Notes: generated from the sequence alone by a model not told the origin. A stretch of 64,000 bases of DNA from Actinomycetota bacterium (GCA_016201065.1 JACQDL010000014.1:99547-163546); one strand, 5' to 3'; counted from the stretch's first letter, positions 1-64,000 are shown. Numbers and translations are program-made.

Positions 1-197
1 GGCGGACCGCCCAACCCTCTCAGGTCGGGTCTGGGTACCTCGGGACCCCGGAGGTCAGGCAGACGCCCGGCCGGCGGGCCAACGACCCCACCAGCGCGGC
101 TGGGTACCCGCACCCGGTGGCAACGCCGCGCTGCCACCGCCGGTCGCACCGCGCCGAGGGCGCGTCACATCCGTGGACGCCGCCCCGTCGAACGGGC

Positions 198-695
198 ATG
201 AGTACTCACCCGAGCCCGAGCCCGAGAGCAGCTGAGCGGACCCGGTCCCACGGCCCGACCCCGGCGGGCGGCGTCGCCGGCTGGGCACTGAGCGCGCTGG
301 CATTCGGGCAGGCGGCGGTGGGTGCATGGGCGGCCGTCTGGCCGCACTCGTTCTTCGACGCGTTTCCGGGCCTCGGTCTCCGCTGGGTCATCGGGGACGG
401 ACCGTTCAACGAACATCTCACCCGCGACGTCGGCGGGCTCTCGCTCTCCCTCGCGGTGCTCACCGTGGCCGCGGTCCGCACGGCCGGCCAGGTCAGCGGT
501 CGGTGGCTCGCGCTGGCCTGGGAGGCATACGCGGTGCCGCACCTCGCCTTCCACATCGTGCACCTGGATCACCTGGACCGACGAGTTGACCAGGTCAGCA
601 GCCTCGTCGCCCTGAGCGTCAGCGTCGGCGTGCCGCTGATCTACGCGCTAGCCTGGCGCCGGGCAGGTGCGGACGACGCCAGGAGGGCCCGATGA
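198..695 (+). CDS. hypothetical integral membrane protein
   Basis: ORF 117..695 has about four hydrophobic helix-like stretches. ATG at 198 chosen, so the start is uncertain. The stop overlaps the next gene start (ATGA at 692-695). Confidence 0.5.
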   Translation: MSTHPSPSPRAAERTRSHGPTPAGGVAGWALSALAFGQAAVGAWAAVWPHSFFDAFPGLGLRWVIGDGPFNEHLTRDVGGLSLSLAVLTVAAVRTAGQVSGRWLALAWEAYAVPHLAFHIVHLDHLDRRVDQVSSLVALSVSVGVPLIYALAWRRAGADDARRAR

Positions 696-1681
696 GCAGC
701 CTGAACAGCGGTCCGCGCGCCGAAGGTCCGTCGCAGCTGGACGATCTCATCGAAACCTTCCACGGTGAGCGGCAACGGTTGTCCTCCCTGGCGTACCGGA
801 TGCTCGGCAGCCGGGCCGACGCGCAGGACATCGTCCAGGAGGCGTGGATCCGACTCCAGCGCGCCGCAGCCGGTGCCGAGCCGATCCGGGATGTGCCGGC
901 GTGGCTGACCACGACCGTGTCGCGGCTCGCGCTCGACCAGCTCCGCAGCGCCCGCACCCGCCGGGAGGTGTACGTCGGGCCGTGGCTGCCGGAGCCGATC
1001 GTCGGCCCACACCCCACGGCCAGGCAGGCAGCCAGCGACCCCGGCGAGGTCGCCGCACTCGCGGACGAGCTCAGCTTCGCGATGATGGTCGTGCTGGAGC
1101 GGCTGACCCCGGCCCAGCGGGCCGCGTTCATCCTGCACGACACGTTCGGTTTCTCCTTCACCGACGTCGCCTCGATGCTCGACCGCACGCCGGCCGCCTG
1201 CCGGCAGCTCGCCAGCCGGGCCCGGGACCAGCTGTCCCACCAGGTGCGGCGCATCGACGCTGACGCCGACGACCACCGGCGGGTGCTGGACGCCTTCCTC
1301 CGTGCCTGCGCGGGTGGCGATCTCGCGGCCCTGGTGGCGGTCCTCGACCCCTCGGTGGTCTACCGGTCGGACAGCGGCGGCGCGGTCCGATCGGCCCTCA
1401 ACGTGGTCGCCGGTGCGGACCGGGTGGCCCGACTGGTCCTCGGCGTGCTCCACAAGTTCGGTACCGGGCACGAGTTCCAGACCAGCACCCTCAACGGAGA
1501 GGACGGGCTGCTCGTCTACCGGGAGGGGCAGCTGGTTGCGGCCGTCGCGGTCACGACGGTGGTTGCCGGCGACCCGGCCCGGGCAGCCATCACCGAGATC
1601 AACGCCCTGGTCAACCCCGACAAGCTCGCCGCGGTCCAGAGCCAGCTCGTCGCGGTCCAGAGCCAGCTCGGCGCGACCTGA
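692..1681 (+). CDS. ECF-type RNA polymerase sigma-70 factor with long C-terminal extension (SigJ/ECF41-like)
   Basis: Sigma region 2 (DIVQEAWIRL) and region 4 (LTPAQRAAFILHDTFGFSFTDVASML) signatures, followed by a SnoaL-like tail. Confidence 0.9.
   Translation: MSSLNSGPRAEGPSQLDDLIETFHGERQRLSSLAYRMLGSRADAQDIVQEAWIRLQRAAAGAEPIRDVPAWLTTTVSRLALDQLRSARTRREVYVGPWLPEPIVGPHPTARQAASDPGEVAALADELSFAMMVVLERLTPAQRAAFILHDTFGFSFTDVASMLDRTPAACRQLASRARDQLSHQVRRIDADADDHRRVLDAFLRACAGGDLAALVAVLDPSVVYRSDSGGAVRSALNVVAGADRVARLVLGVLHKFGTGHEFQTSTLNGEDGLLVYREGQLVAAVAVTTVVAGDPARAAITEINALVNPDKLAAVQSQLVAVQSQLGAT
1625..1666 (+). repeat. in-frame 21-bp tandem duplication at the sigma factor C-terminus
   Basis: ctcgccgcggtccagagccag followed by ctcgtcgcggtccagagccag; encodes LAAVQSQ LVAVQSQ. 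Confidence 0.85.
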
Positions 1682-1687
1682 CACCGC

Positions 1688-2146
1688 TCAGCCGCTGGAG
1701 AGCTGGCGCTTGACCTCCTCGACGATCTGCGTGCCGCCAGCCCGGCCGGCCACCCGCGGCTGCACCACCTTCATCACCTGGCCAAGCTGGCTGGGGTCGC
1801 CCGCCCCCGTGTCGACGATGGCGGCCCGCACGAGATCGGCGAGCTCGGCGCCCGTCAACGGCGTCGGCAGGTAACGGTCGAGCACCGCGGACTCGGCTCG
1901 CTCCCGGTCGGCGAGCTCGACCCGGCCGGCCGCGTCGAAGGCGTCAACGGCCTCCCGGCGCTTCTTCGCCTCGCGGAGGAGCACCGCGAGGACCTCCGCG
2001 TCGGACAGCACGCGGGCCCTCTTCCCGGCTACCTCTTCGGTGGTGATGGCGGTCAGGGCCATCCGCAACGTCGCGGTCGTGACCTCGTCACGAGCCTTCA
2101 TCGCGATCGACAGGTCGTCACGCAGCCGTGCCTTGAGCTCACTCAT
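1688..2146 (-). CDS. GatB/YqeY domain-containing protein
   Basis: 152 aa, MSELKARLRDDLSIAMKARD...GQVMKVVQPRVAGRA. ATG at 2146 lies inside an artefactual 562-aa ORF. Confidence 0.9.
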   Translation of the reverse strand: MSELKARLRDDLSIAMKARDEVTTATLRMALTAITTEEVAGKRARVLSDAEVLAVLLREAKKRREAVDAFDAAGRVELADRERAESAVLDRYLPTPLTGAELADLVRAAIVDTGAGDPSQLGQVMKVVQPRVAGRAGGTQIVEEVKRQLSSG

Positions 2147-2209
2147 AGTCGTCCACGCTATCGCCAGGAGGCTCCGGTCGACACCTGAGATCTCCGCGCA
2201 CCGGACAAG

Positions 2210-3291
<1,082 letters not shown>

Positions 3292-3300
<9 letters not shown>

Positions 3301-3338
3301 GGACCATTTCCCGAGTCGGGAGGCGGTCCCTGACCTGC
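3292..3338 (+). terminator. 14-bp stem hairpin just downstream of tRNA-Pro
   Basis: gcaggtcagggacc pairs with ggtccctgacctgc. Confidence 0.5.
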
Positions 3339-3351
3339 GTTCTGAGGGCGA

Positions 3352-3372
3352 GTACAGCAGCGAAGTACAGCA
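3352..3372 (+). repeat. GTACAGCA-N5-GTACAGCA motif, copy A
   Basis: gtacagcagcgaagtacagca lies between attL and the integrase stop. Confidence 0.85.
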
Positions 3373-3380
3373 GCAAGGGT

Positions 3381-3740
3381 CTAGGCGGGCGCTGCCGGAC
3401 CGTCGCTGAGGCTGTCGCCCAGGCGCCGTAGCGCGTCGCGGGTGGCCGGTGACGACGCCTTGGCGTAAATCTCCATGGTCACCGCGAACTGTGCGTGCCG
3501 GAGGATCTGCATGATGACCCGGGGATGCACGCCCAGGTCGACGAGCAGTGTCGCGCAGGTCCGGCGCGCGTCGTGCACGGTGATGGTCCGTACCCCGGCC
3601 TTGGCGCAGCGGGCAACAAACGCGCGGTTGAACGTGCACGGCTTCGCGGGTCTTGCCGTAGATGTACTTGCGCTGTCGGCGTCCCGCCGGGGTGGTCACC
3701 CAGACGTAGGCGGCGTAGCCGTTGCGGTGGGGGTAGATCG
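3381..3740 (-). pseudogene. tyrosine recombinase/integrase remnant (internal deletion, frameshift, 5' end cut by the IS)
   Basis: The C-terminal catalytic part is ITVHDARRTCATLLVDLGVHPRVIMQILRHAQFAVTMEIY. An N-terminal piece, YAAYVWVTTPAGRRQRKYIYGKTRE, sits in another frame. The roughly 250-aa middle of a normal integrase is absent. Confidence 0.75.
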
Positions 3741-5242
3741 CAATGGCGTTAACTTAGCTGCGGTGCTGGTATGGTCTTGGGGTGGCGCGGGTCGGGCAGC
3801 AGGTTGCGGGGTTGGGTGAGGATCGGCTGCCGGGCCGGGTCGCGGTCGGGGTGTTGACGACGGTGTTCCCGCCGGCGCTGGTGGATGGGGTGGTCGCGGC
3901 GGCGGGGGTGGGTGAGCAGCGGGTCCGGGTGCTGCCGGCACGGCTGGTCGTGTACTACAACCTGGCGATGATCGTGTTCTTCCAGTCCAGCTACGGGCAG
4001 GTGTGGTCCAAGCTGGTCGGTGGGTTGGAGTGGGGCAGGAGTTTCCGGCTGCGGGTCGCGGTGGGGATGTCCCCGTCGGCGGCGGCGATCTCCAGGGCCC
4101 GTGGCCGGTTGGGTTGGAAGGTGATGGCCGACCTGCTGGAGGCGGTCGCGGGGCGGTTGGCCGGTGAGCAGGACGAGTGGGCGCACGTGGCGGGGTTGCG
4201 GCTGGTGGCGTTCGACGGTCTGACGGTGGATGTGCCCGACACCGACGACAACGCGCGGGCGTTCGGCCGCCCGGGCGGTGGCGCGGGGGCCGGGGCGTTC
4301 CCGCAGGTACGGGTGGTGGCGCTGGCCGAGTGCGGGTCGCGTGCGGTGATGGGAGCACGCTGCGCCGGGATCACCACCGGGGAGCAGGCCCTGGCCGGGG
4401 ACCTGCTGGGGTTGCTGGGGCCGGGGATGTTGGTGGTCGCCGACCGCAACTTCCTGTCCCACGCGGCCCTGGAGCAGGTGCTGGCCACCGGTGCGCACGT
4501 GCTGTGGCGGGCCAGGGCCGACACCGACCTGCCCGTGCTGAAGGTGCTCAAGGACGGCACCTACCTGTCCCGGATCGCCGACCCGACACTGTCGCGGCGC
4601 CTGCGCCGCCAGGGGAAATCCGGGGCGGACATCCCCGGGATCACCGTGCGGGTCATCGAGTACTCCGTGGCCGCGGGCGACGACAGTGACGTCCCGGAGC
4701 TGTTCTGCCTGGTCACCGACCTGCTCGAGGTCACCGACCTGTCCGCGGCGGACGCCGCGGCGGCCTACGCGCAGCGCTGGCAGATCGAGACCGCGTTCGC
4801 CGAACTGGAGACCGGGATCCGCGGCGGCCCAGCGGTGGTGCTGCGCTCCAAGAACCCCGACATGATCCGTCAGGAGCTGTACGCCGTGTTATGTGTCTAC
4901 CAGGCGATCCGGACCCTGATCTGCCACGCCGCCGATGCCGCGTCACTGGACCCCGACCGGATCTCCTTCACCCGAGCCAAGGAAGCCATCGCCGCCCGCG
5001 TCAGCGACGCCGCGGCGTTTCCCCCCCACTGATCTGCCCGACCTGGTCGCGGACCTGGTCGGGCAGATCACCTACCACCGTCACCTCGTCCCCGCCCGCC
5101 AGGCACGCTCCTACGCCCGAGCACGGAAACGACCCGGGGGCCGCTTCCGCACCAAGAAACCCGCCGACCGGGCACCCCTCACCCCACGAACCAAGGTCAT
5201 CTTCTGGCGACTCCCACCACCGATCTAAAGTTAACGCCATTG
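3741..5242 (+). mobile_element. IS4-family insertion sequence
   Basis: Terminal inverted repeats caatggcgttaacttag (3741-3757) and ctaaagttaacgccattg (5225-5242) bracket a single transposase. I saw no clear target-site duplication. Confidence 0.8.
3782..5032 (+). CDS. IS4-family DDE transposase
   Basis: 416 aa with an IS4 N-terminal-domain-like start (RVLPARLVVYYNLAMIVF) and a DDE region (LVAFDG..., VVADRNF..., YAQRWQIETAFAELE). Confidence 0.9.
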   Translation: MARVGQQVAGLGEDRLPGRVAVGVLTTVFPPALVDGVVAAAGVGEQRVRVLPARLVVYYNLAMIVFFQSSYGQVWSKLVGGLEWGRSFRLRVAVGMSPSAAAISRARGRLGWKVMADLLEAVAGRLAGEQDEWAHVAGLRLVAFDGLTVDVPDTDDNARAFGRPGGGAGAGAFPQVRVVALAECGSRAVMGARCAGITTGEQALAGDLLGLLGPGMLVVADRNFLSHAALEQVLATGAHVLWRARADTDLPVLKVLKDGTYLSRIADPTLSRRLRRQGKSGADIPGITVRVIEYSVAAGDDSDVPELFCLVTDLLEVTDLSAADAAAAYAQRWQIETAFAELETGIRGGPAVVLRSKNPDMIRQELYAVLCVYQAIRTLICHAADAASLDPDRISFTRAKEAIAARVSDAAAFPPH

Positions 5243-5308
5243 GGCGGTGTCCTGGGGGTTCCGTCTCCGGGTTCTGCGGTGGATTCGCCTTGGGCGTCAG
5301 CAGCTGAC

Positions 5309-5329
5309 GTACAGCAGCGAAGTACAGCA
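5309..5329 (+). repeat. GTACAGCA-N5-GTACAGCA motif, copy B
   Basis: Identical 21-mer heading a roughly 100-nt repeat shared with copies C and D. Confidence 0.85.
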
Positions 5330-5430
5330 ACGACCCCGGCCACGGGTGTACCGACGCGGCCTGGCGCAACCCGTTGACCGCCGTCGACCACACTGCCAGC
5401 AGTCCGCCGCGATAGCCACATCTCCCGACT

Positions 5431-5720
5431 TCATGGTGCGCGGTAGGCATCACGCCGATGCCTGATCGACCGCACCGATACGCGGCGTGTGTGGTCATCA
5501 ATACCGTATAGAACTCGCCATTCACGCATGACCCGAGCGGAATACACGCCACTCATCGGTGCATCCAATTCCTTGCCGACACGGTGCGGGTTCTCGGCGA
5601 GCGGTCCGACCAAGAAGTCCCACACACCGACCGCGACACTCAGCGGAAGACCCTCAGCTAAAGCGCGCCGCGCCGCGCCGGGGCGGTCAGGTCAATCTCG
5701 TAAGGCGGCCGCTCGGTCAC
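5431..5720 (-). pseudogene. RelE/ParE-family toxin, frameshifted
   Basis: GTG at 5720 gives VTERPPYEIDLTAPARRGAL then a stop. The rest (LAEGLPLSVAVGVWDFLVGPLAENPHRVGKEL...SIRHRRDAYR) continues in the adjacent frame, with the shift near 5659-5665. Confidence 0.7.
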
Positions 5721-6015
5721 GCGCCCTCACGGCGATTCGCTCGTCAATCAACACCTGAATAGCGTCGCGCCCACGGACCACTGGTTCGATCTTCTCCAAG
5801 TCCCGCATGGCGTCAGGATCAGAGAGAACGTCAATGGTTTCCCGCAACCTGTCCAACTCACCGGAGGGCACCACATCGGCCACGTGCTCGCCGTGGGCGA
5901 ATACCGCAACGGTCTCACCCTGCTCGGCCCGGCGAACAGCGTCCTCCCACACGGCGGCCTGTTGGCCTACCGCGTGCAGCTCGTCGGCTGAGACGCTGAC
6001 CGGCTGATCACTCAC
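5692..6015 (-). CDS. Phd/YefM-family antitoxin
   Basis: 107 aa from GTG 6015. It sits upstream of, and overlaps, the toxin remnant. Confidence 0.8.
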   Translation of the reverse strand: MSDQPVSVSADELHAVGQQAAVWEDAVRRAEQGETVAVFAHGEHVADVVPSGELDRLRETIDVLSDPDAMRDLEKIEPVVRGRDAIQVLIDERIAVRARDRAAALRD

Positions 6016-6277
6016 GCCTCCAAGGATACGCACGAGACCAAGTGCCGAGACCAAGTGCCGAGACCGAGTCCTGACGTAGGACGCCGGCGCATCCGTGAAC
6101 TGTGTCACCCGCCCCGGCGGCGGGCTGGCCGGCCCGGTGGGGCCGAGCCAGCCCCACCCGCTGCCTGAGGTACCCCGCAGCCCCCCGCGTTTCAGCGTCT
6201 CCCGGCACGGGGCTCGCCACACGGCCAACAAGAGTCCAGCCAACGCCGGAACGGCACCGCGCGCAAGGCGCGACGCC

Positions 6278-6298
6278 GTACAGCAGCGAAGTACAGCA
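6278..6298 (+). repeat. GTACAGCA-N5-GTACAGCA motif, copy C
   Basis: Identical 21-mer, followed by a roughly 100-nt repeat. Confidence 0.85.
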
Positions 6299-6448
6299 AC
6301 GACCCCGACCGCTGATGTATCGACACGACCCCGCGCACCCCGTCGACCTCGGCGTTGACCGGCCCGCCAGCAGTCGGGCCTGACGCGACGGATCTCCGCA
6401 CCGCGCATCTCAGGCAGGCCGGGCACGAGGCGATATCGGCAGGCCTGG

Positions 6449-6736
6449 CTACAGGTCCAGTGTCCGGTAAACCTCCCGGCGGTGCCCCACCACGGCGACG
6501 ATGACGACACGAACGCGGTCGTCCACGGCGTAGATGACCCGGTAGTCCCCGCAGCGCACACGCAGGTACGGCCGATGCCCAGTGAGCGCGCGCACGCCGG
6601 GCGGCCGGGGATCGGAGGCCAAGCCGTCGATGACCTCGGCAACAGCCTTGCGGTCGGGCGGATCAAGCTGCCTCAGAGAGCGGCGGGCACGCGGCCGGAT
6701 ATCGATGGCGTAGGCGTCCACGTCGGACGTACTCAC
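6449..6736 (-). CDS. RelE/ParE-family toxin
   Basis: 95 aa, ...YLRVRCGDYRVIYAVDDRVRVVIVAVVGHRREVY. ATGA overlap with the upstream antitoxin. Confidence 0.85.
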   Translation of the reverse strand: MSTSDVDAYAIDIRPRARRSLRQLDPPDRKAVAEVIDGLASDPRPPGVRALTGHRPYLRVRCGDYRVIYAVDDRVRVVIVAVVGHRREVYRTLDL

Positions 6737-6984
6737 ACGCCGAGTTCGGTCTTGACTTGCTCCCAGGAGACAGAAGCGCCAGGCTCGTCCATCGCCGCGT
6801 CGGCCTCGGCGGCATCCTCGGCGTCCTCAGCGGCACGCAGCGCCTCGATCATCGACTCCGGCACGATGGCCGCGACTCGCTCGCCACCGACGGTCAGATG
6901 TGTGATCACACCGCGCCGGGCGCTCTCGACCGCGTCCGCCACGGCGGCGCTGCCGGCGGGCATCTCGTCCGCGGACTCAGTCAT
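6733..6984 (-). CDS. Phd/YefM-type antitoxin
   Basis: 83 aa with an acidic C-terminus; 4-nt overlap with the toxin. Confidence 0.75.
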   Translation of the reverse strand: MTESADEMPAGSAAVADAVESARRGVITHLTVGGERVAAIVPESMIEALRAAEDAEDAAEADAAMDEPGASVSWEQVKTELGV

Positions 6985-7009
6985 GCTGCGAGTCTAAGCC
7001 CAGGGCACC

Positions 7010-7030
7010 GTACAGCAGCGAAGTACAGCA
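7010..7030 (+). repeat. GTACAGCA-N5-GTACAGCA motif, copy D
   Basis: Identical 21-mer about 85 nt upstream of the attR core. Confidence 0.85.
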
Positions 7031-7114
7031 ACGAGGGCGGCTGTAGGTGCCCCGAGGCGACACCACACGACCCGGTGACGTCGGCGTTGACCGCCGCCGA
7101 CCGCGCCGCGTGCA

Positions 7115-7177
7115 GTTCGGGACGAAGAGGCCGTGGGTTCGAATCCCGCCACCCCGACAGGTAAAACCGCAGGTCAG
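7115..7177 (+). repeat. attR-type 63-bp direct repeat (orphan 3' part of tRNA-Pro)
   Basis: Identical to 3238..3300 and followed by its own hairpin (ggcccactcc...ggagcgggcc). Confidence 0.85.
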
Positions 7178-7368
7178 AGGCCCACTCCGCAAGATCAGGA
7201 GCGGGCCCCCGGCGTTCTGAGTGACCAACTGTGACTACGGTTCGGCGCAAGAAGCTCCGCCAGCTCCGCCGCCGGTTGGGTCCGGGTCCACCCATTCGCC
7301 GAAGTCACCGGGCCGACCAGCGAAGGCATGAACTGCTCACGGTACGGCGGCGCATCCATCCTGTTCTG

Positions 7369-7761
7369 TCAGCCGGCAAGCGACGCCATGGCGGCAGCGA
7401 GCTTGGCCGCGGCCTGGTCGGCCACTGCTGCCAGCTCCGGCAGCCCGGTGAGCTGGACCATGACCTGCGGATCGAGGGCCTCGACGACGGTCGAGTCGGG
7501 GCCGGCAGAGCGAACCACGACGTTGCACGGAAGCAACAGCCCGATCGAGCGGTCCGCCTCCAGCGCCTGGTGGGCCAGCGGCGGGTTGCACGCGCCGAGA
7601 ATGACGTAGTCCTCCATGTCGTGGTCCAGCTTCGTCTTCAACGTGGCCTGGACGTCGATCTCGGTGAGGATGCCGAATCCCTGCGCGGCGAGAGCGCCTC
7701 GCACCCGCTCCACGGTGGGGGCGAACGGAGCGGGCACGGTGAGGCTGCTGCCGTAGGACAT
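7369..7761 (-). CDS. DUF302 domain-containing protein
   Basis: 130 aa, GFGILTEIDVQATLKTKL...YVILGACNP. Confidence 0.85.
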   Translation of the reverse strand: MSYGSSLTVPAPFAPTVERVRGALAAQGFGILTEIDVQATLKTKLDHDMEDYVILGACNPPLAHQALEADRSIGLLLPCNVVVRSAGPDSTVVEALDPQVMVQLTGLPELAAVADQAAAKLAAAMASLAG

Positions 7762-7850
7762 GACGGTCTCCTTCGGTGTGGAGAGTGCTCTGAATTCAGG
7801 CTAGTCACCCCACGGCGCCGCACTCCGCCCACCCCCGGGCCGGGCAAGCC

Positions 7851-8648
7851 TCACCCGGTCCCGCGAAGCTCCGCCAGCCGCGCCTCGATCTCCGCGAGCT
7901 CGCCGCGCAGCCGGTTGGCTTCCCGCTCGGCCTCGGCCCGTGCCGCGGCGACGACCTCCTCCACCGCCTCCTGCACGCCCGGCACGCCGAGCAGCGCCAC
8001 CGCCTTCAGCGCCTCGCTGGCGCGGATGGGGGCGGGCTTGGCCAGTGCCCGAGTGCCCTGCTGCGCGGCTACCGACCACTCCCCATTCGCGTAGGAGAGG
8101 GTCACCGTCAGCACGACAGGTGGCTTCGCTGCCTTGGCGGACCGGCGGGCCGCCGGTACCCGAGGCGCGGTGGTCGGGCTCGCGGCCGGAGGGACAGCCG
8201 GGTCCGGCCGCACCACCGGCTCCGGAGCCGCGGCAGACGCCGCGGACGTAGACAGGGCCGCGGACGGAGACAGGGCCGCGGACGGAGACAGGGGCGCGGA
8301 CGGAGACAGGGGCGCGGACAGTGGCGGGGACGGCTCTACGGGCAGCCCTGGCGCTGGCCCTGACGCTGGCCCTGGCGGGGGTGGGGGTGCCCCGGCTCGG
8401 GTCACCGACTTCGGCGGAAGCGCCAGGTCTGCCGGGGCGAACGCCAGCTCGTCGCGGCCGAACCGGACGACGATCGACTCCGTACCGCCAACCGGGTCGG
8501 CCAACGCGACAACCTGACCAACCTGGCGGGCGATCTGACCAGCTGACTCGGTGAAGACCACCTTCGGGCGACGTCCGCCCTCCAGTGACCGCTTGATGTG
8601 CTCGATGTCGGTGGTGGACAGCCCACCGACCGTGCGTGCCGTCGTCAT
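7851..8648 (-). CDS. hypothetical protein with Pro/Ala/Ser-rich repeat linker
   Basis: ATG 8648 is preceded by GGAGGA. A coiled-coil-like C-terminus is present and no family is recognised. Confidence 0.6.
   Translation of the reverse strand: MTTARTVGGLSTTDIEHIKRSLEGGRRPKVVFTESAGQIARQVGQVVALADPVGGTESIVVRFGRDELAFAPADLALPPKSVTRAGAPPPPPGPASGPAPGLPVEPSPPLSAPLSPSAPLSPSAALSPSAALSTSAASAAAPEPVVRPDPAVPPAASPTTAPRVPAARRSAKAAKPPVVLTVTLSYANGEWSVAAQQGTRALAKPAPIRASEALKAVALLGVPGVQEAVEEVVAAARAEAEREANRLRGELAEIEARLAELRGTG
8251..8322. repeat. 18-bp tandem repeat, about 4 copies, in coding sequence
   Basis: The unit gacagggccgcggacgga repeats with slight variants; it encodes an LSPSA(P/A) hexapeptide array. Confidence 0.85.
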
Positions 8649-8718
8649 CGCAGTTCCTCCGGTATCCACGGGGACGGTGCTTCCTAGCACAGCCCAAGGA
8701 CACCTTTTCCGGACGCCG

Positions 8719-9475
8719 CTACCGGATCCCGCGATCGAGCAACGACCGCAGCTCGGACGGCGGCGCCAGCCAGCCCACCGAGACCACCAGTGCGGCCATC
8801 GCGACCAGCCCGAACAGCGCCACCCAGAGCAGTCCCGGTACGCCCGTCAGCCGGGCCAGCTGATCCGCATCTGAGGCCGAGGCGCGGCCGCGGTGGCGCC
8901 GCCGCTGGAGCTCACCAACCGGCCGCACGCCGGCGCAGAGCAGGAACCATGTGGCGAAGTACGCGAACGCGGCCTGGGTCTGTGGCGAGCCGAGCCACGA
9001 CACCACGATGATGATCGCGGCGGTCGTCGCCACTGCCGCGACGCCGTACGCGTTGCGCAACAGCGGCACCATCGCCGCCAGCAGCCCAACGCTGACCCAC
9101 AGCAATGCGGTGATCCGGCCCAGCGCCAGCATCGCCGCGAACCCGAGGCCGAGCAACGGGGGCGCGAGGTATCCGGCGAGCGCGGTGGCCACCATCCCCG
9201 GGCCGGTGGGCCTGCCTCTGGAGACGGTCACCCCCGAGGTGTCGGAGTGCAGCCGCACGCCGGACAGCCGGCGGCCGGCGGCCGGCGAGCAGTGCAACCA
9301 GCGCGTGGCCGCCCTCATGCACGATCGTCACCACGGTCCGGGCCACCCGCCAGACATCCCGGACCGAGACGACGAGAAGCGCGGCCACCGCGGCGAGGAG
9401 CACGACGATGAACGACGGCCGCGGCTGAACGCCGGTGACCTCATGCCACCACTGGCCGACCGTCGACCAGCGCAT
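8719..9475 (-). pseudogene. M50-family metallopeptidase disrupted by a 7-bp tandem duplication
   Basis: The N-terminal part (...TIVHEGGHALVALLAGRR) and the C-terminal part (LSGVRLHSDTSGVTVSRGRPTG...) lie in different frames. ccggcgg is duplicated at 9268-9281, and removing one copy restores a 249-aa ORF. Confidence 0.8.
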
Positions 9476-9656
9476 CCGACCACCTCACCTTCACCGGCCC
9501 GAGGACGAGATCGTCACACACCGCGCAACCGGACACCGACCAACCCCGCTACGCACGCCTGCGATCACGTTCGGAGTACTGTGCGTGGTCCTAGCGGACC
9601 ACCTCGCCGCTCGAAGCCTGCCCCACCTGCTCCATGCCTGAAGGGACCTGCGGACC

Positions 9657-10859
9657 ATGGCAGCATCGGAACACCACCGCGTTCTCGTGCTCGGCGGCGG
9701 CACCGCCGGCATCTCCGTTGCGGCCCGCCTCCGGCGCGCGAAGATCACCGATGTCGCCGTGCTGGAGCCGTCCGACGTGCACTGGTACCAGCCGCTGTGG
9801 ACCCTCGTCGGCGGTGGGGAAGCGCCGCTGTCCGCCACCCGTCGGAACGAGTCCAGCCTGATCCCGAACGGGGTGACCTGGATCCGGGACCGCGCGGTCT
9901 CCGTCGACCCCACCGCCCGCACCGTGACGACCGGGCGGGACACCACGCTCAGCTACGACTACCTGGTGTTCGCCCCCGGCCTCCAGCTCAACTGGGATGG
10001 CGTGCCCGGCCTCGCCGACACCATTGGCAAGAACGGTGTCTCGAGCAACTACTCCGCCGAGTACGCGCCGACGACCTGGGAGTTCATCAAGGGGGTACGT
10101 AGCGGTACGGCGATCTTCACGACCCCGGCCGGACCGATCAAGTGCGGTGGCGCACCCCAGAAGATCGCCTACCTGGCCGCTGACTGGTGGCGGCAGCAGG
10201 GTGTGCTGGACGCGATGCGGGTGATCCTCCTCGTGCCGAGCGAGTCGATCTTCGGCCAGCCACAGTGGGCGGTGGAGCTGGAGCGGATCGCCGCCAGCTA
10301 CGGCATCGAGGTCCGGCGGCAGTCCGAGATGGTGGCGGTCGACGGCGCCAGCCAGGAGGCGACCATCCGGGACAACAAGTCCGGCGCCGAGGAGACCGTG
10401 CACTTCGACATGATGCACGTCACCCCTCCGCAGAGCGCACCGGACTGGGTGGCCAGCGGCCCACTGGCCGACCCGGCCAGCCCGTTCGGCTACGTCAAGG
10501 TGGACAAGCACACCCTGCGCTCACCCGACTTCCCCGAGGTGTTCGCACTCGGCGACTCGGCGAACCTTCCGACCTCGAAGACCGGGGCGGCCATCCGTAA
10601 GCAGGCCCCGACTGTCGTCGCCAACCTGCTCGCGGTGATGGCCGGCAAGGAGGTCACGAGCCACTACGACGGGTACACCTCGTGCCCCCTGGTGACGGCC
10701 CGGCGCAAGATGCTCCTCGCCGAGTTCGACTATGACCTGAAGCCCAAGCCGTCGATCCCGCTCATCAACACGATGAAGGAGCGGACCGACATGTGGTACC
10801 TGAAGCGGTACGGCCTGCCCATCCTGTACTGGCACTTCATGCTGCGTGGCAGGGCGTAG
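9657..10859 (+). CDS. sqr: type II sulfide:quinone oxidoreductase (NAD(P)/FAD-dependent oxidoreductase)
   Basis: GGGTAG FAD motif, plus IKCGGAPQK and YTSCPLVT cysteine motifs typical of SQRDL-type enzymes. Confidence 0.85.
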   Translation: MAASEHHRVLVLGGGTAGISVAARLRRAKITDVAVLEPSDVHWYQPLWTLVGGGEAPLSATRRNESSLIPNGVTWIRDRAVSVDPTARTVTTGRDTTLSYDYLVFAPGLQLNWDGVPGLADTIGKNGVSSNYSAEYAPTTWEFIKGVRSGTAIFTTPAGPIKCGGAPQKIAYLAADWWRQQGVLDAMRVILLVPSESIFGQPQWAVELERIAASYGIEVRRQSEMVAVDGASQEATIRDNKSGAEETVHFDMMHVTPPQSAPDWVASGPLADPASPFGYVKVDKHTLRSPDFPEVFALGDSANLPTSKTGAAIRKQAPTVVANLLAVMAGKEVTSHYDGYTSCPLVTARRKMLLAEFDYDLKPKPSIPLINTMKERTDMWYLKRYGLPILYWHFMLRGRA

Positions 10860-10913
10860 CGAGCCAACCTCCGCATGGTCCAGCCGGGTGAGCCGGCTGG
10901 CGAACGGCCCACA

Positions 10914-10964
10914 CCCGCACCTTCCGCCGAATCCGGCACACCGCACGGGGTAGGAAGGTGCGGG
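10914..10964 (+). terminator. possible terminator hairpin after sqr
   Basis: 12-bp stem cccgcaccttcc/ggaaggtgcggg followed by tttcgg; the loop is large at 27 nt. Confidence 0.35.
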
Positions 10965-10984
10965 TTTCGGCTTATCGTCAGAGC

Positions 10985-11737
10985 GTGACCCATCGCACCC
11001 CGACCGCCGGGCCGTCGATCGCGCAGGACGCGGTGTTCCGGCCCGTCCGCGGCGGGAATGCCTTCGAGGAGACGGTCGAGCGGATCCTACAGGCGATCAA
11101 GCTCGGTGTGGTCACCTATGGCGAACGGTTGCCGACCGAACGTGCATTGTCCGCCCGCCTGAAGATCAGCCGGGTCACCTTGCGCGAAGCCATCCGATCG
11201 CTCCAGCAGGCCGGATACGTCGAGTCCCGGCGGGGTCGGACCGGCGGCACGTTCGTCACCTACCGGCCCACCGTTCGGTACCTGCCGGGTTCCGAGACGG
11301 TGCAGCTGATGGCGGACCATCCGAGTCCGGCGCTCGGTGACCTTCTCACGCTGCGCGAGGTGCTGGAGGTCGGCGCGGCAGAGATGGCCGCCCGCCGGCG
11401 GCCCAACCCCGACGAGAAGGAGCTGCTCTGCCAGCGCCTCACCGACGCCGAGACGGCGAGCCTCGCCGGATTCCGCCAGATGGACTCCCGGCTTCACCTG
11501 GCGATCGCGGAGCTATCCGGCTCAACGGCATTGGCCTCAATGGTCGCTGACGTCCGGATGCGGATCAATGCGCTGCTCGACGCGATCCCACTGCTACCGC
11601 CCAACCTCGACCATTCCACCGTTCAGCACCGGGCGATCGTGGCGGCCATCGCCGACGGTGACGAGCTCGCCGCACGGCTCGCCGTCCGGGAGCACCTGGA
11701 CGGTACGGCGGCACTGCTTCGCGGCTTCTTCGGGTAG
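10985..11737 (+). CDS. GntR/FadR-family transcriptional regulator
   Basis: wHTH region RLPTERALSARLKISRVTLREAIRSLQQAGYV plus an FCD-type C-terminal domain. GTG 10985 was chosen to clear the upstream hairpin. Confidence 0.85.
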   Translation: MTHRTPTAGPSIAQDAVFRPVRGGNAFEETVERILQAIKLGVVTYGERLPTERALSARLKISRVTLREAIRSLQQAGYVESRRGRTGGTFVTYRPTVRYLPGSETVQLMADHPSPALGDLLTLREVLEVGAAEMAARRRPNPDEKELLCQRLTDAETASLAGFRQMDSRLHLAIAELSGSTALASMVADVRMRINALLDAIPLLPPNLDHSTVQHRAIVAAIADGDELAARLAVREHLDGTAALLRGFFG

Positions 11738-11847
11738 GGGCCGCCCAGACCCGGTCGGACAACTCCACCGGACCCCTGGCGGTTGGCACCAAACCAGCGG
11801 ATTCCCTTGACATGGGTAGCGGACCGTGCCTCAATCTCAAATGGCCT

Positions 11848-11857
11848 GACCATGGTC
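11848..11857. promoter_or_regulatory. candidate operator palindrome GACCATGGTC
   Basis: Perfect 10-bp palindrome 36 nt downstream of a TTGACA hexamer (11807-11812), between the GntR gene and the permease gene. Confidence 0.25.
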
Positions 11858-11975
11858 CAAACATTGTCCGGCTCCACATCGAGGACCCCCTGCGCACGAG
11901 TCAACCATGGCGTGGAACGATCCGCGCCGTATCGCTCCAGACCGCCCTAAACCAGCACGCCCCAGGAGGCTCGGC

Positions 11976-13520
11976 ATGTCCGACCAGCCGGTAACCGAAC
12001 GCGCTCTCGCGCCAGAGCCTGGCAGCGATGAGCGCCGACTACACGAGTTGGGCTACGCCCAGGAACTTTCCCGGTCCATGTCCGGCTTCTCGAACTTCGC
12101 CGTCTCATTTACGATCATTTCGATCCTTTCCGGCTGTCTCACGCTGTACACCACCGCGATGAAGACCGGCGGCCCGGTCATGATCGTGTGGGGCTGGCCC
12201 TTCGTCGGCGTGATGACGCTCTTCGTCGGCCTGGCGATGGCAGAGGTCTGCTCCAGCTACCCGACTGCGGGCGGCCTGTACTACTGGGCGGCGAAGGTGG
12301 CCCCCTCCAACGGCGCCGCCTGGTCCTGGTTTACCGGCTGGTTCAACTTCCTCGGCCAGGTGGCGGTCACCTCAGCCATCGACTTCGGCGCGGCGAGCTT
12401 CCTCAACGCGCTGCTGGACCTGCAGTTCGGGTTCGCGGCGACCCAACAGCACACGATCCTGCTCCTCGGCGCGATCCTGCTCACCCACGGGCTACTCAAC
12501 ACATTCGGCGTTCGGTTGGTCTCCATGCTCTCCGACGTGAGCGTGTGGTGGCACATCGGCGGTGTGGCCATCATCGTAGGCAGCCTCATCGTCGTGCCGG
12601 CCAAGCACCAGTCCACCTCGTACGTCTTCACCCACTTCGTGAACATGACCGGGTGGGGCAACACGCTGTACGTCGGGATGCTCGGCCTGCTGATGGCCCA
12701 GTACACCCTCACGGGCTTCGACGCCTCGGCCCACATGACCGAGGAGACCCACAACGCGGCGCGTTCGGGCCCGCGCGGGATCGTGATGTCGATCGTGGTC
12801 TCGCTCGTCGCCGGCTGGGTGCTGCTGATCGGCATCACCTTCGCGATCCAGGACTACGCCGCCGAGGTCGGTTCGGCGACCGGGGTGGCCCCGGCGCAGA
12901 TCTTCATCGACGCGGTCGGCGCCACCGGCGGAAAGCTGCTGCTGCTGATCGTCATCGGCGCCCAGCTCTTCTGCGGGATGAGCTCGCTGACCGCCAACTC
13001 CAGGATGATCTACGCCTTCTCCCGGGACGGCGCGCTACCCGGCTCGCGGATCTGGCACAAGATCAACCACCGGACCCGGACCCCCACCAACGCCGTCTGG
13101 CTCGGCGTCGTCGGCGCCTTCGCGCTCAGCCTGCCCTACCTCTGGAACATCGCGGCCTACTTCGCGGTGACCTCGATCGCCGTGATCGGGCTCTACATCG
13201 CGTACGTGATCCCGACCTTCCTCCGGCTGCGGCAGGGTGCGAACTTCGTCCCCGGCCCGTGGAACCTCGGCCGGTGGAGCCGGCCGATCGGCATCGTGGC
13301 AGTGATCTGGGTGGCCTTCATCAGCGTCCTGTTCATGCTCCCGCCGCTCAACCCGATCACCTGGGACAACTTCAACTACACCGTGGTCGCCGTGTTCGTG
13401 GTGCTCGGCTTCGCCGGCATCTGGTGGCTGGTGTCCGCCCGGCGCTGGTTCACCGGGCCGAAGGTCCAGGGTTCCGCGGAAGAGCTGGCCGCCATCGAGC
13501 ATGAGCTTGAGGTCGTTTGA
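11976..13520 (+). CDS. APC-family amino acid/amine permease
   Basis: About 12 TM segments. ATG 11976 has AGGAGG 8 nt upstream. Confidence 0.9.
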   Translation: MSDQPVTERALAPEPGSDERRLHELGYAQELSRSMSGFSNFAVSFTIISILSGCLTLYTTAMKTGGPVMIVWGWPFVGVMTLFVGLAMAEVCSSYPTAGGLYYWAAKVAPSNGAAWSWFTGWFNFLGQVAVTSAIDFGAASFLNALLDLQFGFAATQQHTILLLGAILLTHGLLNTFGVRLVSMLSDVSVWWHIGGVAIIVGSLIVVPAKHQSTSYVFTHFVNMTGWGNTLYVGMLGLLMAQYTLTGFDASAHMTEETHNAARSGPRGIVMSIVVSLVAGWVLLIGITFAIQDYAAEVGSATGVAPAQIFIDAVGATGGKLLLLIVIGAQLFCGMSSLTANSRMIYAFSRDGALPGSRIWHKINHRTRTPTNAVWLGVVGAFALSLPYLWNIAAYFAVTSIAVIGLYIAYVIPTFLRLRQGANFVPGPWNLGRWSRPIGIVAVIWVAFISVLFMLPPLNPITWDNFNYTVVAVFVVLGFAGIWWLVSARRWFTGPKVQGSAEELAAIEHELEVV

Positions 13521-14866
13521 TGCTGGCTCTTGACGAGCTGCGCACGTTGGTCAGGGCCGGTGAGGTCGACACCGTCCTCATCGCCCTGACCGACATGCAA
13601 GGCCGGCTGCAGGGCAAGCGGTGTGCGGCACGGTACTTCCTGGACGTCGTGGTGCCGCACTCCGCCGAGGCCTGCAACTACCTGCTCGCCGTCGACGTGG
13701 ACATGAACACGGTCGATGGTTACGCCATGTCGTCCTGGGACAGCGGGTACGGGGACTTCGTCCTCGTACCCGACATGTCCACGCTGCGCCTGGTTCCCTG
13801 GCAGTCCCGCACCGCACTGGTGATCTGCGACCTGGCCTGGGAGGACGGCACCCCGGTGACCGCCTCGCCCCGGCAGATCCTGCGCCGCCAGGTCGACCGG
13901 CTGGCCGAGCGGGGCTGGCGTGCCTACGCCGGCACCGAGCTTGAGTTCATCGCCTTCCGGGACTCCTACGAGGATGCCTGGAGCAAGGCGTACCGCGAGC
14001 TCCAGCCGGTCAACCAGTACAACGTCGACTACTCGCTGCTCGGCACGGCCCGGATCGAGCCCCTCCTCCAGGCGATCCGGGCCGGCATGACCGGCGCCGG
14101 CATGTACGTGGAGTCGGCCAAGGGCGAGTGCAACCTGGGTCAACACGAGATCGCGTTCCGTTACGACGAGGTCGTCAGCACCTGCGACAACCACGTGATC
14201 TACAAGAACGGCGCGAAGGAGATCGCCGCGACGGCCGGCATGAGCCTGACCTTCATGGCGAAGTACGACCAGCGGGAAGGCAACTCCTGCCACATCCACC
14301 TCAGCATCAGGTCCGCCGACGGCGAGCCGATCATGGCCGGTAGCGGTGCCCATGGGTTCTCTCCGATCATGGAGCATTTCCTGGCCGGCCAGCTCGCCCA
14401 CCTCGGCGAGCTCAGCCTGCTGTTCGCCCCGAACATCAACTCCTACAAGCGGTACGTGGCCGGCAGCTTCGCGCCGACCACCATCGCCTGGGGGCGGGAC
14501 AACCGGACCTGCGCGCTGCGGGTGGTCGGGCACGGCTCGTCGCTCCGCTTCGAGAACCGGGTGCCGGGTGGGGACGTCAACCCGTACCTGGCCGTCGCCG
14601 CGATGATCGCGGCGGGGCTGGCCGGAATCGACCGGGAGCTGCCACTGGAACCGCCGTTCGAAGGCAACGCCTACGGCGCCAACCGACCCCAGGTGCCGAC
14701 GACGCTGGAGGAAGCCGCCCGGCTGTTCGCGGAGAGCAAGCTGGCCGAGGAGGCGTTCGGCCGGGACATGGTCGAGCACTACCTGAACGCCGCCCGGATC
14801 GAGATCGAGGCGCACCGCGCCGCGGTCACCGACTGGGAGCGCTACCGGGGGTTCGAGCGATTGTGA
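13520..14866 (+). CDS. glutamine synthetase-family gamma-glutamyl-amine synthetase (GlnA-like)
   Basis: GS catalytic-domain motifs (KGECNLGQHEI, NSCHIHLS, NRTCALRV). The start overlaps the permease stop. Confidence 0.9.
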   Translation: MLALDELRTLVRAGEVDTVLIALTDMQGRLQGKRCAARYFLDVVVPHSAEACNYLLAVDVDMNTVDGYAMSSWDSGYGDFVLVPDMSTLRLVPWQSRTALVICDLAWEDGTPVTASPRQILRRQVDRLAERGWRAYAGTELEFIAFRDSYEDAWSKAYRELQPVNQYNVDYSLLGTARIEPLLQAIRAGMTGAGMYVESAKGECNLGQHEIAFRYDEVVSTCDNHVIYKNGAKEIAATAGMSLTFMAKYDQREGNSCHIHLSIRSADGEPIMAGSGAHGFSPIMEHFLAGQLAHLGELSLLFAPNINSYKRYVAGSFAPTTIAWGRDNRTCALRVVGHGSSLRFENRVPGGDVNPYLAVAAMIAAGLAGIDRELPLEPPFEGNAYGANRPQVPTTLEEAARLFAESKLAEEAFGRDMVEHYLNAARIEIEAHRAAVTDWERYRGFERL

Positions 14867-15600
14867 GTGGCTTGGCACTGCCGGTGGTCGGCGTCACCAC
14901 GTACGCCGAGCCGGCGCGCTGGTCCGTCTGGAACCGCCCCGCCGCGGTACTGCCGCTGTCCTACGTGGACAGCATCGCGCGCTGCGGCGGGGTCCCGGTC
15001 CTGCTGCCACCACTGGCGGCCGGCGCGGTCGAGGCGGTCTCCCGTCTCGACGCGCTGGTCCTCGCCGGTGGGGCGGACGTCGACCCCGATCGGTACGGCG
15101 AAACCCCGCACCCCACCACCGTCACCCGCCCGGACCGGGACGCCTGGGAGCTGGCGGTGCTCGCGGCCGCCCTGGAACGGGACCTGCCGGTGCTGGCCAT
15201 CTGCCGGGGCATGCAGCTGCTCAACGTCGCGACCGGTGGCACGCTGCACCAGCACCTGCCCGATGCCGGCGGCGACACCAGCCACCAGCCGGCGCCCGGC
15301 ACGTTCGGGGCCACGCCGGTCCGGGTCCGGCCGGCCGGCCGGCTCGCCGGCATCATCGGCCGCAGCACCACCGTCGCCTGCCACCACCACCAGTCGGTGC
15401 GCCGGCTCGGCGCCGGGTTGCAGCCGGCGGCGTGGGCCGAGGACGAGACGGTGGAAGCCATCGAGTCGACCGGTCACCAGTTCGTCGTCGGCGTGCAGTG
15501 GCACCCGGAGGAGAACCAGGCCGACCCGCTGTTCACCGCCCTGATCGAAGCGGCGGCCACGCGAGCCCGGCAGAGGGAGAGCCCGTGCGCCACGATGTGA
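14863..15600 (+). CDS. gamma-glutamyl-amine hydrolase (class I amidotransferase, peptidase C26, PuuD-like)
   Basis: LAICRGMQLLN nucleophile-Cys motif and VGVQWHPE; GTGA overlap with the GS-like gene. Confidence 0.85.
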   Translation: MSGLALPVVGVTTYAEPARWSVWNRPAAVLPLSYVDSIARCGGVPVLLPPLAAGAVEAVSRLDALVLAGGADVDPDRYGETPHPTTVTRPDRDAWELAVLAAALERDLPVLAICRGMQLLNVATGGTLHQHLPDAGGDTSHQPAPGTFGATPVRVRPAGRLAGIIGRSTTVACHHHQSVRRLGAGLQPAAWAEDETVEAIESTGHQFVVGVQWHPEENQADPLFTALIEAAATRARQRESPCATM

Positions 15601-16943
15601 TCAACCCGGCGACTGCTGGCGTGATCACCACGATCCCGCTGGCCGGGGTCGAGGATGCCGAGGCCGCGATCGGTCGGGCGGCGGCGGCGTACCCGGCGTG
15701 GCGGGCCGTCGCCCCGGCCGACCGCGGTCGGCTGCTGCGCCGGTTCGCCGAGGTCGTGGACGCGCACCTGGAGGAGCTGGCCCAGCTTGAGGTCGCCAAC
15801 TCCGGCCACACCATCGGCAACGCCCGCTGGGAAGCCGGCAACGTCCGCGACGTGCTGACCTACTACTCCGCCGCACCGGAGCGGCTGTTCGGGCGGCAGA
15901 TCCCGGTGGCCGGCGGGATCGACCTGACCTTCCGGGAGCCGCTCGGCGTGGTCAGCGTCATCGTGCCGTGGAACTTCCCGATGCCGATCGCCGGCTGGGG
16001 GTTCGTGCCCGCGATCGCCGCGGGCAACACGGTGCTGCTCAAGCCGGCCGAACTCACCCCGCTGACCGCGCTGCGCCTCGCCGAGCTGGCGCTGGAGGCC
16101 GGCCTGCCGGAGGGCGTGCTGCAGGTGATCGCCGGCCGGGGGTCGGTGGTCGGTGGTCGGATGGTCACCCACCCGGCCGTCCGCAAGATCTGCTTCACCG
16201 GCTCCACCGAGGTCGGCACCCGGATCATGGCCCAGGCCGCGACCGGGGTGAAGCGGGTCACCCTGGAGCTTGGTGGCAAGAGCGCGAACGTCGTCTTCGC
16301 CGACGCAGACCTGGCGAAGGCGGCCGCCCAGGCGCCGTACGGCGTCTTCGACAACGCCGGGCAGGACTGCTGCGCGCGCTCCCGGATCCTGGTCCAGCGC
16401 ACCGTCTACGATCGCTTCCTGGAGCTGCTGGAGCCGGCCGTCCGGAACCTGCGGGTCACCGACCCGGCCTCGGAGCAGTCCGAGATGGGACCGCTGATCT
16501 CCGCCAGGCAGCGCGAGGTGGTCGACTCCTTCGTCGAGCCGGACCGGGTGGCGTTCCAGGGGAGCTGCCCGAGCGGACCCGGCTTCTGGTACCCCCCGAC
16601 CGTGCTGCTGGCCGAGACCGGCGAGGAGAGGCACTGGCGGGAGGAGATCTTCGGCCCGGTGGTGTCGGTGCTGCCGTTCGATGACGAGGCGGACGCGATC
16701 CGGCTGGCCAACGACACCGAGTACGGCCTGTCCGGCTCGATCTGGACCACCAACCTCGGCCGGGCGCTGCGGGTCGCCCGCGGGGTGGAGACCGGGAACC
16801 TTTCGGTCAACTCGCACTCCTCGGTCCGCTACAGCACGCCGTTCGGCGGGTTCAAACAGTCGGGGCTGGGTCGGGAGCTGGGGCCGGACGCCCTCGACTC
16901 GTTCACCGAAGTCAAGAACGTCTTCATCGCGACAGGAGAGTAG
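15585..16943 (+). CDS. NAD-dependent aldehyde dehydrogenase
   Basis: ELGGKSANVVF and GQDCCARSR motifs. GTG 15585 follows GGGAGA. Confidence 0.9.
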   Translation: MRHDVINPATAGVITTIPLAGVEDAEAAIGRAAAAYPAWRAVAPADRGRLLRRFAEVVDAHLEELAQLEVANSGHTIGNARWEAGNVRDVLTYYSAAPERLFGRQIPVAGGIDLTFREPLGVVSVIVPWNFPMPIAGWGFVPAIAAGNTVLLKPAELTPLTALRLAELALEAGLPEGVLQVIAGRGSVVGGRMVTHPAVRKICFTGSTEVGTRIMAQAATGVKRVTLELGGKSANVVFADADLAKAAAQAPYGVFDNAGQDCCARSRILVQRTVYDRFLELLEPAVRNLRVTDPASEQSEMGPLISARQREVVDSFVEPDRVAFQGSCPSGPGFWYPPTVLLAETGEERHWREEIFGPVVSVLPFDDEADAIRLANDTEYGLSGSIWTTNLGRALRVARGVETGNLSVNSHSSVRYSTPFGGFKQSGLGRELGPDALDSFTEVKNVFIATGE

Positions 16944-17711
16944 ATGTCCAACCGACTTGACGGCCGCGTCGCGGTCGTGACCGGCGCCGGCAGCGGGATC
17001 GGCCTTGCGTCAGCGCGCCGGCTGGCCGCGGAGGGCGCGAAGGTGGTCAGCGTCGACATCGACGAGACCGCTGGCAAGGCCGCCGCCGAGGAGGTCTGTG
17101 GGGTGTTCCTGCGGGTCGATGTCGCCAGCGAGGACGACGTACGCGAGATGTACGCCACGGTGCACCGGGAGTTCGGCCGGATCGACATCGCCTTCCACAA
17201 CGCCGGCATCGCGCCGCCGGACGACGACTCGATCCTCACCACCGGGATCGACGCCTGGCGCCGGGTGCAGGAGATCAATCTCACCTCGGTGTACCTGGGA
17301 TGCAAGTACGTCCTGCCGTACATGCAGGCCCAGGGCAAGGGGTCGATCATCAACACCGCGTCGTTCGTGGCGGTGCTCGGTGCCGCGACCTCGCAGATCG
17401 CCTACACCGCATCCAAGGGTGCCGTGCTCGCGATGTCCCGCGAGCTGGGCGTGCAGTTCGCCCGCGAGGGCATCCGGGTCAACGCGCTCTGCCCAGGTCC
17501 GGTGAACACGCCGCTGCTCCAGGAGCTGTTCGCCAAGGACCCGGAGCGGGCGGCCCGCCGGCTGGTGCACATCCCGATGGGCCGGTTCGCCACCGCCGAG
17601 GAGATCGCCGCCGCGGTGGCGTTCCTCGCCAGCGACGACGCGTCGTTCATCACGGCATCGACCTTCCTGGTCGACGGCGGGATCTCCGGCGCCTACGTCA
17701 CGCCGCTGTAG
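16944..17711 (+). CDS. SDR-family oxidoreductase
   Basis: TGAGSGIG, NNAG-like and YTASKGAV motifs. Confidence 0.9.
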   Translation: MSNRLDGRVAVVTGAGSGIGLASARRLAAEGAKVVSVDIDETAGKAAAEEVCGVFLRVDVASEDDVREMYATVHREFGRIDIAFHNAGIAPPDDDSILTTGIDAWRRVQEINLTSVYLGCKYVLPYMQAQGKGSIINTASFVAVLGAATSQIAYTASKGAVLAMSRELGVQFAREGIRVNALCPGPVNTPLLQELFAKDPERAARRLVHIPMGRFATAEEIAAAVAFLASDDASFITASTFLVDGGISGAYVTPL

Positions 17712-17724
17712 CGGCGGCCCGACG

Positions 17725-17949
17725 CTACTCGTCGTCGGGAGCGCGGTGATTGCCGACTCCCGACGTCGGGTCCCGGGACATGTCGATCAGGGGGCGCTCC
17801 CCGACGTCGTCGGGGGCCAGATGGTCCGGTACGCCGGGGGTGGGGTCCCGGGACAGGTCGATCAACCGGCGATCGGGAAAGCCAGGCTCCTCCTCGACCC
17901 CGCCCTCGGGTGAGTTGTCGTCGCTGTCGAGCACGGCGTCCTCCCTCAC
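17725..17949 (-). CDS. possible small acidic protein with internal 23-aa repeat
   Basis: 74 aa from GTG with high third-position GC. Repeat: LIDLSRDPTPGVPDHLAPDD / LIDMSRDPTSGVGNHRAPDD. No family recognised. Confidence 0.35.
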   Translation of the reverse strand: MREDAVLDSDDNSPEGGVEEEPGFPDRRLIDLSRDPTPGVPDHLAPDDVGERPLIDMSRDPTSGVGNHRAPDDE

Positions 17950-18067
17950 AGGAACCAACCGCTGGAACGTATCACCACCACGACATTTCCATCGCCGGTC
18001 GACCCGAACGCCGACCCGCCGCGGATCGCGGGCCTCATCTTCGCCCCACGCCGCCCGATAGATTGGC

Positions 18068-20845
18068 GTGAAGACCGCCCACACCGACCGAATGGCGGGC
18101 AGCCGCCGGTTGGCGTCGGTCCCGCGCGAAGGTGGCGCCCCGCCCCGGCATCCAGCCGGCATCTGGCCGGTCCTGCTGGCCGGCGGTGCGGTGGCGGCCG
18201 GACTGCACTGGACGCCCGGCGGTTCCCAGCTGTGGACCAAGCTCGGTGCGCTTCTCCTGCTGGGCGCCTCGGTCGGCGGCGGGCTGCTGGCGCTGCGAGC
18301 GGCAGTCTCCGCCTCGGGCCCGGCCCGACGGACCTGGTGGGCGGTCGGTCTCGGCGCGCTGTGCTGGGCGGCCGGCCAGGCCGGCTGGTGCTGGAGCAGG
18401 CTCGCCGGCTCGCCGACCCCGGTGCCGTCCTGGTGTGACCTGGGCTTCGCCCTCTTTCCACTGCTGACCGCCATCGGACTGATCTCCGTCATCGACGACC
18501 CGATCGGCCGCCTGTCCCGACTGCGGTGCGGGTTGGAAGCGCTGATGCTCACCGGCTCCACCCTGTACATCGAATGGAGCCTGGTCCCGGCGGAGGCCGT
18601 GGCGACCGTGGGCGGCTCGACAGCCCAGCGGCTGATCACCTTCTACTACCCGAGCATGGACGCCTGGACACTGGCCATGGTCCTGTTCGCCTCCTCGCGG
18701 GTCGGTCCGGAGTACCGGACGATCATCGCCGGAATCGGGGCCGGGCTGGCTGCGATCAGCATGGCCGATGGCGGGTTCTCGCACCTGATCAACGCCGCGG
18801 CCGGCGACGGACTGTCCACGACGAGCGCTGGCTGGTTTCTCGGCTTCTTGCTCATCGCCCGAGCGGCGCTCGGCCCGGACCGGGCCGGCAGCCCGATGAG
18901 CCGGCTGCACCGCCGGATCGTCACCCTCGTGCCCTACCTGCTGGTCGCGGCCAGCGTTGGGGTCACCGTGGTCCGGGAGCTCGACGGCCAGCGACTGAGC
19001 GGGTTCCTGTTCTGGGACGCGGCGTGGGTCCTGGTGCTGCTGGTCGCCCACCACATCTCCGTCCTGCTGGAGAACGAGAGCCTCACCGCCCACCTGGAAC
19101 ATCGGATCGCGGAGCGCACCGCCTCGCTGGAGGCGACCGAGCGTTACTACCGCGCCCTGGTGCAGGGGTCCAGCGACATCGTCGTGGTCCTCGACGCCGA
19201 GCTGCGGGCCCGATACGTCTCCGACTCCGTCGAGCGGGTCTACGCCCTCTCGCCGCGCAGGCTGCTCGGGAGAACGGTAGCGGACCTGCTGCCGTACGAC
19301 GACGGAGTGGCAGAGCAGCTCGCCCTGGCCGCCTCGGGCACAGATCCGGTCCTGACCGAGATCACCCTGATGGACGGACGCGGCGACCGCCGTTCGGCGG
19401 AGGTCGGGATCACCAACCGCCTGGATGACCCGGCGGTACGGGGCCTCGTGCTGAACATCCGCGACGTCACCGAACGGTCGCGGCTGGAACGGCAGCTCCG
19501 GCACCAGGCGTTCCACGACGGGCTCACGGACCTGGCCAACCGCAGCCTGTTCTTCGAGTGCGCCGAGCGCGCTGCAAGCCAACCGGCCGGGCCGGGCCAG
19601 CAGAGTGCGTTGCTGATCATCGACCTGGACGGGTTCAAGACCATCAACGACAACCTCGGCCACCACCAGGGCGACGAGCTACTGCGGGTGATGGCGGCGC
19701 GGATGAGCCGGTTGCTGCGCGAGGTCGACACGCTGGCCCGCCTCGGTGGTGACGAGTTCGCCGTACTGCTGGTGGGCATCGACACCCCCGCGACCGCGAT
19801 GGATCGCGCGGAGGAGTTCCTCTCTGTGATCGCCGCACCGACCACCATCCTCGGCACGGAACGGGTGGTCACGGCGAGTATCGGCGTGGCGATGCTCAAC
19901 ACCGGAGACTCTGTCAGCGATGTCGTCCGCGCCGCCGATACCGCGATGTATGTCGCCAAGTTCGGTGGGAAGTCGCGGGCCGCACTGTTCGAGCCGGTCA
20001 TGCATGAGCACAGTCGACGCCGGTTCGAGATGCAGGGGCTGCTGCGCAACGCCCTGACCAACAAGGCGGTGCGGCTCAGCTACCAGCCGGTCTACGACCT
20101 GCGCACCGCGTCGCTGGAGGGCTTCGAAGCGCTGTTGCGGTGGACCGATCCCTCCGGCCGCCAGGTGCCACCGTCGGAGTTCATACCGATGGCCGAGGAT
20201 GGCGGCTTGATCGTCGAGCTCGGCCGATGGGTCCTGGACGAGGCGATCAGCCAGCTCGGCGCCTGGACGGTGGCCCTGCCGGCCGGGCCGGCCGGGCCGA
20301 ACCTCACCATGGCGATCAGCCTCTCGGCCCACCAGCTCCACGACCCCGGTCTGGTGACCGCCGTACACGACGCTCTGCTGCACGCCCGGGTCGCGCCGGC
20401 CCAGCTCATCCTGGAGATCACCGAAAGTGTCTTCGTCGCCGACGAGGGCGGCGTCTCGGACCGACTGGCGGCATTGCGAAGCCTGGGTGTGCGGATCGCC
20501 ATCGACGACTTCGGCACGGGCTACGCATCCCTGGCCTACCTGCAGCGGCTCCCGGTCGACATCCTCAAGATCGATCGATCCTTCCTGACCACCGGCGACG
20601 GCGACCATCCCGCACCCGAGCTGGTGCGGGCTATCGTGAAGATCGCGGACAGCCTCGGTCTGGTGACCCTTGCCGAGGGCGTCGAGTCCAGCGCTCACGT
20701 GGCGATCCTCCAGCGCGCGCGGTGCCGGCTCGCGCAGGGCTTCTACTACTCACCGCCCCTGGACGCCGAGGCCGCCTCGGCGCTGATCGCCGGGTCGACG
20801 GAGTCGGCGCAGCTAGGGCCGGTCGGTGGCGCCGCCGCGAGCTGA
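18068..20845 (+). CDS. membrane-anchored PAS-GGDEF-EAL signalling protein
   Basis: Multi-TM N-terminus, a PAS region, RLGGDEFAVLL, and EAL-domain motifs EGFEALLRW and DDFGTGYAS. Confidence 0.9.
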   Translation: MKTAHTDRMAGSRRLASVPREGGAPPRHPAGIWPVLLAGGAVAAGLHWTPGGSQLWTKLGALLLLGASVGGGLLALRAAVSASGPARRTWWAVGLGALCWAAGQAGWCWSRLAGSPTPVPSWCDLGFALFPLLTAIGLISVIDDPIGRLSRLRCGLEALMLTGSTLYIEWSLVPAEAVATVGGSTAQRLITFYYPSMDAWTLAMVLFASSRVGPEYRTIIAGIGAGLAAISMADGGFSHLINAAAGDGLSTTSAGWFLGFLLIARAALGPDRAGSPMSRLHRRIVTLVPYLLVAASVGVTVVRELDGQRLSGFLFWDAAWVLVLLVAHHISVLLENESLTAHLEHRIAERTASLEATERYYRALVQGSSDIVVVLDAELRARYVSDSVERVYALSPRRLLGRTVADLLPYDDGVAEQLALAASGTDPVLTEITLMDGRGDRRSAEVGITNRLDDPAVRGLVLNIRDVTERSRLERQLRHQAFHDGLTDLANRSLFFECAERAASQPAGPGQQSALLIIDLDGFKTINDNLGHHQGDELLRVMAARMSRLLREVDTLARLGGDEFAVLLVGIDTPATAMDRAEEFLSVIAAPTTILGTERVVTASIGVAMLNTGDSVSDVVRAADTAMYVAKFGGKSRAALFEPVMHEHSRRRFEMQGLLRNALTNKAVRLSYQPVYDLRTASLEGFEALLRWTDPSGRQVPPSEFIPMAEDGGLIVELGRWVLDEAISQLGAWTVALPAGPAGPNLTMAISLSAHQLHDPGLVTAVHDALLHARVAPAQLILEITESVFVADEGGVSDRLAALRSLGVRIAIDDFGTGYASLAYLQRLPVDILKIDRSFLTTGDGDHPAPELVRAIVKIADSLGLVTLAEGVESSAHVAILQRARCRLAQGFYYSPPLDAEAASALIAGSTESAQLGPVGGAAAS

Positions 20846-20871
20846 GGCGCCACCCGGGGACGTTGCCGTGG

Positions 20872-20900
20872 TTGCATCGATATACCCCTGGGGGTATTGT
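20872..20900 (+). promoter_or_regulatory. candidate sigma-70-type promoter TTGCAT-17-TATTGT
   Basis: The hexamers are 17 nt apart, about 105 nt upstream of the GTG at 21007. Confidence 0.5.
20882..20897. promoter_or_regulatory. CsoR/CstR-type operator ATACCCC-TG-GGGGTAT
   Basis: 7-2-7 inverted repeat spanning the promoter spacer and the -10 hexamer. Confidence 0.6.
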
Positions 20901-21006
20901 CACCTCATCTGCAACCCCCATCCGACCAACGCCCGAGGGCAATCGCCAACCGGCATCGGGTCGCTGATCGCGACCGGAGCCCGATGTCGCCAAGGAGGAC
21001 CGCGCG

Positions 21007-22398
21007 GTGAAGTTCACCCAGTATTACCTTGACTGCCTCTCACATGCCTCGTACCTGATCGGCGACGAGACCACCGGCCGTGCCGTGGTGGTCGACCCAC
21101 GCCGGGACGTCCAGGTCTACCTCGATGACGCTGCCGCCGCCGGGCTGCGCATCGAGCTCGTCATCGAGACTCACTTCCATGCCGACTTCCTGTCCGGGCA
21201 CCTGGAGCTGGCTCAGGCGACTGGTGCCGAGATCGCCTACGGCGAGGCAGCCAAGACAGAGTTCCCGGTCCGCCCGCTGGCCGACGGTGAGACCATCCCG
21301 CTGGGCGAGATCACCCTCAAGGTGCTGGCCACCCCCGGCCACACCCCGGAGTCGATCAGTGTGCTGGTGTACGAGCACGCCGGCGACGAGGTGCCCTATG
21401 GGGTGCTGACCGGCGACACCTTGTTCATCGGTGACGTCGGCCGCCCGGACCTGCTCGGCTCGCTCGGCTTCACCGCCGAGGAGATGGGCCGCAAGCTCTA
21501 CAACTCCCTGCACACGCAGCTCATGCCGCTGCCGGACGCGACCCGGGTCTTCCCGGCGCACGGCGCCGGCTCGTCCTGCGGCAAGCAGCTGTCCACCGAG
21601 ACCGTGTCGACCCTTGGTGAACAGCGGCACGCCAACTACGCGCTGGCCACGATGACCGAGGACGAGTTCGTCGCGATCGTGACCGACGGTCAGCCCAGCC
21701 AGCCGGAGTACTTCGTCTACGACGCGGTGCTCAACCGCAAGCAGCGGCCACTGCTGGACCAGTCCGACCCCCTGCCGCAGCTGACCCTCGACGAGGCCCT
21801 GGCCGCGCAGGCCGAGGGCGTGGTCCTGCTCGACACGCGTGACGCCGGCGAGTACGGGGCGGGCCACCTGCCAGGCTCGGTGTGGGTCGGCCTGGATGGC
21901 CGGTTCGCCGAGCAGGCCGGCAGCGTGGTCGCCCACGACGCGACCATCGTGCTGGTGAGCGAGCCGGGCACCGAGGACGAGGCGCGGGTCCGGCTGGCGC
22001 GGATCGGCTTCGACAACGTTCGCGGCTTCCTCGCCGACCCGCTTGCCGCGATCGCCGCCCAGCCGGACAAGGCGACGCACAGCTCGCGGGTCACCGCCGA
22101 GCAGCTCGACCGGCTGCGCGAGGAGGTCAACGGTCTCGTCGTGCTCGACGTCCGCAACCCGGGCGAGACCGCGCTCGGCACCGTCGAGGGTGCGGTGCTG
22201 ATGCCGCTGGCCAAGCTCAACGGCCGGATGGGCGAGCTGGACACGACCGCCCCCGTGGTGGTGGTCTGCGCCAGCGGTCGCCGGTCACTGAGCGCCGCGA
22301 GCCTGCTGTCCAAGGCAGGTTTCGGTGACGTGTCCGACCTGCTCGGTGGCTACACCGGCTATGTCGCGAGCACACGTTCGGCTGCGGCGGCGGGCTGA
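21007..22398 (+). CDS. MBL-fold persulfide dioxygenase fused to two rhodanese domains (CstB-like)
   Basis: ETHFHADF metal motif, two rhodanese modules and active-site VVVCASGRRS. AAGGAGG RBS. Confidence 0.9.
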   Translation: MKFTQYYLDCLSHASYLIGDETTGRAVVVDPRRDVQVYLDDAAAAGLRIELVIETHFHADFLSGHLELAQATGAEIAYGEAAKTEFPVRPLADGETIPLGEITLKVLATPGHTPESISVLVYEHAGDEVPYGVLTGDTLFIGDVGRPDLLGSLGFTAEEMGRKLYNSLHTQLMPLPDATRVFPAHGAGSSCGKQLSTETVSTLGEQRHANYALATMTEDEFVAIVTDGQPSQPEYFVYDAVLNRKQRPLLDQSDPLPQLTLDEALAAQAEGVVLLDTRDAGEYGAGHLPGSVWVGLDGRFAEQAGSVVAHDATIVLVSEPGTEDEARVRLARIGFDNVRGFLADPLAAIAAQPDKATHSSRVTAEQLDRLREEVNGLVVLDVRNPGETALGTVEGAVLMPLAKLNGRMGELDTTAPVVVVCASGRRSLSAASLLSKAGFGDVSDLLGGYTGYVASTRSAAAAG

Positions 22399-22405
22399 TC
22401 AACCA

Positions 22406-22442
22406 CCGTGGCGCCGGTCAGAGACCCTGACCGGCGCCACGG
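22406..22442. terminator. bidirectional terminator hairpin (16-bp perfect stem)
   Basis: ccgtggcgccggtcag-agacc-ctgaccggcgccacgg lies between convergent genes. Confidence 0.7.
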
Positions 22443-22463
22443 CGTTGTCCGGTGTGGTGCCGC

Positions 22464-22988
22464 CTACTCGGTGAGCGGGCGCCGGATGATGTCGAGGACC
22501 ACGACGCGGTCGTGCCGTGGGTGTGCCGCCACGTCCACCGCCTCCGCCCGGCACGCCGAGGCGAGCAACCCCCGCAGGGCAGCGAGGTCAGCCGCCGACG
22601 TCCCGGCCGGGCACCACAGGAGCATCCGCTCCCCGAAGCCCCGAGGCTCGGTCCAGAGTGCGACCGGGACCCGACTCCAGGCTCGCCCGGGCCAGGAGCC
22701 GACACAGCACGCGCGGACTCGACGCGGCGTGGTGATGCACCACCAGCGCGTCACCAGGCGCTGCCACAGCCGGGGTACCGCCGCCACGACCAGCAGCAGA
22801 ACGGCAAGCACCCCGAGCAGTCGGGCCGGGCCGAACCGGGTTGCGAGAACCGTCAGCAGCACGATGGCGCTCAGCTCATACCGCCACGACCAGCCAGCCA
22901 GCAAAGCGCGGACCCGCAAACGGGCGGGGGCCGAGGTCACCCCACCGTCGACGCGGGCGACCGACGACCCATCCCACTGTCCGGTCAT
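22464..22988 (-). CDS. hypothetical membrane-associated protein
   Basis: 174 aa from ATG 22988 with a GGAGGAGG RBS and two TM-like stretches. No family recognised. Confidence 0.6.
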   Translation of the reverse strand: MTGQWDGSSVARVDGGVTSAPARLRVRALLAGWSWRYELSAIVLLTVLATRFGPARLLGVLAVLLLVVAAVPRLWQRLVTRWWCITTPRRVRACCVGSWPGRAWSRVPVALWTEPRGFGERMLLWCPAGTSAADLAALRGLLASACRAEAVDVAAHPRHDRVVVLDIIRRPLTE

Positions 22989-23278
22989 CACACCTCCTCC
23001 CGTCGGCACCTCGCGGACCGCCGGGCGAGCGACGGCATCCCAGCGATTGCGTCCACCGGCAGACTCCATTCCCCGGAGCTCCCCGGAGCGAAGGGCGCGG
23101 CACGGATCTGGCAGAGTTGGCGGGCCGGGATGTGGTATAAAACGATCTTTCCGGCAGTGGCGCTGGCAGCGAAGCTGCCTCTATGATGCAGACCGTCCGC
23201 ATTATTGGCAAGTGCCAGGTGCATGAGCCGGGGGTCATTGCCGTACGGCAACAGGACTGCGAAAGGGGCCGCGCCACG

Positions 23279-24151
23279 GTGGCCGAGGACCTCAGTCCGA
23301 CGCTGCGCCGTCGTGAGCTCGGTGCGCGGCTTCGGGACCTGCGGCTGACCCTGGACCTGACGCTGGAGGACGTGGCCGCGAGCCTGCTGTGCTCACCCGC
23401 CAAGATAAGCCGGATCGAGACCGGCGCGCGCAACGTCAGTCAGCGGGACGTCCGGGACCTGTGCCGCCTCTACGGAGTCGCCGACACCGGTCAGCTCGAC
23501 CTGCTGACGCAGCTCGCCCGCGAGGGCAGGCGCCGCGCGTGGTGGCAGGACTATGACGAACTGACAAGTACCTACTCGACATACATCGGACTGGAACAGG
23601 CGGCAGTCACGGTCAGTGAGTTCAACCTGGGCGTGATTCCCGGATTGCTCCAGACCGAGCGATACACGCGCGGCCTGATCGACGGTATGGACCCACAACT
23701 GCTCGACGAAGAGGTGGACCAGCGTGTCGAGGTAAGGCTGCTCCGGCAACGCCGGCTATCCTCCAGTGACCCACCCGTCTTGCGGGCGGTGCTGGACGAG
23801 TCGGCCCTGTGGAGGGTGGTTGGCGACGCCGACGTCATGGCCGAGCAGCTTCTCGCACTAAGAGAGTCGGCGCGTTCGACCACCTCGGACATCCGGGTTC
23901 TCCCGTTCTCGGCGGGGGCTTACCCCGCGCTCAACGGGCAGTTCATCATCCTCGAGTTCAAGAACCAGATAATTGCCGATACAGTTTATGTGGAGAGCCT
24001 GAGCGGAAATTCATTCTTCAAACGTTCGGCGGACCTGGAACGGTATCACAAGATCTTTGCCGAAGTGCAAGAAATAGCCCTAAGTCCCGATGAGTCACTA
24101 AATCTGCTTGATCTGGTTCGACAGCACCATATACAACACCAGAAGAAATGA
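23279..24151 (+). CDS. XRE-family HTH regulator with DUF5753-type C-terminal domain (WhiJ-like)
   Basis: LTLEDVAASLLCSPAKISRIETGARNVSQRDVRDLCRLYGV. Composition is locally less GC-rich. Confidence 0.85.
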   Translation: MAEDLSPTLRRRELGARLRDLRLTLDLTLEDVAASLLCSPAKISRIETGARNVSQRDVRDLCRLYGVADTGQLDLLTQLAREGRRRAWWQDYDELTSTYSTYIGLEQAAVTVSEFNLGVIPGLLQTERYTRGLIDGMDPQLLDEEVDQRVEVRLLRQRRLSSSDPPVLRAVLDESALWRVVGDADVMAEQLLALRESARSTTSDIRVLPFSAGAYPALNGQFIILEFKNQIIADTVYVESLSGNSFFKRSADLERYHKIFAEVQEIALSPDESLNLLDLVRQHHIQHQKK

Positions 24152-24184
24152 CGGCGCTACCCACCACTCAAAGAGCGAGGAATC

Positions 24185-24400
24185 GTGCATCACACCGCAG
24201 GGTCCACCGAGCCAGCCTGGCAGAAGGCCAACCGGAGTCTCACCAACGGCGCATGCGTGGAGGTGGCAAAGCTCGACGGCAAGGTTGCGGTACGTGACTC
24301 GAAGGACCCGCAGGGTGGTTGGCTCGCCTATACACCGGCGGAATGGGCTGCCTTCCTCGACGGCGTGAAGAACGGCGAGTTCGACCACTACGCCGGCTGA
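24185..24400 (+). CDS. DUF397 domain-containing protein
   Basis: WQKANRSLTNGACVEVA...VAVRDSKDP...EWAAFLDGVKNGEFD. Confidence 0.85.
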   Translation: MHHTAGSTEPAWQKANRSLTNGACVEVAKLDGKVAVRDSKDPQGGWLAYTPAEWAAFLDGVKNGEFDHYAG

Positions 24401-24544
24401 CCCAGCGGCAGCGGTCAGCCAGTCGATCATCATTCCGGCCCGCCAGGCGCGGCCGCCACGACCATCGCGGTGACCCCGCCATGCCGCCTGGAAGAACTTC
24501 GCATACCATGGAGACTCCGCCCAAACTACATGTACGGGGTCTCC

Positions 24545-24766
24545 ATGAACGAAAATGATCGACTCGGCACGAAGCTCGCGTGGCAGAAGGCGCAACGGAG
24601 CGTGTCGAACGGAGCGTGTGTCGAGGTCGCCAGGCTGGCCGGCTCGATCGTGGTCCGCAGCTCGAGGCAACCGGACGGGCCGACCTTGTCCTACAGCCAA
24701 GAGGAATGGATCAGCTTCGTCGACGGCGTGAAGAACGGCGAGTTCGACCATCTGACCAACGCGTAG
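24545..24766 (+). CDS. DUF397 domain-containing protein (tandem paralogue)
   Basis: WQKAQRSVSNGACVEVA...EEWISFVDGVKNGEFD. The ATG at 24545 lies inside a hairpin. Confidence 0.8.
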   Translation: MNENDRLGTKLAWQKAQRSVSNGACVEVARLAGSIVVRSSRQPDGPTLSYSQEEWISFVDGVKNGEFDHLTNA

Positions 24767-24859
24767 CCGTCGGCAACGCCACGTCCGGAGCCGGGCACCG
24801 AGCTACGGTGCGCTCGCGCTGCCGCACGTGGTCCGGCACTCCCGGGGTGGCGCAAGGCA

Positions 24860-25822
24860 TCACGGGTTGTCGGGGCGCCAGCAGCGGAGCTGCGGCCCGG
24901 CAACCTCGAGCAGGTGACCTCCGGACCTGCCCAGCCGGAGCAGGTCCTCCGCAAGAGTTGAGGACCGCCGCGCAAGCATGAGTTCCGTGCCGCCCATCGT
25001 CGCGCCGACCCACCTGTCCCGCGCGACGTGTCCGCGCTCGAGCAACCCGGCGAGGGAGCTGCCCGCACGCAACAGGTCGCGGGCCTCCGCGAGCGAGCCG
25101 CACGCGGCCTCGATCACGTCCGCAAGCACATCACCATTCGCCTCGCACATCGCGGCGGTCAGCTCGGGGCGGCTGCCGGCGACCCGGGTGCCGTCCCGGA
25201 ACGACCCGGCGGCGAGCCTCAACGCCAGCTCGCCGCCGTCCGCGCCCACAGTCGCCAACACGGCAGCAAGGATGTGCGGCAGGTGGCTGATCCGGGCCAC
25301 CGCCCGGTCATGTTCCTCGGCGGTCGTGGGCACCACCCGGCAGCCGATCCCGGCCACCAGCTCAGCCACCGCGAGCCATGCCTCGACGTCGGTGTCGTCC
25401 TCCAGGCACAGCACCCAGGCCGCGCCGGAGAACAGATCGGGATCGCTCGCCGCGAACCCGGAACGCTCGGTGCCGGCCATCGGATGGCCCCCGACGTGTC
25501 GGAGCGAGGGTGCCACCGACCGGATGAGATCGCGCACCGGACGCTTCACGCTGGCCACGTCAGTAACCAGTGTGCCTGGCGCGGCGGCCCCGGCCACCAC
25601 CGGCAGCAGGCTCCGCAGCGCCGGTAGCGGTGTCGCCAGGACCACCAGGTCGGAACCCTCGACCGCGTCGCGCACCGTGGGCGCCACCAGGTACCCCGCA
25701 TCCGCCGCCGCGGACCGGGTAGCCGGGTCCTCGTCGTGGCCGCGCACCGCGAACCCGCTGGCCAACCGGCGCAACAGCGAGCCGCCGACCAGACCCAACC
25801 CAATCACGGCGATCGTGGCCAC
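24860..25822 (-). CDS. tyrA: prephenate dehydrogenase
   Basis: IAVIGLGLVGGS Rossmann start, HVGGHPMAG and ARISHLPH motifs. Confidence 0.9.
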   Translation of the reverse strand: MATIAVIGLGLVGGSLLRRLASGFAVRGHDEDPATRSAAADAGYLVAPTVRDAVEGSDLVVLATPLPALRSLLPVVAGAAAPGTLVTDVASVKRPVRDLIRSVAPSLRHVGGHPMAGTERSGFAASDPDLFSGAAWVLCLEDDTDVEAWLAVAELVAGIGCRVVPTTAEEHDRAVARISHLPHILAAVLATVGADGGELALRLAAGSFRDGTRVAGSRPELTAAMCEANGDVLADVIEAACGSLAEARDLLRAGSSLAGLLERGHVARDRWVGATMGGTELMLARRSSTLAEDLLRLGRSGGHLLEVAGPQLRCWRPDNP

Positions 25823-25895
25823 CCGAGCACCGTAGTACGTCCGGTGGTCACGACGCGCGCCATGGAGTGATCTTGCGCCGCGCTACGCTCCGCCC

Positions 25896-26399
25896 ATGGA
25901 GGCAGTGATCCGGCGGGCGCGCACCAGCGACGTCCGGGCGATCCGACGCTTCGTCGATCAGTACGCCGCCGAACGCATCCTGCTGAGCAAACCGACCGTC
26001 ACGCTGTACGAGGACATCCAGGAGTTCTGGGTGGCCGAGCGGGATACCGACGGCGACGTGATCGGCTGCGGTGCGCTGCACGTCATGTGGGAAGATCTCG
26101 CGGAGGTCCGGACCGTTGCGGTCGACCCCGCCGCGCGCGGGCACGGCGTGGGGCACCGGATCGTGGCCGAGCTGCTCGCGACCGCACGCGGGCTGGGCGT
26201 GCGGCGGGTCTTCGTGCTCACCTTCGAAACCGCGTTCTTCGGCTCTCTCGGGTTCGCCGAGGTCGAGGGCGCGCCGGTCCCGCCGGCCGTGTACGAGGAG
26301 CTGCTGCGCTCCTATGACGAGGGCGTGGCAGAGTTCCTCGGGCTGGAGTCGGTCAAGCCGAACACCCTGGGCAACACCCGGATGCTGCTCCACCTCTGA
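25896..26399 (+). CDS. argA: short-form amino-acid N-acetyltransferase (N-acetylglutamate synthase type)
   Basis: 167 aa that tracks the mycobacterial short ArgA closely (RRARTSDV...LYEDIQEFWVAE...RTVAVDP...RMLL). Confidence 0.8.
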   Translation: MEAVIRRARTSDVRAIRRFVDQYAAERILLSKPTVTLYEDIQEFWVAERDTDGDVIGCGALHVMWEDLAEVRTVAVDPAARGHGVGHRIVAELLATARGLGVRRVFVLTFETAFFGSLGFAEVEGAPVPPAVYEELLRSYDEGVAEFLGLESVKPNTLGNTRMLLHL

Positions 26400-26515
26400 C
26401 CCGGCCGGCACCAGCGGCACCAGCGGTCCGGTCAACTCCAACGGCGGCGTGCCGGCCCGGGTTTGGCTACCGCCGCTCTTGCCTGCGACGATCCGGTGAG
26501 GAGCGATCGAGGGGG

Positions 26516-27010
26516 TTGAGCGTGCCAGACGAGGGTTTCGCGGTCACGCTGTTTCGAGAGGGCGGTCAGTGGCAGTGCGCGCTGCTGCCACCGGCGGTCA
26601 TGGAGGACCTGGACAGCTGCGTCGCCGCCGTGCGCCAGCAGCCGCCCGACGGCGGACCGATTGTGCTCGTGGACATCGAGGATGAGTTCTTCGTGGCCGT
26701 ACGCGCAGGTGGTGAGCCTGGCGGCAGGGTGCGGGTGCTGCTCTCGGACGCCACCGCCGCCTCGGAGTACCCGCTGGCCCAGCAGGTCGTCGACCGGCTC
26801 GGTGAGGAGATCCCGGACGAGGACGAGCTCGACGAGATCTGGCCCATCGGCGATCTGCGGATGTTCGAGGATCTCGGGCTGGACGAGTTCGAGCTGCGCG
26901 CGATACTCGACGATCTCGACCTGTACGCGGACGAGATGCTCTCGGCCCTCACCCACCGCATCGGCCTCGCCGAGCCGTACGCTCGGGCTGTCGACATCTT
27001 GCTGCGGTAG
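26516..27010 (+). CDS. tRNA adenosine deaminase-associated protein
   Basis: 164-aa acidic protein at the conserved position upstream of tadA. Confidence 0.75.
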   Translation: MSVPDEGFAVTLFREGGQWQCALLPPAVMEDLDSCVAAVRQQPPDGGPIVLVDIEDEFFVAVRAGGEPGGRVRVLLSDATAASEYPLAQQVVDRLGEEIPDEDELDEIWPIGDLRMFEDLGLDEFELRAILDDLDLYADEMLSALTHRIGLAEPYARAVDILLR

Positions 27011-27034
27011 CGCGCGCCGCCTCGGAGGAACCTC

Positions 27035-27496
27035 GTGTCGTATTTTGCCGCTGTGGTTGCCCGGACGAACGGCCGCTGGTCGGCGCGAGAGCTCGATCTC
27101 GCCCGGGCCGAGACCATCGATGACCTCACCGAGCTGGTCCGCGACACCACCGCGGAGGCCAGCGTGTCGGTCCTGTTCATCGAGCAGGACGACGAGTATG
27201 TCGGCATCGTCCGGCTGGACGCCGAGATCGACGACCCGCGGGTGTTCCTGTCCAACTCCGGCGCGGGCGCCGAATACCCGCTGGCTGGAATCCTCGCGGA
27301 CGTGCTGGTCGAGGAGGACGACGAGATGGATGGCGAACCGGTGGGGGACCTCGACCTGGTCGGCGACCTTGGCACCCCGGCCCGGGACCTGATCGCCCTC
27401 ATCGAGCACGAGGGCATCCTCCCGGCGGACGTGATCAACACGGTGTGCGAGCGGGCCGGTTGCCTCGACGCCTTGGAGGGACTACGGGGGGCATGA
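27035..27496 (+). CDS. tRNA adenosine deaminase-associated protein (second paralogue)
   Basis: 153 aa sharing (E/S)EYPLA and acidic stretches with the previous gene; ATGA coupling to tadA. Confidence 0.75.
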   Translation: MSYFAAVVARTNGRWSARELDLARAETIDDLTELVRDTTAEASVSVLFIEQDDEYVGIVRLDAEIDDPRVFLSNSGAGAEYPLAGILADVLVEEDDEMDGEPVGDLDLVGDLGTPARDLIALIEHEGILPADVINTVCERAGCLDALEGLRGA

Positions 27497-27960
27497 CCAT
27501 CCAGACGGACGGCCGGCACGCCGATCCGATGCGACGCGCGCTCGTCGCGGCCCGGCTCGCCACGAGCTGGGGCGACGTGCCGGTCGGCGCGATCGTGCTC
27601 GACCCGACCGGTGAGGTGCTGGCCGAGGGGTGCAACGAGCGGGAGCTGACCGGCGACCCCACCGCCCACGCCGAGGTGGTCGCGATCCGGCGCGCGGCGA
27701 CGCGGCTCGGCGGCTGGCGGCTGGCCGGCTGCACCCTGGTGGTGACGCTGGAACCCTGCACGATGTGCGCCGGTGCGGTGGTGCTCTCCCGGCTGGACCG
27801 GCTGGTCTTCGGCGCGATCGACCAGAAGGCCGGCGCCGTGGGCTCGCTGTGGGACGTAGTGCGGGATCGGCGGCTCAACCACCGGCCCGAGGTCATCGGA
27901 GGTGTACTCGCGGCCGAGTGTTCGGCCGTCCTCGCCGAGTTCTTTGCCGGGCAGCGGTGA
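27493..27960 (+). CDS. tadA: tRNA-specific adenosine deaminase
   Basis: HAEVVAIR and LEPCTMCAGA zinc motifs. Confidence 0.9.
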   Translation: MTIQTDGRHADPMRRALVAARLATSWGDVPVGAIVLDPTGEVLAEGCNERELTGDPTAHAEVVAIRRAATRLGGWRLAGCTLVVTLEPCTMCAGAVVLSRLDRLVFGAIDQKAGAVGSLWDVVRDRRLNHRPEVIGGVLAAECSAVLAEFFAGQR

Positions 27961-28001
27961 GCGGGCCGGCCGGCATGTCGGGTACCCTGCCCGGGGTAGC
28001 T

Positions 28002-28088
28002 GGTGGAGTCGCCTAGTGGCCGAGGGCGCACGCCTCGAAAGCGTGTGACGGTGCAAGCCGTCCGTGGGTTCAAATCCCACCTCCACCG
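28002..28088 (+). tRNA. tRNA-Ser (anticodon CGA)
   Basis: 87 nt: acceptor GGTGGAG/CTCCACC, anticodon loop CTCGAAA, long variable arm, T-arm GTGGG-TTCAAAT-CCCAC. Confidence 0.95.
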
Positions 28089-28210
28089 CCCCTGACCAGC
28101 ACGTACGCCGGGCCGCCCGACACGGGCCACCCGGCGTTCGCGTTCGCAGTTCTAGATGATCAAGAACCTCCAATGACCTTGCCGGGGATCCGATAGGAAG
28201 GACCCGAGAG

Positions 28211-28822
28211 ATGAGAAAGCTGATCGTGAGCACCTTCTTGACCCTCGACGGGGTCATGCAGGCCCCTGGCGGACCTGGAGAGGACGACAGCGGCGGCTTC
28301 GTACACGGTGGCTGGTCGGTGAACTATTGGGACGAGCAGATGGGCCAGGTCATGGGCGAGGCGATGAGCACGCCGTTCGACCTCGTTCTCGGACGCAAGA
28401 CCTACGACATCTTCGCCGCACATTGGCCGCACGCCACAGATGATCCCGGCGCCAAGCCATTGAACGACGCCACCAAGCACGTCGCGTCGCGGAGCCATCC
28501 CACACTGGAGTGGAGCAACTCGGTCCTGATCGAGGGAGACGCGGCCGAAGGCATCGCGGCCCTCAGGAAGGAAGATGGGCCAGAGCTGCAGGTGCATGGC
28601 AGCGGGAACCTGATCCAGACGCTGTTGCGCCACAACCTTGTCGACCAGTACCGCCTGTGGGTCTTCCCCCTCGTCGTCGGGTCGGGTAAACGCCTGTTCT
28701 CGGAAGGCGCCATCCCCGCCGGCCTGAAGCTCGTCGACAGCAAGGTGTCCACCACTGGAGTCGTGATCGGTACGTACGAGCCGGCAGGTGAGATCGTCGC
28801 AGGATCGTTCGCGCTGGACTGA
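28211..28822 (+). CDS. dihydrofolate reductase-family protein (RibD C-terminal-like)
   Basis: MRKLIVSTFLTLDGVMQAPGGP...LVLGRKTYD...VHGSGNL. Noticeably less GC-rich. Confidence 0.85.
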   Translation: MRKLIVSTFLTLDGVMQAPGGPGEDDSGGFVHGGWSVNYWDEQMGQVMGEAMSTPFDLVLGRKTYDIFAAHWPHATDDPGAKPLNDATKHVASRSHPTLEWSNSVLIEGDAAEGIAALRKEDGPELQVHGSGNLIQTLLRHNLVDQYRLWVFPLVVGSGKRLFSEGAIPAGLKLVDSKVSTTGVVIGTYEPAGEIVAGSFALD

Positions 28823-28915
28823 CCACGCTCGGAGTCACTCACCGAGCATGTCAACACGTAGCTCCGCAAGACCGGCCACGCCACAGACGATCGCAAGGTC
28901 AGTCCGGAAATCCGG

Positions 28916-29286
28916 GTGCACACCGGGTTCGTTGACGCCTACCGTGAGGTGGTGATCAGCTACGACTGGCGTGCGTGCTTTGACAACCCTGAGGTCAACG
29001 CCCTGCCCGCGGTGGGCTTCGAGCACCAGCTCGTACATGACGGCTGGTGGGGGCAGGTGGAACCGGCACAGCCTCGGTTGGATCTGCCCGCGACACCGCT
29101 CACCTCGTGGGATTCGTGAACGTCGCCTGGGACGGCGGAAAGGCGCGCGGCCCCCTCGGCCCGGTGGCCAACTCCTGCGCCCAGTGCGCAGTCAGCCTGC
29201 ACCGTGGGCTGTTCGCAGTTGGCTCTGAGTGGGCCCATCGCGCGCCAGCTCTGCGCTCCGGGCCCGGCCCATGTCTGGTCAGCTGA
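28916..29286 (+). pseudogene. degraded GNAT acetyltransferase remnant
   Basis: GNAT-like pieces are split over three frames (EVNALPAVGFEH..., RHSLGWI..., HLVGFVNVAWDGG...). Confidence 0.35.
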
Positions 29287-29992
29287 GGGAGATGTCGACC
29301 CCGCCGCTGAGGACTGAGTCGTGAAGTTCGAGCCTGGCGAGCTTGGCGCCCTTGGGGATGTCGAACGCGACGACACCAGTGACGGCGTTGCCTGGGTTGA
29401 TGTCGTTCAGGAACGACTTGGCCTGGTCGCCGAGGTAGATCGCAGCTGCCAAGGACGCCTCGAACTTCCTGCCCTGGGTGTCATAGAGGTACAGGTTGCT
29501 GCCGTCGAACATCTGGGACACCGTGCCGACGTTCTCGACCTTGACCGTCACCAGCACGAACTGTCCCTGAGCGGTGGTGCTGACGTACTGGTTGCCGAGC
29601 TGGGCAACCCCCTGCTTCACCGCCACGACCGTGAACTCGAACTTCCCATCCCGGATCGGGATGCCGATGCCTGCGGCCTTCGGGGCAGGTTTGGCGGCCT
29701 GGCCGGACCCCGGGCCGGTCGAGCCGCCAGAGGTCGACGAGCCGCTGCCGTTCATCGAGCTGACGACGCCGGTGATCACTAGTACGCCGATCACGGCAAG
29801 CAGGGTGTTCCGGATCGGGTGGCGCTTCTTGTGGGGCACTGCGTGCGGCGGTCCCTGCGGTGGGGTGCCCGGCATCGCTCCGGGGCCCGGCGGTGCGGGT
29901 GGCGGCGCCTGGTCCAGCCAGACGGACTGCCCAGTCGCCTGATCGACCGTGTAGCGCCGGCCCGTCGTCGAGTCCGTGAAGATGTTGTCCAC
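29279..29992 (-). CDS. DUF4352 domain-containing membrane-anchored protein
   Basis: GTG 29992 follows GGGGAGGA. One TM segment, then FEFTVVAVKQG...GQFVLVTVKVENVG...FDIPKGAKL. Confidence 0.75.
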   Translation of the reverse strand: MDNIFTDSTTGRRYTVDQATGQSVWLDQAPPPAPPGPGAMPGTPPQGPPHAVPHKKRHPIRNTLLAVIGVLVITGVVSSMNGSGSSTSGGSTGPGSGQAAKPAPKAAGIGIPIRDGKFEFTVVAVKQGVAQLGNQYVSTTAQGQFVLVTVKVENVGTVSQMFDGSNLYLYDTQGRKFEASLAAAIYLGDQAKSFLNDINPGNAVTGVVAFDIPKGAKLARLELHDSVLSGGVDISLS

Positions 29993-30269
29993 ATGTCCTC
30001 CCCTGGTGGGTGAAGCGACGGAGAGAGGCGATACCCAGGGTGAGTCGCTGCGGCCCCTCGCTGCGTGCACCACGCCTACACCCTCCGTGACTTCCAGTGA
30101 CGGACCATACCCGTATCGTCATCGCGGCTGTACGGAGCCTCGAAAAGTGGATCGCAAGGAGACGGGGCGCAATGACTCGCCTTCGGCGGCAGTGCGCGGC
30201 CCGGCGGCCGATGTCCGTTCCCTCATGACCCACTGCTGGCTTCCGATCTCGGGGGCACAGGGAGGGCCG

Positions 30270-31061
30270 ATGAGGGTCAAGCTCGGTGCGGTCAGCGGGC
30301 GGGGAGCCGGCGTCTGGGTGAGCGGACTGCTTGCCGTGCTCTTCGCCGGTTCGGCGGACAGTCATCCGGTGCGGGCCGGCAGTGCGGCCGACGCGGCGCG
30401 GACGGTGCCGCCACGCGTCGCCAGGGCGGTCCCGACGCCGCATCCCGCGATCCGGCCGGCCCCGGCGACCTCATCGCCGGGCAGCAGCCTGCCGGTGATG
30501 TCGCCGAGCAACCCGCTGACCGTGACCCAGACCGCGACCCAGACCGTGACCCCGCCCGGGAGCCTGCCCGCGCGACCGCCCGCTCTCACCGGCTTCGGCG
30601 CGACGGACGCCGACTGGCGTAGCCGGCACCTTCCGGACCCGGCGAGACCTGCCGGCACGGCGTACAACCCCGACCCCCTCATTCCCGCGGTCGACGGAAA
30701 GATGGGTGCCAGGTACTTCGATGTCGTCCACACGGCCGGCCGGGTCCTCGGCTACACCGTGGCGATCGACCCGGGCAGCGGTCTCGCGGGCGCGCGCCGC
30801 ACCGCACTGGCGGAACTGCCCGGCGACGCCCGCGAGGTGTGGTCGGCCCCGCTGGGTTCCTGCTCGCTGGTCCAGCTCCGATCAGCCACGCTGGCGCGCG
30901 TGCTGGGGAACCTGGACCCGACCGGGAGCGTGCTCGTCGAGCTCCGCCCCGCCACCGGGGCGTATGCCGTCGCCGATGACATCGCCGCCGCCGTCTTCCG
31001 GCCCCTGTGGATCGCCACACCATCGGCCTCGACCAGCTGCCAGGCCGGTGGCGCGGGATAA
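30270..31061 (+). CDS. hypothetical secreted protein
   Basis: ATG 30270 follows GGGAGGG and a signal-peptide-like N-terminus is present. No family recognised. Confidence 0.55.
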   Translation: MRVKLGAVSGRGAGVWVSGLLAVLFAGSADSHPVRAGSAADAARTVPPRVARAVPTPHPAIRPAPATSSPGSSLPVMSPSNPLTVTQTATQTVTPPGSLPARPPALTGFGATDADWRSRHLPDPARPAGTAYNPDPLIPAVDGKMGARYFDVVHTAGRVLGYTVAIDPGSGLAGARRTALAELPGDAREVWSAPLGSCSLVQLRSATLARVLGNLDPTGSVLVELRPATGAYAVADDIAAAVFRPLWIATPSASTSCQAGGAG

Positions 31062-31078
31062 CCGGACCGCGGGCCGAC

Positions 31079-32146
31079 CTACCGACGTCGCGTCGCCGGA
31101 CCGGCCGCCGGCGCCAGACCGTCGTGCTCGGCGAGGCGGGTGAGCATCGCGTTGTAGGCAGCCAGCGCGGCGTCCCCGTCGTCCACATCGGGGCTCGCCA
31201 TGAGCGCCGCGCGGTCCGGATCGCCTGCCAGCCGCCCACCGGTGTCCGCCAGCGCGGCCTGCCGGGCGGACTCCAGCCAGCGCCCCACCCGCGCCGCCTC
31301 GGGGCGCCCGTCCGACAGCCACTGGCCCGCCAGTACGAGCATCATGACCAGCATCAACGCGTCGCCGCCGATCCACATCACCGCGGCCCCACCGTGCAGA
31401 TCATCGAGCGGGCTCGGCCCCCACGTGCGGCCGCCGTCCGCGAACGCCGGCCACGGCACGCGGGTCGTCTGCAGCAGCACGACGCCGGCGATGGTGTCGA
31501 CGGTCATCGCGACGAACTGCATGAACAACCGCAGCGGATATGGCAGGTCCCAGCGGTACGGCTCGCGGGTCAACGTCTGGGAGAACTCCAGATACCCGAC
31601 CCCCAGGCAGGCGACGATCTCGACCTCGGCGAGCACCGAGCGTTCCATCATGGCCTGCATGAAGCCGGTCAGATGCAGACCGACGACGACCACGACGTAC
31701 CCGCCAAGCGTGACCAATGGATGGGTCAGCAGTGACACCGGAGCGGACCGGAGCACGCCACGGATCCGCCGACGGGACGCTCCGCGCGTCGCTCGCAGCA
31801 GCAACGTGACCGGGTAGCCCATCGCCACCAGCCACGGCGCTAGCATGATCAACATAAGGTGCCGCACCATATGCACCCAGAAGAGGACCTCACCGTACTG
31901 GCCCGGGCCGCCCTCGATGGCCACCACGGCGACGAGGATCCCGGCGAGGAAGGCGACCGTCCGCCACCCCGACCACCGGTGCGCCGGGTGGCGTCGGTTC
32001 AAGCGCGCCACGCCGGCAAGATAGGCGACCACCGCGAGGACCGCGAGGGCGGTCACCACCGGCCGGACGTGCCAGGTTGTGAGCAGCCGCCACCCCGTCA
32101 GGGGCGGCAGCAGCGGCATCTCCGGCATGCCGGGCATGCCCGGCAT
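31079..32146 (-). CDS. cytochrome c oxidase assembly protein (CtaG/caa3-type)
   Basis: Polytopic membrane protein, ...FWVHMVRHLMLIMLAPWL.... Confidence 0.85.
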   Translation of the reverse strand: MPGMPGMPEMPLLPPLTGWRLLTTWHVRPVVTALAVLAVVAYLAGVARLNRRHPAHRWSGWRTVAFLAGILVAVVAIEGGPGQYGEVLFWVHMVRHLMLIMLAPWLVAMGYPVTLLLRATRGASRRRIRGVLRSAPVSLLTHPLVTLGGYVVVVVGLHLTGFMQAMMERSVLAEVEIVACLGVGYLEFSQTLTREPYRWDLPYPLRLFMQFVAMTVDTIAGVVLLQTTRVPWPAFADGGRTWGPSPLDDLHGGAAVMWIGGDALMLVMMLVLAGQWLSDGRPEAARVGRWLESARQAALADTGGRLAGDPDRAALMASPDVDDGDAALAAYNAMLTRLAEHDGLAPAAGPATRRR

Positions 32147-32406
32147 CAGGGTAGGTCCCGGAACGGCGAGGATGACGGTGGCACGGGGCCATTATCCGCC
32201 CGGCCGGAGGAGCTCCGAACGGCAGCCCGTGCGCGCAGCCCCAGAGCCGCACGCTGACGCCGAGCCGACCTGACGACGTCCGGATATCACACGTCGCGTA
32301 AACTCGCAGTAACTTTCCGTGTGTCGCAGCAGGCCATATGCCCAGCGTGCCCGATACTGTCGTTGTTCCTACCCGACACAGCACCCGACCACTGGGGGTG
32401 TCCTCC

Positions 32407-32682
32407 ATGCTCCGACGCGCGCAATTGTTCGGTGGGAAGAGCCGAGTGACCTTCACGCTCCCCGCCGAACACGAAGCCGGCGTGGTCAGCGTCGTCGGCG
32501 ACTTCAACGACTGGCGGCCCGGCCACCACGTTCTGGTCGCGCGGCGCAACGGCACCCAGAGCGTGTCGGTGGTGCTCCCTCCCGGAAAGCACCGGTTCCG
32601 CTACCTCGCGACGGGCGGGGTGTGGTTCGACGACGAGACGGCCGACCTGGTCGACGACGCTGGAAGCCACATCTTCCTCTGA
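32407..32682 (+). CDS. isoamylase early-set / glycogen-binding (AMPK-CBM-like) domain protein
   Basis: VTFTLPAEHEAGVVSVVGDFNDWRPG...GKHRFRYLATGGVWFDD. Confidence 0.75.
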   Translation: MLRRAQLFGGKSRVTFTLPAEHEAGVVSVVGDFNDWRPGHHVLVARRNGTQSVSVVLPPGKHRFRYLATGGVWFDDETADLVDDAGSHIFL

Positions 32683-32691
32683 ACACCGCGG

Positions 32692-35025
32692 TCACCCGGA
32701 CGTCCGCGCCCGCACCAGCAGCAGCGCGACGTCATCCTCGTTGCGGCCGCGGCGCCCCATGGCATGCAGCACGGCCTCGCCGGTCGCAGACAACGGGCCG
32801 GTCCCGTGTTCGGCGAGCGCGGCCACCAGCTCGGATCGACCGGCGTCCAGGTCGCGGCGCCGATCCTCGACGAGCCCGTCACTGAACATCGCGAGCAACG
32901 AGCCCACCGGCACCTCGTGGACCACCTCGGTGAACGCCCGGGCACCGGCACCCAACGGCGGTCCGGGGGGCACCTCGAGGGTGCTCACCTCGCCCGAGGG
33001 TGACCGCAGCAGCGGAGCCAGATGCCCGGCGCTGGCCACCGTGAGTGTGCCCAGCCGGGCGTCGTAGGCGCCGTACAGGCAGGTGACGAGCATGCCGCCG
33101 GGGAAATCGGCGACGAGGTCGTCCAGGATCGACAGCGTCTGGGCCGGCTCCATGCCCAGCCGGGCGTAGGCGCGCAGGGCCGAGCGCAGCTGGCCCATCG
33201 CCGCAGCTGCCTGCACGCCGTGTCCCATCACATCGCCGACCGCGAGGCCGGCACGCCGGTTGCCGAGGTCGAGCACGTCGTAGAAGTCGCCCCCGACCGT
33301 CATCGTCATGCTGCTGGGGAGGTACACGGCAGCCAGGTCGAGGCCGTCCAGGGCGGACAGCTCCGGGAGCAGGCTGCGCTGCAACTCGGCCGCTGCACTG
33401 TGCTCGGCCTCGAACCTGCGCGCGTTCGCCAACGCGACCGCGAACCGGGCCGCCAGCTCTGCGGCGAGCGCGGCCTCCTCATCGTCGAAGCGCGGCTTGC
33501 CCGGGTCCCGGGCGAAGGCGATCGCACCGACCCGCTCGCCAACCGCCATCAGCGGCACGGCGAGCACGTCGTGGGCGCGCAGTCCGGACAGGACCTGGAC
33601 GTACGCCGGATCGTCGCCGAAGGAACCGGCGACGATCTTCGGGTCCGGATCGATCATCCGGACCATCCGACGTTCGCGGAACGCCGTCGACAACGCCGCG
33701 TTGGAGGCGGGGTCCATCGGCGGGTAGGCCAGCCACGCCTCGGCCAGCTTCCGGAGGTCCGGATCACGGTGCACCGCCGCGACCCGGCGCAGCCGGCCGT
33801 GTGGGTCCGGTTCGACGATCGCACACAGGTCCGCCAGCCGATCCACGACCAGCCGACCCAGGCGAGCGATCACGACCAGTGGGTCCAGCGAGGACGAGAC
33901 CAGCGCTGACGCTTCGGACAGGAAGGACATCCGCTCCTGCGAGACCCGCACCGAGCGCTCCAGCCGCTTGCGCTGGCTGATGTCCGTGAAGATGCCGACC
34001 GCAGCGACGATCGTGCCGTGGGCATCCCGGACCGGCGCGGCCCGGGCATCCAGGTCGATCACGACACCGTCCGGTCGCAGGTAGCGGAGCTGTTCCTCGG
34101 AGATCGTCTCGCCGTCGAGCAGTGCGCGCGCCAGTGGCATGTCGCGAGCTCCGTACGGGACGCCGTCGGGATGGGTCAGCTGGTACATGTCGTACTCGTC
34201 GATGGTGGTCGCCGGCACCATCTGGTAGCCGCACAGGCGGCGGAACTCGTCGTTCGCGGCGGTCAGCTCGCCGTCCGGTGCCTGGGCCACGACGAGTCCG
34301 GCGGGAAGCTGGCGCATGATCGCGCGCAGCAGCCGGGTCTGCGCCGCCGCCTCGGCCCGGGCTCGTTCGCCCCGCTGCTCGGCGCGGCGTCGTTCGTCGA
34401 TCTGGGTCCGCAGCTCGAACTCGTCCATCACCATGCCGGCCAGGTCACGCAGCGAGGACCGCTGCTCCTCCGACCACGACACCGGCTCCTCGTGCGCCGC
34501 GGCGAGCAGACCGATGGGCTGGCCACCGCCGTACAGCGCGACGCCGGCGTAGGCCACCACCCGCCCCTCCCGGACGGCCGGCTCGTCAGCGAACATGGCG
34601 TCGCTGCGCGCGTCGGCGACGAACAGCGCCTCGCCCTGGGCAAGAGTCGCCAGACCCAAGCCGGCGTACGCGGGTTGGCGGAACTCCGTGCCCTCGCCCG
34701 CACCGGGGGGAACCAGCCGACCATCGGCGTCCACCAGGCTCACCGCCGCGGGCACCCCGAGCAGCCTGGAGGCCAGCCGTCCGGCCCGCTCAAGGGTCCC
34801 GTCCGCGTCCGGTTCGAGCCGCCGCAGCCGATCGAGCGCTTCGAGCCGTGCGGGATCGCGCAGCAGCTCGATCACCCCGGCATGCACCCTGACGAGGTTA
34901 CGGACGTCGACGGAGACTGTGGACCACTTTGCGCCAGGTTGCCGCCGCTCCGGCCAGCCCGACCCGTTTGCTCGGCTTTCACCCGGCCACCGCGAGTAAG
35001 CTCCGCGCCGCGTCCACGCCGACAT
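32692..35025 (-). CDS. GAF/PAS-containing SpoIIE (PP2C) family protein phosphatase
   Basis: C-terminal PP2C motifs GGDFYDV, VGDVMGHG and FSDGLVE, with GAF/PAS-like regions upstream. The start is uncertain because it overlaps the next gene. Confidence 0.85.
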   Translation of the reverse strand: MSAWTRRGAYSRWPGESRANGSGWPERRQPGAKWSTVSVDVRNLVRVHAGVIELLRDPARLEALDRLRRLEPDADGTLERAGRLASRLLGVPAAVSLVDADGRLVPPGAGEGTEFRQPAYAGLGLATLAQGEALFVADARSDAMFADEPAVREGRVVAYAGVALYGGGQPIGLLAAAHEEPVSWSEEQRSSLRDLAGMVMDEFELRTQIDERRRAEQRGERARAEAAAQTRLLRAIMRQLPAGLVVAQAPDGELTAANDEFRRLCGYQMVPATTIDEYDMYQLTHPDGVPYGARDMPLARALLDGETISEEQLRYLRPDGVVIDLDARAAPVRDAHGTIVAAVGIFTDISQRKRLERSVRVSQERMSFLSEASALVSSSLDPLVVIARLGRLVVDRLADLCAIVEPDPHGRLRRVAAVHRDPDLRKLAEAWLAYPPMDPASNAALSTAFRERRMVRMIDPDPKIVAGSFGDDPAYVQVLSGLRAHDVLAVPLMAVGERVGAIAFARDPGKPRFDDEEAALAAELAARFAVALANARRFEAEHSAAAELQRSLLPELSALDGLDLAAVYLPSSMTMTVGGDFYDVLDLGNRRAGLAVGDVMGHGVQAAAAMGQLRSALRAYARLGMEPAQTLSILDDLVADFPGGMLVTCLYGAYDARLGTLTVASAGHLAPLLRSPSGEVSTLEVPPGPPLGAGARAFTEVVHEVPVGSLLAMFSDGLVEDRRRDLDAGRSELVAALAEHGTGPLSATGEAVLHAMGRRGRNEDDVALLLVRARTSG

Positions 35026-35443
35026 GGTCCGCTAACCGGCTCCGACCAGACGCGGAGAGACCACCGACCGCGTGGGTCAGCACGTCGGCGTACTCCGCGA
35101 CCTGCAGCCGGGTGAGATGCGGAGACAGCCGCACCAGCACGCTGCCCCGGACGAGCACCCGGTAGCCATCCGGACCCGAGTCGGCCTGGCGCGCCGCAGC
35201 GGCCGGGTCCGGGTACACCTCGACCTGGCCGCCGAACTCTGGGTTCCAGTAGCAGTGGTCGACCACCGCGCCGCGGTTGACCCGGGCGTCAAAGAAGACC
35301 ACCTTCTCCGCGGGGCCCGATCCGGTGCCCAGGGACGAGTCGGGGTCAGTACGTCTGGTGAAGATCACCGACGAACGGACAGGCATGCCGGCTTCCCGCA
35401 TCTGGTTCAGGACCGCGAGCGCGACCTGAGCGTGTGATGGCAT
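34979..35443 (-). CDS. hypothetical protein
   Basis: 154 aa with coding-like codon bias. No family recognised. Confidence 0.55.
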   Translation of the reverse strand: MPSHAQVALAVLNQMREAGMPVRSSVIFTRRTDPDSSLGTGSGPAEKVVFFDARVNRGAVVDHCYWNPEFGGQVEVYPDPAAAARQADSGPDGYRVLVRGSVLVRLSPHLTRLQVAEYADVLTHAVGGLSASGRSRLADHVGVDAARSLLAVAG

Positions 35444-35526
35444 CCGGCCTCCACCTCCAAGGGTTCGGCACCGTTTGCCCTCTCCATTCTCGTCCCAAGG
35501 TCAAGCCGGACCAAAACGGACGAAAA

Positions 35527-35560
35527 CGGTGCCGTACCCCAGGCCTGGGGTACGGCACCG
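35527..35560. terminator. 34-nt perfect palindrome downstream of bldC
   Basis: cggtgccgtaccccaggcctggggtacggcaccg. Confidence 0.7.
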
Positions 35561-35590
35561 TCACGTCGAGGGGGCTGCGACCGTGCCCGA

Positions 35591-35794
35591 TCAGCTCTCC
35601 TGCGGCGCGCCGCCTTCCAGCAGCGAACGCACCTCGGACTCCTTGTACCGGCGGTGACCGCCCAGAGTACGGATCGAGGTGAGCTTGCCCGCCTTGGCCC
35701 AACGGGTGACCGTCTTGGGGTCAACGCGGAACATGGAGGCGACTTCAGCCGGAGTCAGCAGCGGCTCGGCTTCGGTTGCTTGGCGCGTGGTCAT
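35591..35794 (-). CDS. bldC: BldC-type MerR-like small DNA-binding developmental regulator
   Basis: EPLLTPAEVASMFRVDPKTVTRWAKAGKLTSIRTLGGHRRY is near-identical to Streptomyces BldC as I recall it. The upstream region is long, about 600 nt. Confidence 0.9.
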   Translation of the reverse strand: MTTRQATEAEPLLTPAEVASMFRVDPKTVTRWAKAGKLTSIRTLGGHRRYKESEVRSLLEGGAPQES

Positions 35795-36389
35795 GGCTGG
35801 TCCTTTCTCGTCGATCAGGCCCCGTCCCGTCTAACGGGACCGATCACCGTCCATATTGCACCATTTTCCCGCATAGATCAAATGGTCCTGTCGTGCTATT
35901 TAAGGCCTAGTCAGCACGGACGACGCCCGAGGGCCACACGGGGGATGTTTGGCACATCACCCTGCTGGCTCGACGAAGCTAGCCAGCTGCCACCCCAGGG
36001 TCACCCGCTGGTAGGCCGGTACGGCGAAGATCACTTCCCTTCGGCCCAATCCGAACGGCGCATCGCGGACATCGCGCGCCAGCGCGTCACCACATCACCA
36101 GTCACCGATGGGGATATGGGCCAACTTGGCATGGCCCAACCCGACTAGCAATTTCGGATGGTACTGCGCCGGCCGCCGCGCGGGCTGTGCCGGCCGCCGA
36201 GCGGGCCGGCCGCGCGGGAACCGGGCCATCAACCGAGGGCTGCCCCACCCGTCGTCGACGGTGGGCCGGGTGCCGGCGACCGGATGTGCCGCCCGCCGCC
36301 GCACGGCTATCGTTTTCCCATCCGGCACACCCGCTGGCGTCCCGGCCACCCCACGAGGGCACGGCCACCACGAACTCGCAGGAGCCACC

Positions 36390-37454
36390 GTGAGCGTATT
36401 CACCTCCAGCCACGAGCAGGTCGCCTTCTGCCATGACCCGCGCAGTGGCCTCAAAGCGATCATCGCCATCTACTCCACGGCCCTCGGCCCTGCGCTCGGC
36501 GGGACCCGTTTCTACCCCTATCCGAGCGAGGCGGAAGCACTGGCCGACGTGCTCGCCCTTGCCAAGGGGATGGCGTACAAGAACGCACTCGCCGGCCTCG
36601 ACTTCGGCGGCGGCAAGGCCGTCATCTGGGGCGATCCCGAGCGGGACAAGTCCGAACCACTGCTGCGCGCGTACGGACGATTCGTCCAATCGCTCGGTGG
36701 CCGGTACGTCACGGCGTGCGATGTGGGCACCTACACCGAGGACATGGACGTCGTGGCCCGGGAGTGCCGGTACGTGACGGGCCGGAGCGTGGAGCACGGC
36801 GGAGCCGGGGACTCCTCGATCCTCACGGCCTACGGAGTCTTCCAGGGCATGCGGGCCTCCGCCGAGCACCAGTGGGGCAGGCCGACGCTGGCCGGCCGCC
36901 GGGTTGGCGTCGCGGGCGTCGGCAAGGTGGGCCACCACCTCGTCGACCACCTCCGCGCCGACGGTGCCACCGTGATCATCTGCGACGTCAACGAGCATGC
37001 CCTCGACCGGGTCCGCGACGTGCACCCGGAGGTCGAGGTCGCCGCTGACACCGACGCGCTGCTCCGCTCGGAGCTGGACGTCTACGCACCGTGCGCGCTC
37101 GGTGGGGCGCTCAACGACAAGACGGTCCCGGCACTCACCGCCCAGGTGGTCTGCGGCGCGGCGAACAACCAGCTTGAGCACAGCGGCATCGAGAAGGAGC
37201 TACAGGACCGGGGGATCCTCTACGCGCCCGACTACGTGGTGAACTCCGGTGGCGTGATCCAGGTGGCCGACGAGATCGAGGGCTTCAACTTCGAGCGCGC
37301 GAAGGCGAAGGCGGGACACATCTTCGACACCACGAAGAGGATCTTCGCCCTGGCCGCCGAGGAGGGTGTGCCGCCGGCCGTGGCCGCCGACCGGCTGGCC
37401 GAACGGAGGATGTCCGAGGTCGGTCGGCTGCAGACCATCCGGTTGTGGTCCTGA
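36390..37454 (+). CDS. vdh: Leu/Phe/Val dehydrogenase-family enzyme (valine dehydrogenase-like)
   Basis: [28 protein letters not shown] and GVAGVGKVG motifs. GTG 36390 follows GCAGGAG. Confidence 0.85.
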
Positions 37455-37513
37455 GACGTCGCTGGCGGGTGTGGGCGGCGAAATTCCTGCACCCAGCGTG
37501 GCGACCCCGCGTG

Positions 37514-37539
37514 CCGTACAGGCCGCCTGACCTGTACGG
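37514..37539 (+). terminator. possible terminator hairpin after vdh
   Basis: ccgtacagg-N8-cctgtacgg. Confidence 0.4.
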
Positions 37540-37621
37540 TGGAAACCACGAGACATGAAGCCGCGTATCGGGGCTGCCGTGTGCAGGCCGCCCCGATGTT
37601 CTGTGCGAGGGGGTCGAGCCG

Positions 37622-37795
37622 ATGGGGCGCGGCCGAGCCAAGGCGAAGCAGCAGAAGGTCGCTCGGGAACTGAAGTACAGCTCCCCCAGCACCGACCTCT
37701 CAGCGCTGGAGCGTGAGCTCAGTGGCAAGCCGTCCGACAACGTCGATGACGAGGTTGACGACGAAGATGAGGAGCCCGACACCCGGCACCCGTAG
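37622..37795 (+). CDS. DUF3073 domain-containing small protein
   Basis: 57 aa, MGRGRAKAKQQKVARELKY... with an acidic tail and a GAGGGGG RBS. Below the ORF-track size cutoff. Confidence 0.75.
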   Translation: MGRGRAKAKQQKVARELKYSSPSTDLSALERELSGKPSDNVDDEVDDEDEEPDTRHP

Positions 37796-37863
37796 CTGAC
37801 CCGCGCGCGAAGGTCGGCCAAACCCGCTCAATGGTGCTGGTGTACGGGTCAGCCGCGGTCCGG

Positions 37864-38976
37864 TCAGGATGGATGCCGCCCCGTCATCCGGACGCTTCCC
37901 GTGCCGTGGGTCACCTCACCCATCACCCAGGCTGGGGTACCCCGCTCCCGAAGTACGGCGAGCGCCCGGTCGACCCGATCCGGGTCCAGAGCGGCCACCA
38001 TGCCGACGCCGACGTTCAGGGTGCGCTCCAACTCCGGGCGCGCGACCGGGCCGAGCGTGGCGACCAGCTCGAAGATCGGTGCCGGGGTCCAGGTGGAACG
38101 GTCCACCACCGCGTCGACGTTTGCCGGAAGTACCCGAGCCAGGTTTCCGGCAATGCCACCACCGGTGATGTGGGCGAACGCATGGGGCGTGGCCCCCGCA
38201 ACGAGGGCCAGGCAGTCCTGCGCATAGATCCGGGTCGGGGTCAGCAACTCGGTGCCGAGCGTCACCTGGTTGCCCAGATCGGGGAGCACCGCGTCCAGCG
38301 ACAGCCGGGACATCTCCAGGAGCACGCGGCGGACGAGGGTGAAGCCGTTGGAGTGCAGTCCGGACGAGCCGAGCGCGAGCAGCACGTCACCGGGACGCAC
38401 CAGTTCCTTGCCCAGCACGGCGTCCGCGTCGACGACGCCGAGCCCGGTGCCCGACAGGTCGTAGTCGTCGGCCGCCATCAGGCCGGCATGTTCCGCGGTC
38501 TCGCCACCGACCAGCGCGCAGCCAGCCTGGACGCACCCTTCCGCGATGCCGGCCACGATCTCCGCGATCCGCTCCGGGACGACCCGGCCGCAGGCGATGT
38601 AGTCCTGCAGGAACAGCGGTTCGGCTCCGCAGACCACGAGGTCATCGACGATCATGGCGACCAGGTCGATGCCAATCGTGTCATGCACGCCGAGCTCTCG
38701 CGCGATGGCCAGCTTCGTGCCCACCCCATCGGTGGAGCAGGCCAGCAGCGGGCGCCGCCACCGGGTCAGGTCCAGCGCGAACAGCGAGGCGAAACCGCCC
38801 AGCCCGCCGACGACCTCGGGACGCTGGGTCCTCCGCACCGCCTGGCCCATCAGCTCGACAGCCCGTTCGCCGGCGGCGATGTCGACCCCGGCGGCGGCGT
38901 AGGTCACCGCCGCAGTGGCGGCAGATGTCACCGCCGCAGTGGCGGCGGGGTGCGGGGGACCGGGATTCTCGATCAC
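37864..38976 (-). CDS. purM: phosphoribosylformylglycinamidine cyclo-ligase
   Basis: YAAAGVDIAAGE...DGVGTKL...GGETAEH. The GTG start overlaps the purF stop (GTGA). Confidence 0.9.
   Translation of the reverse strand: MIENPGPPHPAATAAVTSAATAAVTYAAAGVDIAAGERAVELMGQAVRRTQRPEVVGGLGGFASLFALDLTRWRRPLLACSTDGVGTKLAIARELGVHDTIGIDLVAMIVDDLVVCGAEPLFLQDYIACGRVVPERIAEIVAGIAEGCVQAGCALVGGETAEHAGLMAADDYDLSGTGLGVVDADAVLGKELVRPGDVLLALGSSGLHSNGFTLVRRVLLEMSRLSLDAVLPDLGNQVTLGTELLTPTRIYAQDCLALVAGATPHAFAHITGGGIAGNLARVLPANVDAVVDRSTWTPAPIFELVATLGPVARPELERTLNVGVGMVAALDPDRVDRALAVLRERGTPAWVMGEVTHGTGSVRMTGRHPS
38903..38950. repeat. in-frame 24-bp tandem duplication in the purM 5' end
   Basis: gtcaccgccgcagtggcggc occurs twice; encodes AATAAVTS AATAAVTY. 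Confidence 0.8.
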
Positions 38977-40472
38977 GGCAGCACGACCGCGTCCCGGCCC
39001 TTGGCGCTCTCGAGCATGTGCTTGCCGAGCAGCTCCGGCGCGGGCAGCGGGATCGGATACTCGCCGTCGTAGCAGGCCCGGCACAGCCGGTTCCGGGGCT
39101 GCTCCGAGGCCGACACGAGACCGTCCAGCGAGACATAGCCCAGGCTGTCGGCGCCGATCGAGGCGCGGACGCCGTCCACGTCCAGCTCGCTGGAGATCAG
39201 CTCGGTGCGGCTGGCGAAGTCGATGCCGTAGTAGCACGGCCACCGCACCGGAGGGGAGGAGATCCGGACGTGCACGGCGAGCGCGCCGGCCTCCCGCAGC
39301 ATCCGCACCAGGGCGCGCTGGGTGTTGCCGCGAACGATCGAGTCATCCACGACGACGAGCCGGCGCCCACGGATCACGTTGCGCAGCGGGTTCAGCTTCA
39401 ACCGGATGCCGAGCTGCCGGATCGTCTGCGAGGGCTGGATGAAGGTCCGCCCGACGTAGGAGTTCTTCACCAGGCCCAGCCCATAGGGGATGCCGGACTC
39501 CTCGGCGTACCCGATCGCGGCCGGTGTGCCCGACTCGGGCACCGGGATCACCAGCTCCGCCTCGGCCGGCCACTCCCGGGCGAGCCGTCGGCCGACCTCG
39601 ACCCGGGCGGCGTACACGCTGCGGCCCGAGATGTGGGTGTCCGGACGGGCCAGGTAGACGAACTCGAACAGGCACCCCTTCGGGGTCGGTGGGGCGAACC
39701 GCTCGGACCGTAACCCGTCGGCGTCGATCGACACGAGCTCCCCCGGCTCGATCTCGCGCACGAAGGACGCCCCGACGATGTCCAGCGCCGCGGTCTCGCT
39801 GGCCACGACCCAACCCCGGTCCAGCCGGCCGAGCACCAGCGGCCGCACACCGTGCGGGTCCCGCGCCGCGTAGAGAGTCCCCTCATCCATGAAGACAAGG
39901 GAGAACGCGCCGCGGAGGGTGGGGAGCAGCTCCAGCGCGGCCGCCTCGACGGACTGGCCGGCGAGGTTCGCCAGCAGGGTGGTGACCAGGTCGGAGTCGG
40001 TACTCGCGCCCTGCCGGCCGTTGGCGCCGGTCAGCCCGAGCTCACGCACCCGACCGGCGAGCTCCGCGGTGTTGACCAGGTTGCCGTTGTGCCCCAAGGC
40101 GAGCCCACCGCCGGCCAGGGTGCTCCGGAACGTCGGCTGGGCGTTCTCCCAGATGCTGGACCCGGTCGTCGAGTAACGGGTGTGCCCGAGCGCGATGTGA
40201 CCGCGCAGGCTGCTCAGCGTGACCTCGTCGAACACCTGGGCCACGAGCCCGAGATCCTTGTAGACGACGATGCGCTCGCCATCGCTGACCGCGATCCCCG
40301 CGGCTTCCTGGCCGCGATGCTGCAACGCGTAGAGTCCGAAATACGCGAGCTTGGCGACGTCCTCGCCGTGGGCCCACACACCGAACAGGCCGCACTCCTC
40401 GCGGGGTGGGGCCTCCATCCCGTCGGTGACGGACAGCTCCACCGATCCGGCGCTGCCGTGGCAGTGCGGCAC
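38973..40472 (-). CDS. purF: amidophosphoribosyltransferase
   Basis: Propeptide then CGLFGVW, plus a PRTase motif VVVDDSIVRGNT. Confidence 0.95.
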   Translation of the reverse strand: MPHCHGSAGSVELSVTDGMEAPPREECGLFGVWAHGEDVAKLAYFGLYALQHRGQEAAGIAVSDGERIVVYKDLGLVAQVFDEVTLSSLRGHIALGHTRYSTTGSSIWENAQPTFRSTLAGGGLALGHNGNLVNTAELAGRVRELGLTGANGRQGASTDSDLVTTLLANLAGQSVEAAALELLPTLRGAFSLVFMDEGTLYAARDPHGVRPLVLGRLDRGWVVASETAALDIVGASFVREIEPGELVSIDADGLRSERFAPPTPKGCLFEFVYLARPDTHISGRSVYAARVEVGRRLAREWPAEAELVIPVPESGTPAAIGYAEESGIPYGLGLVKNSYVGRTFIQPSQTIRQLGIRLKLNPLRNVIRGRRLVVVDDSIVRGNTQRALVRMLREAGALAVHVRISSPPVRWPCYYGIDFASRTELISSELDVDGVRASIGADSLGYVSLDGLVSASEQPRNRLCRACYDGEYPIPLPAPELLGKHMLESAKGRDAVVLP

Positions 40473-40515
40473 GGGCGATGCTCCTCACAGCGGGGGCTAG
40501 CGGGCAGGCTTGAGT

Positions 40516-41154
40516 CTACCCGGCCGGCCCTTCCCCATCCGCCGGATCGGAGGGTGAACCCGACCCCGCCCGCAGTACCGCGAGCCTCCGGTCGAGCAAC
40601 TCCGCGAGCCGGGCGGCCGGAAACCGATCCGGACCGAAGACCGCCTGCAGCGCGAGCCCGTCAACGAACGACACCAGCGCGACCGCCTCAGTTGCCGGGT
40701 CGATCCCGGCGGCCAGCTCACCCTGGCCGGCGGCCTGCCGGAGCAGCGCGGTCAGCGCCTCCTCCCACTCCGTGTACACCCGCCGCTGCGCCTCCGCCAA
40801 CGCCGGCCGGGCCAGCGCGTGGCCGAGGAAGGCGAACCACACCCGCACCTCGTCGCGGCGCACGGGGTCCATCGGCAAGGCGTTGCGCAGCGTCCAGCGC
40901 AGCACGGACAACGGCGGCCCCACCACGTGCCGGCGAGCGGTGCGCTCGACGAGCGCGTCCGAAACCTGGCCGAAGGCGACCAGCAGCAGCGCGTCCTTGC
41001 CGGTGAAGTAGTGCGCGAGCACCCCCGGTGACCAGCCCGACTCGGTCGCGACGTGGCGGATCGTCACGGCCTCGACGCCGTCCCGCAAGATCAGCCGGAC
41101 GACCGCCTCGGCAACCTCCCTGCGGCGGACCGCGTGATCGACAAGCTTGGGCAC
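40516..41154 (-). CDS. TetR-family transcriptional regulator
   Basis: N-terminal HTH region VTIRHVATESGWSPGVLAHYF. It sits directly upstream of purF-purM on the same strand. Confidence 0.9.
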   Translation of the reverse strand: MPKLVDHAVRRREVAEAVVRLILRDGVEAVTIRHVATESGWSPGVLAHYFTGKDALLLVAFGQVSDALVERTARRHVVGPPLSVLRWTLRNALPMDPVRRDEVRVWFAFLGHALARPALAEAQRRVYTEWEEALTALLRQAAGQGELAAGIDPATEAVALVSFVDGLALQAVFGPDRFPAARLAELLDRRLAVLRAGSGSPSDPADGEGPAG

Positions 41155-41167
41155 CTCGGCAGTGTAT

Positions 41168-41183
41168 TTAGACGGCCGTCCAA
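41168..41183. promoter_or_regulatory. imperfect palindrome TTAGACGGCCGTCCAA next to the TetR start
   Basis: 10-bp perfect core GACGGCCGTC, 14 nt upstream of the GTG at 41154. Confidence 0.3.
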
Positions 41184-41248
41184 TATTGCCGGATCAGGTG
41201 GAGCCGGTGATCCGCGTGGCGCCGGAACCGTCCGGGGCTGTCAGACCA

Positions 41249-41262
41249 GATCTGATCAGATC
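41249..41262. promoter_or_regulatory. perfect palindrome GATCTGATCAGATC within a (GATCA)n tract
   Basis: Lies about 100 nt upstream of the TetR gene. The same 18-mer caGATCTGATCAGATCag recurs at 58217-58234. Confidence 0.35.
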
Positions 41263-41265
41263 AGA

Positions 41266-41712
41266 TCAGATCAGCGGCAGGTAGCCGGACAGGTCAGCAC
41301 GGTCACCGCTGACCACCAGCCGGCCGTCGGCCACGGCGGCCGGCCAGCTCAGGCGACCACCGGCCAGCAGAAGCCAGGTCAGCGGGTCGGTCTCCACGAC
41401 GTTCGGCGGGGTACCCCGGGTGTGGCGCGGCCCGGGCACCGCCTGGACCGCGACATGCGGTGGGACCCGCAGCTCCACGGATCGCCCGGGGGCACGCTCG
41501 GCAAGCCGGTTCGCCAGCTCCACGACGGCGGCACGGAGCGCTGGCGCCGGGATGGCGCCGTCCTCGTCGGAGATGGCCAGCACCGCCTCGACGAGCTGCT
41601 GCGCCAGCAGCGGTCCCGCCGGCAACGCGCTCGCACAGTCCGGTGGCTCGCTCGCACCGAGCGTGGCCAGCGCAGCGCCCAGCCGCTCCGGGTCGTACCG
41701 CCGCCGCGCCAC
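41266..41712 (-). CDS. sterol carrier family protein
   Basis: [48 protein letters not shown] at 41712. Confidence 0.7.
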
Positions 41713-41722
41713 GGCGACCCGC

Positions 41723-44032
41723 TCAGCCCTCGAACAGGGCCGGCAGCGTGCCGCTCCACGCGGCGCGCAGCTCAGCCAGCGGAACCGCCAGCACCGCGTC
41801 GATGACCAGATCGGTGGAGCTCGCCTGGACGGTGCCGAGATCGGTCCAGGGCACGCCGTGGCTGCCGCACAGGTCAGCCATGGCTGCCCGGTCATCCGGC
41901 CGGACCGCCACCAGCGCCCGCCCTGCCGACTCGGCGAACAACCACACGAACGGGTCCGCCCCGGCGGGCAGCGTGATCCGCGCTCCGGCCTCGCCACGCA
42001 GGCAGGCCTCGACCAGGACCTGGGCCAGCCCACCGTCCGACAGGTCGTGCGCGGCGGCCAGCAACCCGGTGGCGGACGCCGCCACCAGCACCTCGGCGAG
42101 CGCGGCCTCGGCGGCCAGATCGACCTCGGGTGGGCGGCCACCGAGGTGCCGGTGCACCGTCCACGCCCACTCCGAGCCCCCGAACTCGGGGCGGGTCCGG
42201 CCGAGCAGCAGCAGCGCCGCGCCGTCCGCGCCACCGAACCCCATCGGCGTACGCCGGCGCACGTCGGGCAGCACCCCGAGCACGCCGACCACCGGTGTGG
42301 GCAGGATCGCGGTGTCCCCGGTGGAGTTGTAGAAACTCACGTTGCCACCGGTGACCGGCGTGCCGAGCGCCTGGCACCCGTCGGCCAGCCCGGTCACGGT
42401 CCGCTCGAACTGCCACATCACGCCCGGGTCCTCGGGACTGCCGAAGTTCAGGCAGTTGGTGATCGCGACCGGCCGGGCACCGGTGCTGGCCACGTTGCGG
42501 TACGCCTCGGCGAGGGCGAGCTGGGCGCCGGCGTACGGGTCGAGCCGGCAGTACCGGCCGTTGCCGTCGCATGCGACCGCGACGCCGAGCCCGGACACCT
42601 CGTCGACCCGGATCACGCCGGCGTTCTCCGGCTGGGCGAGCGCGGTGTTGCCCTGGACGTAGCGGTCGTACTGGTCGGTGACCCAGCTCTTGTCACACAG
42701 GTTCGGGCTGGCCACCAGGGCCAGCAGGGTGGCCCGGAACTCCGCCCCGGTGGCCGGCCTCGGCAGCCGGGCCGGGTCGTCGGCGACCAGGGCGTCCTGG
42801 TCGGCGGGACGGGCGAACGGCCGCTGGTATACCGGCCCCTCGTGGGCGACCGTGCGGGGCGGCACATCGACGATGGTCTCACCGTGCCAGGTGACCACCA
42901 GCCGCCCGCCCCGGCTGGCCTCCTCCGGTGAGACCGCGGTGACCTCGCCGATCACCCGGGCGTCGACATCCCACCTGGCACACACCGCGAAGAAGGCCGC
43001 GACGTGCTCGGGGGCGACCACCGCGCACATCCGCTCCTGGGACTCGCTGGCGAGGATCTCCTCCGCGCTCATCGACGGCTCGCGCAGGTGCACCCGGTCC
43101 AGGTCCACGACCATGCCGCCCTCGCCAGCGCTGGCCAGCTCGCTGGTGGCGCAGGACAGGCCCGCACCACCGAGGTCCTGGATGCCGACCACCAGGCCGG
43201 CGTCGTAGAGCTCCAGGCAGCACTCGATGAGCACCTTCTCGGCGAACGGGTCGCCAACCTGGACGCTGGGACGCTTCGCCGGCGCGCCGGAGTCGTCGAA
43301 CGTCGCCGAGGCGAGCACGGACACCCCACCGATCCCGTCCCGGCCGGTGCGGGCGCCGAACAGGATGACCTTGTTGCCGACGCCCGAGGCGTGCGCGAGC
43401 ATGATCCGGTCCGCCTTGAGCACTCCCACGCACAACGCGTTGACCAGCGGGTTGCCGGCGTAGCTCGGGTCGAAGACCAGCTCACCACCGACGTTCGGCA
43501 GGCCGAGGCAGTTGCCGTAGCCGCCGACGCCGGCCACCACGCCCGGCAGCACTCGCCGGGTGTCGGCCGCGTCGGCCGGGCCGAACCGGAGCGGGTCGAG
43601 GACCGCCACCGGCCGGGCACCCATCGCGAGGATGTCCCGGACGATCCCGCCGACCCCGGTCGCCGCACCCTGGTAGGGCTCGACGTACGACGGGTGGTTG
43701 TGCGATTCGATCTTGAAGGTGACGGCCCAGCCGTCGCCGATGTCGACCACCCCGGCGTTCTCGCCGATGCCCACCAGCAGCGCGTCCGAGGCGGGGGCCT
43801 TCTCGCCGAACTGGCGCAGGTGCACCTTGCTGGACTTGTAGGAGCAGTGCTCCGACCACATCACCGAGTACATCGTCAGCTCGGCGGCGGTGGGGCGGCG
43901 GCCGAGGATCTGCCGGATCCGGTCGTACTCGTCGTCCCGGAGCCCCAGCTCGGCGTACGGCTGTGGTTCGTCGGGAGTGTTCGTCGCCCGGGCCACGGTG
44001 TCCAGGGCGCTGGCGCTGGTCCCGGTGGTCAC
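41723..44032 (-). CDS. purL: phosphoribosylformylglycinamidine synthase subunit PurL
   Basis: [19 protein letters not shown] and related motifs. The GTG start overlaps the purQ stop. Confidence 0.95.
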
Positions 44033-44709
44033 GCGACGCCCACCAGGTGGGAGAGGACGGAGGTGAACATGCCCAGCCCATCGGCGCTCGGCCCGGTCAG
44101 CGGGTCGACCGCGTGCTCGGGGTGCGGCATCAACCCGACCACGGTGCCGGTCTCGTTGCACACCCCGGCGATGTCGCGGGCGGAACCGTTCGGGTTGCCC
44201 CGCAGGTACCGGAAGACCACCCGCCCCTCGGCCTCCAGCGCATCGAGGGTGCGTCGGTCGGCGACGTAGCCGCCCTCGCCGTTCTTCACCGGGATCCGCA
44301 GCTCAGCGCCCGCGCCGTAGGCCGACGTCCAGGGTGTGCGCACGCTGTCCACCCGCAGCCACTGGTCGCGGCAGACGAACCGGCGCTGCGCGTTGCGGAT
44401 CAGTGCCCCCGGCAGCAGGTGCGACTCGCAGAGCACCTGGAAACCGTTGCAGATGCCGAGCACCGGCAACCCGCCGCGGGCCGCGGACACCACCCGTTCC
44501 ATCACCGGGGCGAAGCGGGCGATCGCGCCGCAGCGGAGGTAGTCGCCGTAGGAGAAGCCGCCGGGGAGGACCACCGCGTCGACCCGGTGCAGGTCGGCGT
44601 CGCCGTGCCACAGCGGGACCGCCTGGGCGCCGGCCAGCCGCACCGCCCGCGCCGCGTCACGGTCGTCCAGCGATCCAGGAAATGTGACGATGCCAATGCG
44701 TGCAGTCAT
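44029..44709 (-). CDS. purQ: phosphoribosylformylglycinamidine synthase subunit PurQ
   Basis: IGIVTFPGS...GICNGFQ...MPHPE. Confidence 0.95.
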
Positions 44710-44860
44710 GAGCCGGCGGGCAAGGTCATGTGAGGTGACTCCCGGAGGTCGGGCGGCGGGTCACCACGAGCCTACCCGGCCCGATCCGCCCGGCCGGCCG
44801 GCGACCTGCCTTGTGGTTCGTCCAGCCGGGTGTCCTCCCCGATGCGGGACGACTCACGAC

Positions 44861-45094
44861 TCAGCCGGTGTGGACGGTGAACTCCTCGATCACCGGGTTG
44901 GCGAGGAGCGTCTCCGCGATCCGCCGCACCGTCTGCTCGGTCATCTCGTCGACGACGTCGAGCTCGAACCGCTTGCCCTGCCTGACGGCCCGGACCCCGT
45001 CGAACCCGAGCCGGGGCAGCGCGCCGAGGATCGCCTGGCCCTGCGGGTCGAGGATCTCCGGCTTGAGCATGACGTCGACTACGACTCGCGGCAC
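44861..45094 (-). CDS. purS: phosphoribosylformylglycinamidine synthase subunit PurS
   Basis: VPRVVVDVMLKPEILDPQGQAI.... GTG 45094 follows GGGAG. Confidence 0.85.
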   Translation of the reverse strand: MPRVVVDVMLKPEILDPQGQAILGALPRLGFDGVRAVRQGKRFELDVVDEMTEQTVRRIAETLLANPVIEEFTVHTG

Positions 45095-45179
45095 CGCTGA
45101 CTCCCTGATCGATCCGGATCGCCCCACGCAGGGTAGCGGCACACGGGGTAGCCGGCCCGGCGCTGCCCCACGGTGCAGG

Positions 45180-46055
45180 TCAGTCGGGCCAACGGGTGAA
45201 GCTCAGCCCGGTCAGCAGCTCGTACGCCTCGACGTAGCGACTCCGGGTCGCCTCGACGACGTGAGCCGGCAGCGGAGGCGGCGCCGAGACACGGTCCCAG
45301 CCAGAGTCGCGCACCAGCCAGTCCCGCACGTACTGCTTGTCGTACGACGGCTGCGACCGACCCGGCCGCCACTGGTCGGCCGGCCAGAACCGGGAGGAGT
45401 CCGGGGTGAGCACCTCGTCACCGAGCACGACGGTGCCGGACCGGTCGAGTCCGAACTCGAGCTTGGTGTCGGCCAGCAGGATGCCCCGGTCGGCGGCGAG
45501 ATCCCGGGCGGTGCCGTAGACGGCCAGGGTCAGCTCGCGGAGCCGGGTCGCGGTGCCGGCGCCGACCGCGTCCACCACCCGGTCGAGACCGACGTTCTCA
45601 TCGTGCTCACCGACGGCGGCCTTGGTGGCCGGCGTGAAGATCGGCTCGGGGAGCCGGGAGCCGTCGACCAGCCCGGCCGGCAGCGGGACCCCGCACACCG
45701 CCCCAGACTCGGCATAGTCGACCAGTCCGGAGCCGGCGAGGTAGCCACGCGCCACGCACTCGATCGGGAACATGGCCAGCCGGCGGACCAGCATCGCCCG
45801 GCCACGCACCTCGGCCGGTATCCGCGGGTCGTCCACAGCGACCAGGTGGCTGTGGACGATCGCGGCCAGCCGGTCGAACCACCACGCGCTCATCGCGGTG
45901 AGGATGCGCCCCTTGTCGGTGATCGGGGTGGGCAGCACCCAGTCGTACGCCGAGATCCGGTCGCTGGCCACCACCAGCAACAGCTCGTCGTCCACGGCGT
46001 ACAGGTCCCGGACCTTGCCCGTGTGCAGGTGCGGGTAGTCGGCGAGGGTCGGCAC
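45180..46055 (-). CDS. purC: phosphoribosylaminoimidazole-succinocarboxamide synthase
   Basis: HTGKVRDLY...[10 protein letters not shown]...[12 protein letters not shown] 46055 chosen. Confidence 0.9.
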
Positions 46056-46066
46056 GACCCGAGTCT

Positions 46067-46108
46067 GCCAGGCCGCCCGGGCCAGGCCGCCCGGGCCAGG
46101 CCGCCCGG
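46067..46108. repeat. 14-bp tandem repeat x3 in the purC-purB divergent intergenic region
   Basis: gccaggccgcccgg occurs three times in a row. The unit is not a multiple of 3. Confidence 0.85.
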
Positions 46109-46185
46109 GCCGGTCCGGTGGGCCGGTCCGATCGCCGTGCCGGACAATGATGGGGCCCCGACCCGTGACCCCTGATGAGTGAGCC

Positions 46186-47619
46186 ATGCCTGCCGCTCCC
46201 CCGATCGCCGACGTCCTCGCCACCCGGTACGCCTCGCCCGCCATGCGGCGGCTGTGGTCACCCGAGCACAAGGTCGTCCTGGAACGGCGGCTCTGGCTGG
46301 CCGTCCTGCGGGCCCAGCAGGATCTCGGCGTCGACGTTCCGCGCGGTGTGATCGAGGACTACGAGCGGGTCGTGGACCAGGTCGATCTGGCGTCCATCGC
46401 GGCCCGCGAGCAGGTCACCCGGCACGACGTGAAGGCGCGGATCGAGGAGTTCTCCGCGCTGGCCGGGCACGAGCACATCCACAAGGGGATGACCTCGCGG
46501 GACCTCACCGAGAACGTCGAACAGCTCCAGCTCCGCGACTCACTGCGGCTGGTGGCCGACCGGATGGTGGCGACCCTGGCCCGGCTGGCCACGCTGGCGG
46601 TGGAACACGCCGGCACAGCGCTGGTCGGCCGGTCGCACAACGTGCCCGCGCAGGCCACCACGCTGGGCAAACGGTTCGCCACGGCAGCCGAGGAGCTGCT
46701 GGTGGCGCATGCACGGGTGACCGAGCTGCTGGCCCGCTACCCGCTGCGCGGGATCAAGGGACCGGTCGGTACCGGCCAGGACATGCTCGACCTGCTCGGC
46801 GGTGACGAGCAGGCGCTGGCGGAGCTGGAACGGCGGGTCGCCGGGCACCTGGGCTTCGACCGGCTCCTCACCAGCGTCGGCCAGGTCTACCCCCGCTCGC
46901 TGGACTACGAGGTGCTCACCGCGCTGGTCCAGGTCGCCGCCGGGCCGGCCAGCCTCGCCACCACGATCCGGTTGATGGCCGGACACGAGCTGGTCACCGA
47001 GGGGTTCCGGGCCGGGCAGGTGGGGTCCAGCGCGATGCCGCACAAGATGAACACCCGCTCCTGCGAGCGGATCTCCGGGCTGGCGGTGGTGCTACGCGGG
47101 TACGCCGGGATGGTGGGCGAGCTGTCCGGCGCCACCTGGAACGAGGGGGACGTGTCCTGCTCGGTGGTCCGCCGGGTGGCGCTGCCCGGGGCGTTCTTCG
47201 CCGTGGACGGGTTGTTCGAGACGTTCCTCACCGTGCTGGACGAGTTCGGCGCCTACCCGGCCGTGATCGCGCGGGAGGTGGAGCGGTACCTGCCGTTCCT
47301 GGCCACCACGAAGGTGCTGATGGGCGCGGTCAAGCACGGCGTCGGGCGGGAGACCGCGCATGAGGTGATCCGCCAGCACGCTGTCGCGGTCGCGCTGGCG
47401 ATGCGGGAAGACGGCCAGGCCGGCAACGACCTCATCGACCGGTTGGCCGCCGATGGCCGGCTGGGGTTGTCCCGGGACGATCTGGCGACCCTGCTCACCG
47501 ACCCCCTGTCGTTCACCGGAGCGGCCGGCTCCCAGGTCACGGCCATCGCCGCCCGGGTCGCCGACGTGGTCCGCCGGCACCCGGAGGCGGCTGGCTACAC
47601 CCCCGCACCCATCCTCTGA
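46186..47619 (+). CDS. purB: adenylosuccinate lyase
   Basis: 477 aa with SSAMPHKMN signature. Confidence 0.95.
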
Positions 47620-47648
47620 CCCATCCCGACCACGGCACCCCGGCCGGA

Positions 47649-48065
47649 TCATGCTCGGTCCGGCGGCCGCGGCGGCACCGCCCCGTCCGGCGGCGGCTGC
47701 TGGCAGTCGCGGTGGTCGCACCAGGCCAGGCCCAGATAGCCGGGCGGGGCGCCCAACCCGTGGGCGACCCGCGCGAGCACGTCGTAGGTGCGCACCCGGC
47801 GACCACGAACGACCGCGCACACCTCCGGCTGCGACTGCCCGACCAGCGCCCCGATCGCGTTCTGGCTGTACCCCTGCCGCTGCAACAACCGGTACACCGT
47901 GCTCAGGTCCTGCCGGGCCAACGCCACCCGCATCACAGGTTCATCCCACAACCCCACATCCGGCCGCACCGGCACCGACCGCAACGACCACGAACGGCCG
48001 ACCGATCCACCAGAGATCATCTCGGCACCACGGCTCGCCGACTCCGGACTTTGCGGTGATCTCAT
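47649..48065 (-). CDS. small HTH (XRE-like) DNA-binding protein
   Basis: 138 aa from ATG 48065 (GGAAGG RBS). HTH-like YSQNAIGALVGQSQPEVCAVVRGRR. Confidence 0.65.
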   Translation of the reverse strand: MRSPQSPESASRGAEMISGGSVGRSWSLRSVPVRPDVGLWDEPVMRVALARQDLSTVYRLLQRQGYSQNAIGALVGQSQPEVCAVVRGRRVRTYDVLARVAHGLGAPPGYLGLAWCDHRDCQQPPPDGAVPPRPPDRA

Positions 48066-48221
48066 CGGTATCGCCTTCCGGTTGACTGCCGCCACGATCG
48101 CCACGATCGCCACGAAGGCACCGGGTCGGTCGTACAATTTGTGCGATTCAATCCTTGGTGAGTGAGGAAGGCTCGGCGAACCCGCTCGAGCACTTGGTCG
48201 ACGAAAATGGAGGCATCCGCG

Positions 48222-49460
48222 ATGGAAACGGGTGCAATCGGCAAGCGGGTGCGGTACTGGCGAGACCGCCGTGGTCTGACCCGTCGACATTTCGCCGACC
48301 TTGTCGGGCGTTCATCCAGCTGGGTCGACAAGATCGAGTCCGGGGAACGCCACCTGGACCGGCTCTCCGTGCTCGACCAGGTCGCGAATGCTCTGAATGT
48401 TCCGTTGCAGGTCTTGCTAGACGACGATGCGTTCCGGTTGCGCGCGCAATGTGTGGACGCCCCCGAAGCCGCCGCGATCCGCATGGCGCTCCAACAGTGG
48501 ACACCGGCGGCCGGTCCCCCGCATCCAGCCACCGACACCGCGGCGACGGCACGCGAGCCGGAGCTGCGTCGGTTGCGGCGCCAGGTCACCTACGCCTGGC
48601 TGGCATTCCAATCCGCGAACTACGCCACGCTCGGGTCGCTCCTGGCCGCACTGGTCACCGACACCCAGCACGCACGAGACACGCTCGTCGGTGACGACGC
48701 CGCGACGGCAACCGCCATGCTCGCGCAGGTGTACCAGATCATCACCTCGACCGTCCGCAAGCTGGGTCACGTCGATCTGGAATGGGTGGCCGCGGACCGA
48801 GCGATGCGGTGTGCTGAGCAGATTGGTGACGTCACACTCTACGGCGGGGCTGCGTTTCGGCTCGTCAACGCCATCCGGGACAACAACGGCGCGCCCGCAG
48901 CCGTCACCGCGACCCGGGCAACCGCCGATCACTTGCGCCATCACGGGAAACCCGCCACCACACCACAGGCCCGGTCCCTGTACGGGCACCTGATGCTGCA
49001 AGGCGCCATGGCGGCCGCAGCCGCCGACGACGCATCAAGCGTCGCGGAACTGCTGCGGGAGGCTGAGCACACCGCGGAGATGCTCGGGACCGACCGCAAC
49101 GACTTCTACACCGCGTTCGGCCCCACCAACGTCACCATCCACGAGGTCGCCGCCCTCGTCGAACTCCGTGAATGGCGCCCCGCGCTCGCCGTCACCGAAC
49201 GGCTGAGCCGGGACCGGCTCGCCGCGTTGCCCAAGGAACGGCGCGCCAACCACCTGCTGGACCTCGCCCGCGCCCACAGCCTCGGCGGACACCGCGACGA
49301 AGCCACCTGGTCGCTGTTGGAGGCCGACGCGCTCGCACCGAACGAGATCCGATGCCGCCCCGTGGCCCGGGACCTGGTCGCCGACCTGGTCAGACGGTCC
49401 CGGACCCGCCCGTCCTTCGACTTGCAGCGACTCGCCGCACGGGTCGGCGTCCCCGCGTGA
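48222..49460 (+). CDS. XRE-family transcriptional regulator with long helical (TPR-like) C-terminal domain
   Basis: IGKRVRYWRDRRGLTRRHFADLVGRSSSWVDKIESGER. GGAGG lies 8 nt before ATG 48222. Confidence 0.8.
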   Translation: METGAIGKRVRYWRDRRGLTRRHFADLVGRSSSWVDKIESGERHLDRLSVLDQVANALNVPLQVLLDDDAFRLRAQCVDAPEAAAIRMALQQWTPAAGPPHPATDTAATAREPELRRLRRQVTYAWLAFQSANYATLGSLLAALVTDTQHARDTLVGDDAATATAMLAQVYQIITSTVRKLGHVDLEWVAADRAMRCAEQIGDVTLYGGAAFRLVNAIRDNNGAPAAVTATRATADHLRHHGKPATTPQARSLYGHLMLQGAMAAAAADDASSVAELLREAEHTAEMLGTDRNDFYTAFGPTNVTIHEVAALVELREWRPALAVTERLSRDRLAALPKERRANHLLDLARAHSLGGHRDEATWSLLEADALAPNEIRCRPVARDLVADLVRRSRTRPSFDLQRLAARVGVPA

Positions 49461-50035
49461 CACCCCCACCGGACCGCACCCGCCCGGTGCTGTACGTGAT
49501 CGCCTGCGCGGCACCACCGACCAGCCGGGTCGGCACCCTGGTCACCCTCGCGTACGACGGCGGCTGGGACGTGTGCGTGATCCTCACCCCGCAGGCGGTG
49601 CGCTTCGCCGACGTCCCGGCGCTGGAGACGTTGACCGGGCACCCGGTGCGCAGCCAGTACAAGGCACCCGGAACAGTCGACGTGCTCCCCCCGGCGGACG
49701 CGATGATCGTCGCCCCCGCCACCTGCAACACGATCAACAAGTGGGCCTGCGGGATCAGCGACACCCTGGCGCTGGGTCTGGTCACCGAGGCGATCGGCAA
49801 GAAACTGCCGCTGGTCGCGCTGCCGTTCACGAACGCCGCTCAGGCCGCCCACCCGGCGTTCGTCCGCCACGTTGGCGAACTGCGCGGCTGGGGTGTACGG
49901 GTGCTGTTCGGCCCCGACGTCTACCCCCTGCACGAACCCGGCACGGGCTCGCGGTACCTGGACATCTTCCCCTGGCACCTCACGCTGCGAGCCCTACCGG
50001 AGCACCCTCCGAGGCCCCCGCGCGCACCCCACTGA
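49457..50035 (+). CDS. HFCD-type flavoprotein (CoaC/EpiD-like fold)
   Basis: VLYVIACAAPP...IVAPATCNTINKWACGISDTLA (PASANT-like motif); GTGA overlap with the XRE gene stop. Confidence 0.8.
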   Translation: MTPPPDRTRPVLYVIACAAPPTSRVGTLVTLAYDGGWDVCVILTPQAVRFADVPALETLTGHPVRSQYKAPGTVDVLPPADAMIVAPATCNTINKWACGISDTLALGLVTEAIGKKLPLVALPFTNAAQAAHPAFVRHVGELRGWGVRVLFGPDVYPLHEPGTGSRYLDIFPWHLTLRALPEHPPRPPRAPH

Positions 50036-50449
50036 TCAAGTACGAACGGCCCGTCCGGTGCGGCTCCGGAGCACCGCCATCGTGTCCAGCTCCACGGGGA
50101 ACACGGCCAGACCCGAGTCCGACCGGCACCCGGACAGTACATCGTCAACCGACTTCGGCCCCGGCATGGGTCAGGCCCCGTTCCCAAAGGTCATGGCGGG
50201 GTGAGTCAGGTTAGACGGGGCGAGTCGTCCAGGTCGAAGCAGTGCTTGTCGATGCCCATCTCGTGGGCGCGAACGACGGGTTCGGTGGGGTGGATTGTCA
50301 TCAGGCGGCCCAGTTCCTTGACGGAGAACGAATGGAAGAAACGCTTGAGGTCGGTCAGCAGCTCGCCGACCACTCAGACCAGCGCGTCAACGTCGTCGTC
50401 GACCGGCCCGGGCCAGGCAGTCGTGCCTGAAGAGCTCGCGGCGTTGATG

Positions 50450-51319
50450 TCACGGTTGGCGGTCCCACACGGTTCCATGCGTGCTTCCCTGCGTCGGCTC
50501 ACCCGGAGGTACGGCGAGGTCGTTGAGCGCCGCGACGACGATATTCCAGGCGATCCGCACGCTGTCGCTGTCCGGCGCATGGCCATCGAGGTGCTGCCGT
50601 CTGGGATGCACGAGGTTGCGGTGCTCGCGCAGGACGTGCGCGTAGTCCACAACGTCCTTTGCGACCCATCCCTCACGTCCGGCAATGTCGATCAGCGACT
50701 GAAGGTGGTCCCGTGGCTGTCGATCCTGGTCCAGCCGAGCGCACGCCACTGTGTAGAGCACGCCTTCCAACAGACTGCCGAGCATGATCACCGCAGCGAG
50801 CGGGGCGCCCTGCTGCCAGCAGGTGCGTGCCTCGATCAACCTGCGGTCGAGCATGGCACCGAACTCCTGATCACTGACGATGGCGGACATGTCAGCCACC
50901 AGCTCGACCGGGGTCTGGCTGTCCAACCGGTGGAAGGTTCGCTCCCGCCGCCGCAAGCGACTCTCACCCCTGACGTCGACAACCTCGTATCCCTCCACCG
51001 CCAGCAGCTTGTTCAGCTCGTCGAAGACGGCGGTGCGGACAGCGGGATCGTCGAGGTACTCCCTCGGATCCACTACCCGCAGCAGGATTGCCGCAAGCGC
51101 CGCCGGGTCGTCCTTCCGCTCGCGCAACTGCTCAATCACCCAGGCCCGGCGACCGCCTTCGACCGGTCCGGTCCAGCTCCACCCGGCTGCCTCGAAGAAT
51201 GCGGCGATCTCATAGCCCGGGCGGTAGTACGGGGTTGTGTCGTCGCCGCAGATCAGATCGGCAACGCGGTCGAGCACCTTCGTGTCCAGCGTGATCTCGA
51301 TCGCCTCAACGCCGCTCAT
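50450..51319 (-). CDS. HEPN-domain protein with AbiJ-like N-terminal domain (candidate abortive-infection effector)
   Basis: 289 aa. The C-terminal helical domain carries LREHRNLVHP (an RNxxxH motif at 50606-50620). The start ATG overlaps the helicase stop (ATGA). Confidence 0.7.
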   Translation of the reverse strand: MSGVEAIEITLDTKVLDRVADLICGDDTTPYYRPGYEIAAFFEAAGWSWTGPVEGGRRAWVIEQLRERKDDPAALAAILLRVVDPREYLDDPAVRTAVFDELNKLLAVEGYEVVDVRGESRLRRRERTFHRLDSQTPVELVADMSAIVSDQEFGAMLDRRLIEARTCWQQGAPLAAVIMLGSLLEGVLYTVACARLDQDRQPRDHLQSLIDIAGREGWVAKDVVDYAHVLREHRNLVHPRRQHLDGHAPDSDSVRIAWNIVVAALNDLAVPPGEPTQGSTHGTVWDRQP

Positions 51320-54300
51320 CGCAGCTCTCCCCGCATCCCGTGACCCTGATCCGCGCTGCCGGTTTCCTTGTCGTCCGTCTCCGACGAGCCCTCCTCCTCG
51401 TCGTCCTCGTGGTCCTCGTCCTCGTCCATCTCGACGAGCTCGACCGGCTCCCAGGGGGTGACGCTGTCCCCGGGGTCCTGGAATGGCTCGATCCCACGGG
51501 CCCGCAGCGCGGTCCACAACGGGGCCAGCGCACGGTCCCGGTCGAACTCGAATTCGCTCTCCCGGATGCGGAGCACCTCCCAGCGCATCCGGTGCAGCTC
51601 GCGGTCCCGCCGCGCATCCGACGCCACCTGCTCGACGCTGGTGTGCCAGCGATGCCCGTCGCACTCCACCGCGAGCCGGCCGCCGTCGCCGACGACAAGG
51701 AGGTCCAGCCGGCGTGAACCAACCGGGTACTGCGGCACGACGTGGTACCCGCGCCCACGGATCTCGCGGAAGACCCGCTGCTCGAACAGCGACTCGAACG
51801 GGGCACACGGTCGCGTGTCGCTGACCTCGTCGAGCTCCAGCGACCGTCCGTACGTCGAGGGCGGGTCTTGCATGTAGTCAAGTAGGGACCACCGCAGATC
51901 GTCGGGTTTGAGTTCGCCGGCCCGCACCGAGGTGAACAGCCACATCTGGTCCTTGGCCCGGCTGGCGGCCACGTTGTAGGACTGTTGGGCCATGATCGCG
52001 CGTTGCGCCCGTGGCGGGTTGGCGACCACCATCGACAGGAAGATCACGTCACGCTCGTCGCCCTGGAAGTCGGCCGGGACACCGACCCGAACCTTGCGTT
52101 CGACACGCTGCTCGGGGGTTAGCCTGGCGTTGAGTTCGTGCTCCAGCAGCCGCACCTGGCCGCGGCCCTGGAGCACGACGACGCCGAAGGTCTTCGCGGT
52201 GTAACGCGGGTCGTTCACGCAGCGGGTCAGCTCGTCGGCGATCATCTCGGCCTCCACCGGATTGCGCAGGGTGGCGTTGCGCCCCTCGGTGAACGCGCCG
52301 GTGACGGTCACGACCTTCAGCGGCTCCAGGTCGGCGGCGGTGCGCTCCCGCAGCGGGATCAGTCCGGGGACCCCACCCGCGCCGTAGAACTGGTTCGACG
52401 ACCAGTTGATGATCTCGGGCACGCAGCGGAAATGCTCACGGAGCCGGATCACGGCGTCCTTGCCGGACCGGGCCGACAGCAGGCCGTAGAGGTTTGACTT
52501 GGGCGTGAAGATCATGCGGATCTCCTCGTCCGCGGCTCCGAGGTAGCGGGGAAGGCTCTCGAAGATCCGGTCCTGCTGGCCCATCCTGGCCTCACCGGGT
52601 GTGCACTGCTTGTCGTCGCCAACCACGATCACCCGGGGCGCCAACCAGAGCAGGAACAAGTGCTCCATCCCGACCTGGCTCGCCTCGTCGACAATGACGA
52701 CGTCGAAGGAGTCACGCTCGACGGCAAGGTTGTCGAGCAGGTTCGGCAGAGGCACCACCCAGGCAGGTACCGCCCCCTTGGCCTTCTCCATCGCCGCCCG
52801 GGCGGCACTCTGGAACGCCCTGACCCGCTTGCCGGTCCCGGCGCCGACCTTTGTCATGTGGTCCCGGTAGGCGCGCAGTGCCCTGGCGTGCGCGTCGGTC
52901 ATCCGGTCCAGGCACGCCAGGAGCGCCTCAGTGCCGGCCAGTCGCTGTGTCACCAGCTTGAGTTCGTCCTCGACCCGGGTGAACTCATCGAGCAGCTCCC
53001 GCTCGCGGGTGGCGGTCCGCGAGCGCATGACGAAATCCCGTGCCTTGGACCAGGCCCACGCGGCGGCGAGCTCCGGCAGCCGTTGGTCCCAGACAGGCTC
53101 GGCAGCGGTCCGCTGGAGCAGCTCCAGCAGCGCCGGATGCACCGTCCGCAGTTGCTCGGTCAGGTGCGCCAGCCGCATCGCGTCATGCCGCTCCGCCTCA
53201 GCGCGGGCCAGCTCCTCCAGACCGGTGCGGTAGCCATCGGTGTCGCGCGGCGGTATCGCCCGCAGCAGGGTGGCCAGTTCGGGACAGCCCTTCGGGCTGC
53301 CCGCAGCCGCCTGGACCCACCGGTGTAGCTCCTCGGTCTCGCCCCAGGCACGCTCATGCCGCAGCCTGCGGCGGGCTGCCGGCACCGCATCGAGCACCTC
53401 GATCAACCCGGTAGGGTCGGGGAACTCCGTGGACAGACCGGTTGGCGCCAGCATGGTGGACACGCGGGCGCGGAGGTCGGCGAGCTGCTTGATCTTGTCC
53501 AGCAGCTGGGCCTTGTCGGCGAGATCGGACAGCGTCACCGGCAGCCTGCCGATCGGGACCTCGACGCTGCGGTCAGCCCACGCCGCAGCCAGCTGCACCA
53601 CGGCGACCTCCGCCTCCAAGCGCTCGACCGCCGCGACGACGTGCGCAAGAACGTCGGGCGACCGGCCGTTGACCTGCACCAGCGCCAGAAAGCCCTGGGC
53701 GTCACGCTGCACCGGGCTGGGAAACCGCCGCTTCAACCGGCCGCCGCCGCACAGGTAGTCAGCGAGCGCGCGGCCCGCATCGACGGCACCGCGGGCCGCG
53801 CCGAGCGATTCCCGGGCGATCGGCTCGACCTCGACGACGTAGCTGACCCCTTGGGCGTCGAGCTGTCGCTGCAACCGCTCAGGTTCGTCCTTGAGCGCGC
53901 TGAGGGCGTCCCACAGTTGGCGGCCCCTGCCGGCGAGGTGGTCACCGACGGCCCGGACCACCCAGTCGGGTGCCGAGATGGTGTTCCCGGTCCCAGCGAA
54001 CCCGATCTCGCCCACCAGCCGGACCACGTCCACCCGCAGTTGCTCCAACCCGGCAAGGTGCGCATCGCCCAGCAACGCCAAGCGCTGCGGCAGCGGGCCG
54101 TCGGCGGCGGCGGCGCGGCTCGCCTCCTCCTCGGCGGTGACCAGGTTGGCGAACGCCGCAGCGGTGGGGATTTCCTCGGCGGTCGGGATCCACTGGGTCG
54201 TCCGGGCCCGCCGCGCCGGAGAATCGTGCAGGAGCAGATCCCGTAGTTCGACGACGTGCTGCACTAGAAACGGTGGCTGGTCCGGCGACTCGCCGCTGAG

Positions 54301-54360
54301 GGACGGAAACCACCCGTGCTGAGGTTCCCCCAACTTCACCTGGCGCACGAGGTCGCCCAT
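51316..54360 (-). CDS. SF1 (Upf1/DNA2-like) helicase-family protein with C-terminal DUF559/Vsr-like endonuclease domain
   Basis: Motifs FDVVIVDEASQ (DEASQ at 52675-52689), VIVVGDDKQ, HFRCVPEIINWSSNQFY, DFQGDERDVIFLSMV and YNVAASRAKDQMWLF, then RRLDLLVVGDGGRLAVECDGHRWH. I found no canonical Walker A. ATG 54360 chosen. Confidence 0.8.
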   Translation of the reverse strand: MGDLVRQVKLGEPQHGWFPSLSGESPDQPPFLVQHVVELRDLLLHDSPARRARTTQWIPTAEEIPTAAAFANLVTAEEEASRAAAADGPLPQRLALLGDAHLAGLEQLRVDVVRLVGEIGFAGTGNTISAPDWVVRAVGDHLAGRGRQLWDALSALKDEPERLQRQLDAQGVSYVVEVEPIARESLGAARGAVDAGRALADYLCGGGRLKRRFPSPVQRDAQGFLALVQVNGRSPDVLAHVVAAVERLEAEVAVVQLAAAWADRSVEVPIGRLPVTLSDLADKAQLLDKIKQLADLRARVSTMLAPTGLSTEFPDPTGLIEVLDAVPAARRRLRHERAWGETEELHRWVQAAAGSPKGCPELATLLRAIPPRDTDGYRTGLEELARAEAERHDAMRLAHLTEQLRTVHPALLELLQRTAAEPVWDQRLPELAAAWAWSKARDFVMRSRTATRERELLDEFTRVEDELKLVTQRLAGTEALLACLDRMTDAHARALRAYRDHMTKVGAGTGKRVRAFQSAARAAMEKAKGAVPAWVVPLPNLLDNLAVERDSFDVVIVDEASQVGMEHLFLLWLAPRVIVVGDDKQCTPGEARMGQQDRIFESLPRYLGAADEEIRMIFTPKSNLYGLLSARSGKDAVIRLREHFRCVPEIINWSSNQFYGAGGVPGLIPLRERTAADLEPLKVVTVTGAFTEGRNATLRNPVEAEMIADELTRCVNDPRYTAKTFGVVVLQGRGQVRLLEHELNARLTPEQRVERKVRVGVPADFQGDERDVIFLSMVVANPPRAQRAIMAQQSYNVAASRAKDQMWLFTSVRAGELKPDDLRWSLLDYMQDPPSTYGRSLELDEVSDTRPCAPFESLFEQRVFREIRGRGYHVVPQYPVGSRRLDLLVVGDGGRLAVECDGHRWHTSVEQVASDARRDRELHRMRWEVLRIRESEFEFDRDRALAPLWTALRARGIEPFQDPGDSVTPWEPVELVEMDEDEDHEDDEEEGSSETDDKETGSADQGHGMRGELR

Positions 54361-54509
54361 CGTGCCTCGGACTACGGCCTCTGCGCGGTCGGCGGCAGCG
54401 CCGGGCAGGCCACCCGGATCGCCGCAGCCACCGGTGGCTCGCACACCACCGGGGTGGACGCCACCGAGATCGTCACCACCCTCGCCGAGCTGATCGCCGC
54501 GGCGGTCCT

Positions 54510-55055
54510 CGTACGCCAAGCACTACACGAAACTCGCCCACTACCTGGACGAATTGGACGCCGCCGCTCCGCCGGTGCCGGTCGCCGAGCGGCTGCCCGC
54601 AGCGCTGGGACCGCGGATGCTCACGCTGGCCGGGACGCGCACCAGGGGCGCGCACCCATACCTGACCACACCCGAGCACACCCACACCGCCCGGAAACTG
54701 CTGGGACCCGGGCCGCTGCTCGCCCCCGAGCAGAAAGTCGTCTGGGGCGACCGACCCGGCCCGGGCCAGATCCGTCACCCGGCAGGCGCTCGCGCTCTAC
54801 CTCAGCCTGCCGAACTACCTGCACAGCCTCACCCGGCTCGGCTTCAGCGACGACGACATGGCCGGCGGCGGCAGCGACCGGCTGGTCGACAGCCTCGTTG
54901 CCTGGGGCGACCTCGACACCATCGCCGCCCGGGTGGCCGAGTACCGGCAGGCCGGCGCGGACCATGTCGCCGTGCAGATCCTCCAGGTCGATGGCGGCAC
55001 CGGCCTACCCCGCGCGGAGTGGCGGGAACTCGCCCCGGCGCTCGTCGGTCGATAG
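54510..55055 (+). pseudogene. LLM-class F420-dependent oxidoreductase, 5'-truncated and frameshifted
   Basis: Only the C-terminal half is present (YAKHYTKLAHYLDELDAA...GAHPYLTTPEHT...APEQKVV). After a frame change near 54749 it continues as TDPARARSVTRQALALYLSLPNY...GGSDRLVDSLVAWGD...GADHVAVQ. Confidence 0.8.
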
Positions 55056-55145
55056 CGCTCGTCCACGGACCGGTGGGTGGGGCACGGCCTTGGCCGCACC
55101 CCACCCACACTCGGCACCCACCCTGGACCCGACCGGTAGGTCCGG

Positions 55146-55853
55146 TCATTCGCGGCGGGGCTTCACCGGCCGGGTGTGGATCGCGGTGCCGGTGACCCGC
55201 TGCGCGCCGTGCTCGGACTCAGACTCGCCGCGCCCGGAGCCGGAGCCGGAGCCGCGCGACGGACCGGTCGAGGTGTGGATCGCGGTGACCTCCAACGGCT
55301 GGTCGGCGATGATGTCCAGCACCCCGAGTAGCAGCGTGCCACCAGTCGGCAGGTCGGCGTCGCGCAGGCTGCAGCAGTCGTCCATGGTCGCCTCGCCGGG
55401 GGCGAGGTCGACCGCGGGCAGCTTTCGGGGCTTGCCGACCTTGGGTTCCCGGACCACCCGGTCACCGACGACCAACGGGACGAACCGCTTCTCGATCCGC
55501 ACCGTGCAGTTCGTCGGGTTGTAGATGGTCACCGCCGTCGCGTACCGGCCGTCCACCACGGTCTGGCACTTCTCCCGCTCCGGCCCCGACGGCTCCAGGC
55601 CACAGACCATCTCCACGGCGTGATGCCACCGGCACGCCGGCACCCGGATGCGGACCCGCTTGTGGGCCACCACGACCCCATCCGCGACCACGTCCAGGCT
55701 GCCGGTGAAGACCTGGTCCTTCTCGGCGCACGTCATCGAGCCGGTCCAGGTCACGGTGAACGGCAGCACGTGCTCCACGTCACCAGGGAGCGGACCGTAG
55801 CCGGCAGGGGCGATCGACTCCACGAACGGCGCGATCGAGGCGCTCGGCACCAT
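55146..55853 (-). CDS. hypothetical Cys-containing protein, or the C-terminal part of the frameshifted VWA gene
   Basis: ORF 55146..55916 overlaps the VWA ORF by 137 nt in another frame. It contains ...YATAVTIYNPTNCTVRIEKRF... and a GSGSGSG tail. The start is uncertain. Confidence 0.4.
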   Translation of the reverse strand: MVPSASIAPFVESIAPAGYGPLPGDVEHVLPFTVTWTGSMTCAEKDQVFTGSLDVVADGVVVAHKRVRIRVPACRWHHAVEMVCGLEPSGPEREKCQTVVDGRYATAVTIYNPTNCTVRIEKRFVPLVVGDRVVREPKVGKPRKLPAVDLAPGEATMDDCCSLRDADLPTGGTLLLGVLDIIADQPLEVTAIHTSTGPSRGSGSGSGRGESESEHGAQRVTGTAIHTRPVKPRRE

Positions 55854-56691
55854 CGGTGACGTCGCCCGCCGCGCCGGAGATGGCCGCGCACACCGGGTCG
55901 TGGCCGGGCGCGTCACCGAACCACACCAGGATCCGCCTGCTGTCCGGCCGCCAGCCGATCGCCGGATCGGTGGCGATCGTGTGCAGGGCGTAGAGCTGCC
56001 CTTCTGGTGTATCCAGGCCGCCGAACGCGGCCCAGGTCGACACCGCGGCGGTGACCGCCGCCGCGCCTGGCGTCGGGGCGAGCTGGTGCCCGAACGGGTA
56101 CGGGTTGAACTCCCCGCCGGGGAAGTCCTTGTAGTTGCCGGCCCCCCACGCCACGTCGTAGAAGGCCAGCGATGGGTCGCTGACGATCGCGGTGATGCCG
56201 AGCTTCACCGCGTCGATCACGGGCCCCATGCTGCCTGTGGTGTCGGCGAGCAGGTAGACGTCGGCCTTCGGTGCCGCACCGGACTTCGGCACGGTCACGG
56301 TGACCGTCTCCCGCTCGGTGGCACACTCCGGCAAGGTCAGGTTGTTGACCGTCGGGTCGATGCCCACCGGCTCCCGGGGCACCAGGATCGGCCCGGTCGG
56401 CAGGTGCAGGTCACCGACGAACAGCGGACGGCCGGCCCGCGACTCCAGCTCGCGCCGGTCCCGGATCACTCCCGCCGCGTCGACGGCGACGGATGCGGCC
56501 CGGTTGGGCTCGCCCCGGACGGCCACCGAGACCAGCCTGAGCTGCTCACCCGATGGCAGCAGATCGGTCGCCTCGGCGACCAGCTCAAGCTCGGCGCTGC
56601 CGAGCAGGTCGGTGGCCGCACCGAGCACCGACTCTGGTACCACCCGACGGACCGGCCCGTCGCTGCCCTGCCCACGTGCTGACTTGCTCAT
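55780..56691 (-). CDS. von Willebrand factor type A (VWA) domain protein
   Basis: MIDAS-like DVYLLADTTGSMGPVID and ILVWFGDAPGHDP. ATG 56691 follows GGGGAGGG. Confidence 0.75.
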   Translation of the reverse strand: MSKSARGQGSDGPVRRVVPESVLGAATDLLGSAELELVAEATDLLPSGEQLRLVSVAVRGEPNRAASVAVDAAGVIRDRRELESRAGRPLFVGDLHLPTGPILVPREPVGIDPTVNNLTLPECATERETVTVTVPKSGAAPKADVYLLADTTGSMGPVIDAVKLGITAIVSDPSLAFYDVAWGAGNYKDFPGGEFNPYPFGHQLAPTPGAAAVTAAVSTWAAFGGLDTPEGQLYALHTIATDPAIGWRPDSRRILVWFGDAPGHDPVCAAISGAAGDVTDGAERLDRAVRGVDRPCRLRSAPW

Positions 56692-56886
56692 GACGAGCCC
56701 TCCCCGCGATCGGACTGTCCGAGCCGACCGGTGCGGTGACCCACCACCGCCGGCGCTCGACGCTGACCTCCGTTCCGGGTCCGGGGTCAGGCGCGGGGAT
56801 ACCGGATGGCCCGATCGGGCAACGCGATTCACCCGCGGGTGCTGCGGGTGAGCTCCGCGCCGAGGAGCTGCGCAGCGGTGTGTCGG

Positions 56887-58134
56887 TCAGCGCGGGACGG
56901 TGATCTCGTCCCGCACCGCGCGCAACGCGATGTCGGTGCGGTGGTGGGCTCCGGCGAACCCGACCTTGCCGACCCGGTCGTACGCGGCCTGCCGGGCAGC
57001 CGCAAGATCCGGACCGGTACCGGTGACCGACAGCACCCGTCCGCCGGAGGTGACGACCGCGCCGTCACGCCGGAGCTGGGTACCCGCGTGCAGCACACCC
57101 GGCAGCTCGCCGCCGATGACCACGTCCCCGGTCCGCGGGTCGGCCGGGTACCCGGCCGCGGCGACCACGATGGTCACCGCCGCGGCGTCCCGCCACACCA
57201 GGGGTGGCTGGCTGGCCAGCCGGCCGGTGGCCGTGGCGGCAAGCAGGCCGGCCAGCGGCGTCTCCAGCAGGGCGAGCACGACCTGGGTCTCCGGGTCACC
57301 GAACCGGCAGTTGAACTCGATCACCTTCGGCCCGGCCGCGGTGAGCACCAGGCCGACGTACAGCAGACCGACGAACGGCGTGCCACGCCGGGCCAGCTCG
57401 GCGACCGTCGGTCGCACCACCCGGGCCAGCACGTCCGCCACCAGACCAGGAGGCGCCCACGGCAGCGGCGCGTAGGCCCCCATGCCGCCGGTGTTGGGAC
57501 CGGTGTCGCCGTTGCCGACCCGCTTGAAGTCCTGCGCCGGCAGCAGCGGCACCGCGGTCTCGCCGTCGACCAGGCAGAACAGCGAGACCTCCGGGCCGGC
57601 GAGGTACTCCTCGACCACGACCTTCGACCGGCCGGCGGCGTGGGCCAGCGCCGCGTCCCGGTCGTCGGTCACCAGCACGCCCTTGCCGCCGGCCAGCCCA
57701 TCGTCCTTGACCACGTACGGCGCGCCGAGCTCGGCGAGGGCCGCCTCGACCTCCGCCTCGGTGACGCACTCCCGGGCGGCGGCCGTCGGCACCCCGGCCG
57801 CGGCCATCACCTCCTTGGCGAACGCCTTCGACCCCTCGATCCGGGCGGCCGCCGCGGACGGGCCGAAGCAGTCGATGCCGGCGGCCCGGATCGCGTCGGC
57901 GGCACCGGCCACCAGCGGCGCCTCCGGGCCGACCACCACCAGGTCGGCGGCGAACTCGGTGGCCAGCGCCGCGACCGCGGCGGGCGAGCCGAGGTCCACC
58001 GGGTGGAGCTCGGCGAGGGAGCCGACGCCTGGGTTACCGGGCGCGCAGATCAGATGGGTGACGCCGGGGTCGCCGGACAGCGCCAGGCACAGCGCATGCT
58101 CGCGGGCACCGCTTCCGAGAACGAGGACTCGCAC
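56887..58134 (-). CDS. purD: phosphoribosylamine-glycine ligase
   Basis: MRVLVLGSGAREHAL...ATP-grasp...GPNTGGMGAY. Confidence 0.95.
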   Translation of the reverse strand: MRVLVLGSGAREHALCLALSGDPGVTHLICAPGNPGVGSLAELHPVDLGSPAAVAALATEFAADLVVVGPEAPLVAGAADAIRAAGIDCFGPSAAAARIEGSKAFAKEVMAAAGVPTAAARECVTEAEVEAALAELGAPYVVKDDGLAGGKGVLVTDDRDAALAHAAGRSKVVVEEYLAGPEVSLFCLVDGETAVPLLPAQDFKRVGNGDTGPNTGGMGAYAPLPWAPPGLVADVLARVVRPTVAELARRGTPFVGLLYVGLVLTAAGPKVIEFNCRFGDPETQVVLALLETPLAGLLAATATGRLASQPPLVWRDAAAVTIVVAAAGYPADPRTGDVVIGGELPGVLHAGTQLRRDGAVVTSGGRVLSVTGTGPDLAAARQAAYDRVGKVGFAGAHHRTDIALRAVRDEITVPR

Positions 58135-58218
58135 GGTCCGCGAGCCTAACCGGCCCAGCCGGGAAGCCCGGGCACGACGGCCCGGAAGTCAGCCGACCGT
58201 GCCGCGTCGATCAGATCA

Positions 58219-60038
<1,820 letters not shown>

Positions 60039-60089
60039 CCTGCCCGACCGGTGCCGGTGCCGGTGGCCCGGGTCAGGGGGCGGCCCGCG

Positions 60090-61007
60090 TCAGCAGCCGG
60101 AGCCGCCGGCCGGCCGGAGCGTGTCGGGACCGACACCGTTGACGGCCCGCTGGTAGACCCGCAGGATGTCGGCGCCGAACCTGGCGCTGTAGGAGGAGGC
60201 CTCCTCGCATCCACCCTGGTTCAACCCACCGATCAGGCCGACGACGGCTGCGTCGTGATCGGCCCCGATGCCGCTCACGACCGGGCCGGGCAGCAGCCAC
60301 GGCGCCCCGCTGGTGCCATCGGCGTAGCCGTGGCAGTCGAACCCGACGTATCCCTGATACGCATAGGCCTGGTTCACGCAGGTGACCGGATCGTCATCGA
60401 CCCCGACCGAGTAGCCGACGACCTGAACCCGCTCGCCCACGACGTCCGCCGTCTCCAGCCGGTTCCCACCGACGACGTCCTGCACGTTCGTCAGGCGGCC
60501 CGCCCGGACCTGAGGCGCGACCCGGACAAAGGCGTAGTCGTGCCGCGGGTCCTGGTCGAGGACCCAACCCGGGTCGGCGTAGATCTGCTGCACGTCCCAC
60601 ACCCCGTACGGGGACACGCCATCGTGGTACATCGGCGCGAACTGCACGCCGGCCCCATTGCCGATCAGGCAATGGGCGGCGGTGAGCACCAGGTCGCCGG
60701 TCGGGCTGCGCACCACGCTCGCGGTACAGCCGTGATCACCACCGGTGCCGTTGAGAAAGAGCGCGCCCACGGCGGGCAGGCCACCGAACCCGATCGCGGT
60801 CGGGGCCGGACTCGGTCCTGGACTCGGAGCCGTCGCGGTGGTGGGAGCCGGTTCGGAGCTGGACATGAGCGCGGGGTCCATCGGGTGCGCCGGCATGGCG
60901 AAGGCCAGCGCCGCGCCGACGAGCACGATCAGCCGGCCGCGCCTGGACCCTGGCCGGCGGGCACGGCGGGCACGGCGGGGCCTGACCATGGTGTGGCGAC
61001 CCGTCAT
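60090..61007 (-). CDS. secreted trypsin-like serine peptidase
   Basis: Signal-like N-terminus, LTAAHC His motif and a GTSGAP Ser motif. The start is uncertain. Confidence 0.8.
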   Translation of the reverse strand: MTGRHTMVRPRRARRARRPGSRRGRLIVLVGAALAFAMPAHPMDPALMSSSEPAPTTATAPSPGPSPAPTAIGFGGLPAVGALFLNGTGGDHGCTASVVRSPTGDLVLTAAHCLIGNGAGVQFAPMYHDGVSPYGVWDVQQIYADPGWVLDQDPRHDYAFVRVAPQVRAGRLTNVQDVVGGNRLETADVVGERVQVVGYSVGVDDDPVTCVNQAYAYQGYVGFDCHGYADGTSGAPWLLPGPVVSGIGADHDAAVVGLIGGLNQGGCEEASSYSARFGADILRVYQRAVNGVGPDTLRPAGGSGC

Positions 61008-61087
61008 GGCGAGACGGTAACAGTGGGCGCCCGGATCTGCGCCCGAGCTTTGCCGGGAATGGCGGGCAATCCGGCTACCCTGAGGTC

Positions 61088-61336
61088 ATGCTGGTCGGTG
61101 GATTCTTCTCAGCGATCATCGTTGGGGCGATTGTCGGGTATCTCGGACGCTGGTTGGCCCCCAAGGCGCACGACCGTGCGCGGATCGGCATGCTGCTCAC
61201 CGTCTCGATCGGCGTGGTCGCCGCGTTGGCGGGCACCGCGATCGCCCATGCGCTGCACCAGGACCGCTTCATCGCCACGTTCCCGATCCAGGTGGTTGCC
61301 GCAGCGCTGTTCGTCAGTCTCTTCCGGCGCCGCTGA
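61088..61336 (+). CDS. GlsB/YeaQ/YmgE-family stress-response membrane protein
   Basis: 82 aa with three TM segments, IIVGAIVGYLGRWL. Confidence 0.8.
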   Translation: MLVGGFFSAIIVGAIVGYLGRWLAPKAHDRARIGMLLTVSIGVVAALAGTAIAHALHQDRFIATFPIQVVAAALFVSLFRRR

Positions 61337-61353
61337 CCCGTCCGGCGGGTGAT

Positions 61354-61389
61354 CCTCGCGTGGCCCGGTCGCCGCCGGGCCACGCGAGG
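61354..61389. terminator. bidirectional terminator hairpin (15-bp stem)
   Basis: cctcgcgtggcccgg-tcgccg-ccgggccacgcgagg lies between convergent genes. Confidence 0.65.
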
Positions 61390-61398
61390 TGTGTCAGG

Positions 61399-62610
61399 TC
61401 AGGCAGCGGTGACGCGGTCGACGGGCGACGCCTGCCCGTTGCCGGCCTTCGCCTGGTACTCGAAGCTCCGCTCGGAGGTGAACGGCGCCGACCACTGGCC
61501 GGCAGCGTTCGCCCGGACCAGCTTGAAGGGCCGCCACGCCGCCGCGCCAGGCGCACGGGTGTAGATCATCACCTCTGTGTTCGGCCGCGCCGTACCGTGT
61601 ATCGAGCCACGCACCCCGGCGACGGTACGGACGCCGGCCGGGCCGGACGCCACCGTCGCCTGCGCCGTGGTCCGCACCGGGACCATCCGGACCGGACCGG
61701 CGACGTCACCGCGCGCGGCAAACGTGAAGTCCGTCGTGGCCCGCCACACCGTCGACCAGTGGCCCCCGCCATCGACCCGGATGACCCGCGAACCAAGCCA
61801 GGTGCCCATGTAGTGCGGCTTGATGTAGACCCGGACCGTGCCGCCGGGGCGCCCCGCACCACTGAGCGTGTAGCTGACACCGAGCGTGCTGCTCGTCGGG
61901 GCCGACATGGTCACCGCGAACACCGCCCGGGCCAGCACCGAGGCCGTCCTGACCCCACCGGAGGCCGCGGCGAAGTAGGTGTCATCGCTCGGCCGGGTGG
62001 CCCAGCTCCACCGGCCGGTCCGGTCGGCCTGCACGTTCGCCACGGTCCGGAACTCCGCCTCGCCGTGCCCCTTCGCGTAGACCCGGACCCAGGCGCCGCC
62101 AGCGGCGGTGCCGCTCACCGTGACCGCGTGCCCGACGGTGAACTGGCTGGTCACGCGGATGGTGGCGGGGGCGACCCACTCGCCGTAGATCGGGTCGTCC
62201 CGCAGACCGAGGATGCGCGCGCACCCCCACGGACTCCAGCCCCGCTCGCGGTACAGCAGCCGGGCCCGGTAGTCCTGCTCGATCGGCGCGGCCTGGCTGG
62301 GCAGGCCGGCGCCGCCGACGCCCCGCCACGTGCCGAGGCTGAACTGGTAGGCGCCGTAGTAGCCGTTCCCGCTGTTGATCGCGTAGTTCTCCCCGGACTC
62401 GCAGACCCGCAGCCGGTGCCAGGCGTCTTCGCCGGGCGACCCGGGGGCGGCGTGTGCGGAGGAGACATCGCCGGACATCACCGCTGCGACCACGCCAGCG
62501 GTGATGGCGACGTTTCGGGCAGTGCCTGTGCTCTCTGACTGCTTGCGGTGGCGGCCCCGGTAACCGTAGAGATCGTTGACACCAGGGCGCACGGCAGCGT
62601 GACTCGGCAC
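61399..62610 (-). CDS. Rpf-type transglycosylase-like (resuscitation-promoting-factor family) secreted protein
   Basis: WHRLRVCESGENYAINSGNGYYGAYQFSLGTW...RGWSPWGCA, followed by a beta-rich C-terminal region. Confidence 0.85.
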   Translation of the reverse strand: MPSHAAVRPGVNDLYGYRGRHRKQSESTGTARNVAITAGVVAAVMSGDVSSAHAAPGSPGEDAWHRLRVCESGENYAINSGNGYYGAYQFSLGTWRGVGGAGLPSQAAPIEQDYRARLLYRERGWSPWGCARILGLRDDPIYGEWVAPATIRVTSQFTVGHAVTVSGTAAGGAWVRVYAKGHGEAEFRTVANVQADRTGRWSWATRPSDDTYFAAASGGVRTASVLARAVFAVTMSAPTSSTLGVSYTLSGAGRPGGTVRVYIKPHYMGTWLGSRVIRVDGGGHWSTVWRATTDFTFAARGDVAGPVRMVPVRTTAQATVASGPAGVRTVAGVRGSIHGTARPNTEVMIYTRAPGAAAWRPFKLVRANAAGQWSAPFTSERSFEYQAKAGNGQASPVDRVTAA

Positions 62611-62628
62611 GAAGCCATCCCTTTCCCA

Positions 62629-62760
62629 ACGCCTGCGAGGTGAGCTGTCGGGTTCGGGCGGGGAAGTAGCCCGGCCGCGGTCGCGGCTTCACCCCAAGGC
62701 CAGCGATCGGCCAGAAAATGGGTCCCCCGGCTCCTGCCCATGATCCGTCTCGTAGCGTTC
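62629..62760 (-). promoter_or_regulatory. c-di-AMP riboswitch (ydaO/yuaA class) in the Rpf-like gene leader
   Basis: The RNA reads ACGCU...AGCCGGGGGACCCA...GGGGUGAAGCC...CCCGAACCCGACAGCUCACCUCGCAGGCGU and ends 18 nt before the GTG at 62610. Confidence 0.8.
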
Positions 62761-62892
62761 ATGGCTCGTCGTTGCGGCCGGGCAGGACTCGGCGTTCGCC
62801 GCACGTGCGAGGCCCCCCAAGCGAGGCGCTTCCCCGCACGCTAGGTCGTCGACGGCGTGGCCGCAAGCACGCCACGCGGCGGGCAGGCAAGA

Positions 62893-63918
<1,026 letters not shown>

Positions 63919-64000
63919 GACTGTTCCCTCCCAGGAGCGCAACCGATGACGGACCGAATTATCCCGCACGCGGCCGCAGGCACCAATCACGACCACCCGG

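Follow-up and report, generated by a model that had tools for sequence, protein, structure and literature searches.

The 9.3-kb interval between purB and purD in this actinobacterial genome (positions 47620–56886 of the 64-kb stretch of DNA analysed here, referred to as the window) holds an ordinary decayed insertion, probably joined by illegitimate recombination, and is not a functional defence island. Most probably, the interval is not a mobile island but arose layer by layer through non-site-specific events, among them a lineage-specific insertion of ~6.9 kb. Since the insert is composed of a plasmid-type cassette and a broken helicase–HEPN module and contains no integrase, ordinary genome flux accounts for it, and it does not represent a working island. 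The features of the interval and its flanks are as follows.

46186–47619, plus strand: purB (adenylosuccinate lyase; Pfam Lyase_1 and ADSL_C), left flank
47649–48113, minus strand: small HTH gene, divergent from the XRE gene (HTH_31, E=3.5e-5)
48222–49460, plus strand: XRE (HTH_31) regulator of 412 aa with an NsdA-like TPR C-terminal half
49457–50035, plus strand: PF02441 flavoprotein (HFCD/CoaC-like) of 192 aa (Pfam E=7e-12)
50215–50424, minus strand: ASCH-gene stub, truncated at the 3' end
50450–51319, minus strand: protein of 289 aa with an AbiJ_NTD3-like N-terminus and DUF4145 (HEPN superfamily), apparently intact
51316–54366, minus strand: 5'-truncated SF1 (Upf1-like) helicase with an MTES_1575 Vsr-type nuclease (AAA_12 and MTES_1575 matches)
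54367–54507, plus strand: inverted copy of an internal VWA segment, encoding SDYGLCAVGG...ELIAAAV
54508–55055, plus strand: F420-dependent LLM (TIGR03620) pseudogene (NCBIfam E=1e-37, C-terminal 100 aa)
55146–55852, minus strand: 3' part of the VWA gene, whose frame in the window differs from that of the 5' part
55853–56691, minus strand: 5' part of the VWA (Integrin_beta-type) gene (Pfam PF00362)
56887–58134, minus strand: purD (Pfam GARS_N, GARS_A and GARS_C), right flank

The interval is devoid of purine genes, as the initial annotation had stated, and every gene listed there is present. Damage to two or three of them had also been noted; it is indeed evident but affects four genes, namely, those for the helicase, ASCH, LLM and VWA proteins. 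Searches of all interval ORFs against Pfam, NCBIfam and PADLOC yielded no tyrosine or serine recombinase or transposase, and since the gaps left without a gene assignment amount to less than 700 bp in total, there is no room for one. The interval contains no tRNA gene, the only tRNAs of the 64-kb window being located at 3.2 kb and 28 kb, the nearest of them 19 kb away, and a repeat search found no direct or att-like repeats of at least 16 nt spanning both interval ends. The first reading of the sequence had likewise found no recombinase, flanking direct repeat or tRNA. Conjugation and phage genes are absent from the interval, which also has no match in a phage collection. The proposed check of k-mer and GC3 composition gave a mixed answer: GC3 of the inserted genes (0.81–0.90) is lower than that of the pur genes (0.92–0.96), and GC falls to 0.62–0.68 at 48–51 kb of the window, but the tetranucleotide distance is inside the window's normal range, the composition being only mildly different.

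The nearest available relative, L181, is a sole, short comparator consisting of one 3.8-kb contig with nucleotide identity of 72–80%. Its PurB, PurD and VWA proteins are ~73–75% identical to those of the window, and no genome closer than ~75% protein identity was found. In L181, purB and purD are convergent, with 3010 bp separating the two stop codons; the C-terminal part of purD is followed by an intact VWA gene (604 aa) in the same direction and then, in the opposite direction, by an intact LLM gene (286 aa) and the C-terminal part of purB. None of the HTH, XRE, flavoprotein, HEPN and helicase genes is found at this site. Nucleotide homology between the window and L181 stops at 47622 and restarts at 54500, and between purB and LLM L181 carries a 117-bp spacer, that is, an empty site for positions 47623–54507. 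Because VWA, LLM and the convergent purB/purD arrangement occur in L181 without the inserted genes, they predate the insertion, and because VWA and LLM alone fill the L181 gap, the lineage-specific part corresponds to 47623–54507 (~6.9 kb). Thus, ~6.9 of the 9.3 kb are accessory, and ~3 kb are common to the window and the nearest relative. The initial annotation had regarded the entire interval as accessory and suggested a search for empty sites; the search confirms this status for 47623–54507 only, but not for VWA and LLM, which are shared with L181.

The purD and purB genes are co-directional in all 29 other actinobacterial loci, with a median gap of 80 bp, and the purB of the window is inverted with respect to the actinobacterial consensus purD–purB–purC. 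The gap exceeds 200 bp in nine of the 29 loci, reaching 9.1 kb, and the cargo sampled in other genera includes an aminotransferase, an ion channel, an MFS transporter, a Ser/Thr kinase and a DUF402 protein, with no defence genes. The interval's genes are carried by none of the 160 loci compared. Conservation of the same gene set and order throughout the family, which would have marked the region as ancestral, was also looked at and is not the case. The expectation that defence genes accumulate at such sites finds weak support: the one defence-like module of the interval is dead and the cargo sampled elsewhere is non-defence.

In the left part of the insert, the small HTH, XRE and flavoprotein genes have intact reading frames, as judged from the sequence. 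The small HTH protein, called as 154 or 94 aa depending on the assembly, shares 55% identity with the divergent HTH protein (92 aa) of the matching cassette in L180. The flavoprotein gene overlaps the XRE gene by 4 bp, and its product is 72–75% identical to the partner genes in three other loci (L178–L180) and 56% identical to a Streptomyces plasmid copy in the same XRE–flavoprotein arrangement. XRE homologues (405–420 aa, 51–65% identity) have a flavoprotein gene next to them in each case. Plasmid records match the inserted DNA, five of ten among the matches listed being to the flavoprotein gene. The XRE–flavoprotein core is widespread in Actinomycetota, in unrelated contexts, and occurs also on Streptomyces plasmids.

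The helicase remnant corresponds to residues ~522–1476 of a full-length 1481-aa protein; full-length helicase partners of DUF4145 homologues have 1481, 1496 and at least 1549 aa. The homologous stretch begins precisely at 54366; the first ~520 codons are missing, and with them the Walker A motif (GPPGTGKT, located at residue 385 of full-length relatives). The Walker B motif (DEASQ) is present. The N-terminal half was not found elsewhere in the 64-kb window, and foreign sequence begins 6 bp upstream of the helicase start, leaving no space for a promoter. Devoid of the N-terminal ~520 residues and the P-loop, the helicase would be unable to hydrolyse ATP, and, since the P-loop is gone, the defence-like helicase/HEPN module would be non-functional in the window. 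The remaining helicase frame is open, as is that of the downstream HEPN gene, which overlaps it by 4 bp. DUF4145 is a HEPN family (PMC3710099). The match of the window protein to PF13643 is weak (E=0.12, 12.9 bits, cut-off 23.1), and 22 of its 30 close homologues match the profile, with a best E of 3.5e-6. It carries an Rx6H motif, LREHRNLVHP (R231 to H238), corresponding to the predicted catalytic R-x(4-6)-H of HEPN proteins, and R231, R234, N235 and H238 are invariant across 30 sequences. The ASCH stub, previously described as an orphan coding remnant, shows homology from 50424 down to 50215 (the called ORF, 50206–50373 on the minus strand, has 55 codons) and is 65–76% identical to the N-terminal ~65 residues of proteins of 116–206 aa; PF04266 (ASCH) is present in two of these homologues and absent from the stub itself.

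At the right-hand end of the insert, an inverted repeat, 304 bp long in sister assemblies, has the segment 54367–54507 as its left arm; this segment is identical to positions 12389–12529 of L084, where it lies in frame within the VWA gene. The LLM pseudogene has lost ~106 codons at the 5' end and contains a frameshift near 54700–54740; it aligns in two frames to residues 107–283 of the intact L181 protein and scores 130 bits against TIGR03620, over profile positions 183–280 only and below the cut-off of 219.8. A sister contig (L087) retains 82 bp more of LLM. Homologues of 575–604 aa align with the 3' part of the VWA gene over their C-terminal ~235 residues, and the window lacks 259 bp that sister assemblies carry after the 5' part; three sister contigs (L084, L085 and L086) part from the window sequence after GTCACCGA at 55853.

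In this right-hand part of the interval, at 54367–55852, the sequence breaks in three other assemblies from the same population. Contigs 46 and 21 of GCA_016178905.1 share a terminal 141-mer, with which both stop at window position 54507, contig 38 (L087) carries the reverse complement of 54367–54507, and Logan contigs stop 30 bp into the 141-mer. These contigs chain via shared ends of 141 or 30 bp in the order purB side, 304-bp VWA fragment, LLM fragment through VWA, repeat, purD side, and thus, independently of the window, they support the purB–purD adjacency as real; the sister contigs being short-read, the segment between the 304-bp inverted repeats may lie in either orientation and the sister VWA gene may be intact or broken. 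In another assembly, the interval genes are found on a 231-kb contig. The window differs from the sister assemblies in two segments of ~250 bp (it is missing 245 bp and 259 bp that are present in contigs 38 and 21). These window-specific differences take complementary parts of both repeat arms and could be an assembly artefact.

In the layered history that we propose, the first layer, common with L181, would comprise the inversion of purB and the placement of VWA and the convergent F420-dependent LLM gene between purD and purB. In the second, lineage-specific layer, ~6.9 kb (47623–54507) would have entered between the purB stop codon and LLM, bringing a complete small-HTH/XRE-TPR/flavoprotein cassette and a 4.15-kb piece of a helicase–DUF4145(HEPN)–ASCH operon, with one breakpoint in the helicase gene and the other in ASCH. 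The insertion would have removed the purB–LLM spacer together with the first 75–106 LLM codons and placed an inverted second copy of an internal VWA segment where the helicase meets LLM. In the window's strain, two further losses of ~250 bp would have occurred, one of them inactivating VWA. As breakpoints lie inside genes and integrase, att repeats and tRNA are all absent, we infer that a chromosome break was repaired by illegitimate end-joining or by template switching, which produced the joins; the order of events is the presumed one. The single accessory island of the initial annotation gives way to an insert that appears to consist of at least two unrelated pieces, with illegitimate junctions, three of which cut through genes, next to the shared VWA and LLM.

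A single integrative island, or the remnant of an ICE or prophage, acquired in one step and having since lost its integrase, seems quite improbable. The purD–purB site does vary among genera, GC3 of the insert is slightly below that of the flanks, the XRE and HTH genes form a divergent pair as in mobile-element switches, and in Micromonospora the helicase–HEPN pair adjoins a serine recombinase; however, the locus has no integrase, tRNA, att-like direct repeat or match in the phage collection, ~3 kb (VWA and LLM) occur in L181 without the rest, and the remainder is made of two unrelated pieces with internal truncations. It is very unlikely that all 9.3 kb were already present in the ancestor of the clade and that L181 secondarily deleted 6.9 kb. 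Only a single comparator is available, and deletions are common in such regions, but L181 keeps the 5' end of LLM and the purB–LLM spacer, both missing from the window, which a deletion cannot recreate, and the window's helicase and ASCH genes are truncated at the block junctions.

An assembly artefact, namely, a chimeric join of contigs at a repeated k-mer, is unlikely to explain the purB–purD adjacency or the layout of the right third. The contig ends at or 30 bp into the 141-mer and the 245 and 259 bp missing from the window could be read in this way, and a database search found no record of the window-specific truncated VWA product. By contrast, contigs 46, 38 and 21 chain unambiguously from the purB side to the purD side, the 231-kb contig of another assembly holds the interval genes, and in L181 the gap between purB and purD measures 3 kb and contains the same LLM/VWA genes; moreover, the 55852/55853 junction has no microhomology that an assembler could bridge, which points to real reads. 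Finally, it is barely credible that the HEPN protein and helicase/nuclease form a working defence island acting against phage under the XRE regulators. Matches of the helicase to PADLOC PDC-S37, MkoA, MkoC and Hhe and to NCBIfam ProA, the invariant HEPN motif residues and the open frames would speak for it, but the helicase lacks residues 1 to ~521 with Walker A, its start directly adjoins foreign sequence, no family score comes near the curated cut-off and PADLOC detected no other defence system. We retain layered, non-site-specific insertion as the preferred reading.

Like tRNA-targeting islands, ICEs and prophages, the insert is a foreign-looking block that breaks a conserved gene order; it differs from them in lacking integrase, att, tRNA and conjugation or phage genes and in having boundaries inside genes. 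With integrase-less genomic islets and defence hotspots it shares lineage-specific cargo between conserved genes and unrelated inserts in other genera, whereas the cargo sampled in other genera is non-defence, the local module is dead, and VWA/LLM are shared with L181. The XRE-TPR and PF02441 pairs of Streptomyces plasmids and chromosomes resemble the window pair in consisting of two genes with a 4-bp overlap, at identities of 56–75% for the flavoprotein and 36–65% for XRE; the divergent small HTH is kept in some copies only (with it in L180, without it in plasmid L185).

The best profile matches of the helicase are ProA (E=5e-34), PDC-S37 (9e-28) and Hhe (5e-16), and its core resembles MkoA/MkoC (E=1e-21 to 3e-24). 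The PADLOC search recovered no complete defence system, only partial sub-family helicase and generic HTH matches. Scores against ProA (NF058533; 117 bits for the window, 183 for a full-length relative, equivalog cut-off 1500) and Hhe (NF042953; 57 and 121 bits, equivalog cut-off 2000) are far too low, and both identities were rejected; DUF4011, the N-terminal region of Hhe, has no match in the helicase. Mokosh was rejected as well, the likeness being confined to the helicase core: Mokosh has a PLD-nuclease partner or fusion, whereas the window helicase has no PLD domain and its nuclease is of the Vsr type. MTES_1575-type fusions combine SWT1/Abi2 HEPN, transglutaminase, SF1 helicase, Vsr nuclease and wHTH domains (Anantharaman et al. 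2013, PMC3710099). The nuclease family (PF18741), SF1 helicase and HEPN association are common to the window module, in which transglutaminase and wHTH domains were not detected; its HEPN belongs to the DUF4145 family and is encoded by a separate downstream gene, while in the MTES_1575-type proteins it is fused. Hhe, ProA and the PADLOC candidate PDC-S37, large single-protein anti-phage systems of 1800–1900 aa, share an Upf1-like AAA_11/AAA_12 motor followed by an MTES_1575/DUF559 Vsr-fold nuclease. Full-length relatives of the window helicase are shorter (1480–1550 aa) and, unlike these systems, have a separate DUF4145 gene; in the window, only a remnant truncated at the 5' end is left. The operon as proposed would encode a 1480–1550-aa SF1 helicase/Vsr-type nuclease and an AbiJ_NTD3–DUF4145 HEPN protein with a 4-bp gene overlap, with ASCH in the donor of the fragment. 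We tentatively suggest that the intact helicase–HEPN–ASCH operon of other Actinomycetota could be an as yet uncharacterised system of anti-phage defence or abortive infection, with affinities to Hhe, ProA and PDC-S37 yet distinct from them; the window would then hold a decapitated, recently captured copy. If so, this copy would illustrate how such systems are shed.

The interval between the purB and purD stop codons (47620-56886, about 9.3 kb) contains an ordinary decayed insertion within a rearranged pur neighbourhood. The initial annotation took the whole of it for a single accessory island. This fits a patch of apparently captured DNA of about 6.9 kb (47623-54507), but the inverted purB, the VWA gene and the F420-dependent LLM gene (TIGR03620) belong to an older clade-level rearrangement, also present in L181, a 3770-bp Logan contig (SRR26421365) from the nearest available relative. 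The inserted block itself is composite, comprising a regulator-flavoprotein cassette and a helicase-HEPN-ASCH piece. The window consists of high-GC DNA (about 71%), and its genes were mapped by GC3 frame analysis and profile searches of ORFs.

Genes of the purB-purD interval and its flanks
41723-46055, minus: purL, purQ, purS and purC (profile searches and GC3 frames)
46186-47619, plus: purB (profile searches and GC3 frames)
47649-48113, minus: small HTH gene
48222-49460, plus: XRE-TPR regulator
49457-50035, plus: PF02441 flavoprotein
50206-50373, minus: 55-codon ORF
50450-51319, minus: 289-aa protein, probably of the DUF4145 family
51316-54366, minus: SF1 helicase with MTES_1575 Vsr-type nuclease
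54508-55055, plus: LLM fragment
55146-56691, minus: VWA gene, in two frames
56887-58134, minus: purD
After purD, all minus: purA, DUF3151 gene, trypsin-like protease, transglycosylase, fba

The only tRNA genes in the window lie at 3.2 and 28 kb, profile searches detected no recombinase among the interval ORFs, and a repeat search of the window found no repeats flanking the interval. Thus, the ORF map, tRNA positions and repeat search bear out the earlier description of its gene content and of its lack of integrase, tRNA and direct repeats. Outside the interval, a c-di-AMP (ydaO-type) riboswitch (62615-62767, minus strand; 67.8 bits versus a gathering score of 38) is located upstream of the transglycosylase gene (Rpf-like, PF06737), between fba and the trypsin-like protease, a familiar actinobacterial arrangement.

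The best match to the VWA gene is found in L181, where the C-terminus of purD is followed by a VWA gene (604 aa) and then, on the opposite strand, by an intact LLM gene (286 aa) and the C-terminus of purB, the purB and purD stop codons being 3010 bp apart. Nucleotide identity to the window (72-80%) ends at 47622, 3 bp beyond the purB stop, and starts again at 54500. This layout indicates that convergent purB and purD, with VWA and LLM between them, predate the insertion of 47623-54507. The window LLM is missing about 106 codons at its 5' end and that of the sister assembly GCA_016178905.1 is missing 75, and both carry the same frameshift. Since L181 still has both the spacer and the 5' end of LLM, it represents the ancestral state, and the block is a gain of the window lineage. 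The VWA protein rebuilt from the window and sister sources is about 600 aa long, compared to 575-604 aa for full-length homologues (60-72% identical); in a more distant genome, its homologue adjoins LeuRS, ADH and PAP2 genes rather than pur genes.

For a wider comparison of synteny, 160 loci were retrieved with purB (genome contigs) or purD (metagenome contigs) from among the matches listed, in which the best identities were 77% and 74%, respectively. No sister strain or true empty site was present among the matches listed for purB and purD. Consistent with an accessory region, no homologue of any interval gene occurs in the 160 loci (among the matches listed), but VWA and LLM are shared with L181. 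Both purB and purD are carried by 29 of these listed loci, always co-directionally (purD->purB, with purC following in the same direction where present), separated by a median of 80 bp (at most 200 bp in 20 of the 29; largest gap, 9.1 kb). Larger gaps contain genes for an aminotransferase, an ion channel, an MFS transporter, a Ser/Thr kinase and a DUF402 protein. Given these gap sizes and cargo, the junction is moderately permissive but, within this sample, no hotspot of defence genes; the metabolic, transport and kinase-type cargo lends little support to the proposal that defence genes accumulate here. In the window (45180-47619; compared with loci L020, L057, L078, L108 and others), purB runs opposite to purC and purD. 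L181 shares this inversion, which therefore arose at clade level, before the insertion. The point where purB orientation leaves the actinobacterial consensus, the 130-bp divergent purC-purB intergenic region, contains a 14-bp tandem repeat, GCCAGGCCGCCCGG, in about 3.6 copies (46067-46117).

Assemblies of the same population break inside the interval, at a 304-bp inverted repeat. In the sister assembly, an unclassified MAG labelled 'Actinobacteria bacterium', purB is located on JACOSJ010000046.1, which corresponds to window 36186-54507 at 99.99% and ends at 54507. purD resides on a separate contig, JACOSJ010000021.1, whose sequence agrees with that of the window from 64000 to 55853 and then runs on for 96 bp and a further 141 bp. 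These terminal 141 bp, hereafter X, reproduce window 54367-54507 exactly, but in the opposite relative orientation, and code for a stretch inside the VWA protein. Logan contigs of three runs stop at both of these positions, overlapping by 30 bp. Window 54500-55852 is covered by JACOSJ010000038.1 (L087; 1717 bp) and by the Logan contig L088, where it is preceded by 82 bp of extra LLM sequence and, before that, an inverted 119-bp copy of 55712-55830, and followed by 22 bp and the reverse complement of X. The contigs thus chain as follows: purB side; 304-bp VWA-internal fragment; LLM fragment, spacer and VWA 3' part; these 304 bp again, inverted and within the VWA gene; the remainder of that gene; purD. 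The chain of three NCBI contigs supports the adjacency of the purB and purD sides independently of the window. The implied repeat is perfect, an internal VWA segment (L087 1-119 and 1414-1717; window 54367-54507 and 55712-55852) enclosing about 1.3 kb with the LLM fragment and the VWA 3' part.

Relative to the sister assemblies, the window lacks 245 bp after X and 259 bp at 55852/55853. The parts removed from the two repeat arms are complementary, and the loss at 55852/55853 shifts the VWA frame. A look-up of the truncated VWA product specific to the window gave no match. The lack of microhomology at 55852/55853 favours a real strain variant, as judged from short-read contigs. k-mer and short-read assemblies are blind to the two orientations allowed by perfect 304-bp repeats, and recombination between the arms would toggle VWA between full-length and disrupted states. 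A two-state invertible segment was considered as the source of the contig breaks, but fails to account for the two junctions of the window. Because the assemblies break at this repeat, gene-level calls here (VWA and LLM as pseudogenes, the helicase start) should not be relied on without reads. At 47381, 48190 and 56236, the window differs by single bases from every NCBI and Logan contig of the same population, which marks it as a distinct, very close strain or assembly.

The composition of the block was also compared with that of its surroundings. GC3 is 0.92-0.96 in the pur genes and lower in the inserted genes (XRE, 0.82; DUF4145, 0.81; small HTH, 0.85; helicase, 0.88; flavoprotein, 0.90), with VWA at 0.90-0.93 and LLM at 0.88-0.89, but the tetranucleotide distance of the block is not exceptional. 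The GC3 values mildly support a foreign origin of the block and a longer residence of VWA and LLM.

Homologues of the XRE-TPR regulator (405-420 aa, 51-65% identity) are directly followed by the flavoprotein gene, with a 4-bp overlap, in every context examined, and in one of them (L180) the pair is preceded by a divergently oriented homologue of the small HTH gene. The surrounding genes differ and are unrelated from context to context. The inserted DNA also matched plasmid records, mostly from Streptomyces, with the flavoprotein gene accounting for 5 of the 10 listed matches, and the same pair is carried by one 59.9-kb linear plasmid. On this plasmid, from Streptomyces sp. NBC_01136 (L185; NZ_CP108634.1, 5160-11310), the pair adjoins an MFS transporter, TfuA-like and YcaO-like genes and a 52-codon ORF, a layout that resembles a thioamide RiPP cluster. 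HFCD flavoproteins in such clusters are Cys decarboxylases. Neither the window nor the comparator loci L178-L180 have a YcaO or TfuA gene close to the pair.

The second piece is centred on the 289-aa protein, a member of a family of 265-305-aa actinobacterial proteins. Among 30 tested homologues, 22 match PF13643 (DUF4145), a HEPN family (PMC3710099), and two match AbiJ_NTD3; R231, R234, N235 and H238 are invariant among the 30. In Kibdelosporangium, Micromonospora and an 85%-identical metagenomic relative, the gene is immediately preceded, with a 4-bp overlap, by a helicase gene (1481, 1496 and at least 1549 aa; AAA_11, AAA_12 and MTES_1575 domains). The window helicase can be aligned only to residues ~522-1476, with homology beginning exactly at 54366, the junction with X, and is devoid of the GPPGTGKT Walker A motif. 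A simple inversion splitting the gene was rejected, since the missing N-terminal half is found neither at the purC-purB junction nor elsewhere in the window. The 55-codon ORF, identified by an exhaustive representative search, matches the N-terminal ~65 residues of ASCH-domain proteins (116-206 aa), the ASCH domain itself being absent, and has no conserved counterpart beside DUF4145 in Kibdelosporangium or Micromonospora. The helicase and ASCH truncations indicate that a 4.15-kb piece (50215-54366) was cut at both ends, and the helicase-HEPN module, the only defence-like one in the patch, has probably lost its function in this genome.

Repeat searches (seeds 7 and 11) yielded no inverted or direct repeats that could explain the junctions or serve as att sites, and the inserted DNA has no match in the phage collection. 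Integration machinery is absent, the structure is layered, genes are truncated and L181 is empty-site-like. We infer that DNA fragments may have been captured at a chromosome break through end-joining or template switching, a local inverted duplication possibly arising alongside. The chief value of the analysis is thus a correction: an older rearrangement and a younger 6.9-kb patch, probably joined by illegitimate recombination, in place of one island.

Follow-up potential is restricted to the intact helicase-DUF4145 operon of other genomes. In Micromonospora sp. NBC_01813 (L176, 3472-13012), the intact pair is flanked by a microbial PARG-like gene on one side and a serine recombinase gene (PF07508) on the other, a setting that suggests a mobile context there. 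The contigs of the 85%-identical relative (P0122; Logan SRR26421362 and SRR26421369; helicase of at least 1549 aa) carry an adjoining ABC2 transporter gene. L181 comes from the same metagenome series, its proteins being only ~73-75% identical to those of the window; if all these contigs belong to one organism, the HEPN module would be closer than the core genes, hinting at recent exchange. The conserved pair is a reasonable candidate for a defence system in Kibdelosporangium, Micromonospora and others, not in the present genome. Full-length members of this helicase family fall far short of the curated score cut-offs for both ProA and Hhe, and their best PADLOC match is the candidate system PDC-S37.
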